This document shows positions 1 through 64,000 of a stretch of DNA of 64,000 bases, piece after piece. The stretch is from positions 434,001 through 498,000 of the forward strand of contig QPGO01000013.1 of assembly GCA_008632985.1 (NCBI GenBank), given 5' to 3'. Below the pieces are notes generated by a model that was not told where the DNA came from, searched no databases, and saw only the letters and a program-made list of their open reading frames with translations. The translations under genes and the position numbers were made by a program. Positions within the stretch are counted from its first letter, which is position 1. Each line of letters opens with the position of its first letter. This DNA is from Psammoneis japonica (lineage: Eukaryota).

Positions 1-907
1 TGGTGGTCTCTGCTTTGTCATTCACCAGCTGCCTTCTTGCCCCAAACCAAGCTTCCCTGACATCTCAGATCACTTGCTTGTCATGGGCGCACAAGCGCAA
101 ACGGCTTTCCACATCCTTTCTCAGCCTCTGCCAAAACAACTGTGACAACAGCAGTGCTGCAAATCAAACTCACCTTGAGTTGTTTGCACAATTCTGCAAT
201 CTTTCTTTCACAAAAATGGCTGCATGCATTGACAAGGGACGCTTGGTCAATGTGTGCACTGCCTTGGCAAAAAGCAAAGCATCGTCCTCGCTTGGGGGAG
301 CTTTGTTGCCTTGCATTTTTTTGCTGTTGTGTGTGTTTGACCACCCAGCATGAATGTTTGTCTGGGGGCAACTCCATCCACACTGCCATTTTCATTGCAT
401 TGGTCAATGAATGTCTGCACTCTGGCATGTGCTTTGGTCAGAGAGACCTTTGCAACCTTCCCTTCTCTGGTGGATGGCAGTCAGACATGGAGAACGAAAA
501 TGTGTGAGAAGTTGGCATGTTGAAAACGAACATGTGTAAAGAAGGAAAAAATCGAGCAGCAATCTCCATGCCATGTGCTCCCAATGGGGTGCAAAAAGAC
601 TCTCCAGATGCGATTGCCGCTCGATTTTCAACATTGACTCTGCTGCAAACGATCTTCCTGCTGCCATTGTCGATGTCGTTCATTTTTTTCTCGTGCAAAA
701 AGGACGAAGATTGTCGTATGGCGGACGAACGCGCAGAAGATATTTTTTAGAGAATCAATGCAAATGGCGTCGGCGGTCGGCGGCGTCTGTTTAAACCACT
801 CAAACACACACAAACACACATGGTTTAGGCAGTCCAACCGAAACTCTAGTGTGTGTACAAATAACATTTCTAATTTTGGGTCGTAACTACTGCATCGATG
901 ATTCCAT

Positions 908-2845
908 CTAAACGCACTGTGTGCAGCAAGTGCAGTTGACTTCTGGACTCGTGCCACCACAATCGGCAATAAGACTCGTCATGTTTCCTCCGTTCCCTCG
1001 TGATTTCAAAAAGTCGCACACAGCAACAGGCATTTCACCCGTAATTCCCGTTGCGTGAACATTCAAGACTTCCAAGTTTGAATAGGTACCAAGTGCCGGT
1101 GGCAAGGTTCCAGTAAACAAGTTTTCGTGAACCTGCAGAAACTCGAGCAGAGGAAAGTTTTGCATACCACTAATGGGTCCCGACAATCGGTTGTTGTTCA
1201 TATCCAACTGTGTCATTCCTGAAAGCGAATAAAGCTGAGACGGCAATGTGCCAGTCAAGGCATTGTAATCAACGTCGAAAAATTCCAGATTCGACATGAG
1301 CCCAATCTCGGAGGGTATGGTTCCGGTCAATCCACCATTTTCCATACCCCATCGTTCCAAACCAGTCAACTGACCCATTTCAACTGGAATAGTGCCGACA
1401 AGATTGTTATTCTCTGTTATTGCACAAAGAGCAGTAAAAAGAGTCAGAAGATTGCACCAAAGCACCGGTATTTCCGGAAAAAAACAAAGCACTTACCGAA
1501 TTCAATCTCCGTCACGCACAAGTTTCCGTCACAATTGATCCCAGCCCATTGACACTCATTGGTGGCGGCAAGAAACTTGTCATCGCCTTCAAAAGGAAAT
1601 GACGCTCCGCAGTTGACAGAGTTTGCGGAGCACTTGGACCAGTTGTCACCATTGGTCGAAAAGTACATGACTGCAAGAGCATACCGTTGGCGAATACCGC
1701 CGCAGGGGCTTGGATCGTTGGGGCACACCGAGAGAGCGTCCTCGTGAATGATCCAGTTGGCAGCTTTACCTTGAGGGGTAGCCGCATTCTGAACCAAAGC
1801 CGGGCCGACACTGCATTCAAAATGGTCATAATGGCATCCGAACGCTCCGTTTCCGTGAGACCGCAATTCAGAGTTGGTGCCGGAGACAGAGACGGGGTAG
1901 CTGACGGGGCAATGGTTGGACTTTTCGTCGGAGACAATGTCGGACTCTCGGTAGGGACTCTCGTGGGGGGCGAAGAAGGAGCAGCCGAAGGTGTCCCGGT
2001 TGGCGACGGCGTCGCAACAGAAGGAGCACCCGTAGGAGATGCAGTGGCAATCGATGGAGCAGCCGAAGGACTCTGAGTTGGTGATTGCGTTGCTACAGTC
2101 GGTGCATCCGTCGGAGAAGCCGTAGCTTCTGATGGGGCATCCGAAGGAGTAGCTGTGATCGGCGCCGAGGGAGCTAGAGACGGGTTACTAGTCGCAGCAA
2201 GGGTCGGAGATGCCGTAGGATTGCCGGTCAGTCGACAGTCGGACTGCTTGTTGGTACAATGGGGTTGAACTTTGGTGGTATTGTCGGAGCACTTGATGGA
2301 GAAGTAGTGGGGACATTGGAATCTGTGGGGCTTTCCGTAGGACTCTCCGTCGGGATTGAGGTCGGGGTGGCTGTTGGGACAAGGGTAGGACTTGACTTCG
2401 GAAACTCTGTGTTTGGGGCAGGAGATAGGGTTGGCGAGGTCGTCGGAAGCATAGTTGGTGTTTCACTCGGCACAACGCTTAGGGAAGGCATGGGTGTTCC
2501 AGAAGGTGAGCTGGAGGGTGCCTCGCTGATGCTTGGAGCTTGAGATGGAGCGTGTGTAAGGTTCAAACTGAGCGCCACGTCCGTCATGTTCAAATACTCC
2601 AGCATTTCCTCAAAAGCTGAGGTGCTTTCCTGCAACGCTCGTTCCATTTGTTCCCGATCAGATTGAGACGGTATGGGTTTGTCATGTTGAGCTCGTAGAC
2701 GGATGCGATGGCCATTGTGAGATCCAGCATTAACCCATTTATTGTTTTTGGAAGCGCGGATGCTGCCAGCACTCGCCGGTTTCACTGCAGCACCCATGAC
2801 GAGGCATGAGAGAAGCAGCGCATTGGAGAGACGTACATGTGCCAT
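908..2845 (-). CDS. Secreted Pro/Thr/Ser-rich stalk + leucine-rich-repeat protein (diatom LRR family); intron 1414-1496; apparent frameshifts near 2228 and 1803
   Basis: Signal peptide MAHVRLSNALLLSCLV, PT/PS repeats, 'QRYALAVMYFSTNGDNW...ECQWAGINC' LRR N-cap, LRR units 'LTGTIPSEIGLMSNL'; GT..AG intron joins EIEF to ENNNL. Confidence 0.8.
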
Positions 2846-3417
2846 TGCTGTTTATTGGATTGATTGGAAGTTGCTAGTGTGGAATGGTTTTGATTTGTGA
2901 GACGACAGAAAAGTACTCTTTAACTTCTTGTAACTGCGATGGTGACGACAGAGTACCACGTAGTCGGAGACTTTTTGAAACGAATTTTGTGTCTCACCAA
3001 TTCAACCAGGGATTCACGATATATTTGTTCAGAGGATAAGGTGGTTTCACTATCATCTTTTACTTATTGCGTGCCTTTCATACACGGTAAATCGCACTGC
3101 CTAGGAAGGATCGTGAAACTGTAATTCATTTGTTCCCGGACGAGTGCGACGCACAAAGCACTCAAAAAAGTTCAACCCATGGGTCTGCCTATGTCTGAAG
3201 TGGGACTTATTTTCCAACTTGATAGTTGACGCAAGATTGCTTGCAAGATACTCATATGGTATGAATACACATCATGTTCTACTCCATCCATTCTCGAGGT
3301 TTCACGCATGTTTCGCGTGACTGGCTCATTTTTCTGTGACTCAAGATTCTTCAGTCCCGTAGCATTTTTACGTGGAATTCTACGGCACGCGATGAGTTTC
3401 CCATTTTTTTTCTCACC

Positions 3418-4013
3418 ATGGCGACACAACGAGCATTGAGGCAACTCGTTCCACGAGTGGTTGGCACACTTCGTCATTCTACTCCCACTGCCACAAGCAT
3501 ACAATGGAAGCCTTTTAATAGCAGCAGCGAAGCTACTGCTACAAGCGACGTGCTTGTGTCGCAGACCAAGGCAGAAAACGAGAAGAAGAATCATCAACAC
3601 GGTGAGTCTGTCTGTACGTCCTGAAACAGCATCCCGCCCACACTCCTTGCGTTAGTCTAGCGATAGCAGATATGTAGGATGCTAGAGGGCGGTTAATTCA
3701 AACTGAAAGAGCCTTCCATGCTTAGTTTCTAGCGAGAAATGGCTTTCGATCTCTCACGAGCCTTTCTTGTTTTGTTGTTACAGAAACTAGTAGCAAAACT
3801 GCATCTACAAACAAGGATCCTCTCATGAGTGCTTGCGGCACAGTTGACAATGACGAAGAAGATGAGATGGAGCAGGAGGAGATGTTTGTCGATCCACATG
3901 AAAGCTTTGTGCATAGGACACGAGAATGGGGCGGGCCTACAAGGGGCGGACGTTTGGCAGAACCCACCCGATTTGGTGATTGGGAACGCAAGGGACGATG
4001 CACGGATTTCTAA
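3418..4013 (+). CDS. SDHAF4: Succinate dehydrogenase assembly factor 4 (DUF1674/Sdh8-like); intron 3602-3783
   Basis: C-terminal REWGGPTRGGRLAEPTRFGDWERKGRCTDF signature; Arg-rich mitochondrial presequence; in-frame splice GTGAGT..TTACAG. Confidence 0.85.
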
Positions 4014-4222
4014 GAAACACAATACGAGATACTTGACACACAGTAGAGGAAACGATTGTACGAACTCTCATTTCTAATTGGAATAACTATCTTTGAAACA
4101 TGGAATCAAAGTAACTCTTCTTCTTCACATATGTTGCTTAGTCCTTTACACCGCGCAAACCGTAACAAAGTTCAGTTCAGACTTTGTACACAAAAAGCTG
4201 AATTAGTCAATGACCTCGCTTT

Positions 4223-4744
4223 CTAATATTTTGGGAATCCACCAATATTTGGATTAGCCGAAAGAGTGGTAGACTCTCCCTCGAACGACACTGGGAAACG
4301 CGACCGTCCGGGAATGCTGTTTCCCGCAATGTCCTGGGTTCGTCCAAAGACCGACGGAGTTGCGAGCAAATCTCCACACTTGTTCTCCATAAGTGGCGAC
4401 ACGGCAGCAGAGGGTCCGTTGGGACAAAATATTTTGGAACCTTCCGAATTGGCCGGGACGAGTTCACGCAATTCTTTTCTCAAGTCCTTGGCCGACTTGT
4501 ACTGAATCTCGCCCTTGCTGTTGCGTTCTTCCCAATCTCGTTCTCTTGCCGTGTAGGCAGAATACGAAGCCTGTGCGGGAGCAGAAGCACCAAACAATGC
4601 AGCCGTGAAACCAGCAGCCATGATATCACGGCGAGTCGCTGATAATTCTGTATTCGACGCAGTGGAGCGGGACGGTGTGTTCACAGAAAAGCCGCTTGCG
4701 GAAGCCACGAGGCATGCGACTGCGAGACTTGTAGAACCCTTCAT
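4223..4744 (-). CDS. Plastid (probably thylakoid-lumen) protein of unknown function
   Basis: Signal peptide + 'ASGF' cleavage-like motif, transit peptide, twin-Arg 'TRRD' then hydrophobic stretch ending AQA. Confidence 0.65.
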   Translation of the reverse strand: MKGSTSLAVACLVASASGFSVNTPSRSTASNTELSATRRDIMAAGFTAALFGASAPAQASYSAYTARERDWEERNSKGEIQYKSAKDLRKELRELVPANSEGSKIFCPNGPSAAVSPLMENKCGDLLATPSVFGRTQDIAGNSIPGRSRFPVSFEGESTTLSANPNIGGFPKY

Positions 4745-5857
4745 TATTTTCCGTAGAAGTGGTTTGTCGGTGGTTTAGATGACTATTGATCGGCGTAGAC
4801 AATGCTGAGGATCAGCTGTTGCAATGTCCTTCTGTTCTTGCGTGTTCTGGGATTGAATTCTTGCTGGCTATTCGCTTTGTTCTCTGTTGGAACAACGCGG
4901 TGTGCGTGTTGTTGCCAGCAATGCTGACAACAGAATGAAAAATGCGTCGCGCTACGTCATCACGAGCCACGCGACATATGGCATGATGTCATACTGCAAT
5001 AATCTCCTTAAGTAATCAAAATGATGTACTTAACTAGCCGAACACGTCAGATTTTCGTGGTCGTATGTGAAACTCCGGGTTAATTTTTCTTCTCTATTCT
5101 GTTTGTGCTTTCGGCGACTGTGCTCTACACACATGATGATTGAATGATAAATGTGTAATTTTATTCAAGCAACAAGCGTGAGCGAGCAAGATGACAAGCG
5201 CAAGCTCTCTTCTGCTGTCTAGACTGGCGCTGCCAGTGCTGGCAGACAATGACCTCTCTGGGTCCAACACATGACATGCAGCGGCACTCTGGAGCACCGC
5301 TTCTGAGGCAACTTTTGCCACATCTGAAGAACGTTGTGCTGCTGCTCAACACACCAGGTGACAACGTTCATTGAATGTGACCTGCAGCACAAAAGACAGG
5401 ATGAGTTGTGGCACCTTGTGTGCAGAGTGCAATGATTCATTTGTCACACAAAAAATGTGCTTGCATTGTGTCGCCACAAAAAATGGAAGCCACCGGGCCT
5501 GCTCCAATTCCAGGTGTGGTGCACAGGCTCGATTCCCACCACTGGCCCATTTTTGCATTTGGCACAACAAACTCCTTTAAAGCTTGTTTGAAATTGACAT
5601 TTTCCCAAATCGAAGTGCAAGTGTGCACAATGCTTGAATTTTTGTGTGTGCACCACTTGCAGCTCGATTTTCGAAACCATCAAAGTTGAAGGAGTTTGAT
5701 GTGCTGAACTGCACAAAAAATGAGCTCCAGTGTGATGGATTGCAGATCACCTGGGGCTGGAACAGGCCACCACGGAGGGTCACATCTGGAGTGATGGCCA
5801 TCACGACCGTGATGGAAGCAAGAGCCAAGTGCCGCCAAAGTTGGCGCCAAGAACTCA

Positions 5858-6253
5858 AGACTCGTTCCAGGTCTATGTAGGTGGGACCTCGTACTACTGA
5901 ACTGTGACATCGATAGTTTTTTGAGTCTCGTCGTATGTCGCGCACGTAGATTTCTACGTGATTTTTTCGATATTTTGTGTCATTTTACGGTACACTTATT
6001 GAGCGATCCGTCCAACAACTTTTGACATTTTTTGTTACAGCGCGATTCTACAATGTCTTAAGAATCGCGTAGGGCAGGCGAAGTTGCAAAAACGTCGAGT
6101 GGTAAGAGGCATAATTGTACCACAAACTTGGCCGTTTATTTGATGTTGAAGATAAATATATCCATTAATTAAATTCTCGTACTACAGAGCTCGCACGTAG
6201 AATTCTACGGGCCCAATGTCACACGGAGTCCCACCTAGGGCTGGAACGCGTCT
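5858..6253 (+). mobile_element. ~390 bp non-coding element with imperfect terminal inverted repeats (MITE-like), copy 1
   Basis: Ends AGACTCGTTCCAG..TAGGTGGGAC and GTCCCACCTAGGGCTGGAACGCGTCT; each arm carries the palindrome CGTAGAwTTCTACG; homologous inverted copy at 22143-22540. Confidence 0.7.
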
Positions 6254-6735
6254 CAACAGCAGCAATGTAAATTTCTCTCTTCTCCAATGACAAGGGGGGG
6301 GGGGGGGGGCACTGTGACCAATGTTTGCAGGAACTTGCTTCACAGTTTTGCTCTGCATGTGTGACGAACAAGCGCCGGCCAGCCGCTGTGACGAAGTGCT
6401 CCACACACATTGCCGAGGCAATGCCCAAGTGATCAAGTCCATCACTTTCCTTCTACAAAGGGTTTTCTTCTTGCCACAAGGTGACAACAATTGAGCCATC
6501 GCAGTCGCTGAATGTCATTGTGGCATGGGAAGAAAAACTGCAGGGTTCAGGATTCCATTTGCCCTTTCGAGCTCTGACAAATGACAAAGATCGACATTGG
6601 TGGCCCAGGTGGACAGCTGGTGCCGGGCGGAGGGGCCCTGCGGCAAAGAAATCCATGCATGTCAAAACGACCCAAAGTGTTGAATGTGAAAAAAAGAACG
6701 CCGCCGCTGCCCGCTGCTGTTGTCCATGTCATCCC

Positions 6736-7706
6736 ATGTCGACTTTTGACGATGCGGAAAGACCGTCCAAGCAGAACAGTGCTCGCCATTGCTCTCGGCA
6801 GGTGCGGTTTCTTCTTCATGACTGAATTCCGTTGTGGTCTCATGTGATTTGATGTTTGATTGTGCACTGCACAGCGGTCCTTCTTCTGGGCGGTGATGAG
6901 CATGGGCGAAAGAGATTGCCTCCAGGGTGTTTCAAGGATCAAGTGGATTTGTTACGTGCAGCAGGCTTGCCATTTGGATCCTTTCCTTTTCTACTTTCCA
7001 ATCGAGTCGTCTGCAAACTGCTGGTTGGATGCTGAGCATCTTTTTCTACCCATTGCTTTTGGAGGGAATCGGACTCCGAAAGCTGCACATGGACGAGTGT
7101 GTGAGAGATGCGATTTCTAGTAGAGAGCGAAAGATCAACCAGGTGCCAGTTGTAGCAGGAGGCTATGATGGGCTAGCTTGGCGAATGTCGCGAGAGTTTT
7201 CATCCGTCAATGTGTTTGAAGTGGATCATCCAGCAACTGGCGGGGTCAAGCAACATGCAATGGCTCGACTTGATGCGAGTTGCGAGAATCTAGACCATGT
7301 GCTGACTGACCTCACCGAGTGCACTTTGAAGCAAGCAGTGGAAAAGGCCGACAATTTTGATATGCGCGTTCCAACCATTGTAGCAATGGAGGGTCTGCTA
7401 ATGTATTTGACACAAGATCAAATCATTGGCATGTTCCGAGACGTTGCTAAAATTGTGGGCGAGGGATCAATTGTTTGTTTTGATTTTTTGGCGTGGAATC
7501 ATGCAGTCAACCGCGTGGATATGAATTTCATCTTCATGGTTCATGGACTTGTCAACAACTTTGGCGAACCTTGGTATTTCGGACTGGAGCGGTCGCGTCT
7601 CCAGGCATTTTTTCAAATACATTTGCCAATGTACAGTGTAACTGATCAACAACCAAGAGTAGGAATTGAAAATGTGGCGTGCGCAACGCTTGTGAAGAGA
7701 ATCTAA
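6736..7706 (+). pseudogene. Class I SAM-dependent methyltransferase (leucine-carboxyl-methyltransferase/Ppm1-like family) with a degraded 5' end
   Basis: Motifs PSRTVLAIALGR (other frame), QVPVVAGGYDGLAWR, VFEVDHPAT, AMEGLLMYL; the 5' part lies in a TpA-depleted tract and has frameshifts/stops. Confidence 0.65.
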
Positions 7707-8198
7707 TTGATTGTTTTGAAAGAAAGCCAGCAACTTCTCTTGCTATAGTTTCATTACATAGCTATTCTATTGTTATCGTAGGGCTATACCCTATCGTCAA
7801 TTCCTATCTAGACAGAGAGGGAGAAAGAGGGGAGTCCCATTTCGCATTTCGGTCTTGGCAACGCCATGCCATACACGAGCGACAAGTAATAGTGCCGACC
7901 ACCATCAACGTTGCCCTCGAACGCTACGTCTGATCGTGTGATGTTTGATGCCTGAGCATTTTTGCATATGCCACATTGATCGGCACTTTCAAATTTCATC
8001 CGTTGAGACTAAGTACAAAGCAAATTCAAATAGAAGTATCAGCTAGATCCAACATTATCTAGCGATTCTGGGTGTCTTAGAAGTAAGCCTTACTAATAGA
8101 GAGAATATTTACTACTTCCACGAAAATCCAGTTCAGCGGATTTGTTGCTATTTGTCTGGCACTGTGCCAGTACTGGTTGTTCAAACTGCAACAGACTC

Positions 8199-8678
8199 TC
8201 ACTCTTGTTTGTCACATGGTCCAGCCGTGCAGGACACCAACTTGATTCCCTCAGAACATACACCAGGATGGAAGACTTCCTTGCGCCTTGGTACCAAGTG
8301 TTGAGCGCACTTTGAACTTCCAATATATACCGTTTCATGAAAGGTTCCATCAGAGGCGCAGAATTGGTCCTTCACAGAAAGGAATTTGGGCATTCCTGCG
8401 TTTCTCGTGCAGGGAGATCCAGGCTTCTCGTACGTATCAAACGTCTGCGTCATGATTGGATCACCCTCGCATTTCCGGTCTTTACCATAAACCAAGAGAG
8501 TCACGCACGCCGTAGGATCCTCCTCGGTTCCAGTCTTGCTTGCATCATGATCGGATACATCTTTAGTGAAAGAATTCTCGTCATCGCCACCACCTCGTAA
8601 GGCAACGGAGGACCCAACAATCTCTTGAGACAATGTCGAGATGAGGGCTAGTGAGAGGAAAAGGCAGTATCGAACCAT
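8199..8678 (-). CDS. Small secreted Cys-rich protein
   Basis: Signal peptide MVRYCLFLSLALISTLS, several Cys, open 159-aa frame. Confidence 0.55.
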   Translation of the reverse strand: MVRYCLFLSLALISTLSQEIVGSSVALRGGGDDENSFTKDVSDHDASKTGTEEDPTACVTLLVYGKDRKCEGDPIMTQTFDTYEKPGSPCTRNAGMPKFLSVKDQFCASDGTFHETVYIGSSKCAQHLVPRRKEVFHPGVCSEGIKLVSCTAGPCDKQE

Positions 8679-8995
8679 TTTTGCCGAGTGTTTGACCAAT
8701 TTATGAGACACTTACTCGAATGTGACAACCCCTCATTTTTTGAGTCCCGCGAAAAACATCAACACGCGTTCAAAATCTGCTTCTCCGGAAGACAGACTGA
8801 CTGACTCATTCCACATTCTTTTTTTTTTCGTCAGTTGCTTTTCAACACGTAACACCATGACGAAGCCGGTATCGCGACTCGCATCTCTGCTTTGTTCGCA
8901 CAAAAAGCAGTGTACCGCCACAATTTCGAAATTCATTGAAGCGTTTCGCTGCCATTGACTAACCACAAGCAAGCACACACACAACATCAATCATC

Positions 8996-9721
8996 ATGCA
9001 ACAGAAGACGAGTTTGCACAGAGAAGTTCTTCGCTTTTCGAATCTTTTGGTGGTATTTCTCACCCTTTTACCAATCTCTACCGCCTTTACACCTTCGAAT
9101 GCTTCCTTTCGTGGCTGCTCGCCGGCATCTGTGTGCGGCATCACGCTGCAAGCTGCCTCTGGTACTACACTGAGCAATCCGGGAGTGGAGAGTCAACGAG
9201 ACGCGGATGTTCGTGAAGTTGTACGACAAGTGTTCAATGACAAAGACAGTCGTCCAGTTATCCTGTTTGATGGCGTGTGTAATCTTTGTAATGGCGGTGT
9301 GAATCTTGCGTTGGATTGGGATCCTCGAGGTCATTTTCGGTTTGCAGCGCTTCAATCGAATGTAGGACGAGCGCTCTTGGCTGTGCACGGGAAGGAACCT
9401 GACGACATTTCTTCCATTGTGCTGGTGACGAACAAGGGTAAAAAGGCTTATTTCAAATCGGATGCGATTCTAAGAATTGGGCAAGAACTGACGCCGCCAG
9501 CCGATTCTGCGCCTTTGAGGCGCGTACTGTCAATGGCACCGGTGAGACCTGCAGCCTATGCCGGGAGATTGTTGGTGCCGAAATTCGTTCGAGATTTGGT
9601 TTACGACGGCGTTGCTAACAATCGGTATAGCATACTTGGAAAACGGGATCAATGTCGATTTGATGCAGACGGAGAGTTTGACGACAGATTTATTCCAGAC
9701 GAAGATATACTTGCGTTGTGA
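8996..9721 (+). CDS. DCC1/DUF393 thiol-disulfide oxidoreductase-like protein, plastid-targeted
   Basis: ILFDGVCNLCNGGV (DxxCxxC), FRFAALQS, RDLVYDGVANNRY; signal peptide + 'TAF' motif. Confidence 0.85.
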   Translation: MQQKTSLHREVLRFSNLLVVFLTLLPISTAFTPSNASFRGCSPASVCGITLQAASGTTLSNPGVESQRDADVREVVRQVFNDKDSRPVILFDGVCNLCNGGVNLALDWDPRGHFRFAALQSNVGRALLAVHGKEPDDISSIVLVTNKGKKAYFKSDAILRIGQELTPPADSAPLRRVLSMAPVRPAAYAGRLLVPKFVRDLVYDGVANNRYSILGKRDQCRFDADGEFDDRFIPDEDILAL

Positions 9722-9833
9722 TTGCATTTCACATTCTCTATAACTCTTGACTCTGTAGATCTTGCTCAAATTTTAACGAACAATCATTCCTTTATTGACA
9801 ATCCAGCTTGCAGCTTCGACTTGAAATTATAGT

Positions 9834-11642
9834 TTAACTCTCCCCAGCCCAGCCAGGTTTCAATATATTTAGAAAACCGACGACTATTGCATAAATCACT
9901 GACGCAAAGGTGATGCACAAAAAGACGGTACCACCAAATGTCGATCTCGTCGTTGGATCGCTCTGTAGCTTTTGCAAATCTTGCTGTGTTCGAGGGAGCC
10001 ACCCTACAAAGAAAATCCCGGAAATCTGAAGGGCTGTGGTCAGCAAGGTGAGATTAATCATACCGCGTAACTCTCCTCGTTGCAACGCGGCCTTGCTCAC
10101 ATCCCATATTCGTAGCAAGACGGTGCTCATTGCGGTTGATAACGTCAAGGCTGTAAGATGACAAACGAGAGAGCAGGATAAGCCACAAATCTCGACAAGA
10201 AATGCTCTCAATTTCAAATCAACAGGGAAAGATTTACCTGAGTTGTTGACAGTCGTAAACATGGCATAGGATGCACCTTCGCTACCCGAGGGACACAAAT
10301 GCACCATCATGATTGTTGTCGGCAAAAACTGTATCCCACTGATGAACTCAGCCATGGCGTCATCACCGAGAGCAAACGCAAAGTTACTAAGGCCAAATGT
10401 AATGCCCTTGATGAGTAGCACTTGAAGAGCAGAGAAGAAACCGTTCAAAATTGTCGTCAAGATGTAAACGGATCTCCAACTCCAAGTAATGAAATAATAC
10501 TTGTAGGCAAGAATGCCAAAGTACAGAAGAATGTAGGCCCAAATCAGAATCCAATTCAATTGGTCTGCCGTAAAGTGTAGAACCGTTCTCAAATACTCCC
10601 TCCATGCTGCGTTTCCTACTTGCAACAAGTTGTACAAGTATACGAACCCCATTGGTTGCCACACTGCTCGACTGCAGACTGTATTCCAGATTTCCTTACA
10701 ATGTTCCTCTGTCGAACTGACCGGGGCATTGCGTTGTTCTTGGAGATTTAGAATCAATGGAAACATAAAGAGCGGGAGAAACGCCATGATGGAAATCACA
10801 TAAAAGGGTCCAAACCAGGAATAAACCTTGGTCGAGCAGGGAGCGGCAACCATGAGACCAAAGAAGCGACAAGCATAGCAGGTGGATTGAATATGCCCTC
10901 TCGTCTCTTGTGGCTCCAACTTTGCCTTTTCCGCAACGACGCTGTCGCCCATTACGTCTGCTAACCAAAAGCCCGTACCAAAGCCCAAGATGGAGAGACT
11001 AAACATTGGAATAGAGGGTGCGCCTTTCGGCGGTATAGACAGGCCATCTTCATCGTGCTCTACAGCAGACAAATCAGACATTACAATGAGCAGTATGAGA
11101 GAAACACTCGCCAAAGCCCAGCCCAGCGACATGTAGGACTTGCGGCGGTAGCCACCCATGGGAAAGTTGTCACTTATGAAACCAAAAACGAGCTTGAATG
11201 ATGCGGGGAGCGATCGAATGCTTGACACAGTCACTTGCTGTGCTTCGGTAGCGCCTAGATCAAGTGGATACACGTTAATCAGTGGTCCCGACAAACCCTG
11301 CAGAATGCCGACAAGCAAGTAACAGGCTGGAATAGCAATGTTTTCTTGCCTTAGCAACTGACAAGATCGCGGAACATTCGGCGGAAATAGCCAGTCATAG
11401 AGCCACTGTGGTAACCAGGGGGGAGCATACTCATATTCCAACACGGTCGGATACAAGATTTCCTCCATGAGTTCACTTGCATCGGTCGCAGTAGCTGAAA
11501 TCTCTTCGTCGCTGTTGCCGCTCGCAGTAAGCGATTGCATTTCAATTTCCTTTACAGATTTCATCAGCATTGGACTAGCGGGTGGTGAATTTCCATTCAT
11601 GAGGACTGCCTCTGTTGTCGCACTCTTGTCAATCACCGTCAT
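9834..11642 (-). CDS. BT1/folate-biopterin transporter family MFS protein; in-frame intron 10151-10237
   Basis: LPASFKLVFGFISDNFPMGGYRRKSY, ADVMGDSVVAE, LCPSGSEGASYAMFTT motifs; many TM segments. Confidence 0.85.
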   Translation of the reverse strand: MTVIDKSATTEAVLMNGNSPPASPMLMKSVKEIEMQSLTASGNSDEEISATATDASELMEEILYPTVLEYEYAPPWLPQWLYDWLFPPNVPRSCQLLRQENIAIPACYLLVGILQGLSGPLINVYPLDLGATEAQQVTVSSIRSLPASFKLVFGFISDNFPMGGYRRKSYMSLGWALASVSLILLIVMSDLSAVEHDEDGLSIPPKGAPSIPMFSLSILGFGTGFWLADVMGDSVVAEKAKLEPQETRGHIQSTCYACRFFGLMVAAPCSTKVYSWFGPFYVISIMAFLPLFMFPLILNLQEQRNAPVSSTEEHCKEIWNTVCSRAVWQPMGFVYLYNLLQVGNAAWREYLRTVLHFTADQLNWILIWAYILLYFGILAYKYYFITWSWRSVYILTTILNGFFSALQVLLIKGITFGLSNFAFALGDDAMAEFISGIQFLPTTIMMVHLCPSGSEGASYAMFTTVNNSGKSFPVDLKLRAFLVEICGLSCSLVCHLTALTLSTAMSTVLLRIWDVSKAALQRGELRGMINLTLLTTALQISGIFFVGWLPRTQQDLQKLQSDPTTRSTFGGTVFLCITFASVIYAIVVGFLNILKPGWAGES

Positions 11643-12158
11643 TTTGTTGCTTTCAGCGGGTAAAAGTCATTGCTTTGTGTCATTGTGGGGCGCGGCGGGG
11701 TGGCTGCAGACTGCAGATCCGGACGCGGGACGAACGTGAACGTGGGCTTCCAACTAAACTACCTTAAAAAAATACAAGTACTTCTAACTAACGAACTAAC
11801 TACCGTAACTAACGATAACGATAAACTGACAAAGGAAAAGAGCGGTATCCTACTTTACGCTGTTAGAAAGTATCTCTAGTACAGTACAATATATACCGGT
11901 AGAAGAGGAGTAGAGTCAAATGAAGCTTTAGAGCGAGTTCACTTTTTTTTCAACTTTCGCTCAATGACAAACCTGACCCTCCGACTAAATAAGTGGGCGG
12001 AGTGTCCTACTATCAGTCCGCACGTGCTGATAGAAAGTACTAACGGCAGTACAGGAGAAGAGGATCAGAGTAGAAAAACCTTTAGTCAAGTTTATTTACA
12101 TCTTTCCTATTTTTTTTAATATGCAACACAAATCATCGGCTTGTCGCTCGCGTCAACC

Positions 12159-13205
12159 TTAGGGGAAGGTGAGGCCAGGACGCTGCGAGTTCTTGTTCTC
12201 CAAGTAATCAGCAAAACTCTCAGACCTTTTACCGATCAACTTCTCCAAGTCGTCCGTGTACGACGAAGCCAATTCATCAACACCCGTGGCCTTCATCTTT
12301 TCGAAAGAGGCAGCATCCTTGACCATCCAGGACGGAAGACCACGCTTCTTAATGTCCTTCTTGAAGTCGTGGTAGCCCAACTCAATGTGCTCGATATCGG
12401 TTTCGTAAGCCTTGGAAAGAAGCTTGGCGACATCCTTATCGAAAGTGGGACCGGGGCCGGTCAAGTTGTAGGTCTTGTTACGGTGATCCTTGAGGTTCAT
12501 CAAGACGACGAGGGAGGCATCGGCAACGTCGTTGGGGCTCACGTAGTTGACACCCATACCATAACTGGCAGTGATGAACTTGTGTTCCTTCTTCAACAAG
12601 TCACCCTGCTGAAGGAGTGGAGTCGACATGAGATGAGAGGTCGCCAAGATGGTGTACGAGATGCGAGACGAATGGGGGGCCTGCGCGAGAATGTCATCGC
12701 ACGTCGAGTGGAATTTCACAAAAGGCACATTCTTGCGGTAGATGTTGCCAGCTTCGTTGTTCTCCAAAAACGAAATCTTGACAAAATGCTCGACCTTGGC
12801 ATCCTGAGAAGCCCTGAGGAACTGAGGGAAGACCGCGGCCCACTCGTTCATGTGAGGAAGCGTGCAAAAGACGGACTTGACACCGGCAAGGGCACTGGCG
12901 TAGCTGCTCGCATCGGTCCAGTCGAAGGAGATGACTTCGGCTCCCTTCTCAGTGAGCAGGTCGGAGATATTCTGAGCGAAGCTTCCACCGTCTCCGGCTC
13001 CAGGGCCGGTTTGCCTGTCGCCCATAAAGACTCCGACGCGCACGTTCTTGTGGCCGGCTTCGAGCAAACTCATGGCGACACGATAACCGATCACACCGGT
13101 TCCACTCGTGATAAAGACTGTTCCGAGATTGGGATCAAAGGTGAAGCGACCAAGACCAGGGATCACATCTCCCAACGCTTTTCCGGATTTCTTGAGGAAA
13201 CTCAT
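12159..13205 (-). CDS. NmrA-like atypical SDR / NAD(P)-binding protein
   Basis: VFITSGTGVIGYRV Rossmann motif, YVSPNDVADA, KTYNLTGP; strong codon bias. Confidence 0.8.
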   Translation of the reverse strand: MSFLKKSGKALGDVIPGLGRFTFDPNLGTVFITSGTGVIGYRVAMSLLEAGHKNVRVGVFMGDRQTGPGAGDGGSFAQNISDLLTEKGAEVISFDWTDASSYASALAGVKSVFCTLPHMNEWAAVFPQFLRASQDAKVEHFVKISFLENNEAGNIYRKNVPFVKFHSTCDDILAQAPHSSRISYTILATSHLMSTPLLQQGDLLKKEHKFITASYGMGVNYVSPNDVADASLVVLMNLKDHRNKTYNLTGPGPTFDKDVAKLLSKAYETDIEHIELGYHDFKKDIKKRGLPSWMVKDAASFEKMKATGVDELASSYTDDLEKLIGKRSESFADYLENKNSQRPGLTFP

Positions 13206-13281
13206 CGTGAAATTCTGTTCGACTGCAACGCAGATCCGTCGCGAAAAAATGTGAGATGATGGAAGATTTTGAATTATTTCA

Positions 13282-13610
13282 ACGTCATGCTCACGCAGTG
13301 CTGACGTCTAAAATCTGGTACTCGTCTACGAATTCTACATCGGACACGTCAGCCAACAATCTGGTCAAAGAAGTCGAAAATCATTGATGACGTTGAGTGT
13401 TCTCAGGGGACCAAACGAGATGCTGTAGAATTGAGTAGCGTGCAGTACATTGATGCGAAAAGAACGTGTAAACGTCATGGAGAGAAAGAATGCTCCGTAG
13501 GAATGTACAGAACTCGGTAGTTGACGTCGATGATTCTTCGCGTCATGATGACGTCGGTTAGGAATCCTTTCACGTAGAGTCTACATAGGAACTGGTAGAA
13601 GTCGTGACGT
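13282..13610. promoter_or_regulatory. Divergent promoter (NmrA-like gene / SLC4 copy 1) with clustered TGACGT/ACGTCA (CRE/CCRE-like) elements
   Basis: Hexamers at ~13282, 13302, 13346, 13388, 13472, 13522, 13549, 13605. Confidence 0.6.
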
Positions 13611-13738
13611 TGCAGCAAAATCTTGCGCCAGATTTTCTTTTGAATTTTTGGCTTCAATTGCATCATTCTCTCTTCTCACAATTTCGTTTCTGTTGTCCAA
13701 GTGGTTTCAAGCTCCGCAACTTCCAACTCAACGACAAG

Positions 13739-15752
13739 ATGTCTCCCAAGAACGAGGACATTGCGATGAACGAGCCATCGATTGATGACATTGGCCCTGG
13801 CAAGACGCTGTCTAACAGTGAACTCATTCCTGATGCGGGAAAAGTCCCGCTTGACCCGGCGGAGGGCTGTGGTCGCGGTATCATCAAGGATATCAGGGAG
13901 TGTGTTCTCCAGTGGTGGGTCAAGGTAAGTGAGATTGTACGAGATCGTGACATGCAGACATAATGTCTCCCTCTAACGAGTAAATACCTTTGCTCGCTTT
14001 GCAGGAAATGATCAACTTCAACCAGTTGACGGTTTCGGTGTCCCTACTTATGTTTATCTCCGTGATCGTCCCAACCTTGACCTTCGGTGCTGTCTACGCC
14101 AATATCACCAAAGGATACATGGGTGCCATTGAAATGCTTATTGGAACTGGCTGGGTTGGATCGACCTTTGCTCTCATCGGCGGACAACCCATGACTATTA
14201 TCGGTGCCACCGGTCCTCTGTCAATCATGTCTACCGTCCTCTTCGATATTGCTGACAATGTGGGCGTTCCCTTTCTCACCTTCAACGCGTGGGTGTTTGT
14301 ATGGGTGTTTTTTTATACCGTCATTTCCGGCTTCTTCGACTTGACCCGCTTTGTCCGATTGGCTACTCGCTTCACCGATGAAGTCTTTGCCGGGTTGATT
14401 GTCAGTATTTTTGTAATGGACGCCCTTGGTGACCCCTTCTCGTCGTCCGGAATGTTGCGCTACTTCCAGAAGGATCACCCTCACCACGAAGACAATGCCG
14501 ATGACCCTGAATACAACTATTTGTCTGTTGCATTCCTCAGTCTTATTCTCGGTCTCGGTACCACGTTCACGATCTTCCTGTTCCGTGGCTTCCGCTTCTC
14601 GAGTTTTCTCCCCAACGACTTTTGCCGCACCTTCATTGCCGACTTTGCTGTTATCCTTTCCGTCGTCATCTGGACTGGTATCAGCCGCATTTGGAACGAT
14701 GAAGTTACGCTGCAAACGCTCAAGGTTCCCGATGCCATCGAACCCACCTTTCAGTGCTGCGACTCTTCCTGTACGACGGCGTGGCCAGAAGACTGTCCAG
14801 AACAAGAGGAATCATGGGGTACTCGCGACTGGCTTGTCGACTACGGCAACCTTAACGGCAAGGCCTGGGTTCCCATTATGGCGGCTGGCCCAGCTGTTCT
14901 TGCCTTCCTCTTGGTGTACCTTGACAATGGTATCACTTGGCATCTTATCGCTCACCCGAGTAACAAGCTCCAGTAAGTACAATGCGTTCAGGAGAGCAGG
15001 ACACCCGTTGGAATGTGAACACAAACACTCACACCTGTTCTCTCTATTCGCTCCTCAGGCACGGCGAGGCTTACAACTACGATTTGATCCTCTCCGGCTT
15101 CTTTAACCTTGTAAATGGAGCCCTCGGCCTCCCTCCACTTGTCGCCACAACCGTCCCATGCATGGTTCACGTAAACGCTTTGTCTTTGAAGGATCGTGAC
15201 GGCGAAATTCTTGACGTTCAGGAGACAAGGCTGACGCACTTCTTCTCGCACTTGTTGGTTCTCTGCTCGATTTTTGCCTTGGAAGCACTCAAGCTCCTCC
15301 CTCTCCCCGTCTTGTACGGTGTCTTCCTCTTTATGGGTCTTTCCAGTCTTGATGGTATCCAGTTGTGGGGGCGTTTTCTCCTCTTCTTCATGCAACCGAG
15401 CAAGTATCCCGAGACTCCTTCGTTCAACAAGTACATGACGAAGAAGAGAGTGCACATGTACACTTGTATCGAGTTTTGCTTCTTCGGTCTCGTGTTCTTC
15501 GTGCAGAACTTCAAGCCGATTGCTATTGCATTCCCGTTGATGACCTTTTTGTGTATTCCCGGTCGTCTGTTCTTGCTGCCTCGTTTCTTCGAGGGATGGG
15601 AGTTGCTCCTGCTCGATGGTGATGACCTTGATATTGATAGATGGGTTGCTCTCAAGGAGCGCAACGACTCGGCTGAGAACGGCATTCCTGTTTCTCAGGT
15701 CCACAAGAGTCTTCAAGATTTGGAGATGGACGAATCTGATGACAGTGTTTAG
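13739..15752 (+). CDS. SLC4: SLC4 (HCO3-/anion exchanger family) transporter, copy 1; introns 13925-14004 and 14973-15058
   Basis: TFGAVY, GGQPMTIIGATGP, TRFTDEVFAGLI, VQETRLTHF, VLYGVFLFMG motifs of SLC4/BOR transporters. Confidence 0.9.
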
Positions 15753-16427
15753 TATTTATAAGTGCCGACTCTGACAACGACTGCTTCAGAACTGCAGCGC
15801 TCCCATCACGCTAAACTGTGGAGTCGTCTCTCGAGCCTTTTCTCTTGAGAGGATAATCTATGTGTACATATTATTGCAGTAATTATATCCATATAATTGG
15901 GAAAAAGAAATTGAACGGCAATTCTTCTCGCCATTTATTAGTTACGTTTATTATGAGAAGAGACGTTGGCAATTAATTGTAAGATCACTCATATCATCTG
16001 TGTCTTTTAAGGTACCATCCGCTTCTCAAATGTTATTTGGTACCATTGCTTTCTGAATGCAACGCAAGAGAGCGAGAACTGAACTAATCCTCGGTTTCAA
16101 AAGAAGAACTTTTGAGCCACCGCATCCCTACTCTCAACCATTCTAGCTTTCTACTCTCTAGCTACTCTCGCTCTCTCTCCCTCTCTCTCCCTCTCTCTCT
16201 CTACTCTAGTGGCTCTAGCTAGAGTCTCTCAACCGGTATGATGATTCTAGCTTTCTACTCTCTAGCTACTCTCTCTCTCTCTCTCTACTCTACTCTACTC
16301 AGTAGTAAGTAGAGTGTAGTAGAGTGGGAGTGAGGAGCAACACCGCATTCTTCGGGTTGGTCGTGTTCCGCGATCAAATCAAGTCGCTTTAATCATTCCT
16401 TGTTAAGGTAGGAACCCGGACAGTGCG

Positions 16428-16517
16428 TGACGTAAGTGACACGCCGTCATGATGACGTTGTAGTTATTCTTTGTTTTTACGTAGATTTCTACAGAGAAGT
16501 ACAAGACGCCGTGACGT
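16428..16517 (+). promoter_or_regulatory. Conserved promoter block of SLC4 copy 2 with TGACGT elements
   Basis: CGTCATGATGACGT...ACGTAGA..TCTACA...GTGACGT is shared with 13541-13610 although the surrounding DNA has diverged. Confidence 0.55.
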
Positions 16518-16628
16518 GTCGTTCGAAAATGATGCCTTTTTGAAATCACTTTTTGCTGCCGTTTCCACCAAAATTTTCTCACAATTTTGTTGTTGCTGCT
16601 TCTCGTAACGCGGAAATTCGACAACAAG

Positions 16629-18655
16629 ATGTCTCCCAAGAACGAGGACATTGCGATGAACGAGCCATCAAGTGAAGATGTTGGCCCTGGCAAGACGCTG
16701 TCGAACAGTGAACTCATTCCTGATGCGGGAAAAGTCCCGCTTGACCCGGCTGAGGGCTGTGGTCGCGGTATCATAAAAGATATCAGGGAGTGTGTTCTCC
16801 AGTGGTGGGTCAAGGTATGTGTTTACTGCAATAGGATACCATGCAAAGTTATACATCATCTCCATCTAAATGCGACTTTTTGTGCTCTCTTTCTCTCTTT
16901 GCAGGAAATGATCAACTTCAACCAGTTGACGGTTTCGGTGTCCCTCCTCATGTTTATCTCCGTGATCGTCCCAACTTTGACCTTCGGTGCTGTCTACGCC
17001 AATATCACCAAAGGATACATGGGTGCCATTGAAATGCTTATTGGAACTGGCTGGGTTGGATCGACCTTTGCTCTCATCGGCGGACAACCCATGACTATTA
17101 TCGGTGCCACCGGTCCTCTGTCAATCATGTCTACCGTCCTCTTCGATATTGCAGACAACGTGGGCGTTCCCTTTCTCACCTTCAACGCGTGGGTGTTTGT
17201 ATGGGTGTTTTTTTATACCGTCATTTCCGGCTTCTTCGACTTGACCCGCTTTGTCCGATTGGCTACTCGCTTCACCGATGAAGTCTTTGCCGGCTTGATT
17301 GTCAGTATTTTTGTAATGGACGCCCTTGGTGACCCCTTTTCGTCGTCCGGAATGTTGCGCTACTTCCAGAAGGATCACCCTCACCATGAAGACAATGCCG
17401 ATGACCCGGACTACGATTACTTGTCTGTTGCATTCCTCAGTCTTATTCTCGGTCTTGGTACCACGTTCACGATCTTCCTGTTCCGTGGCTTCCGCTTCTC
17501 GAGTTTTCTCCCCAACGACTTTTGCCGCACCTTCATTGCCGACTTTGCTGTTATCCTTTCCGTCGTCATCTGGACTGGTATCAGCCGCATTTGGAACGAT
17601 GAAGTTACGCTGCAAACGCTCAAGGTTCCCGATGCCATCGAACCCACCTTTCAGTGCTGCGACTCTTCCTGTACGACGGCGTGGCCAGAAGACTGTCCAG
17701 AACAAGAGCAATCGTGGGGTACTCGCGACTGGCTTGTCGACTACGGCAACCTTAACGGCAAGGCCTGGGTTCCCATTATGGCGGCCGGCCCAGCTGTTCT
17801 TGCCTTCCTTTTGGTGTACCTTGACAATGGTATCACTTGGCATCTTATCGCTCACCCGAGTAACAAGCTCCAGTAAGTACAATACGTTCAGGAGAGCAGG
17901 ACACCCGATGGAATGTGAACACAAACACTCACACCTGTTCTCTCTATTCGCTCCTCAGGCACGGCGAGGCTTACAACTACGATTTGATTCTTTCCGGTTT
18001 CTTTAACCTTGTAAATGGAGCCCTTGGCCTCCCTCCACTTGTCGCCACAACCGTCCCATGCATGGTTCACGTAAACGCTTTGTCTTTGAAGGATCGTGAC
18101 GGCGAAATTCTTGACGTTCAGGAGACAAGGCTGACGCACTTCTTCTCGCACTTGTTGGTTCTCTGCTCCATTTTTGCGTTGGAAGCACTTAAGCTCCTCC
18201 CTCTCCCCGTCTTGTACGGTGTCTTCCTCTTTATGGGTCTTTCCAGTCTTGATGGTATCCAGTTGTGGGGTCGTTTCCTCCTCTTCTTCATGCAACCGAG
18301 CAAGTATCCCGAGACACCTTCGTTCAACAAGTACATGACGAAGAAGAGAGTGCACATGTACACTTGTATCGAGTTTTGCTTCTTCGGTCTCGTGTTCTTC
18401 GTGCAGAACTTCAAGCCGATTGCTATTGCATTCCCGTTGATGACCTTTTTGTGTATTCCCGGTCGTCTGTTCTTGCTGCCTCGTTTCTTCGAGGGATGGG
18501 AGTTGCTCCTGCTCGATGGTGATGACCTAGATATTGATAGATGGGTTGCTCTCAAGGAGCGCAACGACTCGGTCGAGAACGGCATTCCAGTTTCTCAGCT
18601 TCATAAAAGTCTACAGAAATTGGAGATTGAGGAGGAGGAGGACGACAACGTTTAA
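16629..18655 (+). CDS. SLC4: SLC4 transporter, copy 2 (tandem paralog); introns 16815-16904 and 17873-17958
   Basis: Near-identical to copy 1 in protein sequence; same intron positions. Confidence 0.9.
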
Positions 18656-19404
18656 GTGCCACCATCATCCTCCCTTACTCTGCGAAGTCTTCTCAAGACT
18701 TTTAGTTTGATGTGTAAATAATACATATAAATAAAGAAGTGATGTTGATTTACCTTTCTTTTTTAAACTTTGCTCAGTTTTTCAATCAAACTTAGTTTCC
18801 TCAAGGCACAGCATGAACGAATTTGAACTGTCTTGTGTCTTGGCCTTACCCTCCGACGTACTACAGTAGAGTTTAACTGATATTCTTGACGATCAATGCT
18901 TCTTGCGATCACTTCAGGAAAGTGCCGGTACTCAGCTCAAGAGTAATTAACAGATTGGGGTTTTGTGGAAGTACCTATAGTTGTACGGTAGGCTAGCCTT
19001 TATCTCTCTACTCCATCTAGCTACTAAACAGCCTCTAGCTAGTAGAGAGGAGGGAATACGGGTACCCTGGTACGGTAGATACTCTCCCTCTCTAGTAGAG
19101 AGAGTAGAGCTACTCTCTTGGAGCTCTACTTGTACTGGGACATTAAAGTAGAGAGTGAGCTGTAGGGCCCTCTCTACTAGAGAGAAAAGATGCGAACAAT
19201 ACCGTACGGTACGAGCTACGTGCGAGGTCGGATACCACCACCGCCACCACGTACTTTGCTTTCTCCATTTCTGCTTTCTGCTTTCCCATCACCATCACAA
19301 ATTGATAACACACAGAAGCTGTGTATCATCCTCTATCTCTGCTGTTGATAATACTTGCATCTACTTCTGATTATTATCCCAGCTACAGCAAGATAGAGAG
19401 CCGC

Positions 19405-21015
19405 ATGTTGTCTATGTCGAAAGGAGCAGTCTCCTTGAGGCTCATCTTTTCGATTTTTGTATGCTTCATCGCAGTTGCTTTTACACGTGCTTTTGTGACG
19501 CCTCAGCATCAGCCAAGACAATGGGGGGTTGCACGCGGCACGGAGCTCCACATGGTGTTTGACTTTTTTCAAAAACGGTCCAAGGAGGGACTCGAACAAC
19601 TCTCGAAACTTTCAGATGCCGCTGCAAAAGGAAAACTGGGAGAAGGCTTAACAGAAGTTGCCGTTTACACTCAACAAACAAACGCAGCCTTTGCCGAGGG
19701 ATTGGCAAAGAGTCGGAACCAACTGTTGAACAACATGGATGCTCTATTTTCGGGTCAGTCGGGAGACTTGTTGGATGAGTTGCAAGATATTCTATTAATG
19801 GCCGATTTAGGCATGTCGACCGCTGAAGACATTGTGGCTGAGGTAAAGAGTTTGCAGCAAGACACAACAAGGCGCTTGAAACGCGATGATTTGATGAGTA
19901 TTATGAGAGGAAAACTCATCGAAGCACTCTCACAAGAAAATATGGATGGGTCGATCCGTTTCTCGGCTGACGAAGACGATTTGCCAACTGTACTCTTCAT
20001 TATGGGTGCTAACGGGATGGGAAAGACGACAACGATTGGCAAACTTGCCCATCGGCTCCGGACCGAAGGTAACCAGACTGTTCTCATGGCAGCGTGCGAT
20101 ACTTTTCGTGCTGGCGCAGTAGAGCAGCTACAACAATGGGCAGATAGAGCAGAGGTTGATTGCTTTGTTCCATCCGAAGGCAGGAGTACGCCCAGTGCCG
20201 TCTTGTACGGTGCCTTGGACAAGGCCCTGGCGGAAAATTACGACACGGTCCTCGTTGACACCTCGGGACGCCTGAGTAACAACGAAGCGCTCAATGCAGA
20301 GCTAGTCAAGATGAAGAATGTCATTCAAAAACGCTTGTCGGTAGAAAAAGATGAAAACAACAAGCCCATTTTCAACAAGGACGTGCCTCATGAAATTCTC
20401 TTGGTACTAGACGCCGCTCAAGGCCGAATGGCGTTGGATTCCGCCAAGGTGTGGGACAAGGAATTGGGATTGACAGGTTTGATTCTCACCAAATTGGATG
20501 GCAGTGCACGGGGAGGCAGCGTTGTTGCGATCAGTCGAGAAATGAATCTTCCAGTCAAGTTGATTGGTGTTGGAGAAGGTATCGACGACCTTCGCGACGT
20601 AAGTTTTCCTTTCTTCTAGTTAGTGACTGTCGTCCGAGTGATTCCTCACTTACCATCTCGTTATCCTCTCTAGTTTGAACCAGAGCGTTTTGTGGAAGGC
20701 TTGTTAGGTATTGGAAAGGCCGGTGGGAGCTCGTCGGCAAATGAAGGTGCTCTCCTTGACTCCAGATTGAAAGAGATGCGAAAAGAGAGAGACATGCGCG
20801 CCAAGGAAACTAAAGCAGCAAAATCAAAGGCGGCGGCTGTACCCGCTAGCATAGCATCCATGGGTGGTGGTGGGAGCGCAGCAGGAGAGCTTACGTTCCA
20901 GGAAATGGACGCACCTCCGCCTCCAGAAGAAGTTTTCGCTTCCCCAACCGGCGGAAACTCGAAGCCTCGACGAAGCAAAAACAAAAAGAAGAAAAAGAGG
21001 AAAGGCAGAAGATGA
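19405..21015 (+). CDS. ftsY: Chloroplast SRP receptor FtsY; intron 20599-20673
   Basis: GANGMGKTTTIGKLA, DTFRAGAVEQL, DTSGR, TKLDGSARGG, GVGEGIDDL; bipartite presequence with 'RAF'. Confidence 0.92.
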
Positions 21016-22142
21016 ACAATTGGAGTAAAGAAAATTGGAGTAAAGAAGCTATTCAAGTCGTAGGCGGACCGTGAACGCGAAAAAGATACATATTAGGTAG
21101 GCTTGTAAAACCATTAAATTTACACCTTTCACTAATTGGATAGTACATAGACAAGGAAATTCTCCATTGAGACCGGAATGGGGAATATATCGGAGGTGCT
21201 ATCGCCGACCTTGTAGTTGCTGGCTGAAACGAACAACTGAGCCGCTTTTCTCGTGATATCTCGTCCTCTTGAATGCAGGTTCTTCTACACTTGCAGCAGA
21301 GCAATCTGATGATGAGGGGTCTTGTTCTTGATGAGAGTAGTTAGAGCTATAGCTGGCTTCCGAGTCTTTTCTTTTCGGAACGCGTGCTGGTGGCACTGAC
21401 GATCCAGGTGGTTCGTCGAAAGCTCTTGCTATTCTCGAGAGTTCCACTGTATCCACTTCACCGGGAAAGACAAGAAGAGACGATCTACTTGTGATAGAAG
21501 AAAGTCGATGATTCATGATAAACAATTCAATCCAGCGTTGAGGATCCCCTTCGAACGACGATGAAGCGATCTTACGTTATCGTAGTGCGTTCCAGTTCAT
21601 TCCCTGATCGAAAAATCCAAAATGAAGCACGCGAACAAAGGCGAACGCGCCTTTGCTTTGGTCGCGTGCGCACTCGTGACTGCAACTGCGAGAAAGTGAT
21701 GAGGCACGGGAACAAAATCGAAGCTCCGCACCCAATAGACACATCCAAGGTTGAATAAAATCCATTGACGAACATAAGTGTGACTTTTCCCGCGCAAAAA
21801 TTTAAGGCGCATGAGCCTTTTCCACATCAACATGGCAAAGGATCAGGATTCAGGATGCGCTTTCATCTTCATTCCAATGCTCTCGCCCCAACAACAAAAA
21901 CAAAAAACCGATAGACCCGAGACACCATGACCGACTACAAACGCTAGTGCTGCACAAAGGGACTAAAGAGTGCCACAGCGCAGTGAATGAATGGTGCGGC
22001 GGCGCAAGTGAAGATCTGCAGCAGCCGCACTGCGCTGCTCAAACTCATGCAGCTGCAGAGACGCGCTTTCCAGTCGGAGTCATTGACAGCTTTGCTGGAG
22101 TGAAAAAGACAAAACTGAGCAATGTTGAAATGTTTCGAGAGC

Positions 22143-22540
22143 AGACGGGTTCCAGTCCTGGGTGGGACTCCGTGTGACATTGGGCCCGTAGAATTCTGCG
22201 TGCGAGCTCCGCAGTGAATTCACCCTGCAATGAAAACATGCATGATCGCCAACAGAAAAAGAGACAATTTTACGAACGTATCTCCTCCTTCACACTTGGA
22301 GTAAATCATTGATGGTTTGCCCGGGTGTGTTCTTCAGACATCAAAGAACACACCCAGCATGTTTTCATTCTCACAAATGTTGAAAACAGAAAGCCTTTGG
22401 CTTCGCAAAACAGGGAGCATGAAACAATTTCGTAAAATGTCACACGTAGAAATGCACGTGCGCGACACACGACGCAATCCAAAAAACTGTTGATGTCACA
22501 GTTCAGTGGCACGAGGTCCCACCTGGAGCTGGAGCGCATC
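22143..22540 (-). mobile_element. ~390 bp inverted-repeat element, copy 2 (inverted relative to copy 1, partly TpA-converted)
   Basis: Both arms align to the reverse complement of 5858-6253; similar length; interior not recognisably homologous. Confidence 0.7.
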
Positions 22541-22692
22541 AGCACTTCGACGTGATTGGAGCGGGCGTTGAACGAGGAACTCTCCTCGGCTCAGATTTTT
22601 CAGCGGTTGTTTCTACAAAGCAAAACCCGATGCAGCTCGTGCTTGCAAAGGTGCCCGTTGTGGGTGCACATGCTTGATCAAGAGGCATCCTC

Positions 22693-24678
22693 TTGGCTTT
22701 GGAGGACTTTCTCAAGTCACCCAAGGTTCAAGAGTGCCGTCATGACTGCCCGCTTGTTTTGTCGACCTGCTTGAACATGGCACGGGCTCTCAACAAACTC
22801 GTTCTGGGCCAAGCAGACGTGAAGCTTGCCCCTCCCCTCGATCAGAGCCTCACTCGAGTCAATGAGTTGCTCATTTGCAATGGACTTGTTGATGCTCCAT
22901 CATCGTCCTCCGCAGACAGTGAGGCCAGTGATGGAGTTCTGGTCAAGTTTGAGCCTCGCCAGTGTCTTCCGCAAGACTTTGCACCAGTGTCTGAACACGT
23001 TGCTCCCCATCGCATCCAAGCTGCCAAGGCAGGATCCTGTCACATTTGTCCCTGTCCTTGTGAGAAATGCGCGGATGCTCTTGAGGTTCGATTTGTCGAC
23101 CCCGCCCTCTCCATTCCCCAGATCAAGTTGTTTCAGGACATCTGTGTGGACTGTGGAACGGATGAGTGCTTGGCCTGTCCTCGTCACGCAGCGGCCTTGG
23201 GTGAAACAGATCAACTGGCTCCAGATGTGCTTGCCGAGGTGGATCTGCAAATGTTTTGGGTGGCCGTTCTGAGGATCGACTCCTCCATTGGCATCTTGCA
23301 AGAATTGCCAGGAGTTGACAACAACCTGATCGGTCAATGGGAGGAACTGGAGATGGGAGTCAACATGAACCAGCAACACGTTGCGAGTCTTGTCCGAGAA
23401 AGGCATCTGACCAGACTCAGCTCAGTGGACAGTGAACAAGTCTTTCAGATTCAAGACAAGACACATCATGAAAGGCTTGCTCTGGATCATGCCTGCTTTG
23501 GCTTGATGCTGACGCTAGATGGCGTCGAGCCATTTGTGGATGCCTCGCGACCCATTCCTGATGCACAGTTCTGTAATTTTTGCCAGATGACAGAACTGCA
23601 AGCTCTCATCATGCCATTTGCGACGGCAGGGAAAATGGAACAACAAAGACCCTTCATTCAACAAGAGTGCACAAATGCTTTGCTCAGCAGGTTTGCGAGT
23701 GAAGGGTTCAAAGTTGATCCTGAAGCCTGTGATCAGACCGCATCGTGTGGCAATTGTGGAGAAAGTGACCCAAGCAAGCTCAAATTTTGCGGAGGATGTG
23801 GTGGAGTGGCTCATTGTGGCACCGAATGTCAGCATGTGTCATGGAGGGATCACAAGAGAGAGTGTGATGGGGCAACCGCGCTCGTCCGGGGCATTGTCAA
23901 TGACTTGGTTGCAGCGCGTGATCCAGATTCACCAACACCTGGTGGCCCAAACATCGTGGTTGGCAAGTCCTCACATGGTTCGGGATTGCCGACTCAAGCA
24001 GGCATGTTTGGTGAAGTCAGTGGCGTGGGAACGAGTTCCATCTTCTGGAACCCAGGTTCCATTTCCTGCATGATGACGTCCCCTGATGACTTGTCTGGAA
24101 TGGCTGTCTCTTTTGAAAATGAAATTGAATTTACTGACAGACTTGAGCTCCCGCCTGTTCTTCGTTTTGCTCTTTCTTGTGGACCGCTCTCAGACATCGA
24201 GTTGGCCAAGCAGACCTGGTCGGAAGCTTTGCAGCAAGTCGATGGAGATGCAACCCAGCTCAAAGTCAATGGGGCAGAATTTACCGCTCTTGAACGGGCA
24301 GCAAAAAAGGGAAACAAAGACACGGTAAAGTGGCTTTGCACAAACAAGCACACAAAATCTCTTGTTCACGTCAGTTCTCCGATTGGCTGGGCAAGTTGTG
24401 CCGGTCAAACCGAGGTCGTGCACTTGTTGCTGTCTCATGGAGCGGATCTTTCTGCGACAAACTGTGTGATGTGGGGAAACACACCGCCTCTTTTGGTTGC
24501 AGCACAGAATGGACAGCTTGAGGCAATGAAGCTGTTGGTGGACGAATGCGACATTGACATTCACATTCGTGATGCCTCTGGTCGTGGTGTCATTGAAAGC
24601 ATCTGCGACTCGCCGGTTTGGAGAGACATCGAAGGTCATGTTGCCAGTTACAACTGGGCAATGGAGAGACTGGCATAG
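22693..24678 (+). pseudogene. MYND zinc finger + ankyrin-repeat protein, open frame but hypermutated (true start uncertain, possibly upstream of the element at ~21928)
   Basis: CGNCG..CGGCGGVAHCGTECQHVSWRDHKREC MYND finger; ankyrin units 'TPPLLVAAQNGQLEAMKLLV'; only one Tyr in 661 aa. Confidence 0.7.
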
Positions 24679-25175
24679 AATAAATGTTGAAATGGCAGTG
24701 AGCCGTGGGAGTGTGACTCTTCGTTAGACAAAGAAGACAGACAGACTTTGGCGAATCAAAGGTTGTTCTGGAAGTAGTCCACTGGTTTGGAAACTGATGC
24801 GGTACTCTGTGGTTTCGAAACTGCAAACTGTCGCGGTAGCTTGCATTCATTCTCACCTAAAGAAGCTACTAATAGTCCTCATGAGTAGAAACCTTTGTCC
24901 TTCAAGGGCATTCAAGCTGACAGGGGGGAATGGGGAATCGATCGTAATTAGCTCTGCGATACGAACGAAAACCTAATACCGTCCCTGTAAGCAGGTAGTC
25001 ACCGGTCCAAAACCTTAGCTAAAGATAAGTGCACGAGACCCAAAGACATCTCTAAACGATGGAAGCTCAAACTGTGCTCCTATAATCAGGTGTGTTTTGT
25101 TACTCTTCCCACTAGCTAGACCTCTTTCTACACATTGGAAGTTACTGAACGAAGAGATTCAGCTTCCTTTCCTGG

Positions 25176-25787
25176 TTATTGAAGTAGATAGGAAGTGGCG
25201 GTGACCATGACAGCAACCAGGAGGTAGTGCAAAGCTTTCATGGCCGACACCGACGGCGGCATGGTCGTCGGTGGATCGTCATGGCAGGTCTCGTTCATGA
25301 ACAAAAAGACTTGACGTGTGTCGTTCTCAAAGCCCGGAAGAGACGAAAAGTCGCGGATTTTGTGACACCCATTGCCAACCACTTTAAATGTGCATCCGCA
25401 TTCCTTAATCGTCGACGCGTTTGTATCTGGCACGGTCACATTGGGAGGAATGAGTCCACCATTCTCGCCCATGTTGTAGCAGCTTTCGCCGTAGTGTGGT
25501 TCAACGCCGGAGTCGATAGCATCGCAGCCCAAATACGACATTAAACTTCCGCCATTGTCTCCCAGAAAACCGGAAATCACAAAACAGGTTGATGCAAACG
25601 TGGGTCGAATTGGAAACGGATTAGCAGCCCCGGTGCAACAGGAATCATCCACCAGTTCACCATCCTCCACAACGCAATCCGCGGGAGCGTCTCCGGGATA
25701 GTTGACCCAATACGAGCCGGAAGTGTGTCCAAGGACTGTGGTGGTGCCGGCCAGCAACGAAAAAGCTGCAACAAGGCGGGAAAGCAT
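25176..25787 (-). CDS. Secreted, possibly GPI-anchored Cys-containing protein
   Basis: N-terminal signal peptide and C-terminal hydrophobic tail. Confidence 0.6.
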   Translation of the reverse strand: MLSRLVAAFSLLAGTTTVLGHTSGSYWVNYPGDAPADCVVEDGELVDDSCCTGAANPFPIRPTFASTCFVISGFLGDNGGSLMSYLGCDAIDSGVEPHYGESCYNMGENGGLIPPNVTVPDTNASTIKECGCTFKVVGNGCHKIRDFSSLPGFENDTRQVFLFMNETCHDDPPTTMPPSVSAMKALHYLLVAVMVTATSYLLQ

Positions 25788-26314
25788 GATTGCTAACGGA
25801 GAAGGTTCAATGGCAATGAGGCGTCAACACCAAACGATAAGGTGCCGGTCTGGTTGGACATTGATGGCAGGCAGATGGCAAGATCATGCGATCTTCGATC
25901 TTATGAGCAGAAAGATCTTCGTTCGGTAACACGAGTTAGTGCCTACTGTAGGAATATTCATAGTCGTATAATATTTATTGCCCATTATTTATTTCCCGCG
26001 CAAACGTGTCAGCACAGATACCTTTTACACATAAAGCTTGTCTGATTTTTGACATATTTATAGCCAAAAACTCAAAATCCTGCAATCTTTATGACCACTT
26101 ATTCCGCTGCTTTGCCCTAATAATTTGAATTCTGCGTTTTCAGCCAAATCGCCGCAATCTTGAAATCCTCAATCGAAATCTGAATCAGAATCAGCGAGCC
26201 AACATAAAACAAAGGCAACGAAATAGCAGACATCAAGGAGTTGAGACGGTGATTGTTTACACTGTATTCTTGTGTATCTTTGTGTTGAGGACTCGTTGTC
26301 TGACTTTTTGTAAT

Positions 26315-27973
26315 ATGGGAGTGTTTGTCGCTTCGGTGCTACTGGCTTTGCTCGTCCAGAGTGGCCTTGGTGCTCCAGAAGAGGATCGCGTTGAGAGTCT
26401 ACCCTTGTTTGGCAAACCTCCTTCACCCCAGTACTCTGGTTACTTGGATGCGACAGATGGATGTGATACCGAGAGCAATGGTGCCTTTTGTAAGCTTCAC
26501 TATTGGTATGCAGCCCCCGAATGTGACTGCGATGGCGACAAACCGGTGGTATTGTGGCTGAATGGTGGTCCCGGCTCTTCTAGTATTCTGGGGTTTCTCC
26601 AAGAGAACGGTCCTCTACTAATCAACGCTACTGGCGGTTTGATGAAGAACCCGTGGAGTTGGACAAAGGAAGCACATTTGGTAGTTTTGGAATCCCCTGT
26701 TGGAGTTGGATACTCGTATTGTGCCAATCAAGTAGATGGCGAGGTTTGTAAGAATACAGACAAGTACACGGCTTCTGCAGCTCGGGCCGCCATGGTTGAC
26801 TTTTTCGACAACAAATTTCCTGAACTGAAAAAGCTCAACTTTCTCATTACGGGAGAATCCTATGCGGGAGTCTATATTCCCACTCTTGCGTATGAGATAC
26901 TGGAGCACGCACCCGAGATCAATCTCGTCGGGCTCGCCGTTGGTGATCCCTGCACCGACAATGACGCTCAACAAGATTCCATGGACGCGCTTTGGTATTC
27001 GCACAAGTATGGAATGGTGCCTGATGCCGACTTTGATTTGTTGTGGAACCAGTGCAACACCCGACTCGGGCCTGTTCAGTTTCAGACAATGCGACCACCG
27101 AAATTTCTAAACACAAACGAAAAAGTCACTACGAAAGGAGGTCCCGGACCCAGCTTCAAGTCAGACAACAAGGAATGCGTGTTGGCTTACCGCAAATTCC
27201 TAATGTCAAGTTCGGGTGGTCTTTCTCAGGGTTGGAAGGATCTGTACATTGATGACTACTCTCTCTTTGCACCGGCGACAAGCTTGGAAGATGAGCAAAT
27301 GCAAAAGTACATGAATCGCCAAGACGTTAAAGCCGCGCTTCACGTGACCGAGACACCTATCAAATCTTGGCCCTATCCTGATCAAGGCTTTGATTATACT
27401 AGCGAGTACGATGCTTGCAACGCTGATGCCACGCCCGACGCCAAATCCATGATTGACTTTTATCGCAAGATTGTTCCGCGCCTCAAAAAAGTGTGGGTTT
27501 ATAACGGGGACACCGATCCTTGTGTCTCCTACGAAGGCACACGAACGGCCATTCTCAGGGTAGGCTTTCCCGAGGTCAGTGGTGGAGGTTACCGTCCGTG
27601 GTTTTATAATGAAACAGCTGCGTCAATCTCTGTCTTGGCAGAGAAATCAGCCATGTTTGGTCCCTCCTTATCTGCCCAGCCTTTGGGAGCTCAGTTCGGA
27701 GGGGAAATTGTGAACTACCAGAATGGTTTAGCCTTTCTTACGATCCATGGTAGCGGCCATATGGTCCCACAGTTTCGACCCCAAGCGAGTCTTCACATGC
27801 TTCACAAGTTGGTGCGCTTTGAAGAGCTGTCGCCATTTTGGCCCAGCAATGAAACGCTCGTGAGCATGGATGCAGGAGAGTTTGAGAAAAACATGGATGA
27901 TTGGACTGAAAAGGCAATGGCTTCGCCCTACGTGGCAGACAAAACAGTGGAATTGGAAAAGGAATGCCTTTGA
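26315..27973 (+). CDS. Serine carboxypeptidase (peptidase S10)
   Basis: LWLNGGPGSSS, ITGESYAGVYIP, YNGDTD, TIHGSGHMVP motifs; signal peptide. Confidence 0.93.
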   Translation: MGVFVASVLLALLVQSGLGAPEEDRVESLPLFGKPPSPQYSGYLDATDGCDTESNGAFCKLHYWYAAPECDCDGDKPVVLWLNGGPGSSSILGFLQENGPLLINATGGLMKNPWSWTKEAHLVVLESPVGVGYSYCANQVDGEVCKNTDKYTASAARAAMVDFFDNKFPELKKLNFLITGESYAGVYIPTLAYEILEHAPEINLVGLAVGDPCTDNDAQQDSMDALWYSHKYGMVPDADFDLLWNQCNTRLGPVQFQTMRPPKFLNTNEKVTTKGGPGPSFKSDNKECVLAYRKFLMSSSGGLSQGWKDLYIDDYSLFAPATSLEDEQMQKYMNRQDVKAALHVTETPIKSWPYPDQGFDYTSEYDACNADATPDAKSMIDFYRKIVPRLKKVWVYNGDTDPCVSYEGTRTAILRVGFPEVSGGGYRPWFYNETAASISVLAEKSAMFGPSLSAQPLGAQFGGEIVNYQNGLAFLTIHGSGHMVPQFRPQASLHMLHKLVRFEELSPFWPSNETLVSMDAGEFEKNMDDWTEKAMASPYVADKTVELEKECL

Positions 27974-28682
27974 TTTACTACTAATTATCTTATCACGCTC
28001 GACTCCTCATGCAACGTGCAATCTCCTCATGCGCTCGCCCCCTGCGTATTTTTTAAACGCGATTCCTGTTCAGGCCGAGGAGTCTTCATACATACTACGC
28101 GATGGACAAATCTATCGGAACTTGGAAAGCTACTTGGGGCCCTAGTATGTTTGTCGCTTGCTACTACGGCATGCATAGGGCCCTAGGCCCTACCCCGGTA
28201 GATTTTTGGGCGGTTTCGCTGTGTTTTGACAAAAATCCCTCGAAGATCACGTTTCACTGAGATGGGGGCGTGGCGCGACACGCTCTTTCCAATTTTTTGT
28301 GACCGCGATTCTGCTCAGGCCCAGATTGGGTCATTTCCCCTAAGTAAATCATTGCATACAAACGGCCTAATTTTGTCATACCAGCGACTATCGATCATCG
28401 TGCGTACATTCTACAATGACCTCAAGTGAAGTTCCCGAGAATTCGTCATCGTTCCTGCACTGTTCCTGCTTGGTGAAAAAAGCCAAAGAGAAAACGATTG
28501 AGATCGAAACAACATAAAGTGAGACGAATGTAACCCACAGCGAGGAAGGACAAAGAAGCGCATTGACACCCGAAAAGCAAGCTTGTTGAATTTTCACTCT
28601 ATCTCAAAACTTGTAACTTCCCATAAATTCATTGTCTCGGAGATTTAGAAACAGATCGGAGTGAACATCATTGAGAGAAATC

Positions 28683-29518
28683 ATGACGGAGGAACAATCG
28701 GTAGGAACCCAAGTTTCTTGGCGTAGTGACGACAATGATTTGCCCCACCGCAGCAAGATAATTCGACAAATGTAAGTTGATACTTGATTATTTATCAACG
28801 TCATTCGTGTTCGTTGCAAAGCTAATGCATCCTGGTTTCTCACATTGTGTCCCGACGATTCTTTCTCAGATCGAAAATGCTGGAGCAGCGAAAAGAGAAC
28901 CCCGATCCCAAATGGATCAAAGATCTTCCTTTCAAAACTCGCAAACTCGAAGAATACCTCTACAAGAATGCTCAGTCTCTCGAAGAATATGCTGACGAAA
29001 AATCGTTGAAGCAACGAATGAAGAAGGCTGCATTGTCGATTGCGCGACAAATCAGAATTGAGAAGGCATACTCATCAGGTTTGTGGTCAAGACCTTCTCC
29101 TCGGAATTCTCTTGTGAGTATCGGTCGAGATTCGTTGTCATCTACCGTACCGTTGTTGAGCGTTGGGCCTGATATTTTTCAATCGCCAAACGATAGTGAG
29201 CAGTCTCCTCCTGCTGCTGACCTCTGGGATGCAGCCACGTCGTCAAAATCAACAAACTGGGATGTCCAAAGCAGAAGAAGCAGCTCCATTTCACAAATTG
29301 AAGGCTTATCCTTGCCACTAGAAAGCACGGATGATGAGCCCCCGGCACTACAAGTGAAGGTACAGCAGGTACCAAGAGTGTCGTTCTCGGAGCTGTCGGA
29401 TCTGAAAGCTTCAAACGAAAAGCTAACAAAGGATCTTTTAGCGTCTATCAAACGACAGCAAGACACGTTGCGAGACGAATACAACGTTATACCACCGTCA
29501 CCTGAAAGAGAATGTTAG
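28683..29518 (+). CDS. KIX-like (Med15/CBP N-terminal type) domain protein; intron 28771-28869
   Basis: W..D..HRSKII | KWIKDLPFKTRKLEEYLYKNAQSLEEYADEKSL; paralogous to 38625-40265. Confidence 0.6.
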
Positions 29519-29657
29519 AAAGAAAACGCAGAAGCGTTGCGATCTTTCAATACTAATGGACAGTTTAAGTAGATAACGAGAATAGAAACACTGTATATAC
29601 CACGTAACAGCGAAATGACCAATTCGCAAAAGTAGCAACTTATTCATCTTTACTTTT

Positions 29658-30905
29658 TCATTCAAACTTGCTGATGATTATTTCTTCTAGCTCTTCCGTG
29701 TTTTTTGTAAACGCATCTATCCCCTCTTTTAGCTTGTCTTTACCGCACGTGTCGGCATCCCAGTACTGGTTATAGCTTTCCTCATCAAGCATAAAGTCCG
29801 GCTCAATACACACTGCAGCGCTTGGACCAGGTGCGCATTTACGCGTTACAGCATCTGCTGGTAAGGCTGACAAGGAATCCAACAGCGGAGCAGGGATAGT
29901 CATTTCATCTACGCCAGCTAAAGCCAATATTTCATCCACGTCACTACCCTCGACTGAGGCCCCGCGTGATGGCCTCCAGCTCGCTGGCATGCAAATGGTC
30001 TGACATAGAAATCAAAAACATGAAATGAGAATATTTTTGAGTCAATGCAACTTTTGACGAGGCCTTTCCCACGTTTCAGGGGTGCAACTTACATCGTAGT
30101 TGTATCTGCGAAAATAGCCGTACATTCGTTTCACATCCCACACACCAGGATCAGCGTCGGGTGAACATCCCTCTTGACCGGTCTTGGACTTGTACCAGTC
30201 TAATATTCGTCCAGGAAAGGGACTGATGAGGTAGGCACCGGCTTGTGCGGCCGCGGCTGCTTGGAGGAACGAGAAGACAAGCGTAATGTTGCATTGAATG
30301 CCTTCCTTTTCCAGAATTCGAGCGGCTTGAATGCCTTCCCAAGTTCCAGCTAGCTTGATTAGGACCCGGTCACGACCTATGCCCATTTCTTTGTACATTT
30401 TGATAATTTTTCTCGCCCGCTCAACAGATGCCTTGGTGTCGTAGCTGAGCCGAATATCCACTTCGGTCGAGACCCTTCCGGGGACAATCGATGCAATCTT
30501 GCTTCCTAGATTCACTGCCAACTTATCAATTGCTAAAGCAACCACCTCTTGCACATCTTCACACCCTTCTGCAGAACAGAGCTCTTCTCTGGCATATGTG
30601 ACTGCGTCGTCCACCAATGCTTCGTATCGCGCGTCTCCCCTCGAACCGGCTTGAGAGACAAAAAGTGGATTTGTTGTAGCATCCGTAATGACACCCGTCT
30701 TTGCAAACTTCTCAATTACATCCAGGTCTCCGCTGTCGATAGACAGCTTTGTCATTTTTGCCAGTGAGTCAAGGGCCGTGCCTTGGAGAGAAGTGGATGT
30801 GGTAGACGGCGCTTTCGCCGACAGAGGCCGAGGTGCAAATGATGATGCCTGTTGAAAAAAGATCACAGCAAACGCGACACATGCCGCAGTATGAAAAGAC
30901 AGCAT
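29658..30905 (-). CDS. TAL: Transaldolase, plastid-targeted; intron 30000-30092
   Basis: DATTNP, GRVSTEVD, LIKLAGTWEGIQAA, CNITLVFS, ISPFPGRI; signal peptide + 'SSFAP'. Confidence 0.92.
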
Positions 30906-31599
30906 TGTACGATAGGCACTTTAATCGAAAAGAGAGAGAAGGAGTGCTAGAGATAACAAACAAAGAAGGGCCAACAGATTGGTGATGTGATGGAAGATCG
31001 TGACAACATCCAACATCCAACAGACAGCATCGTGAATTTCTTGATTCTGGATTCGCGATCTTTCTTCAATTTCCGGGTGACGGAACCTGCTCTCAGGGAC
31101 CAAGGACCAACCCCTCTCTCTACTCTACTAGCTAGAGTAGAGCTACTCTCAGAGTAGTAGGGAGTAATCTCTACTACTCTAGAAGAGAGAGAGAGAGAGA
31201 GAGAGAGAGATAGGTCATACGGAAACGTTGCTTGTTGCTTGCTTCCGCCCCTTAGCTACCGGTGCCGGCAGCCCGCCCTCTAGTAGAGAGTTTCTCTATC
31301 TACCTACTAGCTACCTTAGCTAGAGAGTAAGATAGAGAGAGGAGAGGCTAGCTAATAGCAAACTAGCAAAGGCAATTGCATGCCTGTACCTTCGTGTTTG
31401 AGTTTGTACTGTAGAGGCTGAAGATGCCAAGCCATTTCCACAATCCATAGCTTTGATGTCAACAATGGCCATGCATCCCTTTAGTCTAGTTTGGCAGCAA
31501 CCAATGAGCAAAACCTGGATTCAACATGGTAAAGTTCTCTATTTCTAGCTTTTTATATACGCCAGGCATCCTTTTCTTCATGTCTCTTACTATCTCTGT

Positions 31600-34500
31600 C
31601 TAGAAAGATGCTGTTCTCTGAAATGACAGCGGCTCGTCGATATTTGAACTTGTCTCTTTGGACGATTGACCTGTAGTCCACCCCGACTCATCCGTCGAAG
31701 AGGAATCATCATCAGTCAAAATGGTATCTGGAAAGGCTGATAGTTTAGGAGCCATTGGAGAATCACCATTGGCACTTACGAGCCAAACTTTGGGTTCGTC
31801 GACGACTGGAACAACAGGAGAAGATTCTGAAGAGTCGTCAACGTTGGCATTTACCAGCCAAACTTTAGTTTCATCACCGGCTGGCGGTGAAACAGAAGAA
31901 GAGTCTCGAGGAGAGTCATCATTGGCACTTACATGCCAAACTTTGGGTTCATCGACGACTTGTGATGGAACAGCTGGTTCTTGGGGAGAGTTATTGTTGG
32001 CGCTTACGAGCCAAACTTTGGGTTCATCATTGAGTGCAACAGGAGAAGAAGAATCTGCGGAATTCACTGTGGCAGGTACGAGCCACACTCGAGGTGAGCG
32101 GTCCGAGCTCATTGGTGCAAGCCACACTGGTGGATCTCCGTCGATTAATTCCTCGCCTAAAGCACTGTTCGGTCTCTTTCTTCTTCTCAAGTATAGTACG
32201 AATCCAAAGAGCATCAGTGCTGCAAGAATCGCAACAATGATAGACGCTAGAGGAACCCCGCTGCCACCTCCCTTGACGTTCTCGCATCCCAGAAGCTTTA
32301 AGCAGGTCACGCAGACTCCACAATTCTTTGGGCATACGTCCTCGCATGTAAGCTGACCATTGTTCATTAGCTGTTCTGCGAAGTAACACCGACAGTTGTG
32401 TAGGGAGTCAGACGTTTGACAAGTCAAAGATAAATCCCAGAGCCACAAATTTCGGTAAGTGTCGCATTCTTTGACGTTGAAATCATCGTAAGGGTCGTAG
32501 CATGCAGCAGAGTCATCATCATTGTTAGAGCAAACGTTGTAAGAGGAGACTTCTTGATCATTGTTGCCATTGTTTCCTCCATTGTTGTTATTCCCATTCT
32601 GGCCACCGCCATTGCCGTTGTTGCCATTGTTTCCTCCATTGCCATTATTTCCTCCATTGCCGTTGTTTCCATTTTGGCCACCGCCATTGCCGTTGTTTCC
32701 TCCATTGTTGTTATTCCCATTTTGGCCGCCGCCATTGCCGTTGTTGCCGTTGTTTCCTCCGTTGTTGTAGTTCCCATTCTGGCCACCTCCGTTGCCGTTG
32801 TTACCGTTGTTTCCTTCGTTGTTATTACCCTGGTTGTTACCCCCGTTGTTTTGGTTGTTTCCTCCATTATTGTTTTGCCCCCCTCCGTTTCCTTGACCGC
32901 CATTGCCGCCCCCTCCCTCGTAGTATCCGTCATTGCCTTCTTCGTAATAATCTACGTAATCGTTGTTCCCGTTCCCTCCCTCGTAGTATCCACCATTGTA
33001 GCCATCAACATAACCTTCTTCGTAATAATCTACGTATTGGTTGTTCTGGCCTTGGTTGCCCTGGCCTTGGCCACCGTTTCCGTTCCCTCCTTCGTAATAT
33101 CCGTTCCCACCACTTCAGGGAAAGAGTCATGACAAAATGCAAAAGTTTCAATCAGTGTCACGACGATAGCATTACTTGCAACAAGCACGAATTAGCATGC
33201 CTCACCCGTCTCCATCGTTCCCGTTATAGTAGTCGCCGCCGCCACCGCCACTTCAGGGTCGAGCAAGAATCATCAAAAGCTTGAATCAGCATCACTGAGT
33301 AACGTCACATACAACATACACACCTTAGCAATCCTTACCCGCCTCCTCCGTTTCCGTCGTAATAGTCACCTCCTCCTCCACCGCTTAGGGGTCAAGCAAG
33401 AATTAAAATCGAATCAGAGTCGCGAAGAGATAGCAACCCCACTTACAATACGGTAATACTTACCCGCCTCCTCCGTTCCCATCATTGTAGCCCCCGCCAC
33501 CGCTTTAAAAGGAAGGAATCATGACAAGAAATCAGGGATCGTGAGAGAGTTACGAAAAGGTTATACCACTTACAGCCAAAGCAAAAATCAGTGAGCCTTA
33601 CCCTCCTCCACCATTCCCATCGTAGTACCCCCCACCACCGCTTAAAAGGAGAGAAGAAGTTATGACAGGAAGGGAGTGATCACATCAGAGTTGCGAGAGA
33701 GACAAAACCATTTATAGAACGCAACACGAATTAGCGAGGCTTACCCTCCTCCACCGTTCCCGTTGTAATAACCGCCTCCGCCACCTCCACCGCCTCCACC
33801 ACCGCTTAAAGGAACGAAGGAATCATGACAGAAAGCGAGGGTTCATGTCAGTTTTACAAAAGAGACTACACCACTCACAATACAGAACAAGTTAACGAGC
33901 CTTACCCTCCCCCACCGTTCCCATTATAGTAGCCGCCACCTCCGCCGCCGCTAAAAGGAGGGAAGGAATCATGGCAAAAACCAAGGGATCTGTCAGTATC
34001 ACAAAAGAGATTACTCCACATACAACGCAGGACAAGTCATGAGCCTTACCCGCCCCCACCATTCCCATTATAATAGCTGCCTCCTCCGCCGCCGCCGCCG
34101 CCACTGAAAGGAGAGAAGGAATCAAGACGAATAGAAGAAAGTCAGAAGAGTGCAGCAGTGTACGTCAGCCCAAAGAAAGAAGCGTCTCCCTAGGTCTTAC
34201 CCTCCTCCATTGCTTCCTCCTCCACTATCGCAGCGGTTTATAAATAAGCAGGAAAGAACATGAGAAATCGAATCTAATGCGCGAATGAAATCACAATATG
34301 TGCGAATGCATACCTTCCTCCGTTCCCGCCTGAATGATGAACATAAGAACAGCTCGGAGCACTGCCTGAAAACTTCCACGAATAAGAAAGATAGCTGCTC
34401 GATATACCTAGGCACCCCATGTATCCGCTACCACTCCCTCCTCCACCACCGCCGCCTAAGATTACGATGATAGAGAAAAAGGAACAAAAAATGTGAGGAG

Positions 34501-34991
34501 CGCTCTGATGGTGAAATAGCCCTATCCAAACTTAGTATGTAATAAAAATATTGTTAAACGAAGTGAGTCACAATTCTGATGTCTTTTAACCGTCATATCC
34601 GAATACTTAGGAGTTCCACTCACAAATTAGCGAAAGTAGGGCAATATAGATTTCGACAAAAAAGCTGCAACAATGCAACATGACGGGAACTCTTACCACC
34701 ATGTGGGCCGAGAAGTCGATCAAAGGGTATTCTATCGGAACGGAAGGAAGACTTTTCATTGACACTGCTGTGTTGTGTAGTCTTTTCCAGAATTGAATCG
34801 GCAGATTCTCGTAGCCAATCGAAAGGATGCGTTTGCCGTGTTCGAAGTCGTCTCGAATTGACCGACTTTGGCGAAAGGAAACAAATTAACCCCAACAAAC
34901 AAGGACGTAATCTCTTTCGAGAGGAAGCATATTGTCCTCTTATCGGTGGCTTATTCGTCTTTCTTTCATTGCGTTGATCCAAACACATCAT
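31600..34991 (-). CDS. Gly/Asn/Tyr-rich single-pass membrane protein built from a large exon (31600-33113), about 10 micro-exons (33205-34455) and a probable first exon (~34696-34991)
   Basis: Micro-exons encode GGGGYYDGNGGG variants; the main exon encodes GN/GY repeats, a Cys-rich domain, a TM helix (IIVAILAALMLFGFVLYL-RRRKR) and cytosolic PKVWLVSAN repeats; 5' exon assignment is less certain. Confidence 0.65.
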
Positions 34992-35259
34992 GTCGCTCAC
35001 GTGCGTTTGTGGAAGCGAGAGAAGAAAAAATAAAAATGGAGAGACAAAAATCGGCAAATATCTTTTTAATAATGAATTTAGATATGTATTTAATAATTTG
35101 GAACATTCAACTATGAATATATCTATCATATGATTTCGGCGACGTCGCATCCATGACTCTGGGCTTCGCTCGACAAGTCGCCAAATCCGATTCAGCAGCA
35201 GCCTCACATCAGCTGGTCTGCCACTCGTAGCCCCAGGCCCTTCTAGACCATTGCCATTG

Positions 35260-38200
35260 CAGTGCTCTACTGACAAATGCTAGCAGCTGCCTCTGCTCCA
35301 GCCTGAGCTGCCAATTCTTGTGCGTTTCTTCTGAGAAGGGGGGGGGAGAACACCACGACAAGAGCAAAAGAAAGTTTGCACAAACAAGTTGCCAACATTG
35401 GCTCATCCCCAGGAGCAAGAGACCCAGTCTAAGTCTCTGTCAATTGTGACAAGAATGTCTCAAGAAGTGATGCTGATTTCTGACCCTGGTGATCAAGAGG
35501 GGGCAACTTTTGTCTGTTGGGCAGAGTGAAGGAGAGACGCTGCTCGGCTCTTGTGTGGGGGATGCTCTCTCTTCCCCCCTGGGGTGCTGGCTGGATGGAC
35601 CAGCTGCACTCTCATGGTTTGGCTGGTTGAGTCATTTGCCTTGTGGGGAGGGACCCAGAGAGGTGTCTTGCAGTCACGTGAAAGGCGCATTTCAGCCACT
35701 CATGAGACGCGCAGTTTTGGGCCTCTTGGGAAAAAATGTTTTTTTCGGAATTTTGAAAAATGGGACCTCGTTGGTCGGTGAAAGCAGGAGCAAACAGAGA
35801 GTGATTTTTCAAACCGGTTGGATGGGTCTGATTTTCATGGACCAAGTCCAATGATGCGCGAAGATGGACAAGGGATTGATGGTTTTGCTGGGCTTCGGTT
35901 GTCGACGTCGTGATGTGTGGAACACCGATCATGAAGTTGAGACCAAATTTGAGAAAAAGAGCTCGTGACATGACACGATTGCACAAAAGAATGCAGTTTC
36001 CAAAATGGTTCTACAGATTTTGTCATTGTTCACTCACGTCATGCAGCAGTGCAAAAGAGAAAAGTGGGGGGAACCTGACTCAATTTTGAGACAGAAGGCA
36101 CTGAAGTTGTTAAAAAATGGCACAAATGATGTCACTTTCTCAAAAAGCATTCTTTAATGAGAATGCATGTGAGGAGTTGCAAGAATTGTTCATAAACACA
36201 GAAGTGTGATTGTGTGATGCCAAGTTCCTGATCACATTTTTGAAGGGCCACACACGACAGTGTTGTGATGTCCCGCTCACAGACAAATGATGACATCATG
36301 TCATGACACATGTGACATCAACAAATCACCTTTGTTTCAGCATGGCTTGTTGCAATTTGTCATTGCAACAAAAGAAAGAGCATTTCATTTGTTCTTCTCC
36401 TTTGACAAAAATGTCGCCAATCCCAGGAAGAGGCTTCTGATTGGCCAAAACACCAAATGCAATGCCCACTGACAAAAAACACCATTCAAGCCCCACAAAA
36501 CAGTCACTTGAGCCCCTTAAAACTGACAAAGCACCCACCCACCTGTGCATGTGTTGCTGCCGTGATCAACACAGTCCCTGCCACTGTGTGCGCATTGGCA
36601 AAAGACAAAACAATGACAGGCAACAGGATGCCTGCAGCCAATGGCACAAACATTGGAGCCCTCATCACTTTGTCAGAAGCAAAGCCTGAGATGTCAAGAT
36701 GGAGGCACTGGAGCCTGGTCAAAAAGAGAGTTGGCCACTCTCCTCCTGCCAGTGTGCCTTGAAAATGCAGCACACAGAAAAAAAGCTTTGTGCTTGCACA
36801 CTGTGACCATGCTTTTGCAGTTTGTTCTCCCACCAGTTTGTTCTGTCATGCTTTTCAGTGCCTCACCACATGATTCATCCATGTGTGTGAATTGCACAGA
36901 AGGTTCTTCTGCTGCTGTGCATCACCAGAAACTCCTTCACAATGTGGCCCACTTCCATGCACACACTCCATGCTTGTGTTGTTTCAGCACCTTGCTCAAA
37001 TCACTGGCTTCTCCAATGCATGCCAAACTTTGATGACAAGCACAAGACAGAAGCACAACAAAGCAACAAAACTTTTTTGCACCAGGGGTGCAGCTGGTGC
37101 ACCTGGGGAGCAAAGCCAGCTGGCATGCTTTTCACAACCTTGGCGGGGTGTCCTTGCCTTTGCAGTGCCTTTTTTGTCTTCTTTTGATCAAGTGCTCCTG
37201 TTCCCTTTTTCAAGATCATGCACATGGCCCCAGTTTGGTTCACCTCCAGTGACTTTGCTTGCGCCCCCAGTTTGCAGCACACGACCCCTCCTGCTTTCAC
37301 TTGCAAACCCAGCCCTGCTGGCAGCTGGAAATGAGCTCTCTTGTTGTTTTTCCACATGCGCAAAAACAGCTCAGCAGCAGCTTCACTTCAAGCAACAGGT
37401 CTGCTTCTGGGTGACACCATCTGGCTTTGTTGGGTTGTGACTGCAGCTCTGTCAAAAAGCAAGCTGGTGTGTCTGGGTTGCCATCTGGCAGCACTGGCCC
37501 CCAAGCTGCAGCTGCTGTTCACACAGCACTTGCACGCCACAGCACAAACTGGGTGAAGCAAAATCCTTGAGAAGCTGGTCATTTCATGTTGAGACTGCAC
37601 CTGGAGTTTGCTTCTCTCAACTGCTTGGATGTCAAAATTGAGCCCATTGTGCAAAACAAACAACCAGCTCGTCCTGGCAAGTGGGCCGAGCCGGGAGGAC
37701 TTCTTTTCCGCCCCAGCGAGGCCCCCCTCTTTGCTTTTCATTTCACATTGCTTTCAGCACAAGAATCTTTGTGACTTGACTTCACCTTTTGTTGCAGTGC
37801 AACTTGCGTCGCACTCAAACTTCCTTCTGCAAAACTTGCAACTCATGCCAACCAGGGAGCTGTCTGAGAATGCAAATCTTTTGTTTTTTCAACAGCAAAA
37901 GCCGTGTTTGCTGCAGGTGCCTTGCTTCTGTGTCTTCTTTGTGCCAGTCAGTGCACCATTTTTTGTCCCACCTGCTCTCCCCCCCCCCCCTTGACTTCAA
38001 GCTGTGTGCCACAACTCAGGTTTCAGCACACATCATTCTGTCGCCTTTTTCCGTCAATCGTGCACCCCACCCACCACCTTTCTCCTCCTTCTGTGGCTGC
38101 TGAAGTCTGTGCGCAACTTGGCAAGAGAGAGCCTGGGAAAGGTCGATTGTTTAAACACAGCAGGTGGTTGATGTGACCTGTGAAACATTGAAAGCACTCT
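35260..38200. other. TpA-depleted degenerate tract, probably a transposon relic; family not identifiable
   Basis: Almost no TA, few CG, excess TG/CA; only fragmentary Cys/His-rich ORFs. Confidence 0.5.
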
Positions 38201-38624
38201 CTAGAGGCACCATGGACACATCTTTCAATCTTGCACGGGCGTGTAAGTTTTTCGAGCAGAGTGCTCCCCCGCCCCCGTCCTGGTCCATCCATCTGGCGCC
38301 CCTTCCACAAAATCAAATGCTATGGTACTGAATAATATAAAATGAAATGAACTACTTCATAAACGTAGATGGCATTGCTGATGCCACCACGGCCACTGAC
38401 AGCACCGCACCTCACGCAGGGACACGAAATTTTCTGATTCGAGAGATGATTTCTCCGCACCTATGCACTTTTCGGAGAATGCTCCATACGACCGGTACCG
38501 TTTCCATCTTGCTTTGTTTATACGCTGTTGGTGATAACCGCATCCTGGTATCCAGATCGATTCTATAGGGCCCTAGAGAGGTGAACTTGTTTCGTGCCTG
38601 ACTCTGATAAGAAGTCTTCTTGAC

Positions 38625-40265
38625 ATGGCAGGTGAAATTGGTATGGAGAACGATGTAAGTATCGCCGCTCCTCCGATGTTGGATGAAGACATTGACTTGA
38701 CTAGCATATTCGATGAAGACCGGCAGGAATCATTGTTGGCTGAAGAAAAGGCACTTGGCAGTAGCGCCCTGGAGAATATCTCTTTCCTGCCTCCAAAAAA
38801 GGAAGAGAAAACTATCGGGTGGCAGGATGATAAAAAAGACATGGAGTTTCGACGAGAAATCATTCGAGAGATGTAAGTTTTCATAAGCCTGTTCTTTCTC
38901 AGGCTGTCACTCAGGAATTTCCATAGCATAATCGAAATGATTTCTTACTCGTTATCTTTGCTGATATCGACGTTCAGCGCAACTCTGCTGAAAGCGCGCA
39001 AACCAAATCCCAGTCCCAAGTGGGAAAAAGAGCTGCCATATAAGTCACGTAAACTTGAAGAACAGCTTTACAGATCGGCATCATCTCTGGAGGAATATCT
39101 TAATCGAAAGACTCTTAAGCTCAGACTAAAGCGCGTGGCAAAAGTCATCACAACAAAATTTCGATCAGCTAAGCGAACTTCCTCTACTAGAAGTTCAACT
39201 AGTTCCGCGAGGTCATCTATAACGTCCACTGATTCAAGGTCGTCCATAGCGTCCATTGGTTCCGTGAGTATGGATGGAAGTACTGGACCACTTCATTTGG
39301 CGCCTAGGCCAGCCCCAGCCCCGAATCCCGCTGTACCTCTTTCGGTGCAACCATCAGATTCTCTCTATGACCTTCAAAAGAAACAAGCTCTCAACCAGAA
39401 GTTGCAGCAAGAGATTCTAGAGAACATCCGACAACAACAGCAAATAATGCGTGAATTGATGGGTGAGCAAAATGCAACCAATCCAAAAGTTGAGTCAACC
39501 GCGGGGAACAACAGCAACAACATGAGCGTCAATGGTTTGGGAATGACACCTGCGCCCGCTAGCAACGGAATGAAACAGACAATGACACCTCGGAGTTCGT
39601 TCAATCATAAGGAACTCATGGCAGCAGCTCAAAGTGGCCTGCAAAATGCTATGCTCGACAATACAAACAGTCGTCGTGTGTCAGCTCCATCTCCGCAGCA
39701 ACTCATGGCTGCGCAACAGGCCTTTCTGAGCAACTCCAATTTCTCGAACAACTCATTTCCTTCACTTCAGCGGAGCCAATCAGCTCCCCCCATATCACCC
39801 TCGATGATGAACGCTGCCACACCAGCAGCCATGCAGGCAAACAACTCCAATATGAGAAGTATGCCAACGCAAAATAACACAATGATGTCTGCAGCGAGTC
39901 TTGGCGGCTCGGCGGGTGGAATGAATAATGTGCCCAATAATTTGAATGCAATGGCAGGTACTTTTCTGCAGCAGCAACAACAAGCAATGATCCTTCAACA
40001 GCAACAGCAATTAATTCAGCAGCAACTCGCTGCACAGCAACAAAATACCGGATCGTCTCAGCGTAGAGGTAGCATAGGGGCGGGCGGAAGCTTTCATCCC
40101 AGCATGCCTCCTCCAAACAATCTCATGACATCATCGTTAAGATCATCCTTTGCTGAGCAGCTGCCGCAGCAAGAAAGGAAACAAAGCATATCCGACACGT
40201 CCAGCGGAGGAATTTCGCTTTCTGAAGACTTGAATGATTTGTCACCCTCGACCTTTAGATGGTAG
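38625..40265 (+). CDS. KIX-like domain + Gln/Asn/Met-rich low-complexity protein (putative transcriptional cofactor); intron 38873-38977
   Basis: GWQDDKKDMEFRREII | KWEKELPYKSRKLEEQLYRSASSLEEYLNRKTL, poly-Q tail. Confidence 0.65.
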
Positions 40266-41017
40266 ATGGTTATTGACCACAAAGACACTCTGTAAAAGGT
40301 CTGAATAGAAGTTTGAGAAGGTACAATGGGGTACCGTATAATAATCTCTTACATGGGAAGATTTTTGCATCATTTAGAAATTGTGATATTCTTTATATAT
40401 AACATGGTGCAAATGGTGTTGGTAATCTGCAACTCGTGTGTAGTTGACGGCTTGCTATCTCATTCCTTTCAGCTATCACCGATCTCTTTTCTCCTCCTCT
40501 TTCATTTTCCAGTCATGCGGGAGAGCAATCCTTGGAAAATTCCAGACACTTGCTTAGAAGTCCGATAAGCTAGAGGCTACACAGCACTATCATCAGTATG
40601 CGATGCTTTCTTGCTCACGCTTGATGATCTCTCTATCTACTATCTACCTTTGCTGTAGTACAGTATGGATAGAGAGGAGTTAGTGTACTGTATGTAGTGC
40701 GTGCGCGGGCTGGTCCTCCGTCTGTCAGTTTGACGGTCGTTGCTCCCACCGGACAACGGCCAGGCATTGGAGGGAAGTTTCAGTTTCAAAATTTTGGGTG
40801 GCTTTTATGATTCGTCGTAGAAAGTGTACCAGGATCTTACGACAGACGTCATGAAAAGCGTTCCAAACAAAGATCGCGCGCAGAGCGTCGACCAATTAGA
40901 ACCGCAGAATTTCAAACGCATACGTGTTCACGCCATCGTGTGCATACGTATGTGATCGTGATCCTCACGCTTTTGCTTTACTTGTGCTCACATTTTTCTT
41001 GGATCAAGTCTGTCACG

Positions 41018-42339
<1,322 letters not shown>

Positions 42340-42589
42340 ATGCATTCATGCTTTAAGAAAAAATAATCACTCTTTTTCATAAAACTTATGGCTTTTCCTA
42401 CCGTACTCTTCATGTTGTTACGAAACCTGGATAAGACCTCAAGACTTTGTAGCAGCGTGTTCAACGTGCTAGTACTCTCGCAACTGGTAGCCCTATGATA
42501 CCAGTATTTTGAACGAGGTCATCAAAAGCATGTGTTGCGCCTTAAATAGATCTGGTTTTCAACAAGTTGGCATTTCTTGTGAGGTGCAA

Positions 42590-44040
42590 CTACGGTAGAG
42601 TCCCGACATGGTACACACCTCTAGAAACGTCAGTCATACCGAAGAAATCAAAGGATGCTTCTTGTAAGATATTCGTCTATGGCATGTCACACTGTTAAAA
42701 TACAACAATGTCGATACTGCACTGGTCCTAAAGACTGTCTTTGTCAGGAACGATATAATGCCATTACCTCGAACTGTAGGCTGAGAACTAGCTCCTCCTA
42801 TTAGGGCTCTATGCCTTCTCAAAGGCTATTGTTCACCGATGCAACAACACTTTGACATACTAAGCCTCTCTTTTCTCTGGCAAAGGCAATCTAGAGAGCA
42901 CCAGTAGAGAGCAGGATATACTCTTTAGTCCCCACCTCGAAACGGTAGTAGTCGCGTTCTGGTTCTGAAAAGTTATTCTACCGCATAAATCAGTGGAGTT
43001 TGAATTGATTACAGTAGGGCCTAGTATTCAAAAAGATGACTTGCATTTCACAATTCATCATGAGATCTTCCACAAACATGGCCAATCACCTTGGGCAAGG
43101 CATCCTGCAAACTCTCGGCCGCCGTGTGCAAATTTTCCAAAAACTCATCCTGCGTCGGCCGATCACCATCGACAATATCCGTCACAACCTTGACACCAAG
43201 GTGAGGCGTATCGTGCAATTTACATGCCCACGCAATCGAGGCAATTTCCATGTCTTTTACTGACGCATCATTTGCCAGCATGTGCTTGTCGTCCGTTTCG
43301 GTCTTGTCGAGACTGTTGCCCGTTGTACAGACACCCATTTTGGCTCCAATCGATTTGGCAAGTTCCGAGGCTGGGACCGAGTCGAGTTTGCCAACACCAT
43401 ACTCGACAAAGGACGGAATGGGAATGCGCCGATCGTGATGAGCCGTTCCAGTCGTGACAAAGACATCCCCAATCGCAGCACCTTTGCGAGAAAAGCCTCC
43501 ACACGTTCCGGCGTTGATTACCAAATCGACACTATCCTCCAATTTTTGCAATGCCAAAAAGACAGCCATGGCTGCCGGGACGGTACCGCAATTGTCCACG
43601 CCTGTTCCGTACGTTTTGTCCTTGCCATTGGTAATGACTGTAACGTTGCACGCTTCGTGAATGCCCTGAAAGGCTCAAGAACGGAGCTTGCTTGGGGAAA
43701 AACTCGTCGACTGGGTTCAACTGCAAATGCTTGACAAAGGGCATGGCCTCTGCTTCCATGGCAATTGCAATGACGACACTGCTCAATGAGACAAAAGAAA
43801 AGGAGAAAATGTTGAGAGTGTTCCAGTGAGCAAAACAGTTCTTGCAGAAATCGATTTCTGCTGCGACATCTTTCTCACATGCCGAGAGGGGTATTCTTTT
43901 TTACGAATTTTAAACTCACTTTTCAATAGTTTTTGCTTCTAAAGGAGGCATGTCTTTGGTAAGAGATTTCACAAGAGACACAGCAAAGAGAAGAAGGAGC
44001 AACAGCTTGCGAAAAGTTGTAAGACACCATTGCGACTTTA
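42590..44040. repeat. ~1.45 kb segment duplicated in direct orientation at ~53530-54990 (copy A)
   Basis: Colinear similarity over the gene, intron and both flanks. Confidence 0.9.
43048..43951 (-). CDS. MTN: 5'-methylthioadenosine/S-adenosylhomocysteine nucleosidase, copy A (exon 1 MPPLEAKTIE; 1-nt frameshift near 43675 relative to copy B)
   Basis: IAMEAEA, DLVINAGTCGGF, STGNSLD-like motif, VKDMEIASIA, KVVTDIVDG. Confidence 0.85.
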
Positions 44041-44289
44041 AACATCGTAGACTCCAGTCGTGTGTCGTTTGGCATTTCATTCTTGGTGCTGAGTCGTGGG
44101 TTTGCATAGCAACACGGTACTACGCACAGCACCGTAGAGCTCTACTGCTTTTAGAGCCACTGCTCTAAAGAGTAGCCAGCTATGCTGGCTAGCGCTAGCT
44201 AGCTAGAGCTGCTCCACTAAGAGTGGAGAGCATGTAGCAACCCGATTTTCGATGTGTCTGTACTTCTAATCGTCGGATTTATCATTGGC

Positions 44290-47200
44290 AATTCTTTTCG
44301 TGCCATGCTGATCCCGTTGTTGTGTCGATTGCTGTGAAGCTGTCAGGAGACCGACACATGATGGAACATTTGTGTTTTTTGCTTCAGCAGTGCTTTGTTG
44401 ATTGTTGGGAAGGTTGTCAGCGGCCCTGAAGCTTGTGCTGGTCCACAACACAAGCCTGCTAAAAAATGGCCACATTCACAGCACGGTTCAGCAGCAGATT
44501 TTGTCCAGATTGCTGGTGTTTTGGTCGCTGGTGTTTTTGTGAAGCAAGGGCTTTTGACCAAGGCAGAAGAAGCTCTCCACTTGTCTTCTGTCTTGAGTGT
44601 CTGTCTGGAGCAGACATCCAGATGACATGCCAACTGGACACTTGGAGCTCTTGAGCTGGCCTCACAGCATGCTCTGCTCTTTCATCATGATCGTCGGCCG
44701 ATCCCAAGCATCCTTGACATGGTGTGCTTGTGGCAATGGAAACAGAGGGTTTTGAGTGATCCAAGGAAGTGCCATCTGCAGATGCCAAAGATGCTTGGAA
44801 TGCATTTCACAATCATGGCTGTCAAAGAACACAGACTTTGTGTTGAGTGCTTCACAGGAGCACACTGCAGCCTGGGAAAACACAACAAACTGACATTTGT
44901 GTTGAGTGCTTCATGGGAGCACGCAGCAGTCTGGGAAAACACAACAAATTGGGATGCCCAAAGTGCAGCACCCTTTGTGCCAAGTGTCAGTGTCATTCTC
45001 TTCAGCGCACTCCACAAGATGGAACAGCAAGAATGCAGAGAAGGGAGTCTGATCATGAAACAAAACAACCTGGCCAGAGAAGAGGGACTTTGTTTGATGC
45101 TTTGAAAGCACGCTCAAGAAGCAAAAACCAATTTGCTTGGTCTTTCCTTGGTTGGATGGCTGGAAAGACAGTGGAAAGCTGGGTCTGTCTGCAAACTGCT
45201 GCTCTCTTGTTCCAAAAGATGACCCTTCTTAAATGGGAGACAGCAGCAGTCAAAAGGGTCAAGCTGGTGAAATGTCTTCATTCAATTGTGGTGGTCTGCA
45301 ATGACTTGAGCAAGACTCAAAACAATGCAACCCAATGGTGCACAACCCTGCAGATTGTGCACTTGCAAATCTTGCAAAATCAGATGACAGCTTCCTTTGC
45401 AACTTCATGTTCTGTCTCTCTTGCCAAGAAGCTAGAAAGAAAGTTGAGGCAAGGAAGGGCAAGAAGTTGGACAGTGGCTGATGGAGCCATTTGTTCACAA
45501 AGTGTTTTGCTGCTGCTAACATCATGAGGAGTGTGTGATGCTCAAATGCCAGAAGTGGTCTCATGCAGTCACTGACTGGCTCACACTTGGCTGCTCAAGT
45601 TGCACCCGACAATCTCTCTTCTCTGCTTTCTGGATTTGGTCCTGCAACAACAAAGCACACTGAAAGGTGGAGGAACCAGAAATCTGTGGATCAAAAAACA
45701 ATGAATGAAGAGTTTGACTTCTCCAAAACATTGAAGTGCAACCACCTGTGCAACCAGCAAGACAACTGTGGGCACAAAGTTCATGGAAAGAAGAAGAGCA
45801 AGGATGGCCTGTTCAAACCACTCAACAAGCAATGCTTTCACATGACTGAGAACAAGCACAACCACTGACAGAGACTGCTTCAACCGAAGCTGTCTTGACC
45901 AAGAGGTTTTTGGCTGGGGAAGCCTGACCACAATTTTGAATCAGAATGACAACTTGAGCATTTTGATTGTTGTGAAGCTGTGTGAAAGGCATCAATCACA
46001 CAGATGAGGAGCATCTGGCAAGACTGCAATTGAGGATCATCAAGTCTGTGATGGTTTGTGAGTCAAAAAAGATGTGGCTGAGGACTGCACAGCATGCAAG
46101 GATGATGCTGCAGATGGTGGGGTTTGAATGGCAAGGTGCACCACACACTGGCATGAAATCATGTCACAGGCGACACTTGACAGTGCTGATTTGGATCTGT
46201 GCTTTTCTGAGTCATGACGGCAGATTGGTGCGAGAATGTGCACATTGACAATGATGAAGACAATGCTCCTGGTGAGGTGTCAACTTTTCAGTCAGTCAAC
46301 AAAAGACACATGGCTGTGCCTCTTGATGCCAATTTTGCAAATGCCAGCACACTGAAAAGGGTGCATGTCTCTTGTGGCCAGCTTTCTAATTGATTGGTGG
46401 TGCTCATTGCCAGCACTGAAGAAGCTCACAGAGAAAGCAATCTTGTTCAGAAAAGCCACCAATGGGAAATTCATGCATGCTGACAGATTCACAGAATTGA
46501 TCATCCATGATGAATGGCACCATTTTGGGGGTTGTGTAAATGGCACCATGGAAAACCATTGCAAGCAGTGCCAAACAACAGCAATGATGCACCAAGCACC
46601 AGTCATGTGGCAAAGGTGGCAACAAAGCAAATGGCAAGTGGCCAGCCAAGGAAGCTGGAGCTCATTGACAAAGTGTTTTGTGAAACTTTGCTGCATGTTG
46701 AAGATTTGAATCTTCATGGAGACAGTCCAGTTAAAAATGCTCCAGCAGGTCCATGCTTGTTGGAATGGCACAAATGTTGTCATGCAGGTGACTGGGGGAG
46801 CAAGTGTCAGTCAGGGAGTGCATTGGCCCATCTGGCATGAAACTCAATGTGGGTGCTTGCTTTGGTTTGTCACACTCAGTGATTGTTGACAGAGATTTTT
46901 TTGTTTCCACATGGAGGCAGAAGATTTGAATGACCCCAAGAGACCCAAGGGTGAGGGTCAAATGGATCTGTTGGTGCTGGATCCACTCAGGAATGCAGCT
47001 GACAGCACTCAGTTTGAGCTGGAAAGGAAGTGTTCCATGTCAACTGACTCCACATGCTCAGTGGAAAAGGGTGTCCATTTTGGCAAAAGAGGCAACAACA
47101 GAAACAGGCAAGCTTGAGGAGGAACTGCAAAGGTGCTGCAACAAGAGGAAAATTGACAAAGAGTTCCTCAGGAGTGCAAAGGAATCAGAAACAGTGTGGA

Positions 47201-47550
47201 GTGTCAATGCTGATGGCCAAGCCAGGGTGTGTGCCATGCAGAACAAGACTTTCTCAGTTGGCGACATTGTCAAGGCATCAAGGCAAGAAAGAAGCTCATG
47301 GAGTTGGACTCCATCTGGAGTGAAAACAGTGCAACAATGTGACACATGAAAGTTGAGATGCCTGGATGATTGCCAGCAATGAGGATTTCCAACCCAGGCT
47401 GAAAAAGAGCTGAAGCATGATCTGTGCACCTTTGAGAGCACTGGGGCAAGAGAGGTTTGGCACTGACACTGTGCAGTTTATCTCATCTGAAGGAGCAGAC
47501 AAGAGTGGTGATGATGAAGTGGCATCAGCACTGTTGCAGACATCAGAAGG
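44290..47550. other. TpA/CpG-depleted degenerate tract of unidentified origin (left part of the large block)
   Basis: No intact ORF; composition identical to the adjacent LINE relic. Confidence 0.45.
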
Positions 47551-47599
47551 ACTGGGGAAATGGCACGCAGTCACAGCAACTTTCCAGTTCTAAATTGAG

Positions 47600-50500
47600 G
47601 TTTTTGCACTTGCAAAAGATCTCTGCAATGCAAGCATCACATGCACCTGCATCTTGCAAATCACTGTCAATCATCTGCCTGTGTCCAACAATTTCCTGAT
47701 CAAATGTCAATGATGTCTGAGACATTGTCTGATGTGTCATCCTCCTGGACCTCTCTGCAGGGTTGTTGAGAGGCTTCATCTTTGGCTCCTCTTGCTTGGA
47801 ACAATGCCCCTCAATGAGATCAGCAACCTGTTCTAAAAGTGTTGAATCTGGACTCTTCAGCTTCCCCCCACAATCAAAGTTGCCGTGATGTGCTTTTCTC
47901 ACTCCTCTCACTCCAACAATCTGAGTGCATTGGAGCACACAATGCCATGTGTTTTTTTGCTCTCTTCTTCTTTGATGAAGCTGGAAAACACAGAAATGGC
48001 TTGTTGCATTGCTTGCAAAAGCAGGCTGGCTGCCATCTGTCTTTGATGCAATTCACCGAACATGAGATGAACATCAATCAGTGATTTTCCCATCAACAAT
48101 TCCAAAATCCTTGGAGCAACCCAAGGCTGATCTTGGGACTGCAATGTTGGGGCAAACCTTTGCTGCAGATTTGGCACCATTCAGTTTGAGCCTCAGCAGC
48201 TTTGATTGAAGCTCCATCAAGCAGCTGACAGACAATTTGATGTGAAAATCATCTGATGCTTTGGTGGCACAATTCACAACAGCAGCCAGCTGCAGATCAA
48301 AACTGGAAGCAACAAAAAAAAAAATTTGCTGTGTGAAGAAGATGGAGATGTGGCAATGCTTGTCAATCATCACAGTTGTTGAGCAGCAGGCCTCCGAGTT
48401 TCACACAACATGGAATGGTTTTTTTTTCATTTTTTTGGTGTTGGGTGCAGAGGCATCAATTTGCAAATGTCAGCACATGGTGGGCCAGGTTGCATTTTCA
48501 CATGAACATGCAGATGGCAGCATGCCAGGACAGAGATGAATTTACAGATGATGAATCCAATGACAAGGACATGACATTGCTGGACAAACTTGAGCCATGT
48601 GCTCTGTCAGATGGCCTGCACCTTGTCAACTGCAAGGAGAGAGTTTTTGGCAAGACATGGGCCACAGCTGGCAAATGGCAAGAATGACAGTGTGGCACCA
48701 AGACTTTGAACAACTCAAAGGACAGAACCCAATGAATGAGGCTTTGTCATCACTTTTCTTCTTGAGTTCCTCAACTTGTTTTTTCAAAGTGCCAGCCAGT
48801 GTGACATGAAATCCCAACATCTTGTGGGGTGCATGCAGGGGATGCATTCTAGCCCTGGCAGGTGGTGACTTCATGTGGCCCACAGAGTCATGCACACAAG
48901 CTCTGCAGCTCTTGTGCTGGCCGGTCAGTGCACACATTTGTCTTCAACATCTAAACTCAATGATCAAGTTTGTGGCACACAATTGCAGCACCTCTCAACA
49001 ATGCTTGCAGTTTTTGAAAATCCACCTTCCCCACACAATTCTCAAGACATTTGAGAATCATGCTATGAAGAAAAGATGTCAAAAGTTGCTCAATGGATGT
49101 CCAACAATTGTGCCACAAAATGTCACAAAATTCCACCAAAGTCACATGGAAATGTGCACACATGACATGCAGTGTGGGGCAAAAAACCATCAATGTCACA
49201 GCTCAGCACTGGCAGCATGAGGTTTCACCTGGAGCTGGAATGCATCAGGAACAGATAAATGCTGCATGACAGAAGGAGTGGTCTGCCAAGCAGATTTCCT
49301 GCACAAGTCTTTGCTTGTGCATGGCCAAAGATGGGGCTTGACACATTTGGCAAAATTCCATTTGATTGTGCAAAACCAGCACTTTGGGAGGTCCAATTCA
49401 TGGCCACATGCACTCAGCAGATCACACAACAGCTTGTTGTTTTGTTGGAGAGGCAAGGTGCCAGGTCACATGCCAGCAGCTGTGAAGAAGCTTGAAAGTC
49501 ATCAACTTGCTCAAATGCATCATCAACATGGCCGCGGGTGTGGACTTGCAAGCTGAAGCCACCATCAGGGGCAGACTGCAAAAAGCCCTTTTCAAGAGTG
49601 CAAGAATGCAGGGGGGAGTCAGCCGCTGCTTCCTTGACCTGTGCTGCAATGGGTGCACACCAGCAGAGTGACAGTGACAAGTTGCAGTCAGTGCAGTGAC
49701 CAGAGTGAGAGGAGTCAGTTCTGTGCTTCTTTGTGTGCAGCATTGGTGGCAAAGTGCACAATGTTTTCTCATGCATTCTCCCAAATTCTTGGCACAAATT
49801 GCCACAATGCATGGGACACTTTAGCAGCAGCAAGACATGCAGCCATCATTGCCAGCTGTCAATGTTTTCTAAGAAGTTGTGGAAAATTTCATCATTGGGA
49901 TCTCAAGAAATGCGGGAGTGCCAGAACACCTGAAGGCAAGATTGCCACAGATGCTGAGGTTGTGCAGGCAGTTGTTTGCAAAATGATGGGACAACTCTTG
50001 CCATTTGACACTGCAGATGAGTTGGAAATCAGCTTTGGAGATGTTGACAACCAGGAGTCTCAGTGAGTCTTGTTGTCATTGCCAGGTTCCTTGAAGACCA
50101 CAATGTTGAGACAACATCTTTCCATGAGCCACAGGAGCAAAAACCCATTTGAGCATGCAGCTCAACAAGTTCAATCAAATGGCAGCCAAAGATTTTTGTG
50201 GTGACCCAGCTGTGTTCGTTTTTGGTGGGATTGCCATGCTCATCTTGAGAAGAACAGTGCAGGTGCTTTGCACAAGTTGCCTTCCAGCACTCCAGATGCA
50301 GTGCTGATTTGATGGAGGTGGGCTTGGGTCACTTTCCAATTTTTTTCAGGTTCTTGGAAGAAGAAGAGAGTGCATCAGACATGGACACTCTGGAGTCTGT
50401 CTCTGCAGAGATGTTTGGCTGGCAGCAAGGTGGCCTCATTGAGGGCACTGGCCTCACACTCACCATTGAACACAAGCTCAGCCATTGCAGTGTCTCCCTC

Positions 50501-53450
50501 ACAACCCAGATCTGTGGAAAACAGAGGAACAGTGGGAGGAGTTTTGCAAGCTTGTCCCAAGTGCTTTTGACTTTGTTTGCCTTGAGAGAATCTCCACAAC
50601 ATCTTCAGGAGCATCTGTTGTGACCCAGCTTGTGCACTCCTTGAGACTCTCCTCTGGATTCTCAGGCACCAGAATGTTGTGGACACTGGTGCTTTCTGTG
50701 CAAGACCAAGCCTTAATTTTTTGAAATGTTCCGCTGGTTTCTTTGGTGGTGCACATGTTGCACAGAACCTTTGCCTGTTTCTTGGACTTGTCAGTGCCCT
50801 CTAAATTAACTCCAGCAATGCAAGCATCCCACTCTTTTCACAGTGACAAACACCATCTCCAGCCACCTGCTGGCACTCAGCTTGGGCCTTGGGAAGCCAA
50901 GTCTCTGACACTCTGCCTGTTCTTTGCCTGGAATGAGTTGATGCTGGGTGAAAAGGATGGAGTTCCCACAAAATTGACACCCCCCACCTTGTGCATGGAA
51001 GGGACCCGCCGCATCAGAACAAATGCTTTGTGGAGCTGTGCCAGCTGAAAAAACCACTCTGTCTTTTCTGAAACTGTCCACAGTGTCAAGCTGCAGAAGA
51101 TGCAAACTGCAGCATGCAACAATCTGATTGTTCAGCAAGCAAGGGTGGGATCTGCAACATCAGATTGCAGGAGCTGAGCACTCCTTGCCAGGACATTTGT
51201 GTGGACCCATGGAAAATCCACAAATTGGGCTTGATGATCAAAGGAAATGCAACAGCTAAAAAGAGCTCACAACCACAAGAACAGACCACATCAAGAACTC
51301 CTGGAGTCACCAACATGTGGTCCAATCTCTTTGATCTGTGGACAAACAACAAGCACCAAAGCTGTGACATCCTGTGCATGGCTGAACATCCTTGCACGGC
51401 CCACAAGATTGAGCTGACAAAAGCCAATCTTGCTGAAGAATTCTCATCATTGGCAAAGTCTGCATTGAAGTTGCCAAAACACTGCAGCTTCAGAGAATGG
51501 ACTGTCAGAAGGTGAGTGTGCAGTCACACTCATGATGGAAAGCACATGTTGCAGATCGCTGCCCAACACAGCAAGGAGATCTCTGGTTCAGTGGTGTCAA
51601 GGCACATTGGAGACATGCCCACCAAGTCTGTCTGGACTTCATTTGCCAGCTGAAAAAAGGCAACAAAATTGCCATTGGCACAAGCATTGAATTTGCACCC
51701 ATTTGCACTGGAGGTGTGCAGACAAGTGCAGTGTGAATCTTCCTGAGTCAGACAAGCTGGAGCGATCAATCTGTTGAGATGAATCAAGGAAGGTGAGTTG
51801 CTGTTGAGACAAGATCTAACTCCACTGCTGCTGAAAAGGAAGCTCTGGGAGGAGACTTGGGAGGAAGGCACTGACCCTGCATCTTGTTGAGAAAGGAGGG
51901 CAGGGAGGATGACTTGTCCTGCCTTGCACAGAACCTGACTTGGTCTGGGTCATGGCAGTCATGGCACAGCACATTGAGGATGACTGGCCTCAGACACACT
52001 GGGTTTCAAAGTGAGTGGTCTTTTGGGAGTTGGGGGGGGNNNNNNNNNNNNGGGGGGGGGGCAGAAAGGGGCAAAACAAGAGCAGCAACTTGATGGTGAA
52101 AAATGGCCTGAGGAAATTGCTGAATGTCTTGTTCATGGAGCTTTTCCTGTGCTTTGTGAAAATTGGGTTGTGACCTCAAGGAATCAACTTCAGTCACAAT
52201 GGCTGACACTTTGCACACTTTCTTTTTGATGACATCTGTCATTCAGTGAAATTCCATCATTGGACAATGTGTGGCACAGTGATCCCACAACAAAGTGTTG
52301 ACCCAAATTCTGAAAACACACGGAGTTTTGAAGTGCCCATGCACAGAATCATGTTGCTCAGGCAAAAGTCATTGTGTGAAGATTTGGAGAAAAAGCATTC
52401 CTTGAGGCATCCATCAAGTGGAGAAGCATGGCAGAAGCACAAGAAAAATGCTGACCCAAACCCTGTTTGTTTGTGATTTTTTCCACATGCAAGAAAATTT
52501 CCACATGATCATTGCACCATGGCTTGTTGAGAGAGCCCCAGCTGTGAAGACTTGCCAATGCGATCAAATGCGTGGCATCTGAGGTGTCTTTGAGATGCCA
52601 GGAATTGTCAGATGGGGCAGCCTGCCACCACAGGGAGCACATCACAGCCAGGCAGGTTGTTGACCACAGCTTGAAGATTTTGCAACAAAGCTGGCAAACC
52701 AGCTTGTGCATTTTGCACCAAGCTAACACACTCTGCACCACAAGGGACAACATCAACCACTCCTTCTTCCAAGGAGCCAGGGTGTGACCAAGTGGCTTTC
52801 TCATGCTCGTTTGGGTGAGAATGATGCCAACTTCTTGATGGAATCAGAAAATGGGGATCATTTTTTAGAATTTCTGTCAGACATTGAGCACTTCTTTCAC
52901 ACTGTTGCAGGGAGTTTCCACTGACAAGAACTCTGCATGAATCACTTTGTCATCATTGGGAGTGTGACAGATTGAGGAATCAACTGCTGAGTTGGGAGCT
53001 TGGCACAATGTCTCAGTTGGGGAACAAGGCAATGAGGCACTTGAGTGCCAAAACAGTGGAGTGGTGCATTGGCAAATTGTCCACAATCTGGGCAGTGTGG
53101 GCCACACATTGGTCACTGTTTTGTCCCATTTGTGAGATGACACACAAAGACGGCATTGTTCTTTGAAGTCTTTTGCACAAAAAGCAACATGTTGAATTTT
53201 GATGAGGAGAGAGAGGCATGGAGTTGGTGTGAACAGTGATGCAGGTCAGGGCACAATGACCGGTGCCACTGATGTGGTGGACAACAAAGTGCTGGGAGTC
53301 AGCAAGGCCAGGTGTCCGCTGAACGCCATGTTCGTTGATTTCAGGGACTGTTTTGCCACTGCTGGAATCAAGTGATCTCCTGCATTTCCACCAAGCTGTT
53401 TGAAATGCCAGAACCAGATCTGGTGGGAGTGTGTGGAGCATTTTCAACAG
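47600..53450 (-). mobile_element. Degenerate non-LTR (LINE-like) retrotransposon; ends approximate; assembly gap at 52040-52051
   Basis: Ordered minus-strand RT fragments: WK..TSIKSALHLECWKA (~50280-50345), VVFKEPGND..SKADFQLICSVKWQEL (~49995-50105), STGQGSSG (~49622-49645), GHVDD (HVDD at 49519-49530), LLSACGHELDLPKCWF (~49375-49422). Confidence 0.75.
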
Positions 53451-53529
53451 CAGGTGGAGGATCGGGTTGGTGAGTGCCGGCATCATGGTGATGAGATCTT
53501 GGTGCAAAAAGCACGTGAAAAAGCAACAA

Positions 53530-54990
53530 GTCCCGACACAGGTGTGGGCACGCACCCAGAAACGGCAGTCATGCCCGAAGAAATCAAAGGATGCTTCTTG
53601 TATGACATGGGACCGTCTGTGGCCTGTCACACTGTTAAAATACAACAATGTCGAAAATGCACTGGTGCTAAAGACTGGCTTTGTCGGGAAAGGATACAGC
53701 ACCGTAGAGTGATTTGACGCGAAAACTGTGGGCTGAGAACCAGCTCCTCCTATTTGTGTTCTATGCCTTCTCAAAGGCTGTTGTTCACCGACATCACTAA
53801 CCTTTGACACACCAAGCCTGTCTCTACTCTGGCAAAAGTAATCTAGAGAGAGTGCCAGCAGAGAGCAGGTTATACTCTAGTCCCCACCTCAAAACTGTAG
53901 AGTCTGAGAAGCAATGCGCTCTGTTTCTCAAAAGCTATAGTACGGTTTTTAATTACAGTAGTATTTTAAAACATGTCTTGCATTTTACAACTCATCATGA
54001 GGTCTTCCACAAACATGTTCAATCACCTTGGGTAGGGCACTCTGCAAACTCTCGGCTGCCGTGTGCAAATTCTCCAAAAACTCATCCTGCGTCGGCCTAT
54101 CTCCATCGACAATATCCGTCACAACCTTGACACCAAAGTGAGGCGTATCATGCAATTCACATGCCCACGCAATCGAGGCAATTTCCATGTCTTTGACGGA
54201 CGCATCATTGGCCAGCATGTGCTTGTCGTCCGTTTCGGTCTTGTCGAGACTGTTGCCCGTTGAACAGACACCCATTTTGGCTCCAATCGATTTGGCAAGT
54301 TCCGAGGCTGGGACCGAGTCGAGTTTGCCAACACCATACTCGACAAAGGACGGAATGGGAATGCGCCGATCGTGATGAGCCGATCCAGTCGTGACAAAGA
54401 CATCCCCAATCGCAGCACCTTTGCGAGAAAAGCCTCCACACGTTCCGGCGTTGATTACCAAATCAACACTGTCCTCCAATTTTTGCAGCGCCAAAAAGAC
54501 AGCCATGGCCGCCGGGACGGTACCACAATTGTCCACGCCCGTTCCGTACGTTTCGTCCTTGCCATTGGTAATGACTGTAACGTTGCACGCTTCGTGAATG
54601 CCCTGAAAGGCTAAGAACGGAGCTTGCTTGGGGAAAAATTCGTCGACGGGGTTCAACTGCAAATGCTTGACAAAGGGCATTGCCTCTGCTTCCATGGCAA
54701 TCGCAATGACGACACTGTTTAGTGAGAAAAAGGGGAAAAAGATGAAATTATGTGAGTGTGTATCAGAAAGCATGCTATTGCTTACAGAAATCGATTTCTG
54801 CTGTGATCTGTGATAGTATCTTTCTCACATACACAGATGGGTATCCTTTTTGTACGAATTCAACTCACTTTTCAATAGTTTTGGGTTCTAACGGAGGCAT
54901 ATCTTTGGCAAACGACTTCACAAGAGACACAGCAAAGACAAGAAGGAGAAAAGCCTTGCACGAAAAGTTGTAAGACACCATTGCGACTTG
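53530..54990. repeat. Duplicated segment, copy B
   Basis: Aligns to 42590-44040; the left ~350 bp carry TA->TG/CA changes. Confidence 0.9.
53985..54900 (-). CDS. MTN: MTA/SAH nucleosidase, copy B (intact; exon 1 MPPLEPKTIE, intron ~54715-54868)
   Basis: Same motifs as copy A, uninterrupted frame. Confidence 0.88.
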
Positions 54991-55330
54991 CACAAAAAAA
55001 AATGCCGCAACGGTCGGTTCACGTGGTGGCGTGAACCAGTGACGGCCACTGCAGGGGTGTAGTATGTTTTCACATACCGTAGAATCCGATATTTCACCTG
55101 GTATATTGACGTCATGATGACGTTCAAATTATTTCGAACGAATCGAATTCCCTCCGACCTCGTCAGACGCCGATTTGTGTTTTGTTTCCATCCTATTGCA
55201 ACAGCAACACGTGACAAAACTGCCAACACCAGTCTTGTATTATTTTCTCACAAAACGTCTTTGCAGTACTACTAAAACAAAGCAAAAGTCAGCACCTTGA
55301 TTGATAAGTGTCAGAAAAAGAGAAACAAAA

Positions 55331-56884
55331 ATGGCGTGGTTCAGCAGAGGCGGCTTTGCAATGTTTTCGTTTCTCGGCATGCTTTTTCTTTCTCGAGTAC
55401 CATCGGCTCTTGGCTTTTCCATAATACCGCCTCTATCGACAAGAACAAACTACTATAATCAAAAACAGCCTTCAGTTCTGTTTGCATCTTCTTCCATTGC
55501 AGACAAGACGGATCCGTTTGACATTCTCAATCTGACACCCAGTCCCAATCTAGACAAGAAGGAGATTAAGCGTGCGTACAAGCGCATGGCGTTGCGTTTT
55601 CACCCCGATGTGGTGACAACAAAAAATTCAACGCCCGACGAAAAGAAGCGTGCCAATGATGACTTTGCTCGCATCAATTGGGCGTACGAGACACTGAGTG
55701 GAAAGAATAATAACCAAGAGGACAGTAGCGCAACAAGCAGTAGTAATGCTGGATACACTCCACCTCATCGACGAAGTGGTGCCTACACTTCTTCCAGCAC
55801 AAAACGAACAACAACATCAGCAACACCAGGCGCAAGCACCAATTGGGAAGATTACATGCCAAAATACAATGAGGAGGACTACGATGCGGGCGGCGATTCG
55901 TTTGGAGCCATCTTTTCCGATTTGCTCACGGGCGCCGCCATGGGAGCCGCCGGAGTCGCTTCAGGTGGTGGTGGCGGTGTCTTGCGTGATTTGGTGGAAT
56001 TTTTGGAGCGCAATGTCGATGGCTATTCGGGTGGTGCTCAAGACGATGCTCAATTGACCCTATTGTTGCAAACGGGAACTGTCGAAGAAATTGGAATGGA
56101 AATGGATGATACCGAATTGGTGGTGCAGCAATTGTCCTCCAAATTGCAAAATTTGCAACAAGAGTACATGACTGTATCGGAACAAGCCAAGCAAACGGTG
56201 CGGTACTTGGAACGACTCGAGTTGGAAGAAGCAGCCGAAGAGATTCAGGCACGACAAAAAGTGTCCGAGGGATATTTGAAAAAGGCGCGAGCGCGATTGG
56301 TCAAGCTGCAAACACGATACAAACAACTCATTGTCAATGGCGACAATGACTTTGATATTGGTCGCGGAAGCCGACAATCGTCATCGTCGTGGGACTCTAA
56401 TACCACTGGTACAACTCGCGATACGGTTGGAACCGACTACTCGAGAGGCAAGGACGACGACGATGAAGCTTGGAAACATGAAGGCTTTGGATCGTCGGGG
56501 CGAAGCCGTGGTAGCCGTCGACGTCGTAGCAGCCGTGCCCGTCGTACAACAGCAGCATCTTCCACCAATACGAGCAATGACTTTGGCAAACACTCGTCTC
56601 AACAGCAACCGCGTACACCTGAATCGCCACGGCAAACGACGTCTAGATCTACAACAACTTCTACTGGAACTTCCCGAAGCACAACGACTACTGGAAGTTC
56701 GCGAGGCGCAACGACTACCGGATCCCGAACAAGCGCGAGCTCGCCACCAGAACCGTGGACACCACCCGTCCCACCGCATCGGCGAACGTCCACCACAAGC
56801 CAAGCCCAGGCAGACAAACGACGACTACGACAACTCAAGGTGGAAGAAGACTTTGATCAGCTAAAGAAGGATCTTGGATTGTAG
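55331..56884 (+). CDS. DnaJ-domain protein with coiled coil, probably plastid-targeted
   Basis: DPFDIL..EIKRAYKRMALRFHPD..FARINWAYETLS J-domain; signal peptide + 'LGF'. Confidence 0.85.
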   Translation: MAWFSRGGFAMFSFLGMLFLSRVPSALGFSIIPPLSTRTNYYNQKQPSVLFASSSIADKTDPFDILNLTPSPNLDKKEIKRAYKRMALRFHPDVVTTKNSTPDEKKRANDDFARINWAYETLSGKNNNQEDSSATSSSNAGYTPPHRRSGAYTSSSTKRTTTSATPGASTNWEDYMPKYNEEDYDAGGDSFGAIFSDLLTGAAMGAAGVASGGGGGVLRDLVEFLERNVDGYSGGAQDDAQLTLLLQTGTVEEIGMEMDDTELVVQQLSSKLQNLQQEYMTVSEQAKQTVRYLERLELEEAAEEIQARQKVSEGYLKKARARLVKLQTRYKQLIVNGDNDFDIGRGSRQSSSSWDSNTTGTTRDTVGTDYSRGKDDDDEAWKHEGFGSSGRSRGSRRRRSSRARRTTAASSTNTSNDFGKHSSQQQPRTPESPRQTTSRSTTTSTGTSRSTTTTGSSRGATTTGSRTSASSPPEPWTPPVPPHRRTSTTSQAQADKRRLRQLKVEEDFDQLKKDLGL

Positions 56885-57287
56885 CAGTTAAAGGTGTTTT
56901 GAATGATAGAAAAATGCGTTGTAAAGATACCATATTCATCTTATGTAAGGAGCAAGAATCATCATCTACCGGTAGGGCGCTGGAGCCCGTTTGGATATCT
57001 GCGAGCTTTTGGGAGTTCTCAACAATGACGATTGATGGGCGGACCGGATTTAGAGCATATCCGCCTCTCACGCATAACACCTACTGCCACCGCCACTCAT
57101 TCGTTCGGCGCTTCGCCTTCCCGCAATTTTTTGTTCTGAGTTTTGAGTTTCAAGTTGGCTCGAGCGAGGAGCAACCATAATCAGACTTCCAGCAAGAGCA
57201 TTGGAAGGTGTTGTCGACTTGAGAGAAGCGTATCCCGAGGACGAAAGATAGAGTTTCATTCGATTGGGGTCTTCACAACTAGCAAAA

Positions 57288-58451
57288 ATGGCGGGAAAAA
57301 AGAAAAAGAGCAAAAAGATCAAGAGCAGCCAACGTCCAGAAGAAGAAGTAGAAGAGCAAGTTGCTGGTGGCGGCGGCGAGGACGATGGCGTTGGAGAACG
57401 TTTAACGCTAGAAGCCTTGGATGCAATCAGCTCATCCGACGAAGAACAAGGCGATGAAGAAGGTGAAGAAGATCAAAATCAAGAATGGCAAGCGGAAGCA
57501 CAAGCCTTGCGTCAGGCGATTGCCGACGGAGCTTTTGATCACTTGATGAAAAATAAGAAATCAAACGAGAAGAGGAACAGATTCAGGAGGTTTCTTTAGA
57601 GGATGACAGCTCGTCGTCACAGGATAAAGACGAAAGCGAAGATGATGATGATGAGAAGAAAGAGATTGAAGCCAAAGAATCATTAAACAACAAGGCACTC
57701 GTGGCGGTAACCGAAAAGATGCAATTGGCAAAAAAAGGCATGCCGTGGGCCGAAACGTTTGACGTGATATCCGAGAATGCCTTGCCGTTTGATCTCAAGC
57801 GAGGTGGAAACCCGTTGGATGTTCATGACGATTTAAAGCGTGAACTCGCCTTTTACAATGTGCTCTAGATGCTGTACATGTCGCTCGCACAAGTGTACCG
57901 AGTCGGACATTTCCTTTTCCAGACCCGACGACTTTTTTGCCGAAATGGTGAAGACGGATGGTGCGTATCAATCGTTGCAAAGAAAGGGATGAGCTTTCTT
58001 TTGCAAGTTGTTACTATGTATATATCGTTGCGTGCTTCTCTCTAAACCCCTCTCTGTTTCTTGCGCAGATCACATGGCCAAGATTAAGGATCGTTTGATT
58101 TTTGAAAACAAGAAAATGGATGCCTTTGCTCAACGCAAGGCCAATCAAGAACACAAGCTTCACGCCAAGGAGGCACAAGCATACAAGTTGGAACAAAAGG
58201 CCAAGCGAAAACGACAGCATTTTGATGCCCTTCAAAAGTGGCAGTCCGACCCGTCCTTGCTGGACAACGGGCCGTCCAAGAAGAGACAAGCGGCGGATAA
58301 AAAGTATGGCCATGGTGGCAAGCGTGGGCGATTTAAACAAAATAGTGCCAAGGATCTCAATGACATGTCCTCCTTTCGTCCCAAGGGTAGTGGAGGAAGC
58401 GCCAAGCGACAAGGGAAGCGTGCTCGGGATGCGGCAAGAGCAAGGCGTTGA
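57288..58451 (+). CDS. EBP2: rRNA-processing protein Ebp2; intron ~57962-58068; two apparent frameshifts (~57575, ~57865)
   Basis: PWAETFDV, DVHDDLKRELAFY, FSRPDDFFAEMVKTD|DHMAKIKDRLI, KYGHGGKRGRFKQN, KRQGKRAR. Confidence 0.8.
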
Positions 58452-58895
58452 GTACCTTGAAGCGTACAGTGTATTATTGGTCTACTGCAGATTAATAGTT
58501 TGGGCCCCATCAAAATGTTTTACTTTGTACAGTACGGCCTACCTCTTTAATTACTCGTAGTACTGTAGTCTCTTGTTGAATATCTCTTAATTTCGTAGCC
58601 GCATGAGTTTCAACTTAGCTTGCCCACTTTTGAAACAACCTACTCTAGACTACTACCGCCGAGAACACGGTAGTTTCGTTCAGACATAGCAATGGTATTT
58701 TCAATCTTTTTTAGTTTTTATATTGTTTTTGTCTTTTTATTGCAACATAGGATGTCACACAACGTTTCCTTCATCTCTTCCCACAGTTATACGTGGTGTC
58801 ATTCGCAGAGTGTTTAAAATATGTATATGAAAGTCGCGAGCGCGTAGCAAGCGGCCGGGGTTTTGGAATCTCCCCAGGGATGTTGGAAACGATAA

Positions 58896-61548
58896 TTAAA
58901 AGGCTTGATTGTCCTCGTAACCGAAAAGCATAACCGACGATGGCGAGCGAGACATCTGGCCTTCCTCCGATCCGCTCTCGGCGTTGAGCTTGCTGTTCTT
59001 GTCGGCAGCGGGCTGGACCTTCTGGACTTGATCGCGGAGAGTCTCGAGCTGTTCTTCGGCAACAAAGTGCTCGTAATCACCAGTCTGCTCAGTTGCCTGC
59101 TCAGGAGCCTCGACAGCAGACTCTTCCTGCACCGGAGCAGAGGGCCTGGCGAAATAACTGCGACCAAACGAGGATGGATCGACGTTCTCGACACCAATCT
59201 CGGGATGCGCGTACATGACGGCTTGCTGTTTGAGAGCGGCAGCTTCGGCGAGAATCTGGGCGCGTTCTTCGGCGTCTTCTTCCGAATCTTGCTGAGGAGC
59301 AGAAGCACGGCTGTAGTAGTTGCGAGCAGTAGCGGTACCGTCCACCTCGACAGGTAACTCGGGATGCGCGTACATGACGGCCTGCTTCTTGAGAGCAGCA
59401 GCTTCGGCAAGGATAAGAGCACGTTCCTCAGCATCTTCCTCGGACTCTTGCTGAGGAGCAGAAGCACGTGCAAAGTAGTTGCGAGCAGTGGCAGCAGAGT
59501 CGACCTCGACCGGAAGCTCTGGGTGAGCATACATGACGGCCTGCTTCTTGAGAGCGGCAGCTTCGGCAAGAATCTGGGCGCGTTCTTCGGCGTCCTCCAC
59601 AGACTCCTGCTGAGGAGCAGAAGCACGGCTGTAGTAGTTGCGTGCAGTAGCAGTAGCATCCACATCGACCGGAAGCTCTGGGTGAGCATACATAACGGCC
59701 TGCTTCTTGAGAGCGGCAGCTTCGGCAAGGATAAGAGCGCGTTCTTCGGCGTCCTCCAACGACTCCTGCTGAGGAGCAGAAGCACGGCTGTAGTAGTTGC
59801 GTGCAGTAGTAGAAGAATCGACCTCGACAGGAAGCTCCGGATGAGCATACACGACGGCCTGCTTCTTGAGAGCAGCAGCTTCGGCGAGAATCTGGGCTCG
59901 TTCCTCGGCGTCCTCCAACGTCTCCTGCTGAGGAGCAGAAGCACGGCTGTGGTAGTTGCGTGCAGTAGCAGTACCGTCCACCTCGACAGGCAACTCGGGA
60001 TGAGCATACATGACGGCCTGCTTCTTGAGAGCAGCAGCTTCGGCGAGAATCTGGGCTCGTTCCTCGGCGTCCTCCAACGACTCCTGCTGAGGAGCAGAAG
60101 CACGGCTGTAGTAGTTGCGAGCTGTAGCAGTTGAGTCGACCTCGACAGGAAGCTCTGGGTGAGCATACATGACGGCCTGCTTCTTCAGAGCAGCAGCTTC
60201 GGCAAGGATAAGAGCGCGTTCCTCGGCATCCTCCGTTGACTCCTGCTGAAGAGCAGAAGCACGGCTGTAGTAGCTGCGTGCGGTAGCAGAAGAGTCGACA
60301 TCAACCGGAAGCTCTGGGTGAGCGTACATGACGGCCTGCTTCTTGAGAGCAGCAGCTTCGGCAAGAATCTGGGTGCGTTCTTCGGCGTCCTCCGCGGACT
60401 CTTGCTGAGGAGCAGAAGCACGGCTGTAGTAGTTGCGTGCAGTAGCAGTACCGTCCACCTCGACAGGCAACTCGGGATGAGCATACATGACGGCCTGCTT
60501 CTTGAGAGCAGCAGCTTCCGTGAGTACGAGAGCGCGTTCTTCGGCGTCCTCCGCGGACTCTTGCTGAGGAGCAGAAGCACGGCTGTAGTAGTTGCGTGCA
60601 GTAGCAGTACCGTCCACCTCGACAGGCAACTCGGGATGAGCATACATGACGGCCTGCTTCTTGAGAGCAGCAGCTTCCGCGAGTACGAGAACGCGTTCTT
60701 CGGCGTCCTCCTCGGACTCTTGCTCAGGAGCAGAAGCGCGGCTAAAGTAGTTGCGACCAAAGGACGTAGGATCAACGTTCTGGACGCCAACTTCAGGATG
60801 AAGGTAGTCGAATGCAGCTTTCTTGAGCTGAGCAGCATCGGCCAACACTTGAGCACGGGCCTCTGCTTCCTCTACAGACTCCTGCGGAACAGACGAGGGG
60901 CGATCAAAGTAGTTGCGTCCGCAGGCGGTAGGATCCGACGCGACAACACCTAGCTCGGGATGAGCATAGTCGGTGGCAAGTTTCTTGAGAGCGGCCGCTT
61001 CGCGAGAATCAGCGCGCGTTCCTCCTCTTCCTGCGCGTCTGGTGCACTCGGGCGATTGAAATAGTTCCTGCCCATGGCGGTTCCGTCCACTTTGACGGGA
61101 GCTTCTGGATGCAAGAAAGCATCCGCAAGCTTCTTGAGATTGCGAGCGTCCTCGAGAATGCGAAGCCTCTCGACGAAAAACTCGTCTATGGAAATGAATG
61201 GCGAAAAACGAGTGAGTTTCAAAATTCAACTTGGAAATTCTGTGAGAGCAAGAACATCGTACCTTCTTCCTCTTCTTCTTCGTCGTCACTGCTGTCGACA
61301 AAGGAGGATTCGTCGTCGTCGTCCGAGATCTCTTCCATGGGAATCGGCTGTTCTTCGATAGAACGTTCGACAATCGGCTGTTCTACGGCGGCAACAGCCT
61401 CGATGCTTGCTTCGGATTTGGAGACAAGGACAGGCGCTTCATCGACGACGACGGCTGGAGTGGATTTACGTCCTCTCACGTTTCGGCCCAACTTCTTTTT
61501 GCCTTTCGGCTTGTTGGGAGAAGCGTGGGAGGACTGAGAGGACCCCAT
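58896..61548 (-). CDS. Protein with about 13 tandem 53-aa repeats (LKKQAVMYAHPELPVEVDGTATARNYYSRASAPQQESxEDAEERAxILAEAAA); intron ~61188-61262; frameshift near 61000
   Basis: 159-nt periodicity (GCACGGCTGTAGTAG-like at 59305, 59623, 59782, 59941, 60100, 60259, 60418, 60577); N-terminus MGSSQS. Confidence 0.8.
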
Positions 61549-62420
61549 GTTGGCAGATTGGGTTGGATAGTGGTTGTTTACGTTTGACTGAAAGCTTTTT
61601 TGTTTTGTGCGAAGATCGGCGGTTTGGACTTTTGTTCACAGCACTTTCACAGAACAAAAGCTTCACCTGTAGAAGATACGTGGGAATTGGTATATGTAGA
61701 ATTCATACCACAAGCTACATACATTCATTTCGTGGGAATCCAATGAGAACACTCTTGACGGAATCGCAAAATGGCATGTTCTTCGGTACCGTGGTTTCCA
61801 CCATAAAAATGCCGCAAAGAAATCGGAAGGCTTCTTTTCTGAATCCCAAGATTCCCTTCGCCTGCTACACGTGGTCTCTAAATGGCGAGTTCTTATTGGC
61901 TCTCATTGGCATTTATGTGCACTTTGAGTTGGCGACCGTTCCATACTGTTGCCGACGTCACGTGGTGTCAAGAGGCCTTCGCATAAGAACAGTCTTTTCA
62001 TCGAAGTGGCGTCATGCGCGAATAAATTTGCGGCAAAATTCTCGCACGCTTCAATAAGCGTGTCAACAACGAGCCAATCAGAATTAGCCACTGAGACGGG
62101 CAACTTCACGTTCGTCACCGAACTTTGAAGTCAAGATATTCCATAGAAGAATCCAATCTCAGTATACTTCTATGTAGCCTTGTACGCAAATAAGGGAGTT
62201 TAGTTCTCTGGAAAGTGTCAGAGAAGGACTCCATCAATTCCTCGCGGAAATTCTGATTCCCTCGCAAGGCTCTTTCGCCGAGCGCAACCAACACAACACA
62301 CAAGATCGGCACACAAAAAAGAAAAAAGACTTCGGTGTGGATTCATTCTTTTCACTTCAACAAACAACACAGCACCCTCTCCTCTCTACTTCTGTAGACA
62401 ATAGAAATAGACCATCAACC

Positions 62421-62734
62421 ATGGGTAAGAACAAGAGCAAGGCCGATGACGACATCAAGCTTTCCAAGTAAGTACCAGTGTAGCAGGATCGCGATCTTTT
62501 TTGTTCCAAGGAAAGATTTCAGTCGGTCGTTGTTTCATTGGCATTTGTACTCAACCTCTGGTACACGTCTACGTCTCGGTCGCTTTTGTCAACAGGAAGG
62601 ACCAAAAGAAGGTTGACAAGTTGACTGCCCAAATCCCATACCATCAAGGGCGTGGCAACACTGAAGAAGTCGAAAAAATCCAGCAGCAGATTGAAGACAT
62701 CTGGACAAAAACACGAGAAGCTGCTTACGCCTAA
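62421..62734 (+). CDS. Small basic/charged protein (~61 aa); intron 62469-62595
   Basis: ATG in ACCATGG context, GTAAGT..CAG intron, MGKNKSKADDDIKLSK|KDQKKVDKLTAQIPYHQGRGN... Confidence 0.65.
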
Positions 62735-63646
62735 GTGTGTAATACAGTTTTGAAGTTTAGAACGAGCGGAAGAGAGGCCTATTGTATAGATATGTCGAGA
62801 CGCTGGACGCGACGGTAGAAGGAGCCTCCTTTTTCGTGTGTACGAGTCGAAATAAATCTCTATAGACTTTTTGGTCGTTTTCGTGAAACACATCATGGCT
62901 TTTGCTCTCATCATATATCGTAGTCTATGAACGAATCGCCCGGAACTCTTTCATGTCGCTTTATGATCACGGCTTGGTGTTATGGCCACTCGGGTGCCAC
63001 CGTCTTATACCGTTGTTGTTGTTTTTTTCATCGGCACACCGCCATCGTCATACCGTACATGCATGGTCTTTTCACTTCTTCTGTTCAGTCGAGTCCAACC
63101 AAAGACAGACACGGACACCAAAAAAGTATCTTTCTTTTACACAGACAAATAGACTGTCTGTCGATCGTTCCACTGCTGTCCATCCCAGAGGTTCCACATC
63201 CCCGGAGCTCTCAGCTTTGTTGCTGTCGGCAAAAAGAAAAGAGAGTCATTGTTTTTGGTGGAATTGTTGCTCACCAACCAGCACCAAGACCATCATTCCA
63301 AGGGAACAACTCAGCCAAACAACGGCAGTTGCCGATGTGCTGGCAGCGCTTTTTTTTTGTCAAGAGGGGGGTGCCGCTTCCGTTGTGGAGAATGCGTGCC
63401 ATGTGTTGCCATTTTCTCTGAGTTTTTTGTTGCATGAAATGCCATGCTAAAAGTGATGTGGGGAAGCGACACAAGAAACACACACAAAAAGTGTGGCAGG
63501 GTGGGTGGTGGTTTTGAACCAGCCTCTTTGCAGCTTGCCAATGTGCACAAGGCTTTGCGCAAGCTGCAGGAGGATTTTGTTTGCAAGCTGGTTGCAAAAC
63601 TTGTTTGCAAACAAGTGTTTGTGAAATTTCAAGGGCCTCATGTTCA

Positions 63647-63890
63647 TCATGAGACCCCACAAATGCAGAGGGACCCTCCTGCAGAGCTCTGCGCGAATTT
63701 TTGCATGTGGCACTGAAACATGTAGCCTGCATGCGCAAAACTGGCACAGTTTCTATGACAAAAATCCGAAAAAACACCTGGTTCGCGAGACAGCTCTGGC
63801 ACAAAACCTGCGTGAACAGTCCCCATGCATTCAGGCAGAACTCTGCACATTTCCGGGTTGCGGGTCCCTCCGAATTTGTGGGGTCCCATG
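63647..63890. repeat. Imperfect ~29 bp inverted repeat pair inside a TpA-depleted tract
   Basis: CATGAGACCCCACAAATGCAGAGGGACCC versus the reverse complement of GGGTCCCTCCGAATTTGTGGGGTCCCATG. Confidence 0.6.
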
Positions 63891-64000
63891 ATGAATGTGG
63901 CTGCAAACTCGCTTGCAAACTGGTTGCAAACTGAAGAGCTGAAACAGCTTGCAGCTCAGTCAGTGTGCATGAATCGCGGGCATGGCATGATGGTGAGGAG

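Follow-up and report, generated by a model that had tools for sequence, protein, structure and literature searches.

The window (i.e. the whole 64,000-nucleotide stretch of DNA that was analysed) is gene-dense and encodes a BT1 transporter, an S10 peptidase, a transaldolase, a plastid-type FtsY (the closest clusters of which are green-algal and diatom) and an LCM-family O-methyltransferase. The TA dinucleotide is under-represented throughout, its observed/expected ratio (o/e) being 0.55-0.65 in the ordinary parts of the window, and a two-state segmentation delineated seven virtually TA-free tracts, or TA deserts, which make up 27% of the window and display TA o/e values of 0.02-0.06 together with TG/CA o/e values of 1.5-1.85. 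The deserts discussed below are as follows, copies 1 and 2 being those of the repeated element described in the next section.

5225..5858: desert B, left flank of copy 1; 1 TA, TA o/e 0.03, CG o/e 0.41, TG 2.03, CA 1.72
6257..6952: desert B, right flank of copy 1; 2 TA, TA o/e 0.05, CG o/e 0.62
21965..24648: desert C, spanning roughly an ankyrin/zf-MYND coding body and copy 2
35288..38151: desert D; 2.9 kb, TA o/e 0.03, CG o/e 0.27, TG/CA 1.70
44283..53601: desert E; 9.3 kb, TA o/e 0.03-0.04, CG o/e about 0.1, TG and CA about 1.85

Deserts B and C, which are below 3 kb, have the same signature as D and E. Two further deserts lie at the ends of the window (1-714 and 63155-63994; TA o/e 0.02 and 0.06, respectively) and run off it. 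No similarity between deserts was found by repeat searches or by comparison in purine/pyrimidine space. As to their coding content, no credible Pfam match came from the 18 open reading frames (ORFs) flanking copy 1 or from the 44 ORFs that deserts D and E contain (the two matches recorded there were both under the curated cut-off), desert B gave no Pfam family, and neither did desert E when its six frames were translated past the stops, written as X. A gap of 12 N occurs within desert E (52040-52051), and a homopolymer of about 18 G lies in the right flank of copy 1 (6295-6312).

Anatomy and abundance of the element

The element occurs in three copies in the window, with the following features.

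5859..6252, + strand: MITE copy 1; 394 bp, intact, 30 TA, 28 CG, ends GACTCGTTCCAG...CTGGAACGCGTC
5855..5858 and 6253-6256: left and right target-site duplication TCAA of copy 1, read directly
5945..5958: subterminal palindrome CGTAGATTTCTACG of copy 1, with its partner CGTAGAATTCTACG at 6196-6209
6041..6069: central hairpin of copy 1 (CGCGATTCT...AGAATCGCG), the stem being present in both the MFE and the centroid folds
22144..22540, - strand: MITE copy 2; 397 bp, other interior, partly hypermutated, 6 TA (o/e 0.23), 20 CG
22140-22143 and 22541-22544: target-site duplication AGCA of copy 2
22323-22355: central hairpin of copy 2
48841..49246, - strand: MITE copy 3; 406 bp, interior type of copy 1, fully hypermutated
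48837-48840 and 49247-49250: target-site duplication of copy 3 (AGGG and AGGA, respectively)

With its TIRs, a target-site duplication of fixed length, a size below 500 bp, no coding function and a high copy number, the element is a MITE, i.e. a non-autonomous class II transposon. The element ends, which were set by comparing all junctions, are 5'-GAYGCGTTCCAG...CTGGAACGCRTC-3' in the three copies, so that the original prediction was right about the existence of the element and slightly off in its limits (5858..6253 and 22143-22540 for copies 1 and 2). It had also named two copies correctly and missed the third one, which we found by a self-comparison in purine/pyrimidine space that is blind to transitions. 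The target-site duplications that it proposed to look for are present in all three copies as 4 bp (TCAA/TCAA, AGCA/AGCA and AGGG/AGGA, the last pair differing by one transition), a 5-bp reading being less likely.

The arms of the element share the motifs GTTCCAG, GGTGGGAC and TGTGACAT and a palindrome. The conserved architecture recognized in the original prediction was borne out, as the combination GTTCCAG..GGTGGGAC occurs three times in the window for 0.01 expected, with the palindromes and central hairpins in place. The arms of copies 1 and 2, in inverted orientation, align over 82 nt (87%) and 73 nt (92%), and the interiors of these two copies are largely different, each with its own central hairpin, as had been claimed. 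These imperfect inverted arms of about 100 nt, with their repeated motifs and palindrome, are probably transposase-binding sites. Folded as single-stranded DNA, copy 1 forms a long hairpin (−61.9 kcal/mol; z = −4.4) that none of 100 shuffled sequences equalled. The ORFs touching the element match no Pfam family, and Rfam yielded no family across the window, the element included. An autonomous partner with the same ends was looked for within the window and none was found, and exact-seed repeat searches detected no larger repeat or palindrome around the MITE.

The element resembles the Stowaway and Tourist MITEs of plants in being shorter than 500 bp and non-coding, in having TIRs, target-site duplications, a hairpin and a high copy number, and in forming subfamilies with common arms and different interiors. 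Target-site duplications are TA in Tc1/mariner, TWA in PIF/Harbinger, TTAA in piggyBac and 8 bp in hAT elements. The present element differs from these common parents of MITEs by its 4-bp non-TTAA duplication and its 5'-GAYGCG...CGCRTC-3' ends, and an origin from any of the four was rejected, since the duplications TCAA, AGCA and AGGR fit none of them.

The summed depth of contigs from one public sequencing run amounts to 44,000-70,000 in the bins of the element, with 174,814 at position 5968, and to about 60 on unique DNA, this depth being no copy number and giving the abundance of the MITE, from that single run, as an order of magnitude. In that sense the family comprises roughly 10^3 copy-equivalents, many of them young: 4,547 contigs of one run were placed on the stretch, and 675 of them are at least 99% alike. 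It is a very numerous family that still appears young. Copies 1 and 2 lie in single-copy flanks (depth about 60, as in the bin 4800-5463 of the left flank of copy 1), the MITE being the only repeat there. Separately assembled contigs differ from the window at no position in 4800-5560, at 6 in 6552-11429 and at 14 in 22512-24700; the run that reproduces the desert flanks is possibly the window's own source, in which case its support is not independent. Outside this material, an arm-pattern scan of a metagenome collection returned two loci, both of them an unrelated tandem repeat and neither a true relative, and a scan of viral contigs and prokaryote genomes for relatives of the MITE gave no match.

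Mutation state of the three copies

Copy 1 stands out from its surroundings. As the original prediction had noticed, a TA-rich element (30 TA in 5859-6252; TA o/e 0.96) lies between TA-stripped flanks (1 TA in 5225-5858 and 2 in 6253-6952, i.e. 3 TA in 1,334 bp; TA o/e 0.03 and 0.05). Expressed per T, TA occurs at 30/123 in copy 1 versus 3/323 in the flanks (Fisher P = 2.5e-15).

The other two copies tell a different story. Compared with copy 1 in the same alignment (A3), copy 3 has 23 of the 30 TA now as TG or CA and one TA kept, along with 25 of the 28 CG now as TG or CA and no CG kept; within 48838-49240, the limits first assigned to it, it has 3 TA and 1 CG. With 95 transitions and 46 transversions relative to copy 1 overall, copy 3 must therefore also be old. 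For copy 2, 16 of 29 TA are now TG or CA and two are kept, and 13 of 29 CG are kept. Hence, the mutation state of each copy matches that of its surroundings, copy 1 excepted.

Two consequences follow. First, since copies 2 and 3 are stripped of TA, the core of the MITE is not protected, contrary to what the original prediction had proposed; copy 2 does lie in a TA-depleted zone (desert C), as it stated, and is not TA-rich itself. Second, as copy 1 has all of its 30 TA amid stripped flanks, it arrived after its tract had mutated: at the 6% TA survival of the flanks, the survival of 30 TA out of 30 has a probability of about 1e-37. The suggestion that the element inserts into already silenced DNA is thus apt for copy 1 and inapt for copies 2 and 3, which predate most of the mutation.

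Other comparisons around the copies gave nothing. We saw no similarity of flanks, either between copies or between the left and right sides of a copy, in purine/pyrimidine space, which is a weak test with linear-regime scoring. The ORF models of the empty sites of copies 1 and 3 restored no long frame, and TA-free DNA has long random frames anyway.

Desert edges, CG loss and known hypermutation systems

The deserts end abruptly. A manual count gave 16 TA in 44150-44282 and then zero beyond the left edge of desert E; its right edge lies 12 bp before a duplicated segment of a PNP gene; desert D begins 9 bp past the end of an ORF; and desert B ends on the right side at base 6952, taking in about 55 nt of the LCM-type gene as counted from its probable start, while TA density in that gene is normal from 6953.

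6897..7706, + strand: LCM-family O-methyltransferase gene (Pfam PF04072, E = 4.9e-22)

The edges are therefore sharp, at gene borders or up to about 50 bp off them, and TA depletion does not decay with distance, so that the fading into the methyltransferase gene described in the original prediction was not confirmed. The enzyme encoded by this gene is not a DNA methyltransferase. A CTAG-rich, TA-dense stretch (44150-44282) directly adjoins the left edge of desert E, and a similar CTAG-rich repeat occurs at 16140-16286. Two PNP_UDP_1 phosphorylase segments (42674-44010 and 53614-54959), which are 84-92% alike and TA-normal, bracket desert E.

The CG dinucleotide declines along with TA, but later. 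From an o/e of 0.92-1.06 in normal DNA, it drops to 0.41-0.65 in deserts B and C, to 0.27 in desert D and to about 0.1 in desert E. Within desert E, the first and last kilobase, at o/e 0.23 and 0.48, are the least depleted, the inside having 0.02-0.11. This decay would most simply correspond to deamination of methylated CpG in silenced DNA. TG and CA are enriched equally to the left and right of every copy. Editing by break resection at the insertion site, as in kataegis, was rejected, given this equality of TG and CA on both sides with no strand switch.

Desert C contains a dead gene.

22546..24678, + strand: hypermutated ankyrin and zf-MYND pseudogene; 1 Tyr in 666 codons

Its only detected relative is the protein P0003 (45% identical), all 13 aligned tyrosines of which are replaced in the window (by 8 Cys, 1 His, 3 Phe and 1 Leu), and the frame has an in-frame TGA at 22675 where P0003 has Arg. 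In the MYND finger, the canonical Tyr preceding a Cys has become His. As the homology with P0003 starts 5 nt past copy 2, the coding region is probably disrupted by the MITE; the first 74 residues of P0003, compared with the gene that lies upstream of copy 2, showed no significant homology. It follows from the genetic code that the editing of TA to TG or CA can create no in-frame stop codon and removes TAG and TAA, which is why TA-only deserts have long frames. Dead hypermutated genes look like long intact ORFs for that same reason.

The closest parallel is provided by mutation-accumulation lines of Bigelowiella natans, in which, according to the available text of a 2026 preprint, the mutations are almost only A->G/T->C, all at TpA (Mettrop et al., bioRxiv 10.64898/2026.01.13.699255). 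[quoted passage not shown] The window resembles what is described there in several respects. TpA loss is near total, with a matching gain in CpA+TpG on both strands equally. The tracts form separate single-copy stretches of some kilobases that often resist annotation. ORFs of TE type and ORFs with zinc fingers are hit, among others. The deserts of the window pass the TpA-cluster thresholds given in that text (runs of at least 3 kb; desert E measures 9.3 kb and desert D 2.9 kb), and A:T->G:C changes at TpA are seen against a homologue at 23 of the 30 TA in copy 3 and, as Tyr to Cys or His, at 9 of the 13 P0003 sites. The deserts thus match the TpA->TpG/CpA hypermutation of B. natans as the preprint describes it, the two being equated by their signature alone.

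The window also departs from what that text describes. Its older tracts are also stripped of CpG, it has one MITE family in three stages and edges near gene borders, and one of its tracts is an ankyrin/zf-MYND gene of cellular type. The preprint's main text, as available, mentions neither CpG nor MITE (0 mentions; 10.64898/2026.01.13.699255). Searches of the literature retrieved nothing relevant on MITEs of chlorarachniophytes or on TpA/CpG depletion in diatoms, and, on CG methylation in B. natans, no paper that names the species. From the 211 mutations, 6,169 TpA and 3,132 generations given in the preprint, TpA loss in an active region is about 1.1e-5 per generation; if the locus of copy 1 were still active, and assuming the same process and rate, its intact insert of 30 TA would have been exposed for less than about 9,000 generations.

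Two other systems invite comparison. An A->G change after T/U is the trace expected of an adenosine deaminase such as ADAR, with its 5' U preference; in contrast to the kataegis of APOBEC deaminases, neither side of the insertion sites in the window shows a strand-coordinated switch. Fungal RIP (repeat-induced point mutation), with its leakage into flanking DNA, is, like the process in the window, regional, saturating, transition-only and dinucleotide-specific, and kills mobile or foreign DNA. RIP converts CpA to TpA, so that TA becomes enriched, and it requires duplicated DNA. It was rejected on both counts: the direction is opposite here (TA o/e 0.02-0.06, with CA/TG enriched), and the mutated flanks are single-copy (depth about 60) while many MITE copies are apparently untouched. 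In a further contrast with RIP, the TpA editing of the window cannot create in-frame stop codons.

Explanations for the element in the deserts, and other features of the window

We regard it as likely, though well short of certain, that the MITE is a passenger in TpA-hypermutated tracts, neither their cause nor shielded from them, and that copy 1 is a late arrival. The TA deserts would have undergone a saturating TpA->TpG/CpA transition hypermutation, followed in the older tracts by a slower decay of CpG to TpG/CpA. Copies sitting in a tract during its mutation would have been mutated along with it, copy 3 completely and copy 2 mostly, and copy 1 would have been inserted once the mutation of its tract had ended. 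Copies may collect in dead hypermutated DNA mainly since insertions there would be harmless in a gene-dense genome. The three copies serve as internal time markers: as one is intact, one TA-stripped and one stripped of both TA and CG, the loss of TA came first and was fast, that of CG came later, and hypermutation was episodic at each locus.

The placement of the copies is the point at which this passive reading is put under strain. All three copies lie in deserts that cover 27% of the window (0.27^3 = 0.02), the rest of which is mostly coding. Copy 1 is 638 and 700 bp from the desert edges, i.e. 31 bp off centre in 1,732 bp (P = 0.046 for uniform placement); copy 3 is 4,558 and 4,355 bp from the edges of desert E, i.e. 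101 bp off centre in 9,319 bp (P = 0.023); and copy 2, at 179 and 2,108 bp from the edges of desert C, is off-centre (P = 0.84). A Fisher combination of the three values, made by hand and post hoc, gives about 0.03. Such a centring of copies 1 and 3 is not predicted by passive accumulation.

It could be accounted for by active targeting, in which a transposase tethered to hypermutated or silenced chromatin, or preferring TG/CA-rich DNA, would bring the copies to the deserts with no survival bias involved, the central placement then corresponding to the core of a chromatin domain. The occurrence of the three copies in deserts, the clear entry of copy 1 into a finished desert, and duplications (TCAA, AGCA and AGGR) that lack both TA and CG are in keeping with this proposal. 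We nevertheless hold it to be rather unlikely, because there are three sites only, any site in a desert lacks TA and CG anyway, and the gene density of the window makes survival bias a sufficient explanation.

Still less probable, in our opinion, is a nucleation of the deserts by the MITE itself, whereby an insertion, for instance through a hairpin RNA and small RNAs, would mark a unit from which TpA hypermutation spreads outward on both sides. Besides the nearly central position of two copies and the presence of all three in deserts, this proposal can draw on the single-copy flanks of copies 1 and 2, in which the MITE is the sole repeat, on the shallowest CG depletion being that of the outermost kilobases of desert E, and on the fact that copies 2 and 3 are about as mutated as their own flanks. 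Against it stand the following lines of evidence. First, copy 1, with its 30 intact TA in saturated flanks, calls for an extra step of renewal, either gene conversion from unmutated copies or excision followed by template repair. Second, desert D (35288-38151) has no detectable copy, even by purine/pyrimidine-space comparison, and copy 2 is off-centre. Third, the edges of the deserts are abrupt, at or near gene borders, with no decay with distance. Fourth, the 675 contigs that are at least 99% alike imply that many copies are unmutated. Fifth, the hypermutable regions in the available text of the preprint are viral inserts, and the MITE goes unmentioned there. The intact state of copy 1, the absence of a copy from desert D and the sharp edges also weigh against the recruitment of the mutagenic machinery by the element, one of the two alternatives of the original prediction.

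In a bounded version of the same idea, which we find equally doubtful, the MITE would seed a hypermutated domain by marking a delimited unit for TpA editing, and its copies would be renewed from an intact pool. Two of the three copies would then lie within about 1-2% of the desert centre because an insertion marks the unit around itself, and copy 1 would be pristine because one of the many intact copies had served to renew it. If true, this would mean that a mobile element directs a programmed DNA-editing defence to specific loci. As copies 2 and 3 were present during the mutation, these two may have had a triggering role.

Lastly, it is very improbable that the deserts stem from systematic errors of base calling or assembly at modified bases: both palindromic YR dinucleotides do vanish together in the deep deserts, which base modification could mimic, but separately assembled contigs of the public run (which may be the window's source) match the flanks, the Tyr positions of P0003 are Cys/His codons in an otherwise conserved frame, and the preprint, in its available text, has the same mutations arising de novo in Illumina data.

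Returning to the passenger reading, TpA-specific DNA hypermutation is, going by the available preprint text, a recently reported form of eukaryotic genome defence. To the content of that text the window adds a single repeat family whose copies represent the stages before, during and after hypermutation, i.e. an internally controlled mutation spectrum, as well as the order of events (TA, then CpG), the episodic action at each locus and the abrupt edges near gene borders. The window removes the idea of a protected core for the MITE, and leaves the central placement of two copies as an oddity. In practical terms, TpA editing kills genes by missense changes such as the loss of Tyr and inflates ORFs, and it will mislead gene prediction.

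Other repeats also occur in the window. An SLC4-type bicarbonate transporter gene is duplicated in tandem (13725-15700 and 16615-18600; 94-98% alike and spaced by about 2,900 bp). At 59187-60758, at least nine tandem repeats of 159 bp (53 codons), 80-86% alike and with a GC content of 58%, lie in an 828-codon frame of the minus strand. Finally, the region 33184-34089 has seven repeats, spaced by about 140 bp, that all contain CTTACC (read as GGTAAG on the opposite strand) and resemble a series of short Gly-rich exons whose splice donors are conserved.

Follow-up and report, generated by a model that had tools for sequence, protein, structure and literature searches.

Nearly every TpA dinucleotide appears to have been converted to TpG or CpA, regionally and to saturation, in 16,335 nt of host-genome DNA that make up 25.5% of the gene-rich 64-kb window (the whole stretch of 64,000 nucleotides analyzed here) and comprise a main tract and five others. 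Starting from an ancestral TA, either strand would have undergone A:T to G:C transitions, and the comparisons described below indicate that these depend neither on sequence duplication nor on the CpG-to-TpG/CpA decay that has additionally affected the tract cores. An in-place, TpA-directed mutational process is very probably responsible, as judged from the standing sequence of one window, and is apparently of the same kind as the TpA hypermutation of Bigelowiella natans.

Composition and extent of the TA-free tracts

The original prediction rested on about two dozen TA dinucleotides over ~9.3 kb; the exact count for positions 44290-53600 is 24, compared with 645.9 expected from base composition (0.04) and with ~366 expected from the baseline, that is, the non-tract sequence of the window (44,273 dinucleotides, TA frequency 0.0394; Poisson P(<=24)=6e-122). 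The excess of TG and CA that it described is present as well (TG 1071 vs 590.5 and CA 1058 vs 561.7 expected from composition), and the remaining 12 dinucleotides lie within 0.82-1.23 of the composition expectation. Relative to the baseline, TA stands at 0.07, whereas AA, GA, AT and TT are all at 0.98-1.14 (AA 1.14, TT 0.98). The changes balance: the losses of TA (342) and CG (461) sum to 803, the combined gain of TG and CA is 822, and against a total pyrimidine-purine dinucleotide frequency of 0.2351 for the baseline, the main tract has 0.2371. Because only transitions within pyrimidine-purine steps are involved, the purine/pyrimidine pattern is preserved and no stop codon can arise. A runs test gave no sign that TG and CA cluster by strand (z 1.5), so that nothing points to a processive single-strand enzyme.

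CG, which the original prediction emphasized little, is as strongly depleted in the same interval as TA (51 vs 513.5 expected from composition, 0.10).

The edges of the tracts are sharp. On the left of the main tract, TA occurs about every 10 nt until 44280 and next at 44460; on the right, there is no TA at all in 52867-53600 and TA is dense anew from 53601. Outside the tracts, the observed/expected ratio of TA is ~0.5-0.9. The main tract and its parts, to which no strand applies, are as follows:

44281..53600: main TA-free tract, with sharp edges; TA 24 vs ~366 from the baseline
44531..53150: CG-poor core of the main tract; CG 32 vs 475 from the baseline (0.07), TA 23 vs 340
44281..44530: left shoulder, TA-free, half of CG lost; TA 1 vs 9.8, CG 7 vs 13.8
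53151..53600: right shoulder, TA-free, half of CG lost; TA 0 vs 17.7, CG 12 vs 24.8

The signature was also predicted to recur in five other tracts of the window, and TA indeed falls to 0.03-0.09 of the baseline in each of them (again without strand; one is split by a repeat):

1..591: TA-free tract, cut by the window start; TA 1 vs 23.3
5221..5857: left half of the TA-free tract 5221-6952; TA 1 vs 25.1, CG 16 vs 35.1
6254..6952: right half of the same tract, ending at an LCM methyltransferase ORF; TA 2 vs 27.5, CG 29 vs 38.5
22615..24131: TA-free tract that takes in the initial ~485 codons of a gene; TA 2 vs 59.8, CG 57 vs 83.6 (0.68)
35431..38151: TA-free tract with a CG-poor core (36037-37535; CG 0.12) and CG-richer shoulders (0.57/0.38); TA 0-0.07 throughout
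63151..64000: TA-free tract, cut by the window end; TA 3 vs 33.5

No Pfam family reached the cutoff among the 93 main-tract ORF pieces (at least 60 aa), and no TE or viral protein domain was detected at the Pfam cutoff in these and 67 further pieces, 160 tract ORF pieces in all. Most of the main tract is without relatives elsewhere in the window, and the tract is mostly single-copy at >=90% identity in one public DNA run, X1. Contigs from this run (word depth ~60-70) match 43715-52039 (~8.3 kb) with one letter differing; the platform of the run is unrecorded and it possibly derives from the assembly's own sample, so that the match is not independent proof.

Conversion in duplicated genes

Two tandem duplicates, one of them (PNP) adjoining the main tract, allow the change to be followed in sequence with a known counterpart:

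42623..44038, minus strand: PNP copy A, a PNP_UDP_1 phosphorylase gene (Pfam PF01048, E 6.5e-20), 85.5% identical to 53558-54989
53558..54989, minus strand: PNP copy B, a PNP_UDP_1 phosphorylase gene (Pfam), 85.5% identical to copy A
53540..53997, no strand: start of PNP copy B, where it abuts the tract; conversion partial; TA in copy A (42610-43060) is TG or CA here at 11 sites, the reverse at 3
43761..44043, no strand: end of PNP copy A, close to the tract; conversion partial; TA in copy B (54697-54994) is TG or CA here at 6 sites, the reverse at 1
44039..44280, no strand: TA-rich unconverted segment between PNP copy A and the main tract; TA 19 vs 9.5 from the baseline

At both flanks, TA is missing from whichever copy lies on the tract side, that is, from opposite copies (11 vs 3 and 6 vs 1; Fisher p 0.016). 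Pooled, 17 of the 21 losses are in the tract-side copy (17 vs 4; binomial p 0.007), compared with 2 vs 1 in the core of the duplicate. The unconverted segment next to the main tract is compatible with spreading only if it was inserted later, and it possibly represents such an insertion. In the second tandem duplicate, SLC4 (2 kb, 95.4% identity), 62 and 66 TA are retained, with TA changed at 4 vs 5 sites; that so similar a duplicate is untouched argues against a trigger of the kind that operates in repeat-induced point mutation (RIP).

Conversion in a MITE-like repeat family

A family of repeats is represented by three copies, whose conversion ranges by location from none (TA-normal) through partial to full:

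5858..6253, plus strand: repeat copy A, ~396 bp with terminal inverted repeats, TA-normal (TA 30 vs 15.6 from the baseline), splitting the TA-free tract 5221-6952
22140..22528, minus strand: repeat copy B, TA mostly converted and CG kept; 170 nt aligned to copy A
48936..49206, minus strand: repeat copy C, MITE-like and fully converted, within the main tract, with extra contig depth

The inverted arms of copy A (5858-5881 and 6230-6253; 24 nt) are 79% complementary. Copy B has TG or CA at 10 of the 12 TA sites of copy A (CA 6, TG 4), with no change in the reverse direction, and retains 12 of 15 CG. In copy C, the 27 aligned TA sites of copy A became TG 14 times and CA 7 times, with one reverse change, and 22 CG of copy A are TG or CA, with none in reverse. 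Ten TA sites of copy A are altered in copies B and C alike; at 5 of them, one of these copies reads TG and the other CA, and TA therefore must be ancestral. Copy A, a later insertion into an already TA-free tract, is untouched, from which we infer that the process acts in episodes.

The PNP flanks, the repeat copies and the protein family described below all bear out the central claim of the original prediction, namely, a distinct TpA to TpG/CpA process that operates on both strands and is separate from CpG decay. The proposed confinement to repeat or silenced domains holds only partly, given that the main tract is mostly single-copy and lacks TE and viral domains, that a host-family gene is covered and that a 95%-identical duplicate is spared.

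Sequence context of the surviving TA

The loss of TA in the tracts (93-100%) clearly depends on the 3' base. YTAR accounts for 25 of the 37 surviving TA in the 16.3 kb of tracts, compared with 16.7% in the baseline (p 8e-12). By context, survival is 0 of ~180 expected for RTAY, 0.03-0.05 for YTAY and RTAR, 0.10 for CTAG, 0.27 for CTAA/TTAG and 0.33 for TTAA; among the products, YTGY and RCAR gained 25 per kb and YCAY and RTGR 13.5 per kb. The preferred target is the A in 5'-TAY-3', followed by TAG, with TAA hit least. Since T-to-C at RTA and A-to-G at TAY amount to a single event in sequence, attack on adenine is indistinguishable from attack on thymine.

A hypermutated member of a conserved protein family

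One of the tracts covers most of a gene with recognizable homologs:

22678..24678, plus strand: 666-aa ORF with a family-specific N-terminal domain, a MYND finger and ankyrin repeats (Pfam), a hypermutated member of a conserved family

This is the sole significant in-tract ORF, and the predicted Tyr-free, Cys/His-rich translation applies to it: the first 500 residues contain no Tyr, 5.4% Cys and 2.8% His, compared with 3.3%, 1.5% and 1.2%, respectively, in six ordinary genes of the window. Over its full length, the protein has one Tyr in 666 residues, compared with 1.4-3.4% in 13 homologs. The 8 columns with a Tyr majority among these homologs carry C (6), H (1) and F (1), and the lost Tyr include two that are invariant in 13/13 homologs as well as the MYND-finger Tyr (10/10). 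Tyr codons become mostly Cys codons, or else His codons; where a Tyr codon, which is TAY on the sense strand, has been lost, the bias toward Cys over His is consistent with the 5'-TAY preference, and in the sole Tyr-to-His column a T precedes the codon, a context unfavored by the TAY rule. No comparable tract was found in 11 metagenome loci with homologs of this ORF (~67 kb).

Relationship to known mutational systems

The process had been put forward as a new kind, but this kind has already been reported, so far in a single preprint from 2026 that deals with an unrelated alga, B. natans. There, Mettrop et al. (bioRxiv 10.64898/2026.01.13.699255) describe A-to-G/T-to-C hypermutation confined to TpA in mutation-accumulation lines. 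According to the text of this preprint, two viral insertions acquired 231 new mutations, of which 230 are A-to-G or T-to-C, the GC-biased ones are all on TpA, and clusters poor in TpA and rich in CpA and TpG are found genome-wide. The likeness extends to the conversion of TpA alone to TpG or CpA by strand, the regional effect, the resulting footprint, the seemingly episodic activity and the agent proposed there, an ADAT2/TadA-type deaminase. In the present window, as in B. natans, A-to-G and T-to-C changes are confined to TpA (TA 0.07 of the baseline; 21 vs 1 and 10 vs 0 in the repeat copies), both outcomes occur (TG/CA 14/7 and 4/6 in these copies) and the effect is regionally confined amid ordinary sequence.

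There are also differences. In B. natans, a chlorarachniophyte (Rhizaria), new mutations were measured, whereas here the process is deduced from standing sequence in a genome that two feature-based look-ups suggest, as leads, to be that of a stramenopile or diatom. Saturation is far greater here (TA 0.04 of expectation, compared with a rho of 0.45 reported for the B. natans NCLDV region). The targets reported in B. natans are integrated viral sequences, whereas the 160 ORF pieces here yielded no viral or TE domains, and the tract contents that bear on targeting of foreign DNA are one MITE-like repeat inside and one covered member of a host gene family. CpG decay accompanies TpA loss in the cores here and goes unmentioned in the main text of the preprint, from which the 3'-base preference and the TA-free shoulders are likewise absent. 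The 5'-TAY preference, the TA-free shoulders beyond CG-poor cores and the inability to create stop codons appear to be new, and no report of a TpA-erasing process in stramenopiles or diatoms was found in the literature searched.

RIP of ascomycete fungi is likewise a regional, dinucleotide-context transition hypermutation that affects both strands and ruins its target. However, RIP is triggered by duplicated sequence and runs in the opposite direction, C-to-T at CpA, producing TA and stop codons; no stop codon can be made here. With TA at 0.04 and TG and CA at 1.8x expectation, RIP can be rejected, and so can its duplication trigger, given the untouched SLC4 duplicate, the PNP core (2 vs 1) and the mostly single-copy main tract. 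Decay of CpG through deamination of 5-methylcytosine, as in methylated repeats, accounts for the loss of CG to TG or CA in the cores (CG 0.07-0.12 of baseline; 22 vs 0 in the repeat) but cannot remove TA, which is lost even where CG is largely kept (22615-24131 and repeat copy B). Animal APOBEC/AID and ADAR similarly employ a deaminase as a mutator against unwanted nucleic acid (viruses, retroelements); APOBEC/AID, however, deaminate C, and ADAR acts on double-stranded RNA and favors a G 3' of the edited A, whereas the changes seen here arose in situ in chromosomal DNA and favor a pyrimidine on the 3' side. TadA/ADAT2 and the adenine base editors derived from them convert A to I, read as G, with T/U before and C after the target, the natural TadA site being U-A-C in the anticodon loop of tRNA-Arg; the natural enzymes, however, act on tRNA. 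The survival pattern in the tracts shows this same arrangement of T before and pyrimidine after the target A. Activity of TadA/ADAT2-type enzymes on DNA is documented in few cases only (cited in the text of bioRxiv 10.64898/2026.01.13.699255).

Alternative explanations

The same TpA footprint could be left in place by another chemistry, namely, modification of the thymine in 5'-RTA (e.g., by a TET/JBP-type enzyme, to 5-hydroxymethyluracil) followed by mispairing or misrepair to C, or base flipping of the DNA methyltransferase kind. All the data fit such thymine attack equally, T-to-C at RTA being A-to-G at TAY, and 5-hydroxymethyluracil is enriched at TpA in dinoflagellates; nevertheless, this base is not strongly mutagenic opposite A and the 3'-pyrimidine preference agrees with the natural TadA site, which leaves this chemistry rather unlikely. 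The original prediction named a TadA/ADAT-like deaminase and a Pol-eta-like polymerase as candidates. The former fits the 5'-TAY preference. Error-prone patch repair by the latter does not: at WA motifs, the misinsertions of Pol eta fall opposite T, but WA includes AA, and AA and TT are undepleted in the tract (1.14 and 0.98 of the baseline), whereas TA loss is 93-100% and clearly dependent on the 3' base. The WA-to-WG signature is accordingly rejected, and this source is exceedingly improbable.

A sequencing or assembly artefact, with a modified base miscalled such that TA and CG are read as TG or CA, would account for the near equality of TG (1071) and CA (1058), as expected of strand-wise miscalls, and the only DNA run lacks a platform record and may be the assembly's own data. 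It is nonetheless very unlikely: contigs built from exact 31-letter words at a depth of ~60-70, with one difference in 8.3 kb, are unlike noisy long reads; a mutational origin fits the gradual loss across the flanks, the way survival varies with context and the independent TG/CA outcomes in two repeat copies; and a repeat inserted later into a tract is read normally. Foreign or viral DNA already poor in TA and CG on arrival, or selection against TA, would fit the sharp edges and the lack of relatives of most of the main tract in the window, and many viruses are reportedly TA- and CG-poor (PMC3829696). Such inheritance is most unlikely, however, because host sequence that is TA-intact in its other copy is converted where it adjoins or enters a tract, one repeat family is normal, partly or fully converted by place, and a member of a conserved family lacks Tyr that are otherwise invariant, the opposite of selection. 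Hyperediting of RNA by an ADAR-like enzyme, followed by reverse transcription and insertion, is hardly credible: the conversion grades in place into flanking host DNA, DNA-type repeats with inverted ends are also affected, no reverse transcriptase domain was found in the 160 tract ORF pieces, TAG and TAA are the most resistant here despite the 3' G preference of ADARs, and to our knowledge these enzymes are known from animals only. What speaks for it is that ADARs favor U before the edited A (per the Discussion of bioRxiv 10.64898/2026.01.13.699255).

Proposed mechanism and implications

The overall explanation that we consider best, and likely, is an in-place, saturating TpA process, with a putative TadA/ADAT2-type step and putative recruitment to methylated cores. 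From their CG loss, the CG-poor cores would be cytosine-methylated, silenced DNA; the TpA process would be recruited to such methylated domains, reach 250-600 bp past the cores and act episodically. In diatoms, TEs are methylated and loss of DNMT5a depletes this methylation (as described in the text of PMC9998398). As for the chemical step itself, we advance tentatively the possibility that adenine in DNA is deaminated to inosine by a putative TadA/ADAT2-type deaminase, an enzyme expected to carry the H-x-E and P-C-x-x-C motifs.

A broader, rather doubtful reading is that a putative chromatin-guided 5'-TAY DNA mutator, probably an adenine deaminase, is common to Rhizaria and stramenopiles and old within SAR; here it would have saturated a quarter of a gene-rich window, spread a few hundred base pairs past methylated cores and hit host genes too. 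Because no stops are created, long ORFs remain, Tyr-free and Cys/His-rich, and such a mutator may thus give rise to novel proteins in addition to silencing.

If the host is a diatom or another stramenopile, TpA hypermutation is not a single-species curiosity; if true, eukaryotes would deal with unwanted DNA by this route more widely, and the group concerned includes transformable model species. The window adds handles on the process: a three-base target (TAY > TAG > TAA), a spatial relation to CpG-decayed cores and evidence that duplication is not the trigger. A mutator that erases Tyr codons, TATA-like motifs and TAA/TAG stops, and never makes a stop, would alter gene annotation and the reading of "intact ORFs" in the genomes that possess it.

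Extent and composition of the TA-free tracts

Positions 44290-53600 of the main TA-free tract (44281-53600) contain only 24 TA, compared with the 646 predicted from base composition, and 51 CG, compared with 513; TG (1071 vs 590) and CA (1058 vs 562) are both found at nearly twice the prediction, and the remaining twelve dinucleotides stay at 0.82-1.23 times expectation. The baseline TA frequency of 0.0394, from the 44,273 non-tract dinucleotides of the window, yields an expectation of ~366 TA for the same interval (Poisson P(<=24) = 6e-122). Both edges of the tract are abrupt. On the left, TA recurs about every 10 nt until 44280 and next appears only at 44460; on the right, TA is lacking altogether in 52867-53600 and dense from 53601 on. 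Together with five further tracts, in each of which TA is at 0.03-0.09 of baseline, the TA-free DNA sums to 16,335 nt, or 25.5% of the window:

1-591, further TA-free tract
5221-6952, further TA-free tract, broken at 5858-6253
22615-24131, further TA-free tract
35431-38151, further TA-free tract
63151-64000, further TA-free tract

The original prediction, which counted about two dozen TA by eye and saw the same signature in five other tracts, was accurate on both points; the dinucleotide counts underlying its description were also right, but it understated the loss of CG.

The summed frequency of the pyrimidine-purine dinucleotides is unchanged (0.2351 in the baseline, 0.2371 in the tract), and the combined loss of 342 TA and 461 CG (803) matches the gain of 822 TG and CA, indicating that the purine/pyrimidine pattern is conserved. 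The change in the tract consists of transitions within TA and CG, without avoidance by other routes. A tetranucleotide mass balance by context shows no correlation (r -0.01), probably as a result of too narrow a range. The main tract also includes a scaffold gap of 12 N at 52040-52051.

Gene setting and contents of the tracts

The window is gene-dense, with few introns, and its genes encode two tandem SLC4 bicarbonate transporters, an SRP54-type GTPase, an S10 carboxypeptidase, transaldolase, GAPDH, BT1, LCM and DnaJ. In feature-based comparisons, the carboxypeptidase is closest to clusters dominated by Bacillariophyta and the BT1 protein to clusters dominated by Oomycota; as leads, these placements suggest a stramenopile, most probably a diatom, rather than a chlorarachniophyte. 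Among 93 ORF pieces of the main tract and 67 of the other tracts, no Pfam family reaches the cutoff, and the few rows at E values up to 0.1 are at chance level. No decayed paralogs are detected in the tracts by tblastn from 82 ordinary ORFs of the window, low-stringency self-BLAST picks up nothing beyond a three-copy repeat family and a pair of short internal repeats, and an LCM first exon within the tract at 6254-6952 lacks a Pfam signal even at E 10. The longest tract ORFs (P0003-P0005) were rejected as genes, given that they resemble chance frames; with TGA as the sole remaining stop, an estimated ~0.4 ORFs of 226 aa are expected by chance in the tract.

Two other regions of the window are internally repetitive. 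An 828-aa ORF (58896-61382, minus strand; local GC 0.58) is built of ~159-nt tandem units, at offsets of 159, 318 and so on, that are 70-85% identical, with weak stretches matching an atypical PilZ model. Overlapping direct repeats at 31600-34130 (67-86% identical, offsets of ~75-440 nt) lie in or beside a 504-aa ORF without a Pfam family.

Two public sequencing runs, X1 and X2, yield contigs matching the window. X1 is the sole public DNA run containing the stretch (96% of sampled words present). Of the 51 contigs that align to the stretch, 27 agree with portions of the tract at 90-95%, and depth within the tract is raised only at 44824-45627 and 48844-49245, suggesting that a few tract pieces are repeated in the genome, with the part at 44824-45627 belonging to a repeat family present elsewhere; the rest of the main tract looks single-copy at that level of identity. 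Within the tract, at 44837-44951, a 56-59-nt unit occurs twice in tandem, the copies being 89% identical. The X2 contigs are transcript-like, with high depth over genes only, and none covers 44422-52039, which has no bearing on expression. One X2 contig at 43022-44038, with 37+10 differing letters, probably comes from a paralogous copy of the phosphorylase gene encoded there; it skips 43778-43920, which has GT..AG ends on the minus strand and is a 141-nt intron of the phosphorylase gene.

Conversion in place from an ancestral TA state

The main tract is bracketed by tandem PNP_UDP_1 phosphorylase genes that are 85.5% identical:

42623-44038, minus strand, phosphorylase duplicate copy A
53558-54989, minus strand, phosphorylase duplicate copy B

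In the right flank (53540-53997), copy B has TG or CA where copy A has TA at 11 sites, with the reverse at 3; in the left flank (43761-44043), it is copy A that has TG or CA where copy B has TA, at 6 sites, with the reverse at 1. The duplicate core common to both copies shows 2 vs 1. The opposite polarity of the two flanks (Fisher p 0.016; 17/21 sites, binomial p 0.007) implies that host sequence was converted according to its distance from the tract.

The second line of evidence comes from three copies of a 396-bp repeat with inverted ends:

5858-6253, plus strand, repeat copy A (arms 5858-5881 and 6230-6253)
22140-22528, minus strand, repeat copy B
48936-49206, minus strand, repeat copy C, within the main tract

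With its 30 TA, repeat copy A is TA-rich; it interrupts a TA-free tract. Its 27 TA that align with copy C are represented there by TG (14), CA (7) or other dinucleotides (6), with a single site in reverse; likewise, CG in copy A corresponds to TG or CA in copy C at 22 sites, and never the reverse. In repeat copy B, which resides in a partly depleted zone, 10 of 12 copy A TA are TG or CA over 170 well-aligned nt, and 12 of 15 CG are retained. Ten TA of copy A are changed in B as well as in C, and at these the outcomes (TG vs CA) differ in 5 cases and agree in 5; at two other sites, TA is retained in copies A and B, and at one site copy C carries a newly arisen TA, flanked as CTAG. The differing outcomes require that TA was the ancestral state, as none would be expected had copy A gained its TA by an RIP-like process. 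Partial loss of TA also flanks the tract at 22615-24131, with 12 TA in ~800 nt upstream (21500-22614) and 5 in ~550 nt downstream (24132-24700).

A hypermutated protein-coding gene

The same signature is apparent in a protein family with many relatives detected by exhaustive search:

22678-24678, 666-aa ORF with a MYND finger and ankyrin repeats, first ~485 codons in a TA-free tract

This ORF includes 1 Tyr among 666 residues, compared with 1.4-3.4% in the 13 aligned homologs that cover its N-terminal part. In the 8 columns in which Tyr is the majority residue among these homologs, the ORF has Cys in six, His in one and Phe in one; the changed columns include two with Tyr in 13/13 homologs as well as the MYND Tyr (10/10). 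The 13 aligned Tyr of the closest relative are replaced by Cys (8), His (1), Phe (3) and Leu (1), with none retained, and the Cys and His are encoded by TGY and CAT codons. Relatives are also encoded at eleven metagenome loci, where TA is ordinarily frequent and no TA-free tract occurs, so the family is not intrinsically TA-free; as a sample, these loci are too few to judge the spread of the process.

Target context and coding effect

The 37 TA that survive in all tracts comprise 25 YTAR, 6 YTAY, 6 RTAR and 0 RTAY, the last, common in the baseline, against ~180 expected; YTAR accounts for 16.7% of TA in the baseline (p 8e-12). Survival is 0 in ATAC/GTAT, ATAT and GTAC, 0.025-0.048 where one strand is TAY, 0.10 in CTAG, 0.27 in CTAA/TTAG and 0.33 in TTAA. 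This is the order predicted if the target is A in 5'-TAY-3', such that RTAY offers two good targets, YTAY and RTAR one, and YTAR none. The outcomes are skewed as well, with YTGY+RCAR gaining 25 per kb and YCAY+RTGR 13.5 per kb. That former Tyr codons have more often become Cys than His fits a TAY target because the Tyr codon is itself TAY on the sense strand, although the lone Tyr to His case is preceded by T, at odds with this rule. TG and CA show no strand clustering in a runs test (z 1.5 for the main tract; z 0.05 and -0.2 for two of the further tracts).

Enumeration of codon positions shows that conversion of TA to TG or CA cannot make stop codons: TAA becomes TGA or CAA, and TAG becomes TGG or CAG. 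On both strands, the tract contains 25 TAA, 18 TAG and 516 TGA triplets, compared with 221, 231 and 373 in an ordinary 10 kb, so that an open frame in tract DNA is no evidence of function.

CpG decay, trigger and timing

Tract cores are also CG-poor (0.07 and 0.12 of baseline), but in the outer 250-600 nt of tracts 0.38-0.57 of CG is retained and TA is at 0-0.10; the tract at 22615-24131 retains 0.68 of its CG. The loss of TA where CG is largely kept shows that the two processes are separable, with the TA process reaching further.

The SLC4 tandem duplicate (13725-15733 and 16615-18633; 2 kb, 95.4% identical) serves as a control. Its copies retain 62 and 66 TA, with TA/TG-CA differences of 4 vs 5, and are thus unaffected, unlike in fungal RIP, which is triggered by duplication.

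The segment at 44039-44280, between the end of the duplicated phosphorylase gene and the main tract, is TA-rich (19 vs 9.5 expected), abounds in short CTAG/GCTAGC palindromes and may be a later insertion. These observations suggest that conversion ended before the TA-normal repeat copy A and this segment arrived.

Mechanism and alternative explanations

The process that shaped the tracts is regional, saturating and TpA-directed, produces transitions with a 3'-pyrimidine preference, and has acted in place on either strand. A sequencing artefact is disfavoured because X1 contigs (exact words, depth ~60-70) reproduce 43715-52039, the three records involved differing by 1, 0 and 0 letters; this agreement argues against basecalling error in noisy reads, although it falls short of independent confirmation, given that X1, the platform of which is unrecorded, is perhaps the assembly's own sample. 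An inherited composition of the tracts is likewise difficult to reconcile with the duplicate flanks, the repeat copies, the ancestry of TA and the Tyr columns of the 666-aa ORF family. The core claim of the original prediction, a distinct process converting TpA to TpG/CpA, is upheld.

With regard to the chemistry, adenine deamination by a candidate TadA/ADAT2-type enzyme would account for the signature: the natural site of such enzymes is U-A-C, which fits TAY. A thymine-directed route, T-to-C at RTA, may be responsible instead, being inseparable from A-to-G at TAY by sequence alone. ADAR-like RNA editing is disfavoured, since flanks were converted in place, a DNA-type repeat is among the converted sequences and TAG is resistant. 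Also disfavoured is Pol eta, the second mechanism put forward originally: its WA-to-WG signature is at odds with AA, which stands at 1.14 times baseline in the tract, with no depletion. The tract cores probably represent methylated, silenced DNA, to which the TpA process would be recruited. In diatoms, transposable elements are reported to be methylated; when DNMT5a is lost, methylation is depleted and young elements become de-repressed (PMC9998398).

Relationship to known systems

The original view that this would be a categorically new system has to be abandoned, because a 2026 preprint already describes such a process in Bigelowiella natans (bioRxiv 10.64898/2026.01.13.699255). According to that preprint, 231 of 302 new nuclear substitutions in mutation-accumulation lines fall in integrated giant-virus and virophage regions, and 230 of these 231 are A-to-G or T-to-C, every one on TpA. 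Genome-wide, there are 124 clusters of TpA-poor, CpA+TpG-rich windows, a zinc-finger family is enriched among TpA-poor genes, and the candidate enzyme is ADAT2-like. The main text of the preprint covers neither CpG, nor wider sequence context, nor diatoms. A full-text search, with most subscription journals outside its scope, found only this preprint on the TpA process and, within the same scope, nothing linking diatoms or stramenopiles to the TpA signature. Fungal RIP is a mirror image, changing CpA to TpA, being triggered by duplication and creating stops; identity with RIP was rejected, as the case described here fails its defining tests.

New here are the lineage, provided it is confirmed, the extent to which the tracts are saturated, the 5'-TAY rule, the arrangement of tracts into cores and shoulders, the finding that duplication is not needed, the presence of a converted member in a conserved host gene family, and the no-stop property.

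Follow-up and report, generated by a model that had tools for sequence, protein, structure and literature searches.

Probable TA loss in one copy of a duplicated host spacer beside a TA-free block suggests location-dependent TpA hypermutation in Psammoneis japonica

Results

Organization of the locus

The window analyzed here, i.e. the whole stretch of 64,000 bases, is nuclear DNA of a diatom and contains a 1.44-kb duplicate (copy A, 42599-44038; copy B, 53529-54989) that brackets a 9.5-kb insert according to local alignment (Table 1). The two copies are 8% diverged, their homology stops at 44038, and the spacer of copy A has a TA density of 15-16 per 200 bp. A contig of run X2 skips the intron of the MTN gene in copy B, passing directly from 54714 to 54869, and the intron reads GT..AG on the minus strand. 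The contigs of run X2 have the character of transcripts, and the one from MTN-B ends at 53920; run X2 has no cover on copy A and the block, which, since only contigs are concerned, we did not count as evidence. The three connections (GAPDH with copy A, copy A with the block, and the block with copy B) are each spanned by separate contigs from a run of the source sample itself. Scans of the 64-kb window for tRNA and Rfam families gave 0 matches.

Table 1 Features of the window discussed in the text
Feature	Coordinates	Strand	Description
MITE-like copy R1, unmutated	5863..6286	+	Inverted repeats; 424 bp; inside TA-free tract 5200-6900
MITE-like copy R2, TA lost, CpG kept	22101..22536	-	TA->TG/CA 14 vs 1 reverse; 15 CGs kept
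ANK + zf-MYND ORF	22678..24675	+	Pfam; inside TA-free tract with normal CpG
GAPDH gene	41311..42339	+	Pfam Gp_dh_N + Gp_dh_C; host neighbour, copy A side
Copy A, duplicated GAPDH-MTN spacer	42599..43047		Local alignment with 53529 onward; TA-rich reference state
MTN copy A, pseudogene	43048..44038	-	At least 2 frameshifts relative to copy B
TA-rich left end of inserted DNA	44039..44289		No homologue beside copy B
TA-free block (inserted DNA)	44290..53528		Assembly gap 52040-52051
MITE-like copy R3, fully converted, in block	48830..49240	-	Versus R1: TA->TG/CA 20 vs 2 reverse
Copy B spacer next to block	53529..53880		0 TA to 53600; ~45% of TAs converted to 53859
MTN copy B, intact gene	53985..54981	-	280 aa; intron 54715-54868; Pfam PNP_UDP_1; spliced ORF
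DnaJ-domain gene	55301..56884	+	Pfam DnaJ; host neighbour, copy B side

In the metagenome locus of a relative (L012), whose GAPDH protein is 93% identical, GAPDH, DnaJ and MTN lie within 4.3 kb, with the DnaJ homologue between GAPDH and MTN. Two other loci (L044 and L046) carry MTN and GAPDH, and 3 of the 80 metagenome loci combine at least two of the three genes. Because the three genes stand side by side in L012, the flank of copy B is identified as GAPDH-MTN spacer. These data indicate that both spacer copies are host DNA rather than transposon sequence.

The block and other TA-free tracts

The left end of the inserted DNA holds 20 TAs in 250 bp, about half of them YTAR and partly from a (CTAG)n run; this segment also has a 13-mer in common with 53697. 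At 44290 the TA density drops abruptly from 9 per 100 bp to 0. The block that starts there (44290-53528) has a rho TA of 0.03-0.06, a rho CG of 0.03-0.08 and a rho TG/CA of 1.6-2.1, with 24 TAs left between 44290 and 53600 and 30 CGs between 44700 and 53250. CpG persists to 44699 on the left and returns from ~53260 on the right, so that a CpG-free core (~44700-53250) is flanked on both sides by TA-free but CpG-bearing shoulders of ~350-400 bp. Neither the 44 ORFs of at least 90 aa nor the 65 ORFs of 55-89 aa in the block matched Pfam above the curated cut-off (best E=0.0006), and self-BLAST revealed no long terminal or inverted repeats there. The original prediction had spoken of a TE block; with 0 of 109 ORFs matching Pfam, this name is not borne out, and the only signs of repetitive DNA in the block are a single MITE-like copy and a word depth that is raised locally, in parts of it.

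The block is one of seven such tracts, which by our boundaries comprise 17,679 of the 64,000 bases. They are kilobase regions depleted of TpA and enriched in CpA and TpG (rho TA 0.0-0.06, rho TG/CA 1.6-2.2), and the edges of the other tracts are also sharp, changing within ~100 bp. TAs surviving in the tracts are mostly YTAR, and RTAY is almost gone. In the tracts other than the block, 0 of 58 ORFs have a Pfam match to transposon or virus families; one further ORF, the 59th, is the ANK-MYND ORF, in which Tyr accounts for 1 of 666 residues and P0121 is the only homologue. A change from TA to TG or CA cannot create a stop codon, and it removes TAA and TAG. The tract at 21970-24648 has lost TA with normal CpG, and the tract at 35230-38200 has lost CpG as in the block core. 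TA loss and CpG loss are separable here.

A TA-free tract was also found near 170-1160 of a metagenome contig from another diatom (L028), which appears to be of short-read type; the TAs near it are TTAA, TTAG and CTAA. This contig bears on whether the pattern could be an artefact in which modified bases of silent DNA led to systematic miscalls of TA and CG by the assembly. Base modifications bias some long-read consensus calls, and the DNA in question is present only in the source sample's own runs. Nevertheless, we regard such an artefact as extremely unlikely. Over 6428 and 2082 bases, Logan contigs of run X1 agree with the block at every position (0 differences) at an exact-word depth near 70, a result obtainable solely from accurate reads. 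Moreover, every site reads cleanly as TG or CA, and the same signature occurs in the unrelated L028, whose contig name is that of a short-read assembler, and among the de novo Illumina-called mutations of Bigelowiella natans (10.64898/2026.01.13.699255).

Probable TA loss in the spacer of copy B

A formal pairwise alignment of the copy B spacer (53529-53880) with copy A gave 303 ungapped dinucleotide columns. Among the 23 aligned TAs of copy A, 12 are kept in copy B, 9 read TG or CA and 2 are changed otherwise; two further TA->TG/CA changes sit beside indels (ctag->ccag near 53558 and catacc->catgcc near 53573). Conversely, 1 of the 14 TAs of copy B in this interval reads CA in copy A (A 42887 / B 53839). 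The excess of TA loss in copy B (9 vs 1, binomial p=0.021; 11 vs 1 with the indel-adjacent sites, p=0.006) carries p-values that are optimistic because the interval was picked after the sequence had been viewed. In the remaining duplicate the balance is 3 vs 8, which differs from that of the spacer (Fisher p=0.0075).

All ten changes listed in the original prediction are thus present, eight as clean substitutions and two beside indels, and TAs do survive in copy B as it had stated. It had placed all changes in copy B, which is nearly so given the single reverse change, and the equal number of reciprocal changes that would have spoken against it was not seen. A ninth clean change (ggTAc->ggCAc at 53549) had been overlooked.

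The first 73 bases of copy B contain 0 TAs, compared with 5 in copy A, and the TA-free run crosses the homology junction at 53529 unbroken (last TA 52866, next 53601). Conversion is then ~40-50% up to 53859, and the next 10 TAs (53871-54146) are all kept (Mann-Whitney p=0.02-0.04). The spacer of copy B is TA-poorer than that of copy A exactly where it adjoins the TA-free block. The predicted fading with distance is found in that the conversion zone ends near 53860, but as a step rather than a smooth gradient. The MTN coding region shows little bias (2 vs 3), also as predicted, although an effect of distance cannot be separated from one of purifying selection in this part.

Non-TA transitions in the spacer interval are balanced (5 vs 3), and there are 17 transversions. 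CpG numbers 8 in copy A and 10 in copy B, with 0 changes from CG in copy A to TG or CA in copy B, so that methylation-type CpG decay is not seen. Two 2-kb HCO3-transporter copies (13725-15727 / 16615-18627), which lie at a distance from all tracts and served as a control duplicate, keep 56 TAs, with conversions of 1 vs 3. At the insert-proximal end of copy A, opposite 54629-54978 of copy B, sites with TA in copy B and TG or CA in copy A outnumber the reverse by 5 to 1. This is only a hint, as 2-3 of these 5 A-side sites lie in a poorly aligned intron and the TA-rich 250-bp segment intervenes.

With 10-12 informative sites, an uncorrected p of 0.02 and about four non-overlapping 350-bp windows from which the interval could have been chosen, the excess might be noise between diverged copies that was singled out afterwards. 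It also lacks the context preference of the tracts: conversions occurred at 3 of 8 RTAY, 4 of 8 mixed and 2 of 7 YTAR sites, so that a preference of RTAY over YTAR was not detected in these small numbers. Still, chance combined with post-hoc choice appears unlikely. The excess is found at precisely the end of the duplicate for which adjacency to the TA-free block predicts it beforehand, the first 73 bases of copy B continue the TA-free run, the non-TA transitions show no imbalance, the control duplicate has 4 changes in 60 TAs, and the spacer differs from the rest of the duplicate by the Fisher test given above.

MITE-like copies and the direction of change

A MITE-like element is present in three copies, all within TA-free tracts. 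R1 has 12-16 TAs per 200 bp and is flanked by 0-1, and it served as the reference for the two mutated copies, R2 and R3. In R3, 24 of 24 CGs of R1 read TG or CA, and 0 TA and 0 CG are kept. Strand-coordinated runs of conversion, as expected of a processive single-strand deaminase, were not found in the MITE-like copies, where conversions of the two strands are interleaved. At 12 sites R1 has TA and both mutated copies have TG or CA, and 6 of these 12 are discordant, one mutated copy having TG where the other has CA, a pattern that can only be derived from TA. In addition, where the homologue P0121 has 13 Tyr residues, the aligned residues of the ANK-MYND ORF are 8 Cys, 1 His, 3 Phe, 1 Leu and 0 Tyr. 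These data show that the direction of change in this genome is TA->TG/CA.

For the spacer itself, we infer that the changes are TA losses that took place in situ in copy B. The original prediction had called this evidence direct and polarised, which does not hold: protein identity to the best relatives of MTN does not exceed 74%, none of the 80 metagenome loci matches the spacer (nucleotide-level matches outside MTN fall only on GAPDH and ~19885-20604), and source-sample contigs have no other letters or variant sites in either flank copy that would represent a second allele. Because there is no outgroup for the spacer, its polarity rests on three indirect lines taken from other evidence in the window. 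The opposite polarity, in which TG or CA is ancestral and copy A, a decaying pseudogene locus, acquired TA through C->T changes at CpA/TpG of an ordinary or RIP-like kind, would suit the lack of an outgroup, the fact that C->T is the commonest spontaneous change, and the TA ratio of the copy A region (0.83), which is among the highest in the window. We consider it very unlikely, as it needs 9 of 48 TG/CA sites to have changed in the spacer while the exon shows 2 of 123 (Fisher p=0.0002), a rate of TA gain in copy A, measured against the constrained exon of copy B, that is ~12 times too low. Furthermore, C->T changes outside CpA show no excess in copy A (5 vs 3), and the sole context-specific process documented in this genome runs from TA to TG/CA.

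The unmutated R1 inside a TA-free tract means that position alone is insufficient, and either the process is episodic or the insertion of R1 is very recent. The predicted spread into ordinary DNA is supported in that the flank is host DNA, but timing matters besides position. Copy A and the HCO3-transporter duplicates are also unmutated, and the process is therefore not triggered by homology.

Discussion

The two copies of the spacer differ asymmetrically in TA. We think it probable, though well short of certain, that a TpA hypermutation of the block overran into the host DNA of copy B, and that its target is set by the location of a sequence. In this process almost every TpA of a tract would be changed to TpG or CpA, i.e. 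A:T->G:C at TpA on either strand. The overrun would have erased TA over the first 73 bases of copy B and converted ~45% of TAs up to ~53860, stopping just short of the end of the MTN-B contig at 53920. Such a footprint would most likely reflect a domain of silent chromatin that started from the inserted DNA and ended at the active gene, and targeting would be independent both of transposon ancestry and of homology between repeats. The decay of CpG, with its narrower footprint and no overrun, corresponds to the known outcome of cytosine methylation in diatom repeats.

As to chemistry, deamination of DNA adenine may be responsible, with RTAY preferred and the target probably being A in 5'-TAY-3'. 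The same targeting might be served by oxidation of T in TpA by enzymes of the TET/JBP type, with T->C instead of A->G as the change. The 5-hydroxymethyl- and 5-formyl-uracil that arise from T oxidation mispair with G, and oxidases of 5-methylpyrimidines would attack T as well as 5mC, a possible connection between the loss of TA and that of CG in the older tracts. Since TA is self-complementary, T->C and A->G are indistinguishable from sequence. We rate T oxidation as distinctly unlikely, because TA was lost without loss of CpG in tract 21970-24648 and in the spacer. In addition, the changed strand reads TAY at 23 of 34 mixed-context sites (R2 4/8, R3 9/14, spacer 3/4 and pyrimidine-preceded Tyr codons 7/8), which weakly fits a rule of A followed by a pyrimidine.

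More broadly, diatoms may possess a domain-targeted DNA editing defence that changes A in TpA to G, best at RTAY and probably within 5'-TAY-3', a proposal that we advance tentatively and would not yet back over its negation. Such a defence would act in episodes, independently of CpG methylation and repeat homology. It would never make stop codons, and it would erase Tyr codons, TAA and TAG stops and TA-rich signals. It would also spill over a few hundred bases into host DNA, giving genes adjacent to insertions a directed burst of A:T->G:C changes.

The one description of TpA-only hypermutation so far, a preprint of 2026, concerns a rhizarian alga and gives no information on how targets are chosen. 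The locus reported here is a natural experiment, in which one host sequence occurs twice, beside and away from a hypermutated insertion. If the proposed explanation is true, resident DNA is mutated where it stands, the location of a sequence rather than its ancestry or homology makes it a target, and the footprint of the process differs from that of cytosine methylation; host genes adjacent to insertions are then predicted to suffer directed mutation. The tetranucleotide preference offers a handle on candidate deaminases, and the defined boundary can be set against chromatin maps. For annotation, long ORFs in TA-free tracts should be taken as meaningless because the process removes stop codons.

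Comparison with known systems

The hyper-editing by ADAR and the editing of retroelements by APOBEC, which the B. natans preprint mentions in its discussion, produce clustered deaminase-type transitions on selfish sequences, and ADAR favours U before the edited A. Their editing targets RNA or the replication intermediates of elements, in contrast to the present case, in which a resident DNA-transposon-like copy, an ORF and a host spacer were changed in place on both strands, in an interleaved manner.

Like the process described here, RIP, the repeat-induced point mutation of fungi, is a local transition hypermutation; it marks repeats or foreign DNA, which may also be targets of the present process, and the proposed spill-over into copy B resembles RIP leakage (2011, PMC3105345). 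RIP makes TpA from CpA, whereas the process here destroys TpA, so that the C->T at CpA typical of RIP is not what is seen. Moreover, RIP needs duplication and hits both copies, whereas the 1.44-kb and 2-kb duplicates were spared here; RIP also creates stop codons, and TA->TG/CA makes none.

DNMT5-dependent cytosine methylation of transposons has been reported in diatoms (Hoguin et al. 2023, PMC9998398), and the loss of CG to TG/CA seen both in tract 35230-38200 and in the core of the block is as expected if 5-methylcytosine was deaminated in silenced repeats. CpG decay cannot explain the TA loss, as CpG is normal in tract 21970-24648 and in the spacer and the CpG-free core is narrower by ~350-400 bp per side.

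A full-text literature search found no report of TpA-only hypermutation in diatoms. Among known cases the nearest is that of B. natans, in which integrated DNA of giant viruses and virophages undergoes TpA-only hypermutation and mutation-accumulation lines also showed de novo TpA-only mutations (Mettrop et al., 10.64898/2026.01.13.699255). The changes there, as here, run exclusively from TpA to TpG/CpA in kilobase-scale regions whose long-term trace is a depletion of TpA and an enrichment of CpA and TpG; in B. natans, transposon-type domains are enriched among depleted genes, and the process appears non-constitutive. The host here is a diatom (stramenopile) rather than a rhizarian, and depletion is near complete (rho 0.03-0.06, compared with 0.45 in the giant-virus region of B. 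natans). Unlike in B. natans, part of the tracts is also depleted of CpG, and there are signs of an overrun into host DNA. The changes described here are known from sequence rather than as de novo mutations, and they display a tetranucleotide preference, whereas a term search of the main text of the preprint yielded no analysis of wider context. If an editing defence is common to diatoms and chlorarachniophytes, it would be an old and widespread counterpart, in the SAR lineage, of fungal RIP.

TA asymmetry and probable TA loss in the flank of copy B

Copies A and B of a 1.44-kb duplicate (the GAPDH-MTN spacer plus MTN) enclose a block of TA-free inserted DNA (Table). Their pairwise alignment contains all ten TA to TG/CA changes listed in the original prediction, eight as clean aligned substitutions and two beside indels, together with a ninth clean substitution overlooked there (ggTAc to ggCAc at 53549). 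Across 53529-53880 of copy B, the 23 TAs of copy A correspond to 12 TAs, nine TG/CAs and two other states, while one of the 14 TAs of copy B is CA in copy A. The count of TA in A with TG/CA in B against the reverse is thus 9 against 1, and the single reverse change means that "all in copy B" does not hold strictly. The asymmetry is real and modestly significant (p=0.021; p=0.006 for 11 against 1 with the indel-adjacent sites; Fisher p=0.0075 versus 3 against 8 in the rest of the duplicate), these p-values being generous because the interval was picked by eye. Within the interval, non-TA transitions occur about equally in both directions (5 against 3) alongside 17 transversions, CpG is not lost (8 in A, 10 in B), and conversions follow no context hierarchy (RTAY 3/8, YTAY or RTAR, hereafter mixed, 4/8, YTAR 2/7). 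A control pair of tandem bicarbonate transporter genes, 95.6% identical and far from the tracts, kept 56 TAs and gave 1 against 3.

The TA-free run spans the homology junction, no TA lying between those at 52866 and 53601, and the homologous first 73 bases of copy A hold five TAs. Beyond these bases, about 40-50% of TAs are converted up to 53859, and the ten subsequent TAs (53871-54146) are all kept; sliding 350-column windows outward from the block give 9:1, 6:2, 6:4, 2:4 and 1:3. The predicted fading away from the block is borne out only in part: the partly converted zone, ~330 bp long, ends near 53860, a little before the end of the MTN-B transcript contig at 53920, rather than forming a smooth gradient. 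The near-absence of bias in the MTN coding region was also seen, although it is confounded with selection on copy B. A mirror effect is possible at the insert-proximal end of copy A (5 against 1, partly in poorly aligned intron sequence).

Coordinates of the features in the window
Feature	Position	Strand	Observation
MITE-like copy R1	5863-6286		TA- and CG-rich
MITE-like copy R2	22101-22536		TA to TG/CA 14 against 1; 15 CGs kept
MITE-like copy R3	48830-49240		in block; TA to TG/CA 20 against 2; 24 CG to TG/CA; no TA or CG kept
ANK + zf-MYND ORF	22678-24675	+	open, 666 aa; in TA-free, CpG-normal tract 21970-24648
Copy A	42599-44038		at least two frameshifts
Extra DNA between copies	44039-53528		
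Copy B	53529-54989		intact MTN gene; spliced ORF 280 aa
Control duplicate	13725-15727 / 16615-18627		bicarbonate transporter genes
Tandem array	59187-60756		~10 copies, 159-bp period, 58% G+C
ORF containing the array	58899-61382	-	repeated weak tPilZ Pfam match

History of the locus

The two copies differ by 114 substitutions (local alignment), and outside the duplicate the sequences are unrelated, with GAPDH on the left, beside A, and DnaJ on the right, beside B. The minus-strand GT..AG intron of MTN-B is spliced out in a transcript-like contig from the source sample's run X2, which joins 54714 to 54869; the best relatives of the MTN-B protein, among diatom transcriptome and metagenome sequences, reach at most 74% identity. 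MTN copy A is, judged from its frameshifts, a pseudogene. In a relative's contig (L012:2-4271), GAPDH, DnaJ and MTN adjoin inside 4.3 kb, but the DnaJ-MTN pair is inverted relative to the window; two more loci carry MTN and GAPDH, so that at least two of the three genes occur together in 3/80 metagenome loci. In the simplest history, therefore, a single host MTN lay between GAPDH and DnaJ before 9.5 kb of DNA was inserted, with a 1.44-kb host segment duplicated on either side of it; both copies are ordinary host sequence. Separately assembled Logan contigs of run X1 span the GAPDH-A, A-block and block-B junctions, although they come from the same sample as the assembly and are not independent sequencing.

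The 13-mer CAGCACCGTAGAG occurs at only two places in the window, in a TA-rich segment just past copy A (44127-44139) and in a short replaced stretch in the flank of copy B (53697-53709), and the pair may have been left by repair or insertion. In the 3' part of GAPDH (42033-42306), a run X1 contig at full depth carries nine differences, all C/T transitions, which suggests a second allele or a paralogue. The window is gene-dense, also encoding an SRP54-type GTPase, a serine carboxypeptidase, a transaldolase and others.

TA-free tracts and the context of conversion

Dinucleotide profiles reveal tracts with TpA almost gone and TpG/CpA nearly doubled; seven, at 200-bp resolution and with boundaries set by us, sum to 17,679 of 64,000 bases. 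At 45001-53000, rho is 0.03-0.06 for TA (2-4 TAs per kb), 0.03-0.08 for CG and 1.6-2.1 for TG/CA, with G+C content unaltered. The loss of TA can be separated from that of CG: both occurred in the large block, and only TA was lost at 21970-24648, a tract bounded by a mutated MITE-like copy at its start and by the stop codon of the ANK-MYND ORF at its end. The TA-free zone of the block (44290-53600) overshoots its CpG-free core (~44700-53250) by ~350-400 bp on both sides; its left edge, like the edges of the other tracts, is abrupt at a resolution of 100 bp. None of the 109 ORFs in the block matched a recognisable transposon or virus protein in Pfam, so that the term "TE block" is supported only by one MITE-like copy and by raised word depth in parts. 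A run of 12 N (52040-52051) marks an assembly gap in the block, whose length and content may therefore be incomplete as assembled.

The 53 TAs surviving in tracts comprise 30 YTAR, 22 mixed and 1 RTAY, versus 323, 1023 and 524 outside, corresponding to survival of ~24%, 5.6% and 0.5% relative to outside density (p=1e-10). On the plus strand of tracts, CTAA outnumbers TTAG 13 to 2 (81 vs 70 outside), a strand asymmetry. By our tally, the strand changed at mixed sites is the TAY-reading one in 23/34 (R2 4/8, R3 9/14, flank 3/4, Tyr codons after a pyrimidine 7/8). Together with the product tetranucleotides, this modestly favours A before a pyrimidine (5'-TAY-3') as the probable target. In the MITE-like copies, conversions of the two strands are interleaved, with no strand-coordinated runs. 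Codon enumeration shows that TA to TG/CA never makes a stop from a sense codon and turns TAA/TAG into TGA, CAA, TGG or CAG, which accounts for the many long meaningless ORFs in tracts. Homology does not trigger the process, which has passed over copy A and the transporter duplicates.

Polarity of the change

The asymmetry had been presented as direct, polarised evidence. We found no outgroup or allele of the spacer among 80 metagenome loci, MTN relatives and the source sample's contigs, and polarity rests instead on three indirect lines. First, a ~420-bp MITE-like element with inverted repeats is present in three copies, and at 12 of its sites R1 has TA where R2 and R3 each have TG or CA. The two mutated copies agree at six of these sites and differ at the other six, one having TG and the other CA, which is the pattern that independent conversion of an ancestral TA would give. 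R1 itself is unmutated and splits the TA-free tract 5200-6900, so it must have inserted after hypermutation there, and the process must have been episodic or have ceased at this place. Second, the ANK-MYND ORF contains one Tyr (0.2%, vs 3.4% in six other genes), with 5.0% Cys and 3.0% His, and 13 aligned Tyr of its sole database homologue (45% identity) are 8 Cys (TGY), 1 His (CAT), 3 Phe, 1 Leu and no Tyr. Third, if copy A had instead gained its TAs, the spacer would require a change at 9/48 TG/CA sites; the exon, where copy B approximates the ancestor because it is constrained, shows 2/123 (p=0.0002). Indirect as they are, these lines favour a loss of TA in copy B.

Position-dependent spread into ordinary DNA, as originally proposed, agrees with the host origin of the flank, the TA-free run across the junction and the 9 against 1 asymmetry, but its polarity is indirect and other edges are sharp. 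The best available reading, which we hold more probable than not though it is not directly polarised, is that TA was lost in place and according to position, and that this loss ran over into host DNA.

Comparison with known systems

Our full-text literature search turned up no description of TpA hypermutation from any diatom. Among the 80 metagenome loci of other diatoms, one (L028) contains a tract, at ~170-1160, that is free of TA, rich in TG/CA and has a rho CG of 0.3-0.6. TTAA, TTAG and CTAA account for the TAs within and next to this tract; the contig name points to a short-read assembler. The CpG loss of the block is consistent with DNMT5-dependent methylation of diatom transposons (PMC9998398). 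Overrun into the host flank resembles the leakage of RIP into adjacent single-copy genes (PMC3105345); unlike the process in the window, RIP acts in the opposite direction, requires repeats and creates stops. The closest match is Bigelowiella natans, in which integrated DNA of giant viruses and virophages undergoes A:T to G:C hypermutation at TpA only, seen de novo in mutation-accumulation lines, with an ADAT2-like adenine deaminase proposed; a term search of the main text of that preprint gave no wider-context or flank analysis, and its supplements may hold some (bioRxiv 10.64898/2026.01.13.699255). P. japonica would add a new lineage, the diatoms, to a type of hypermutation described once before.
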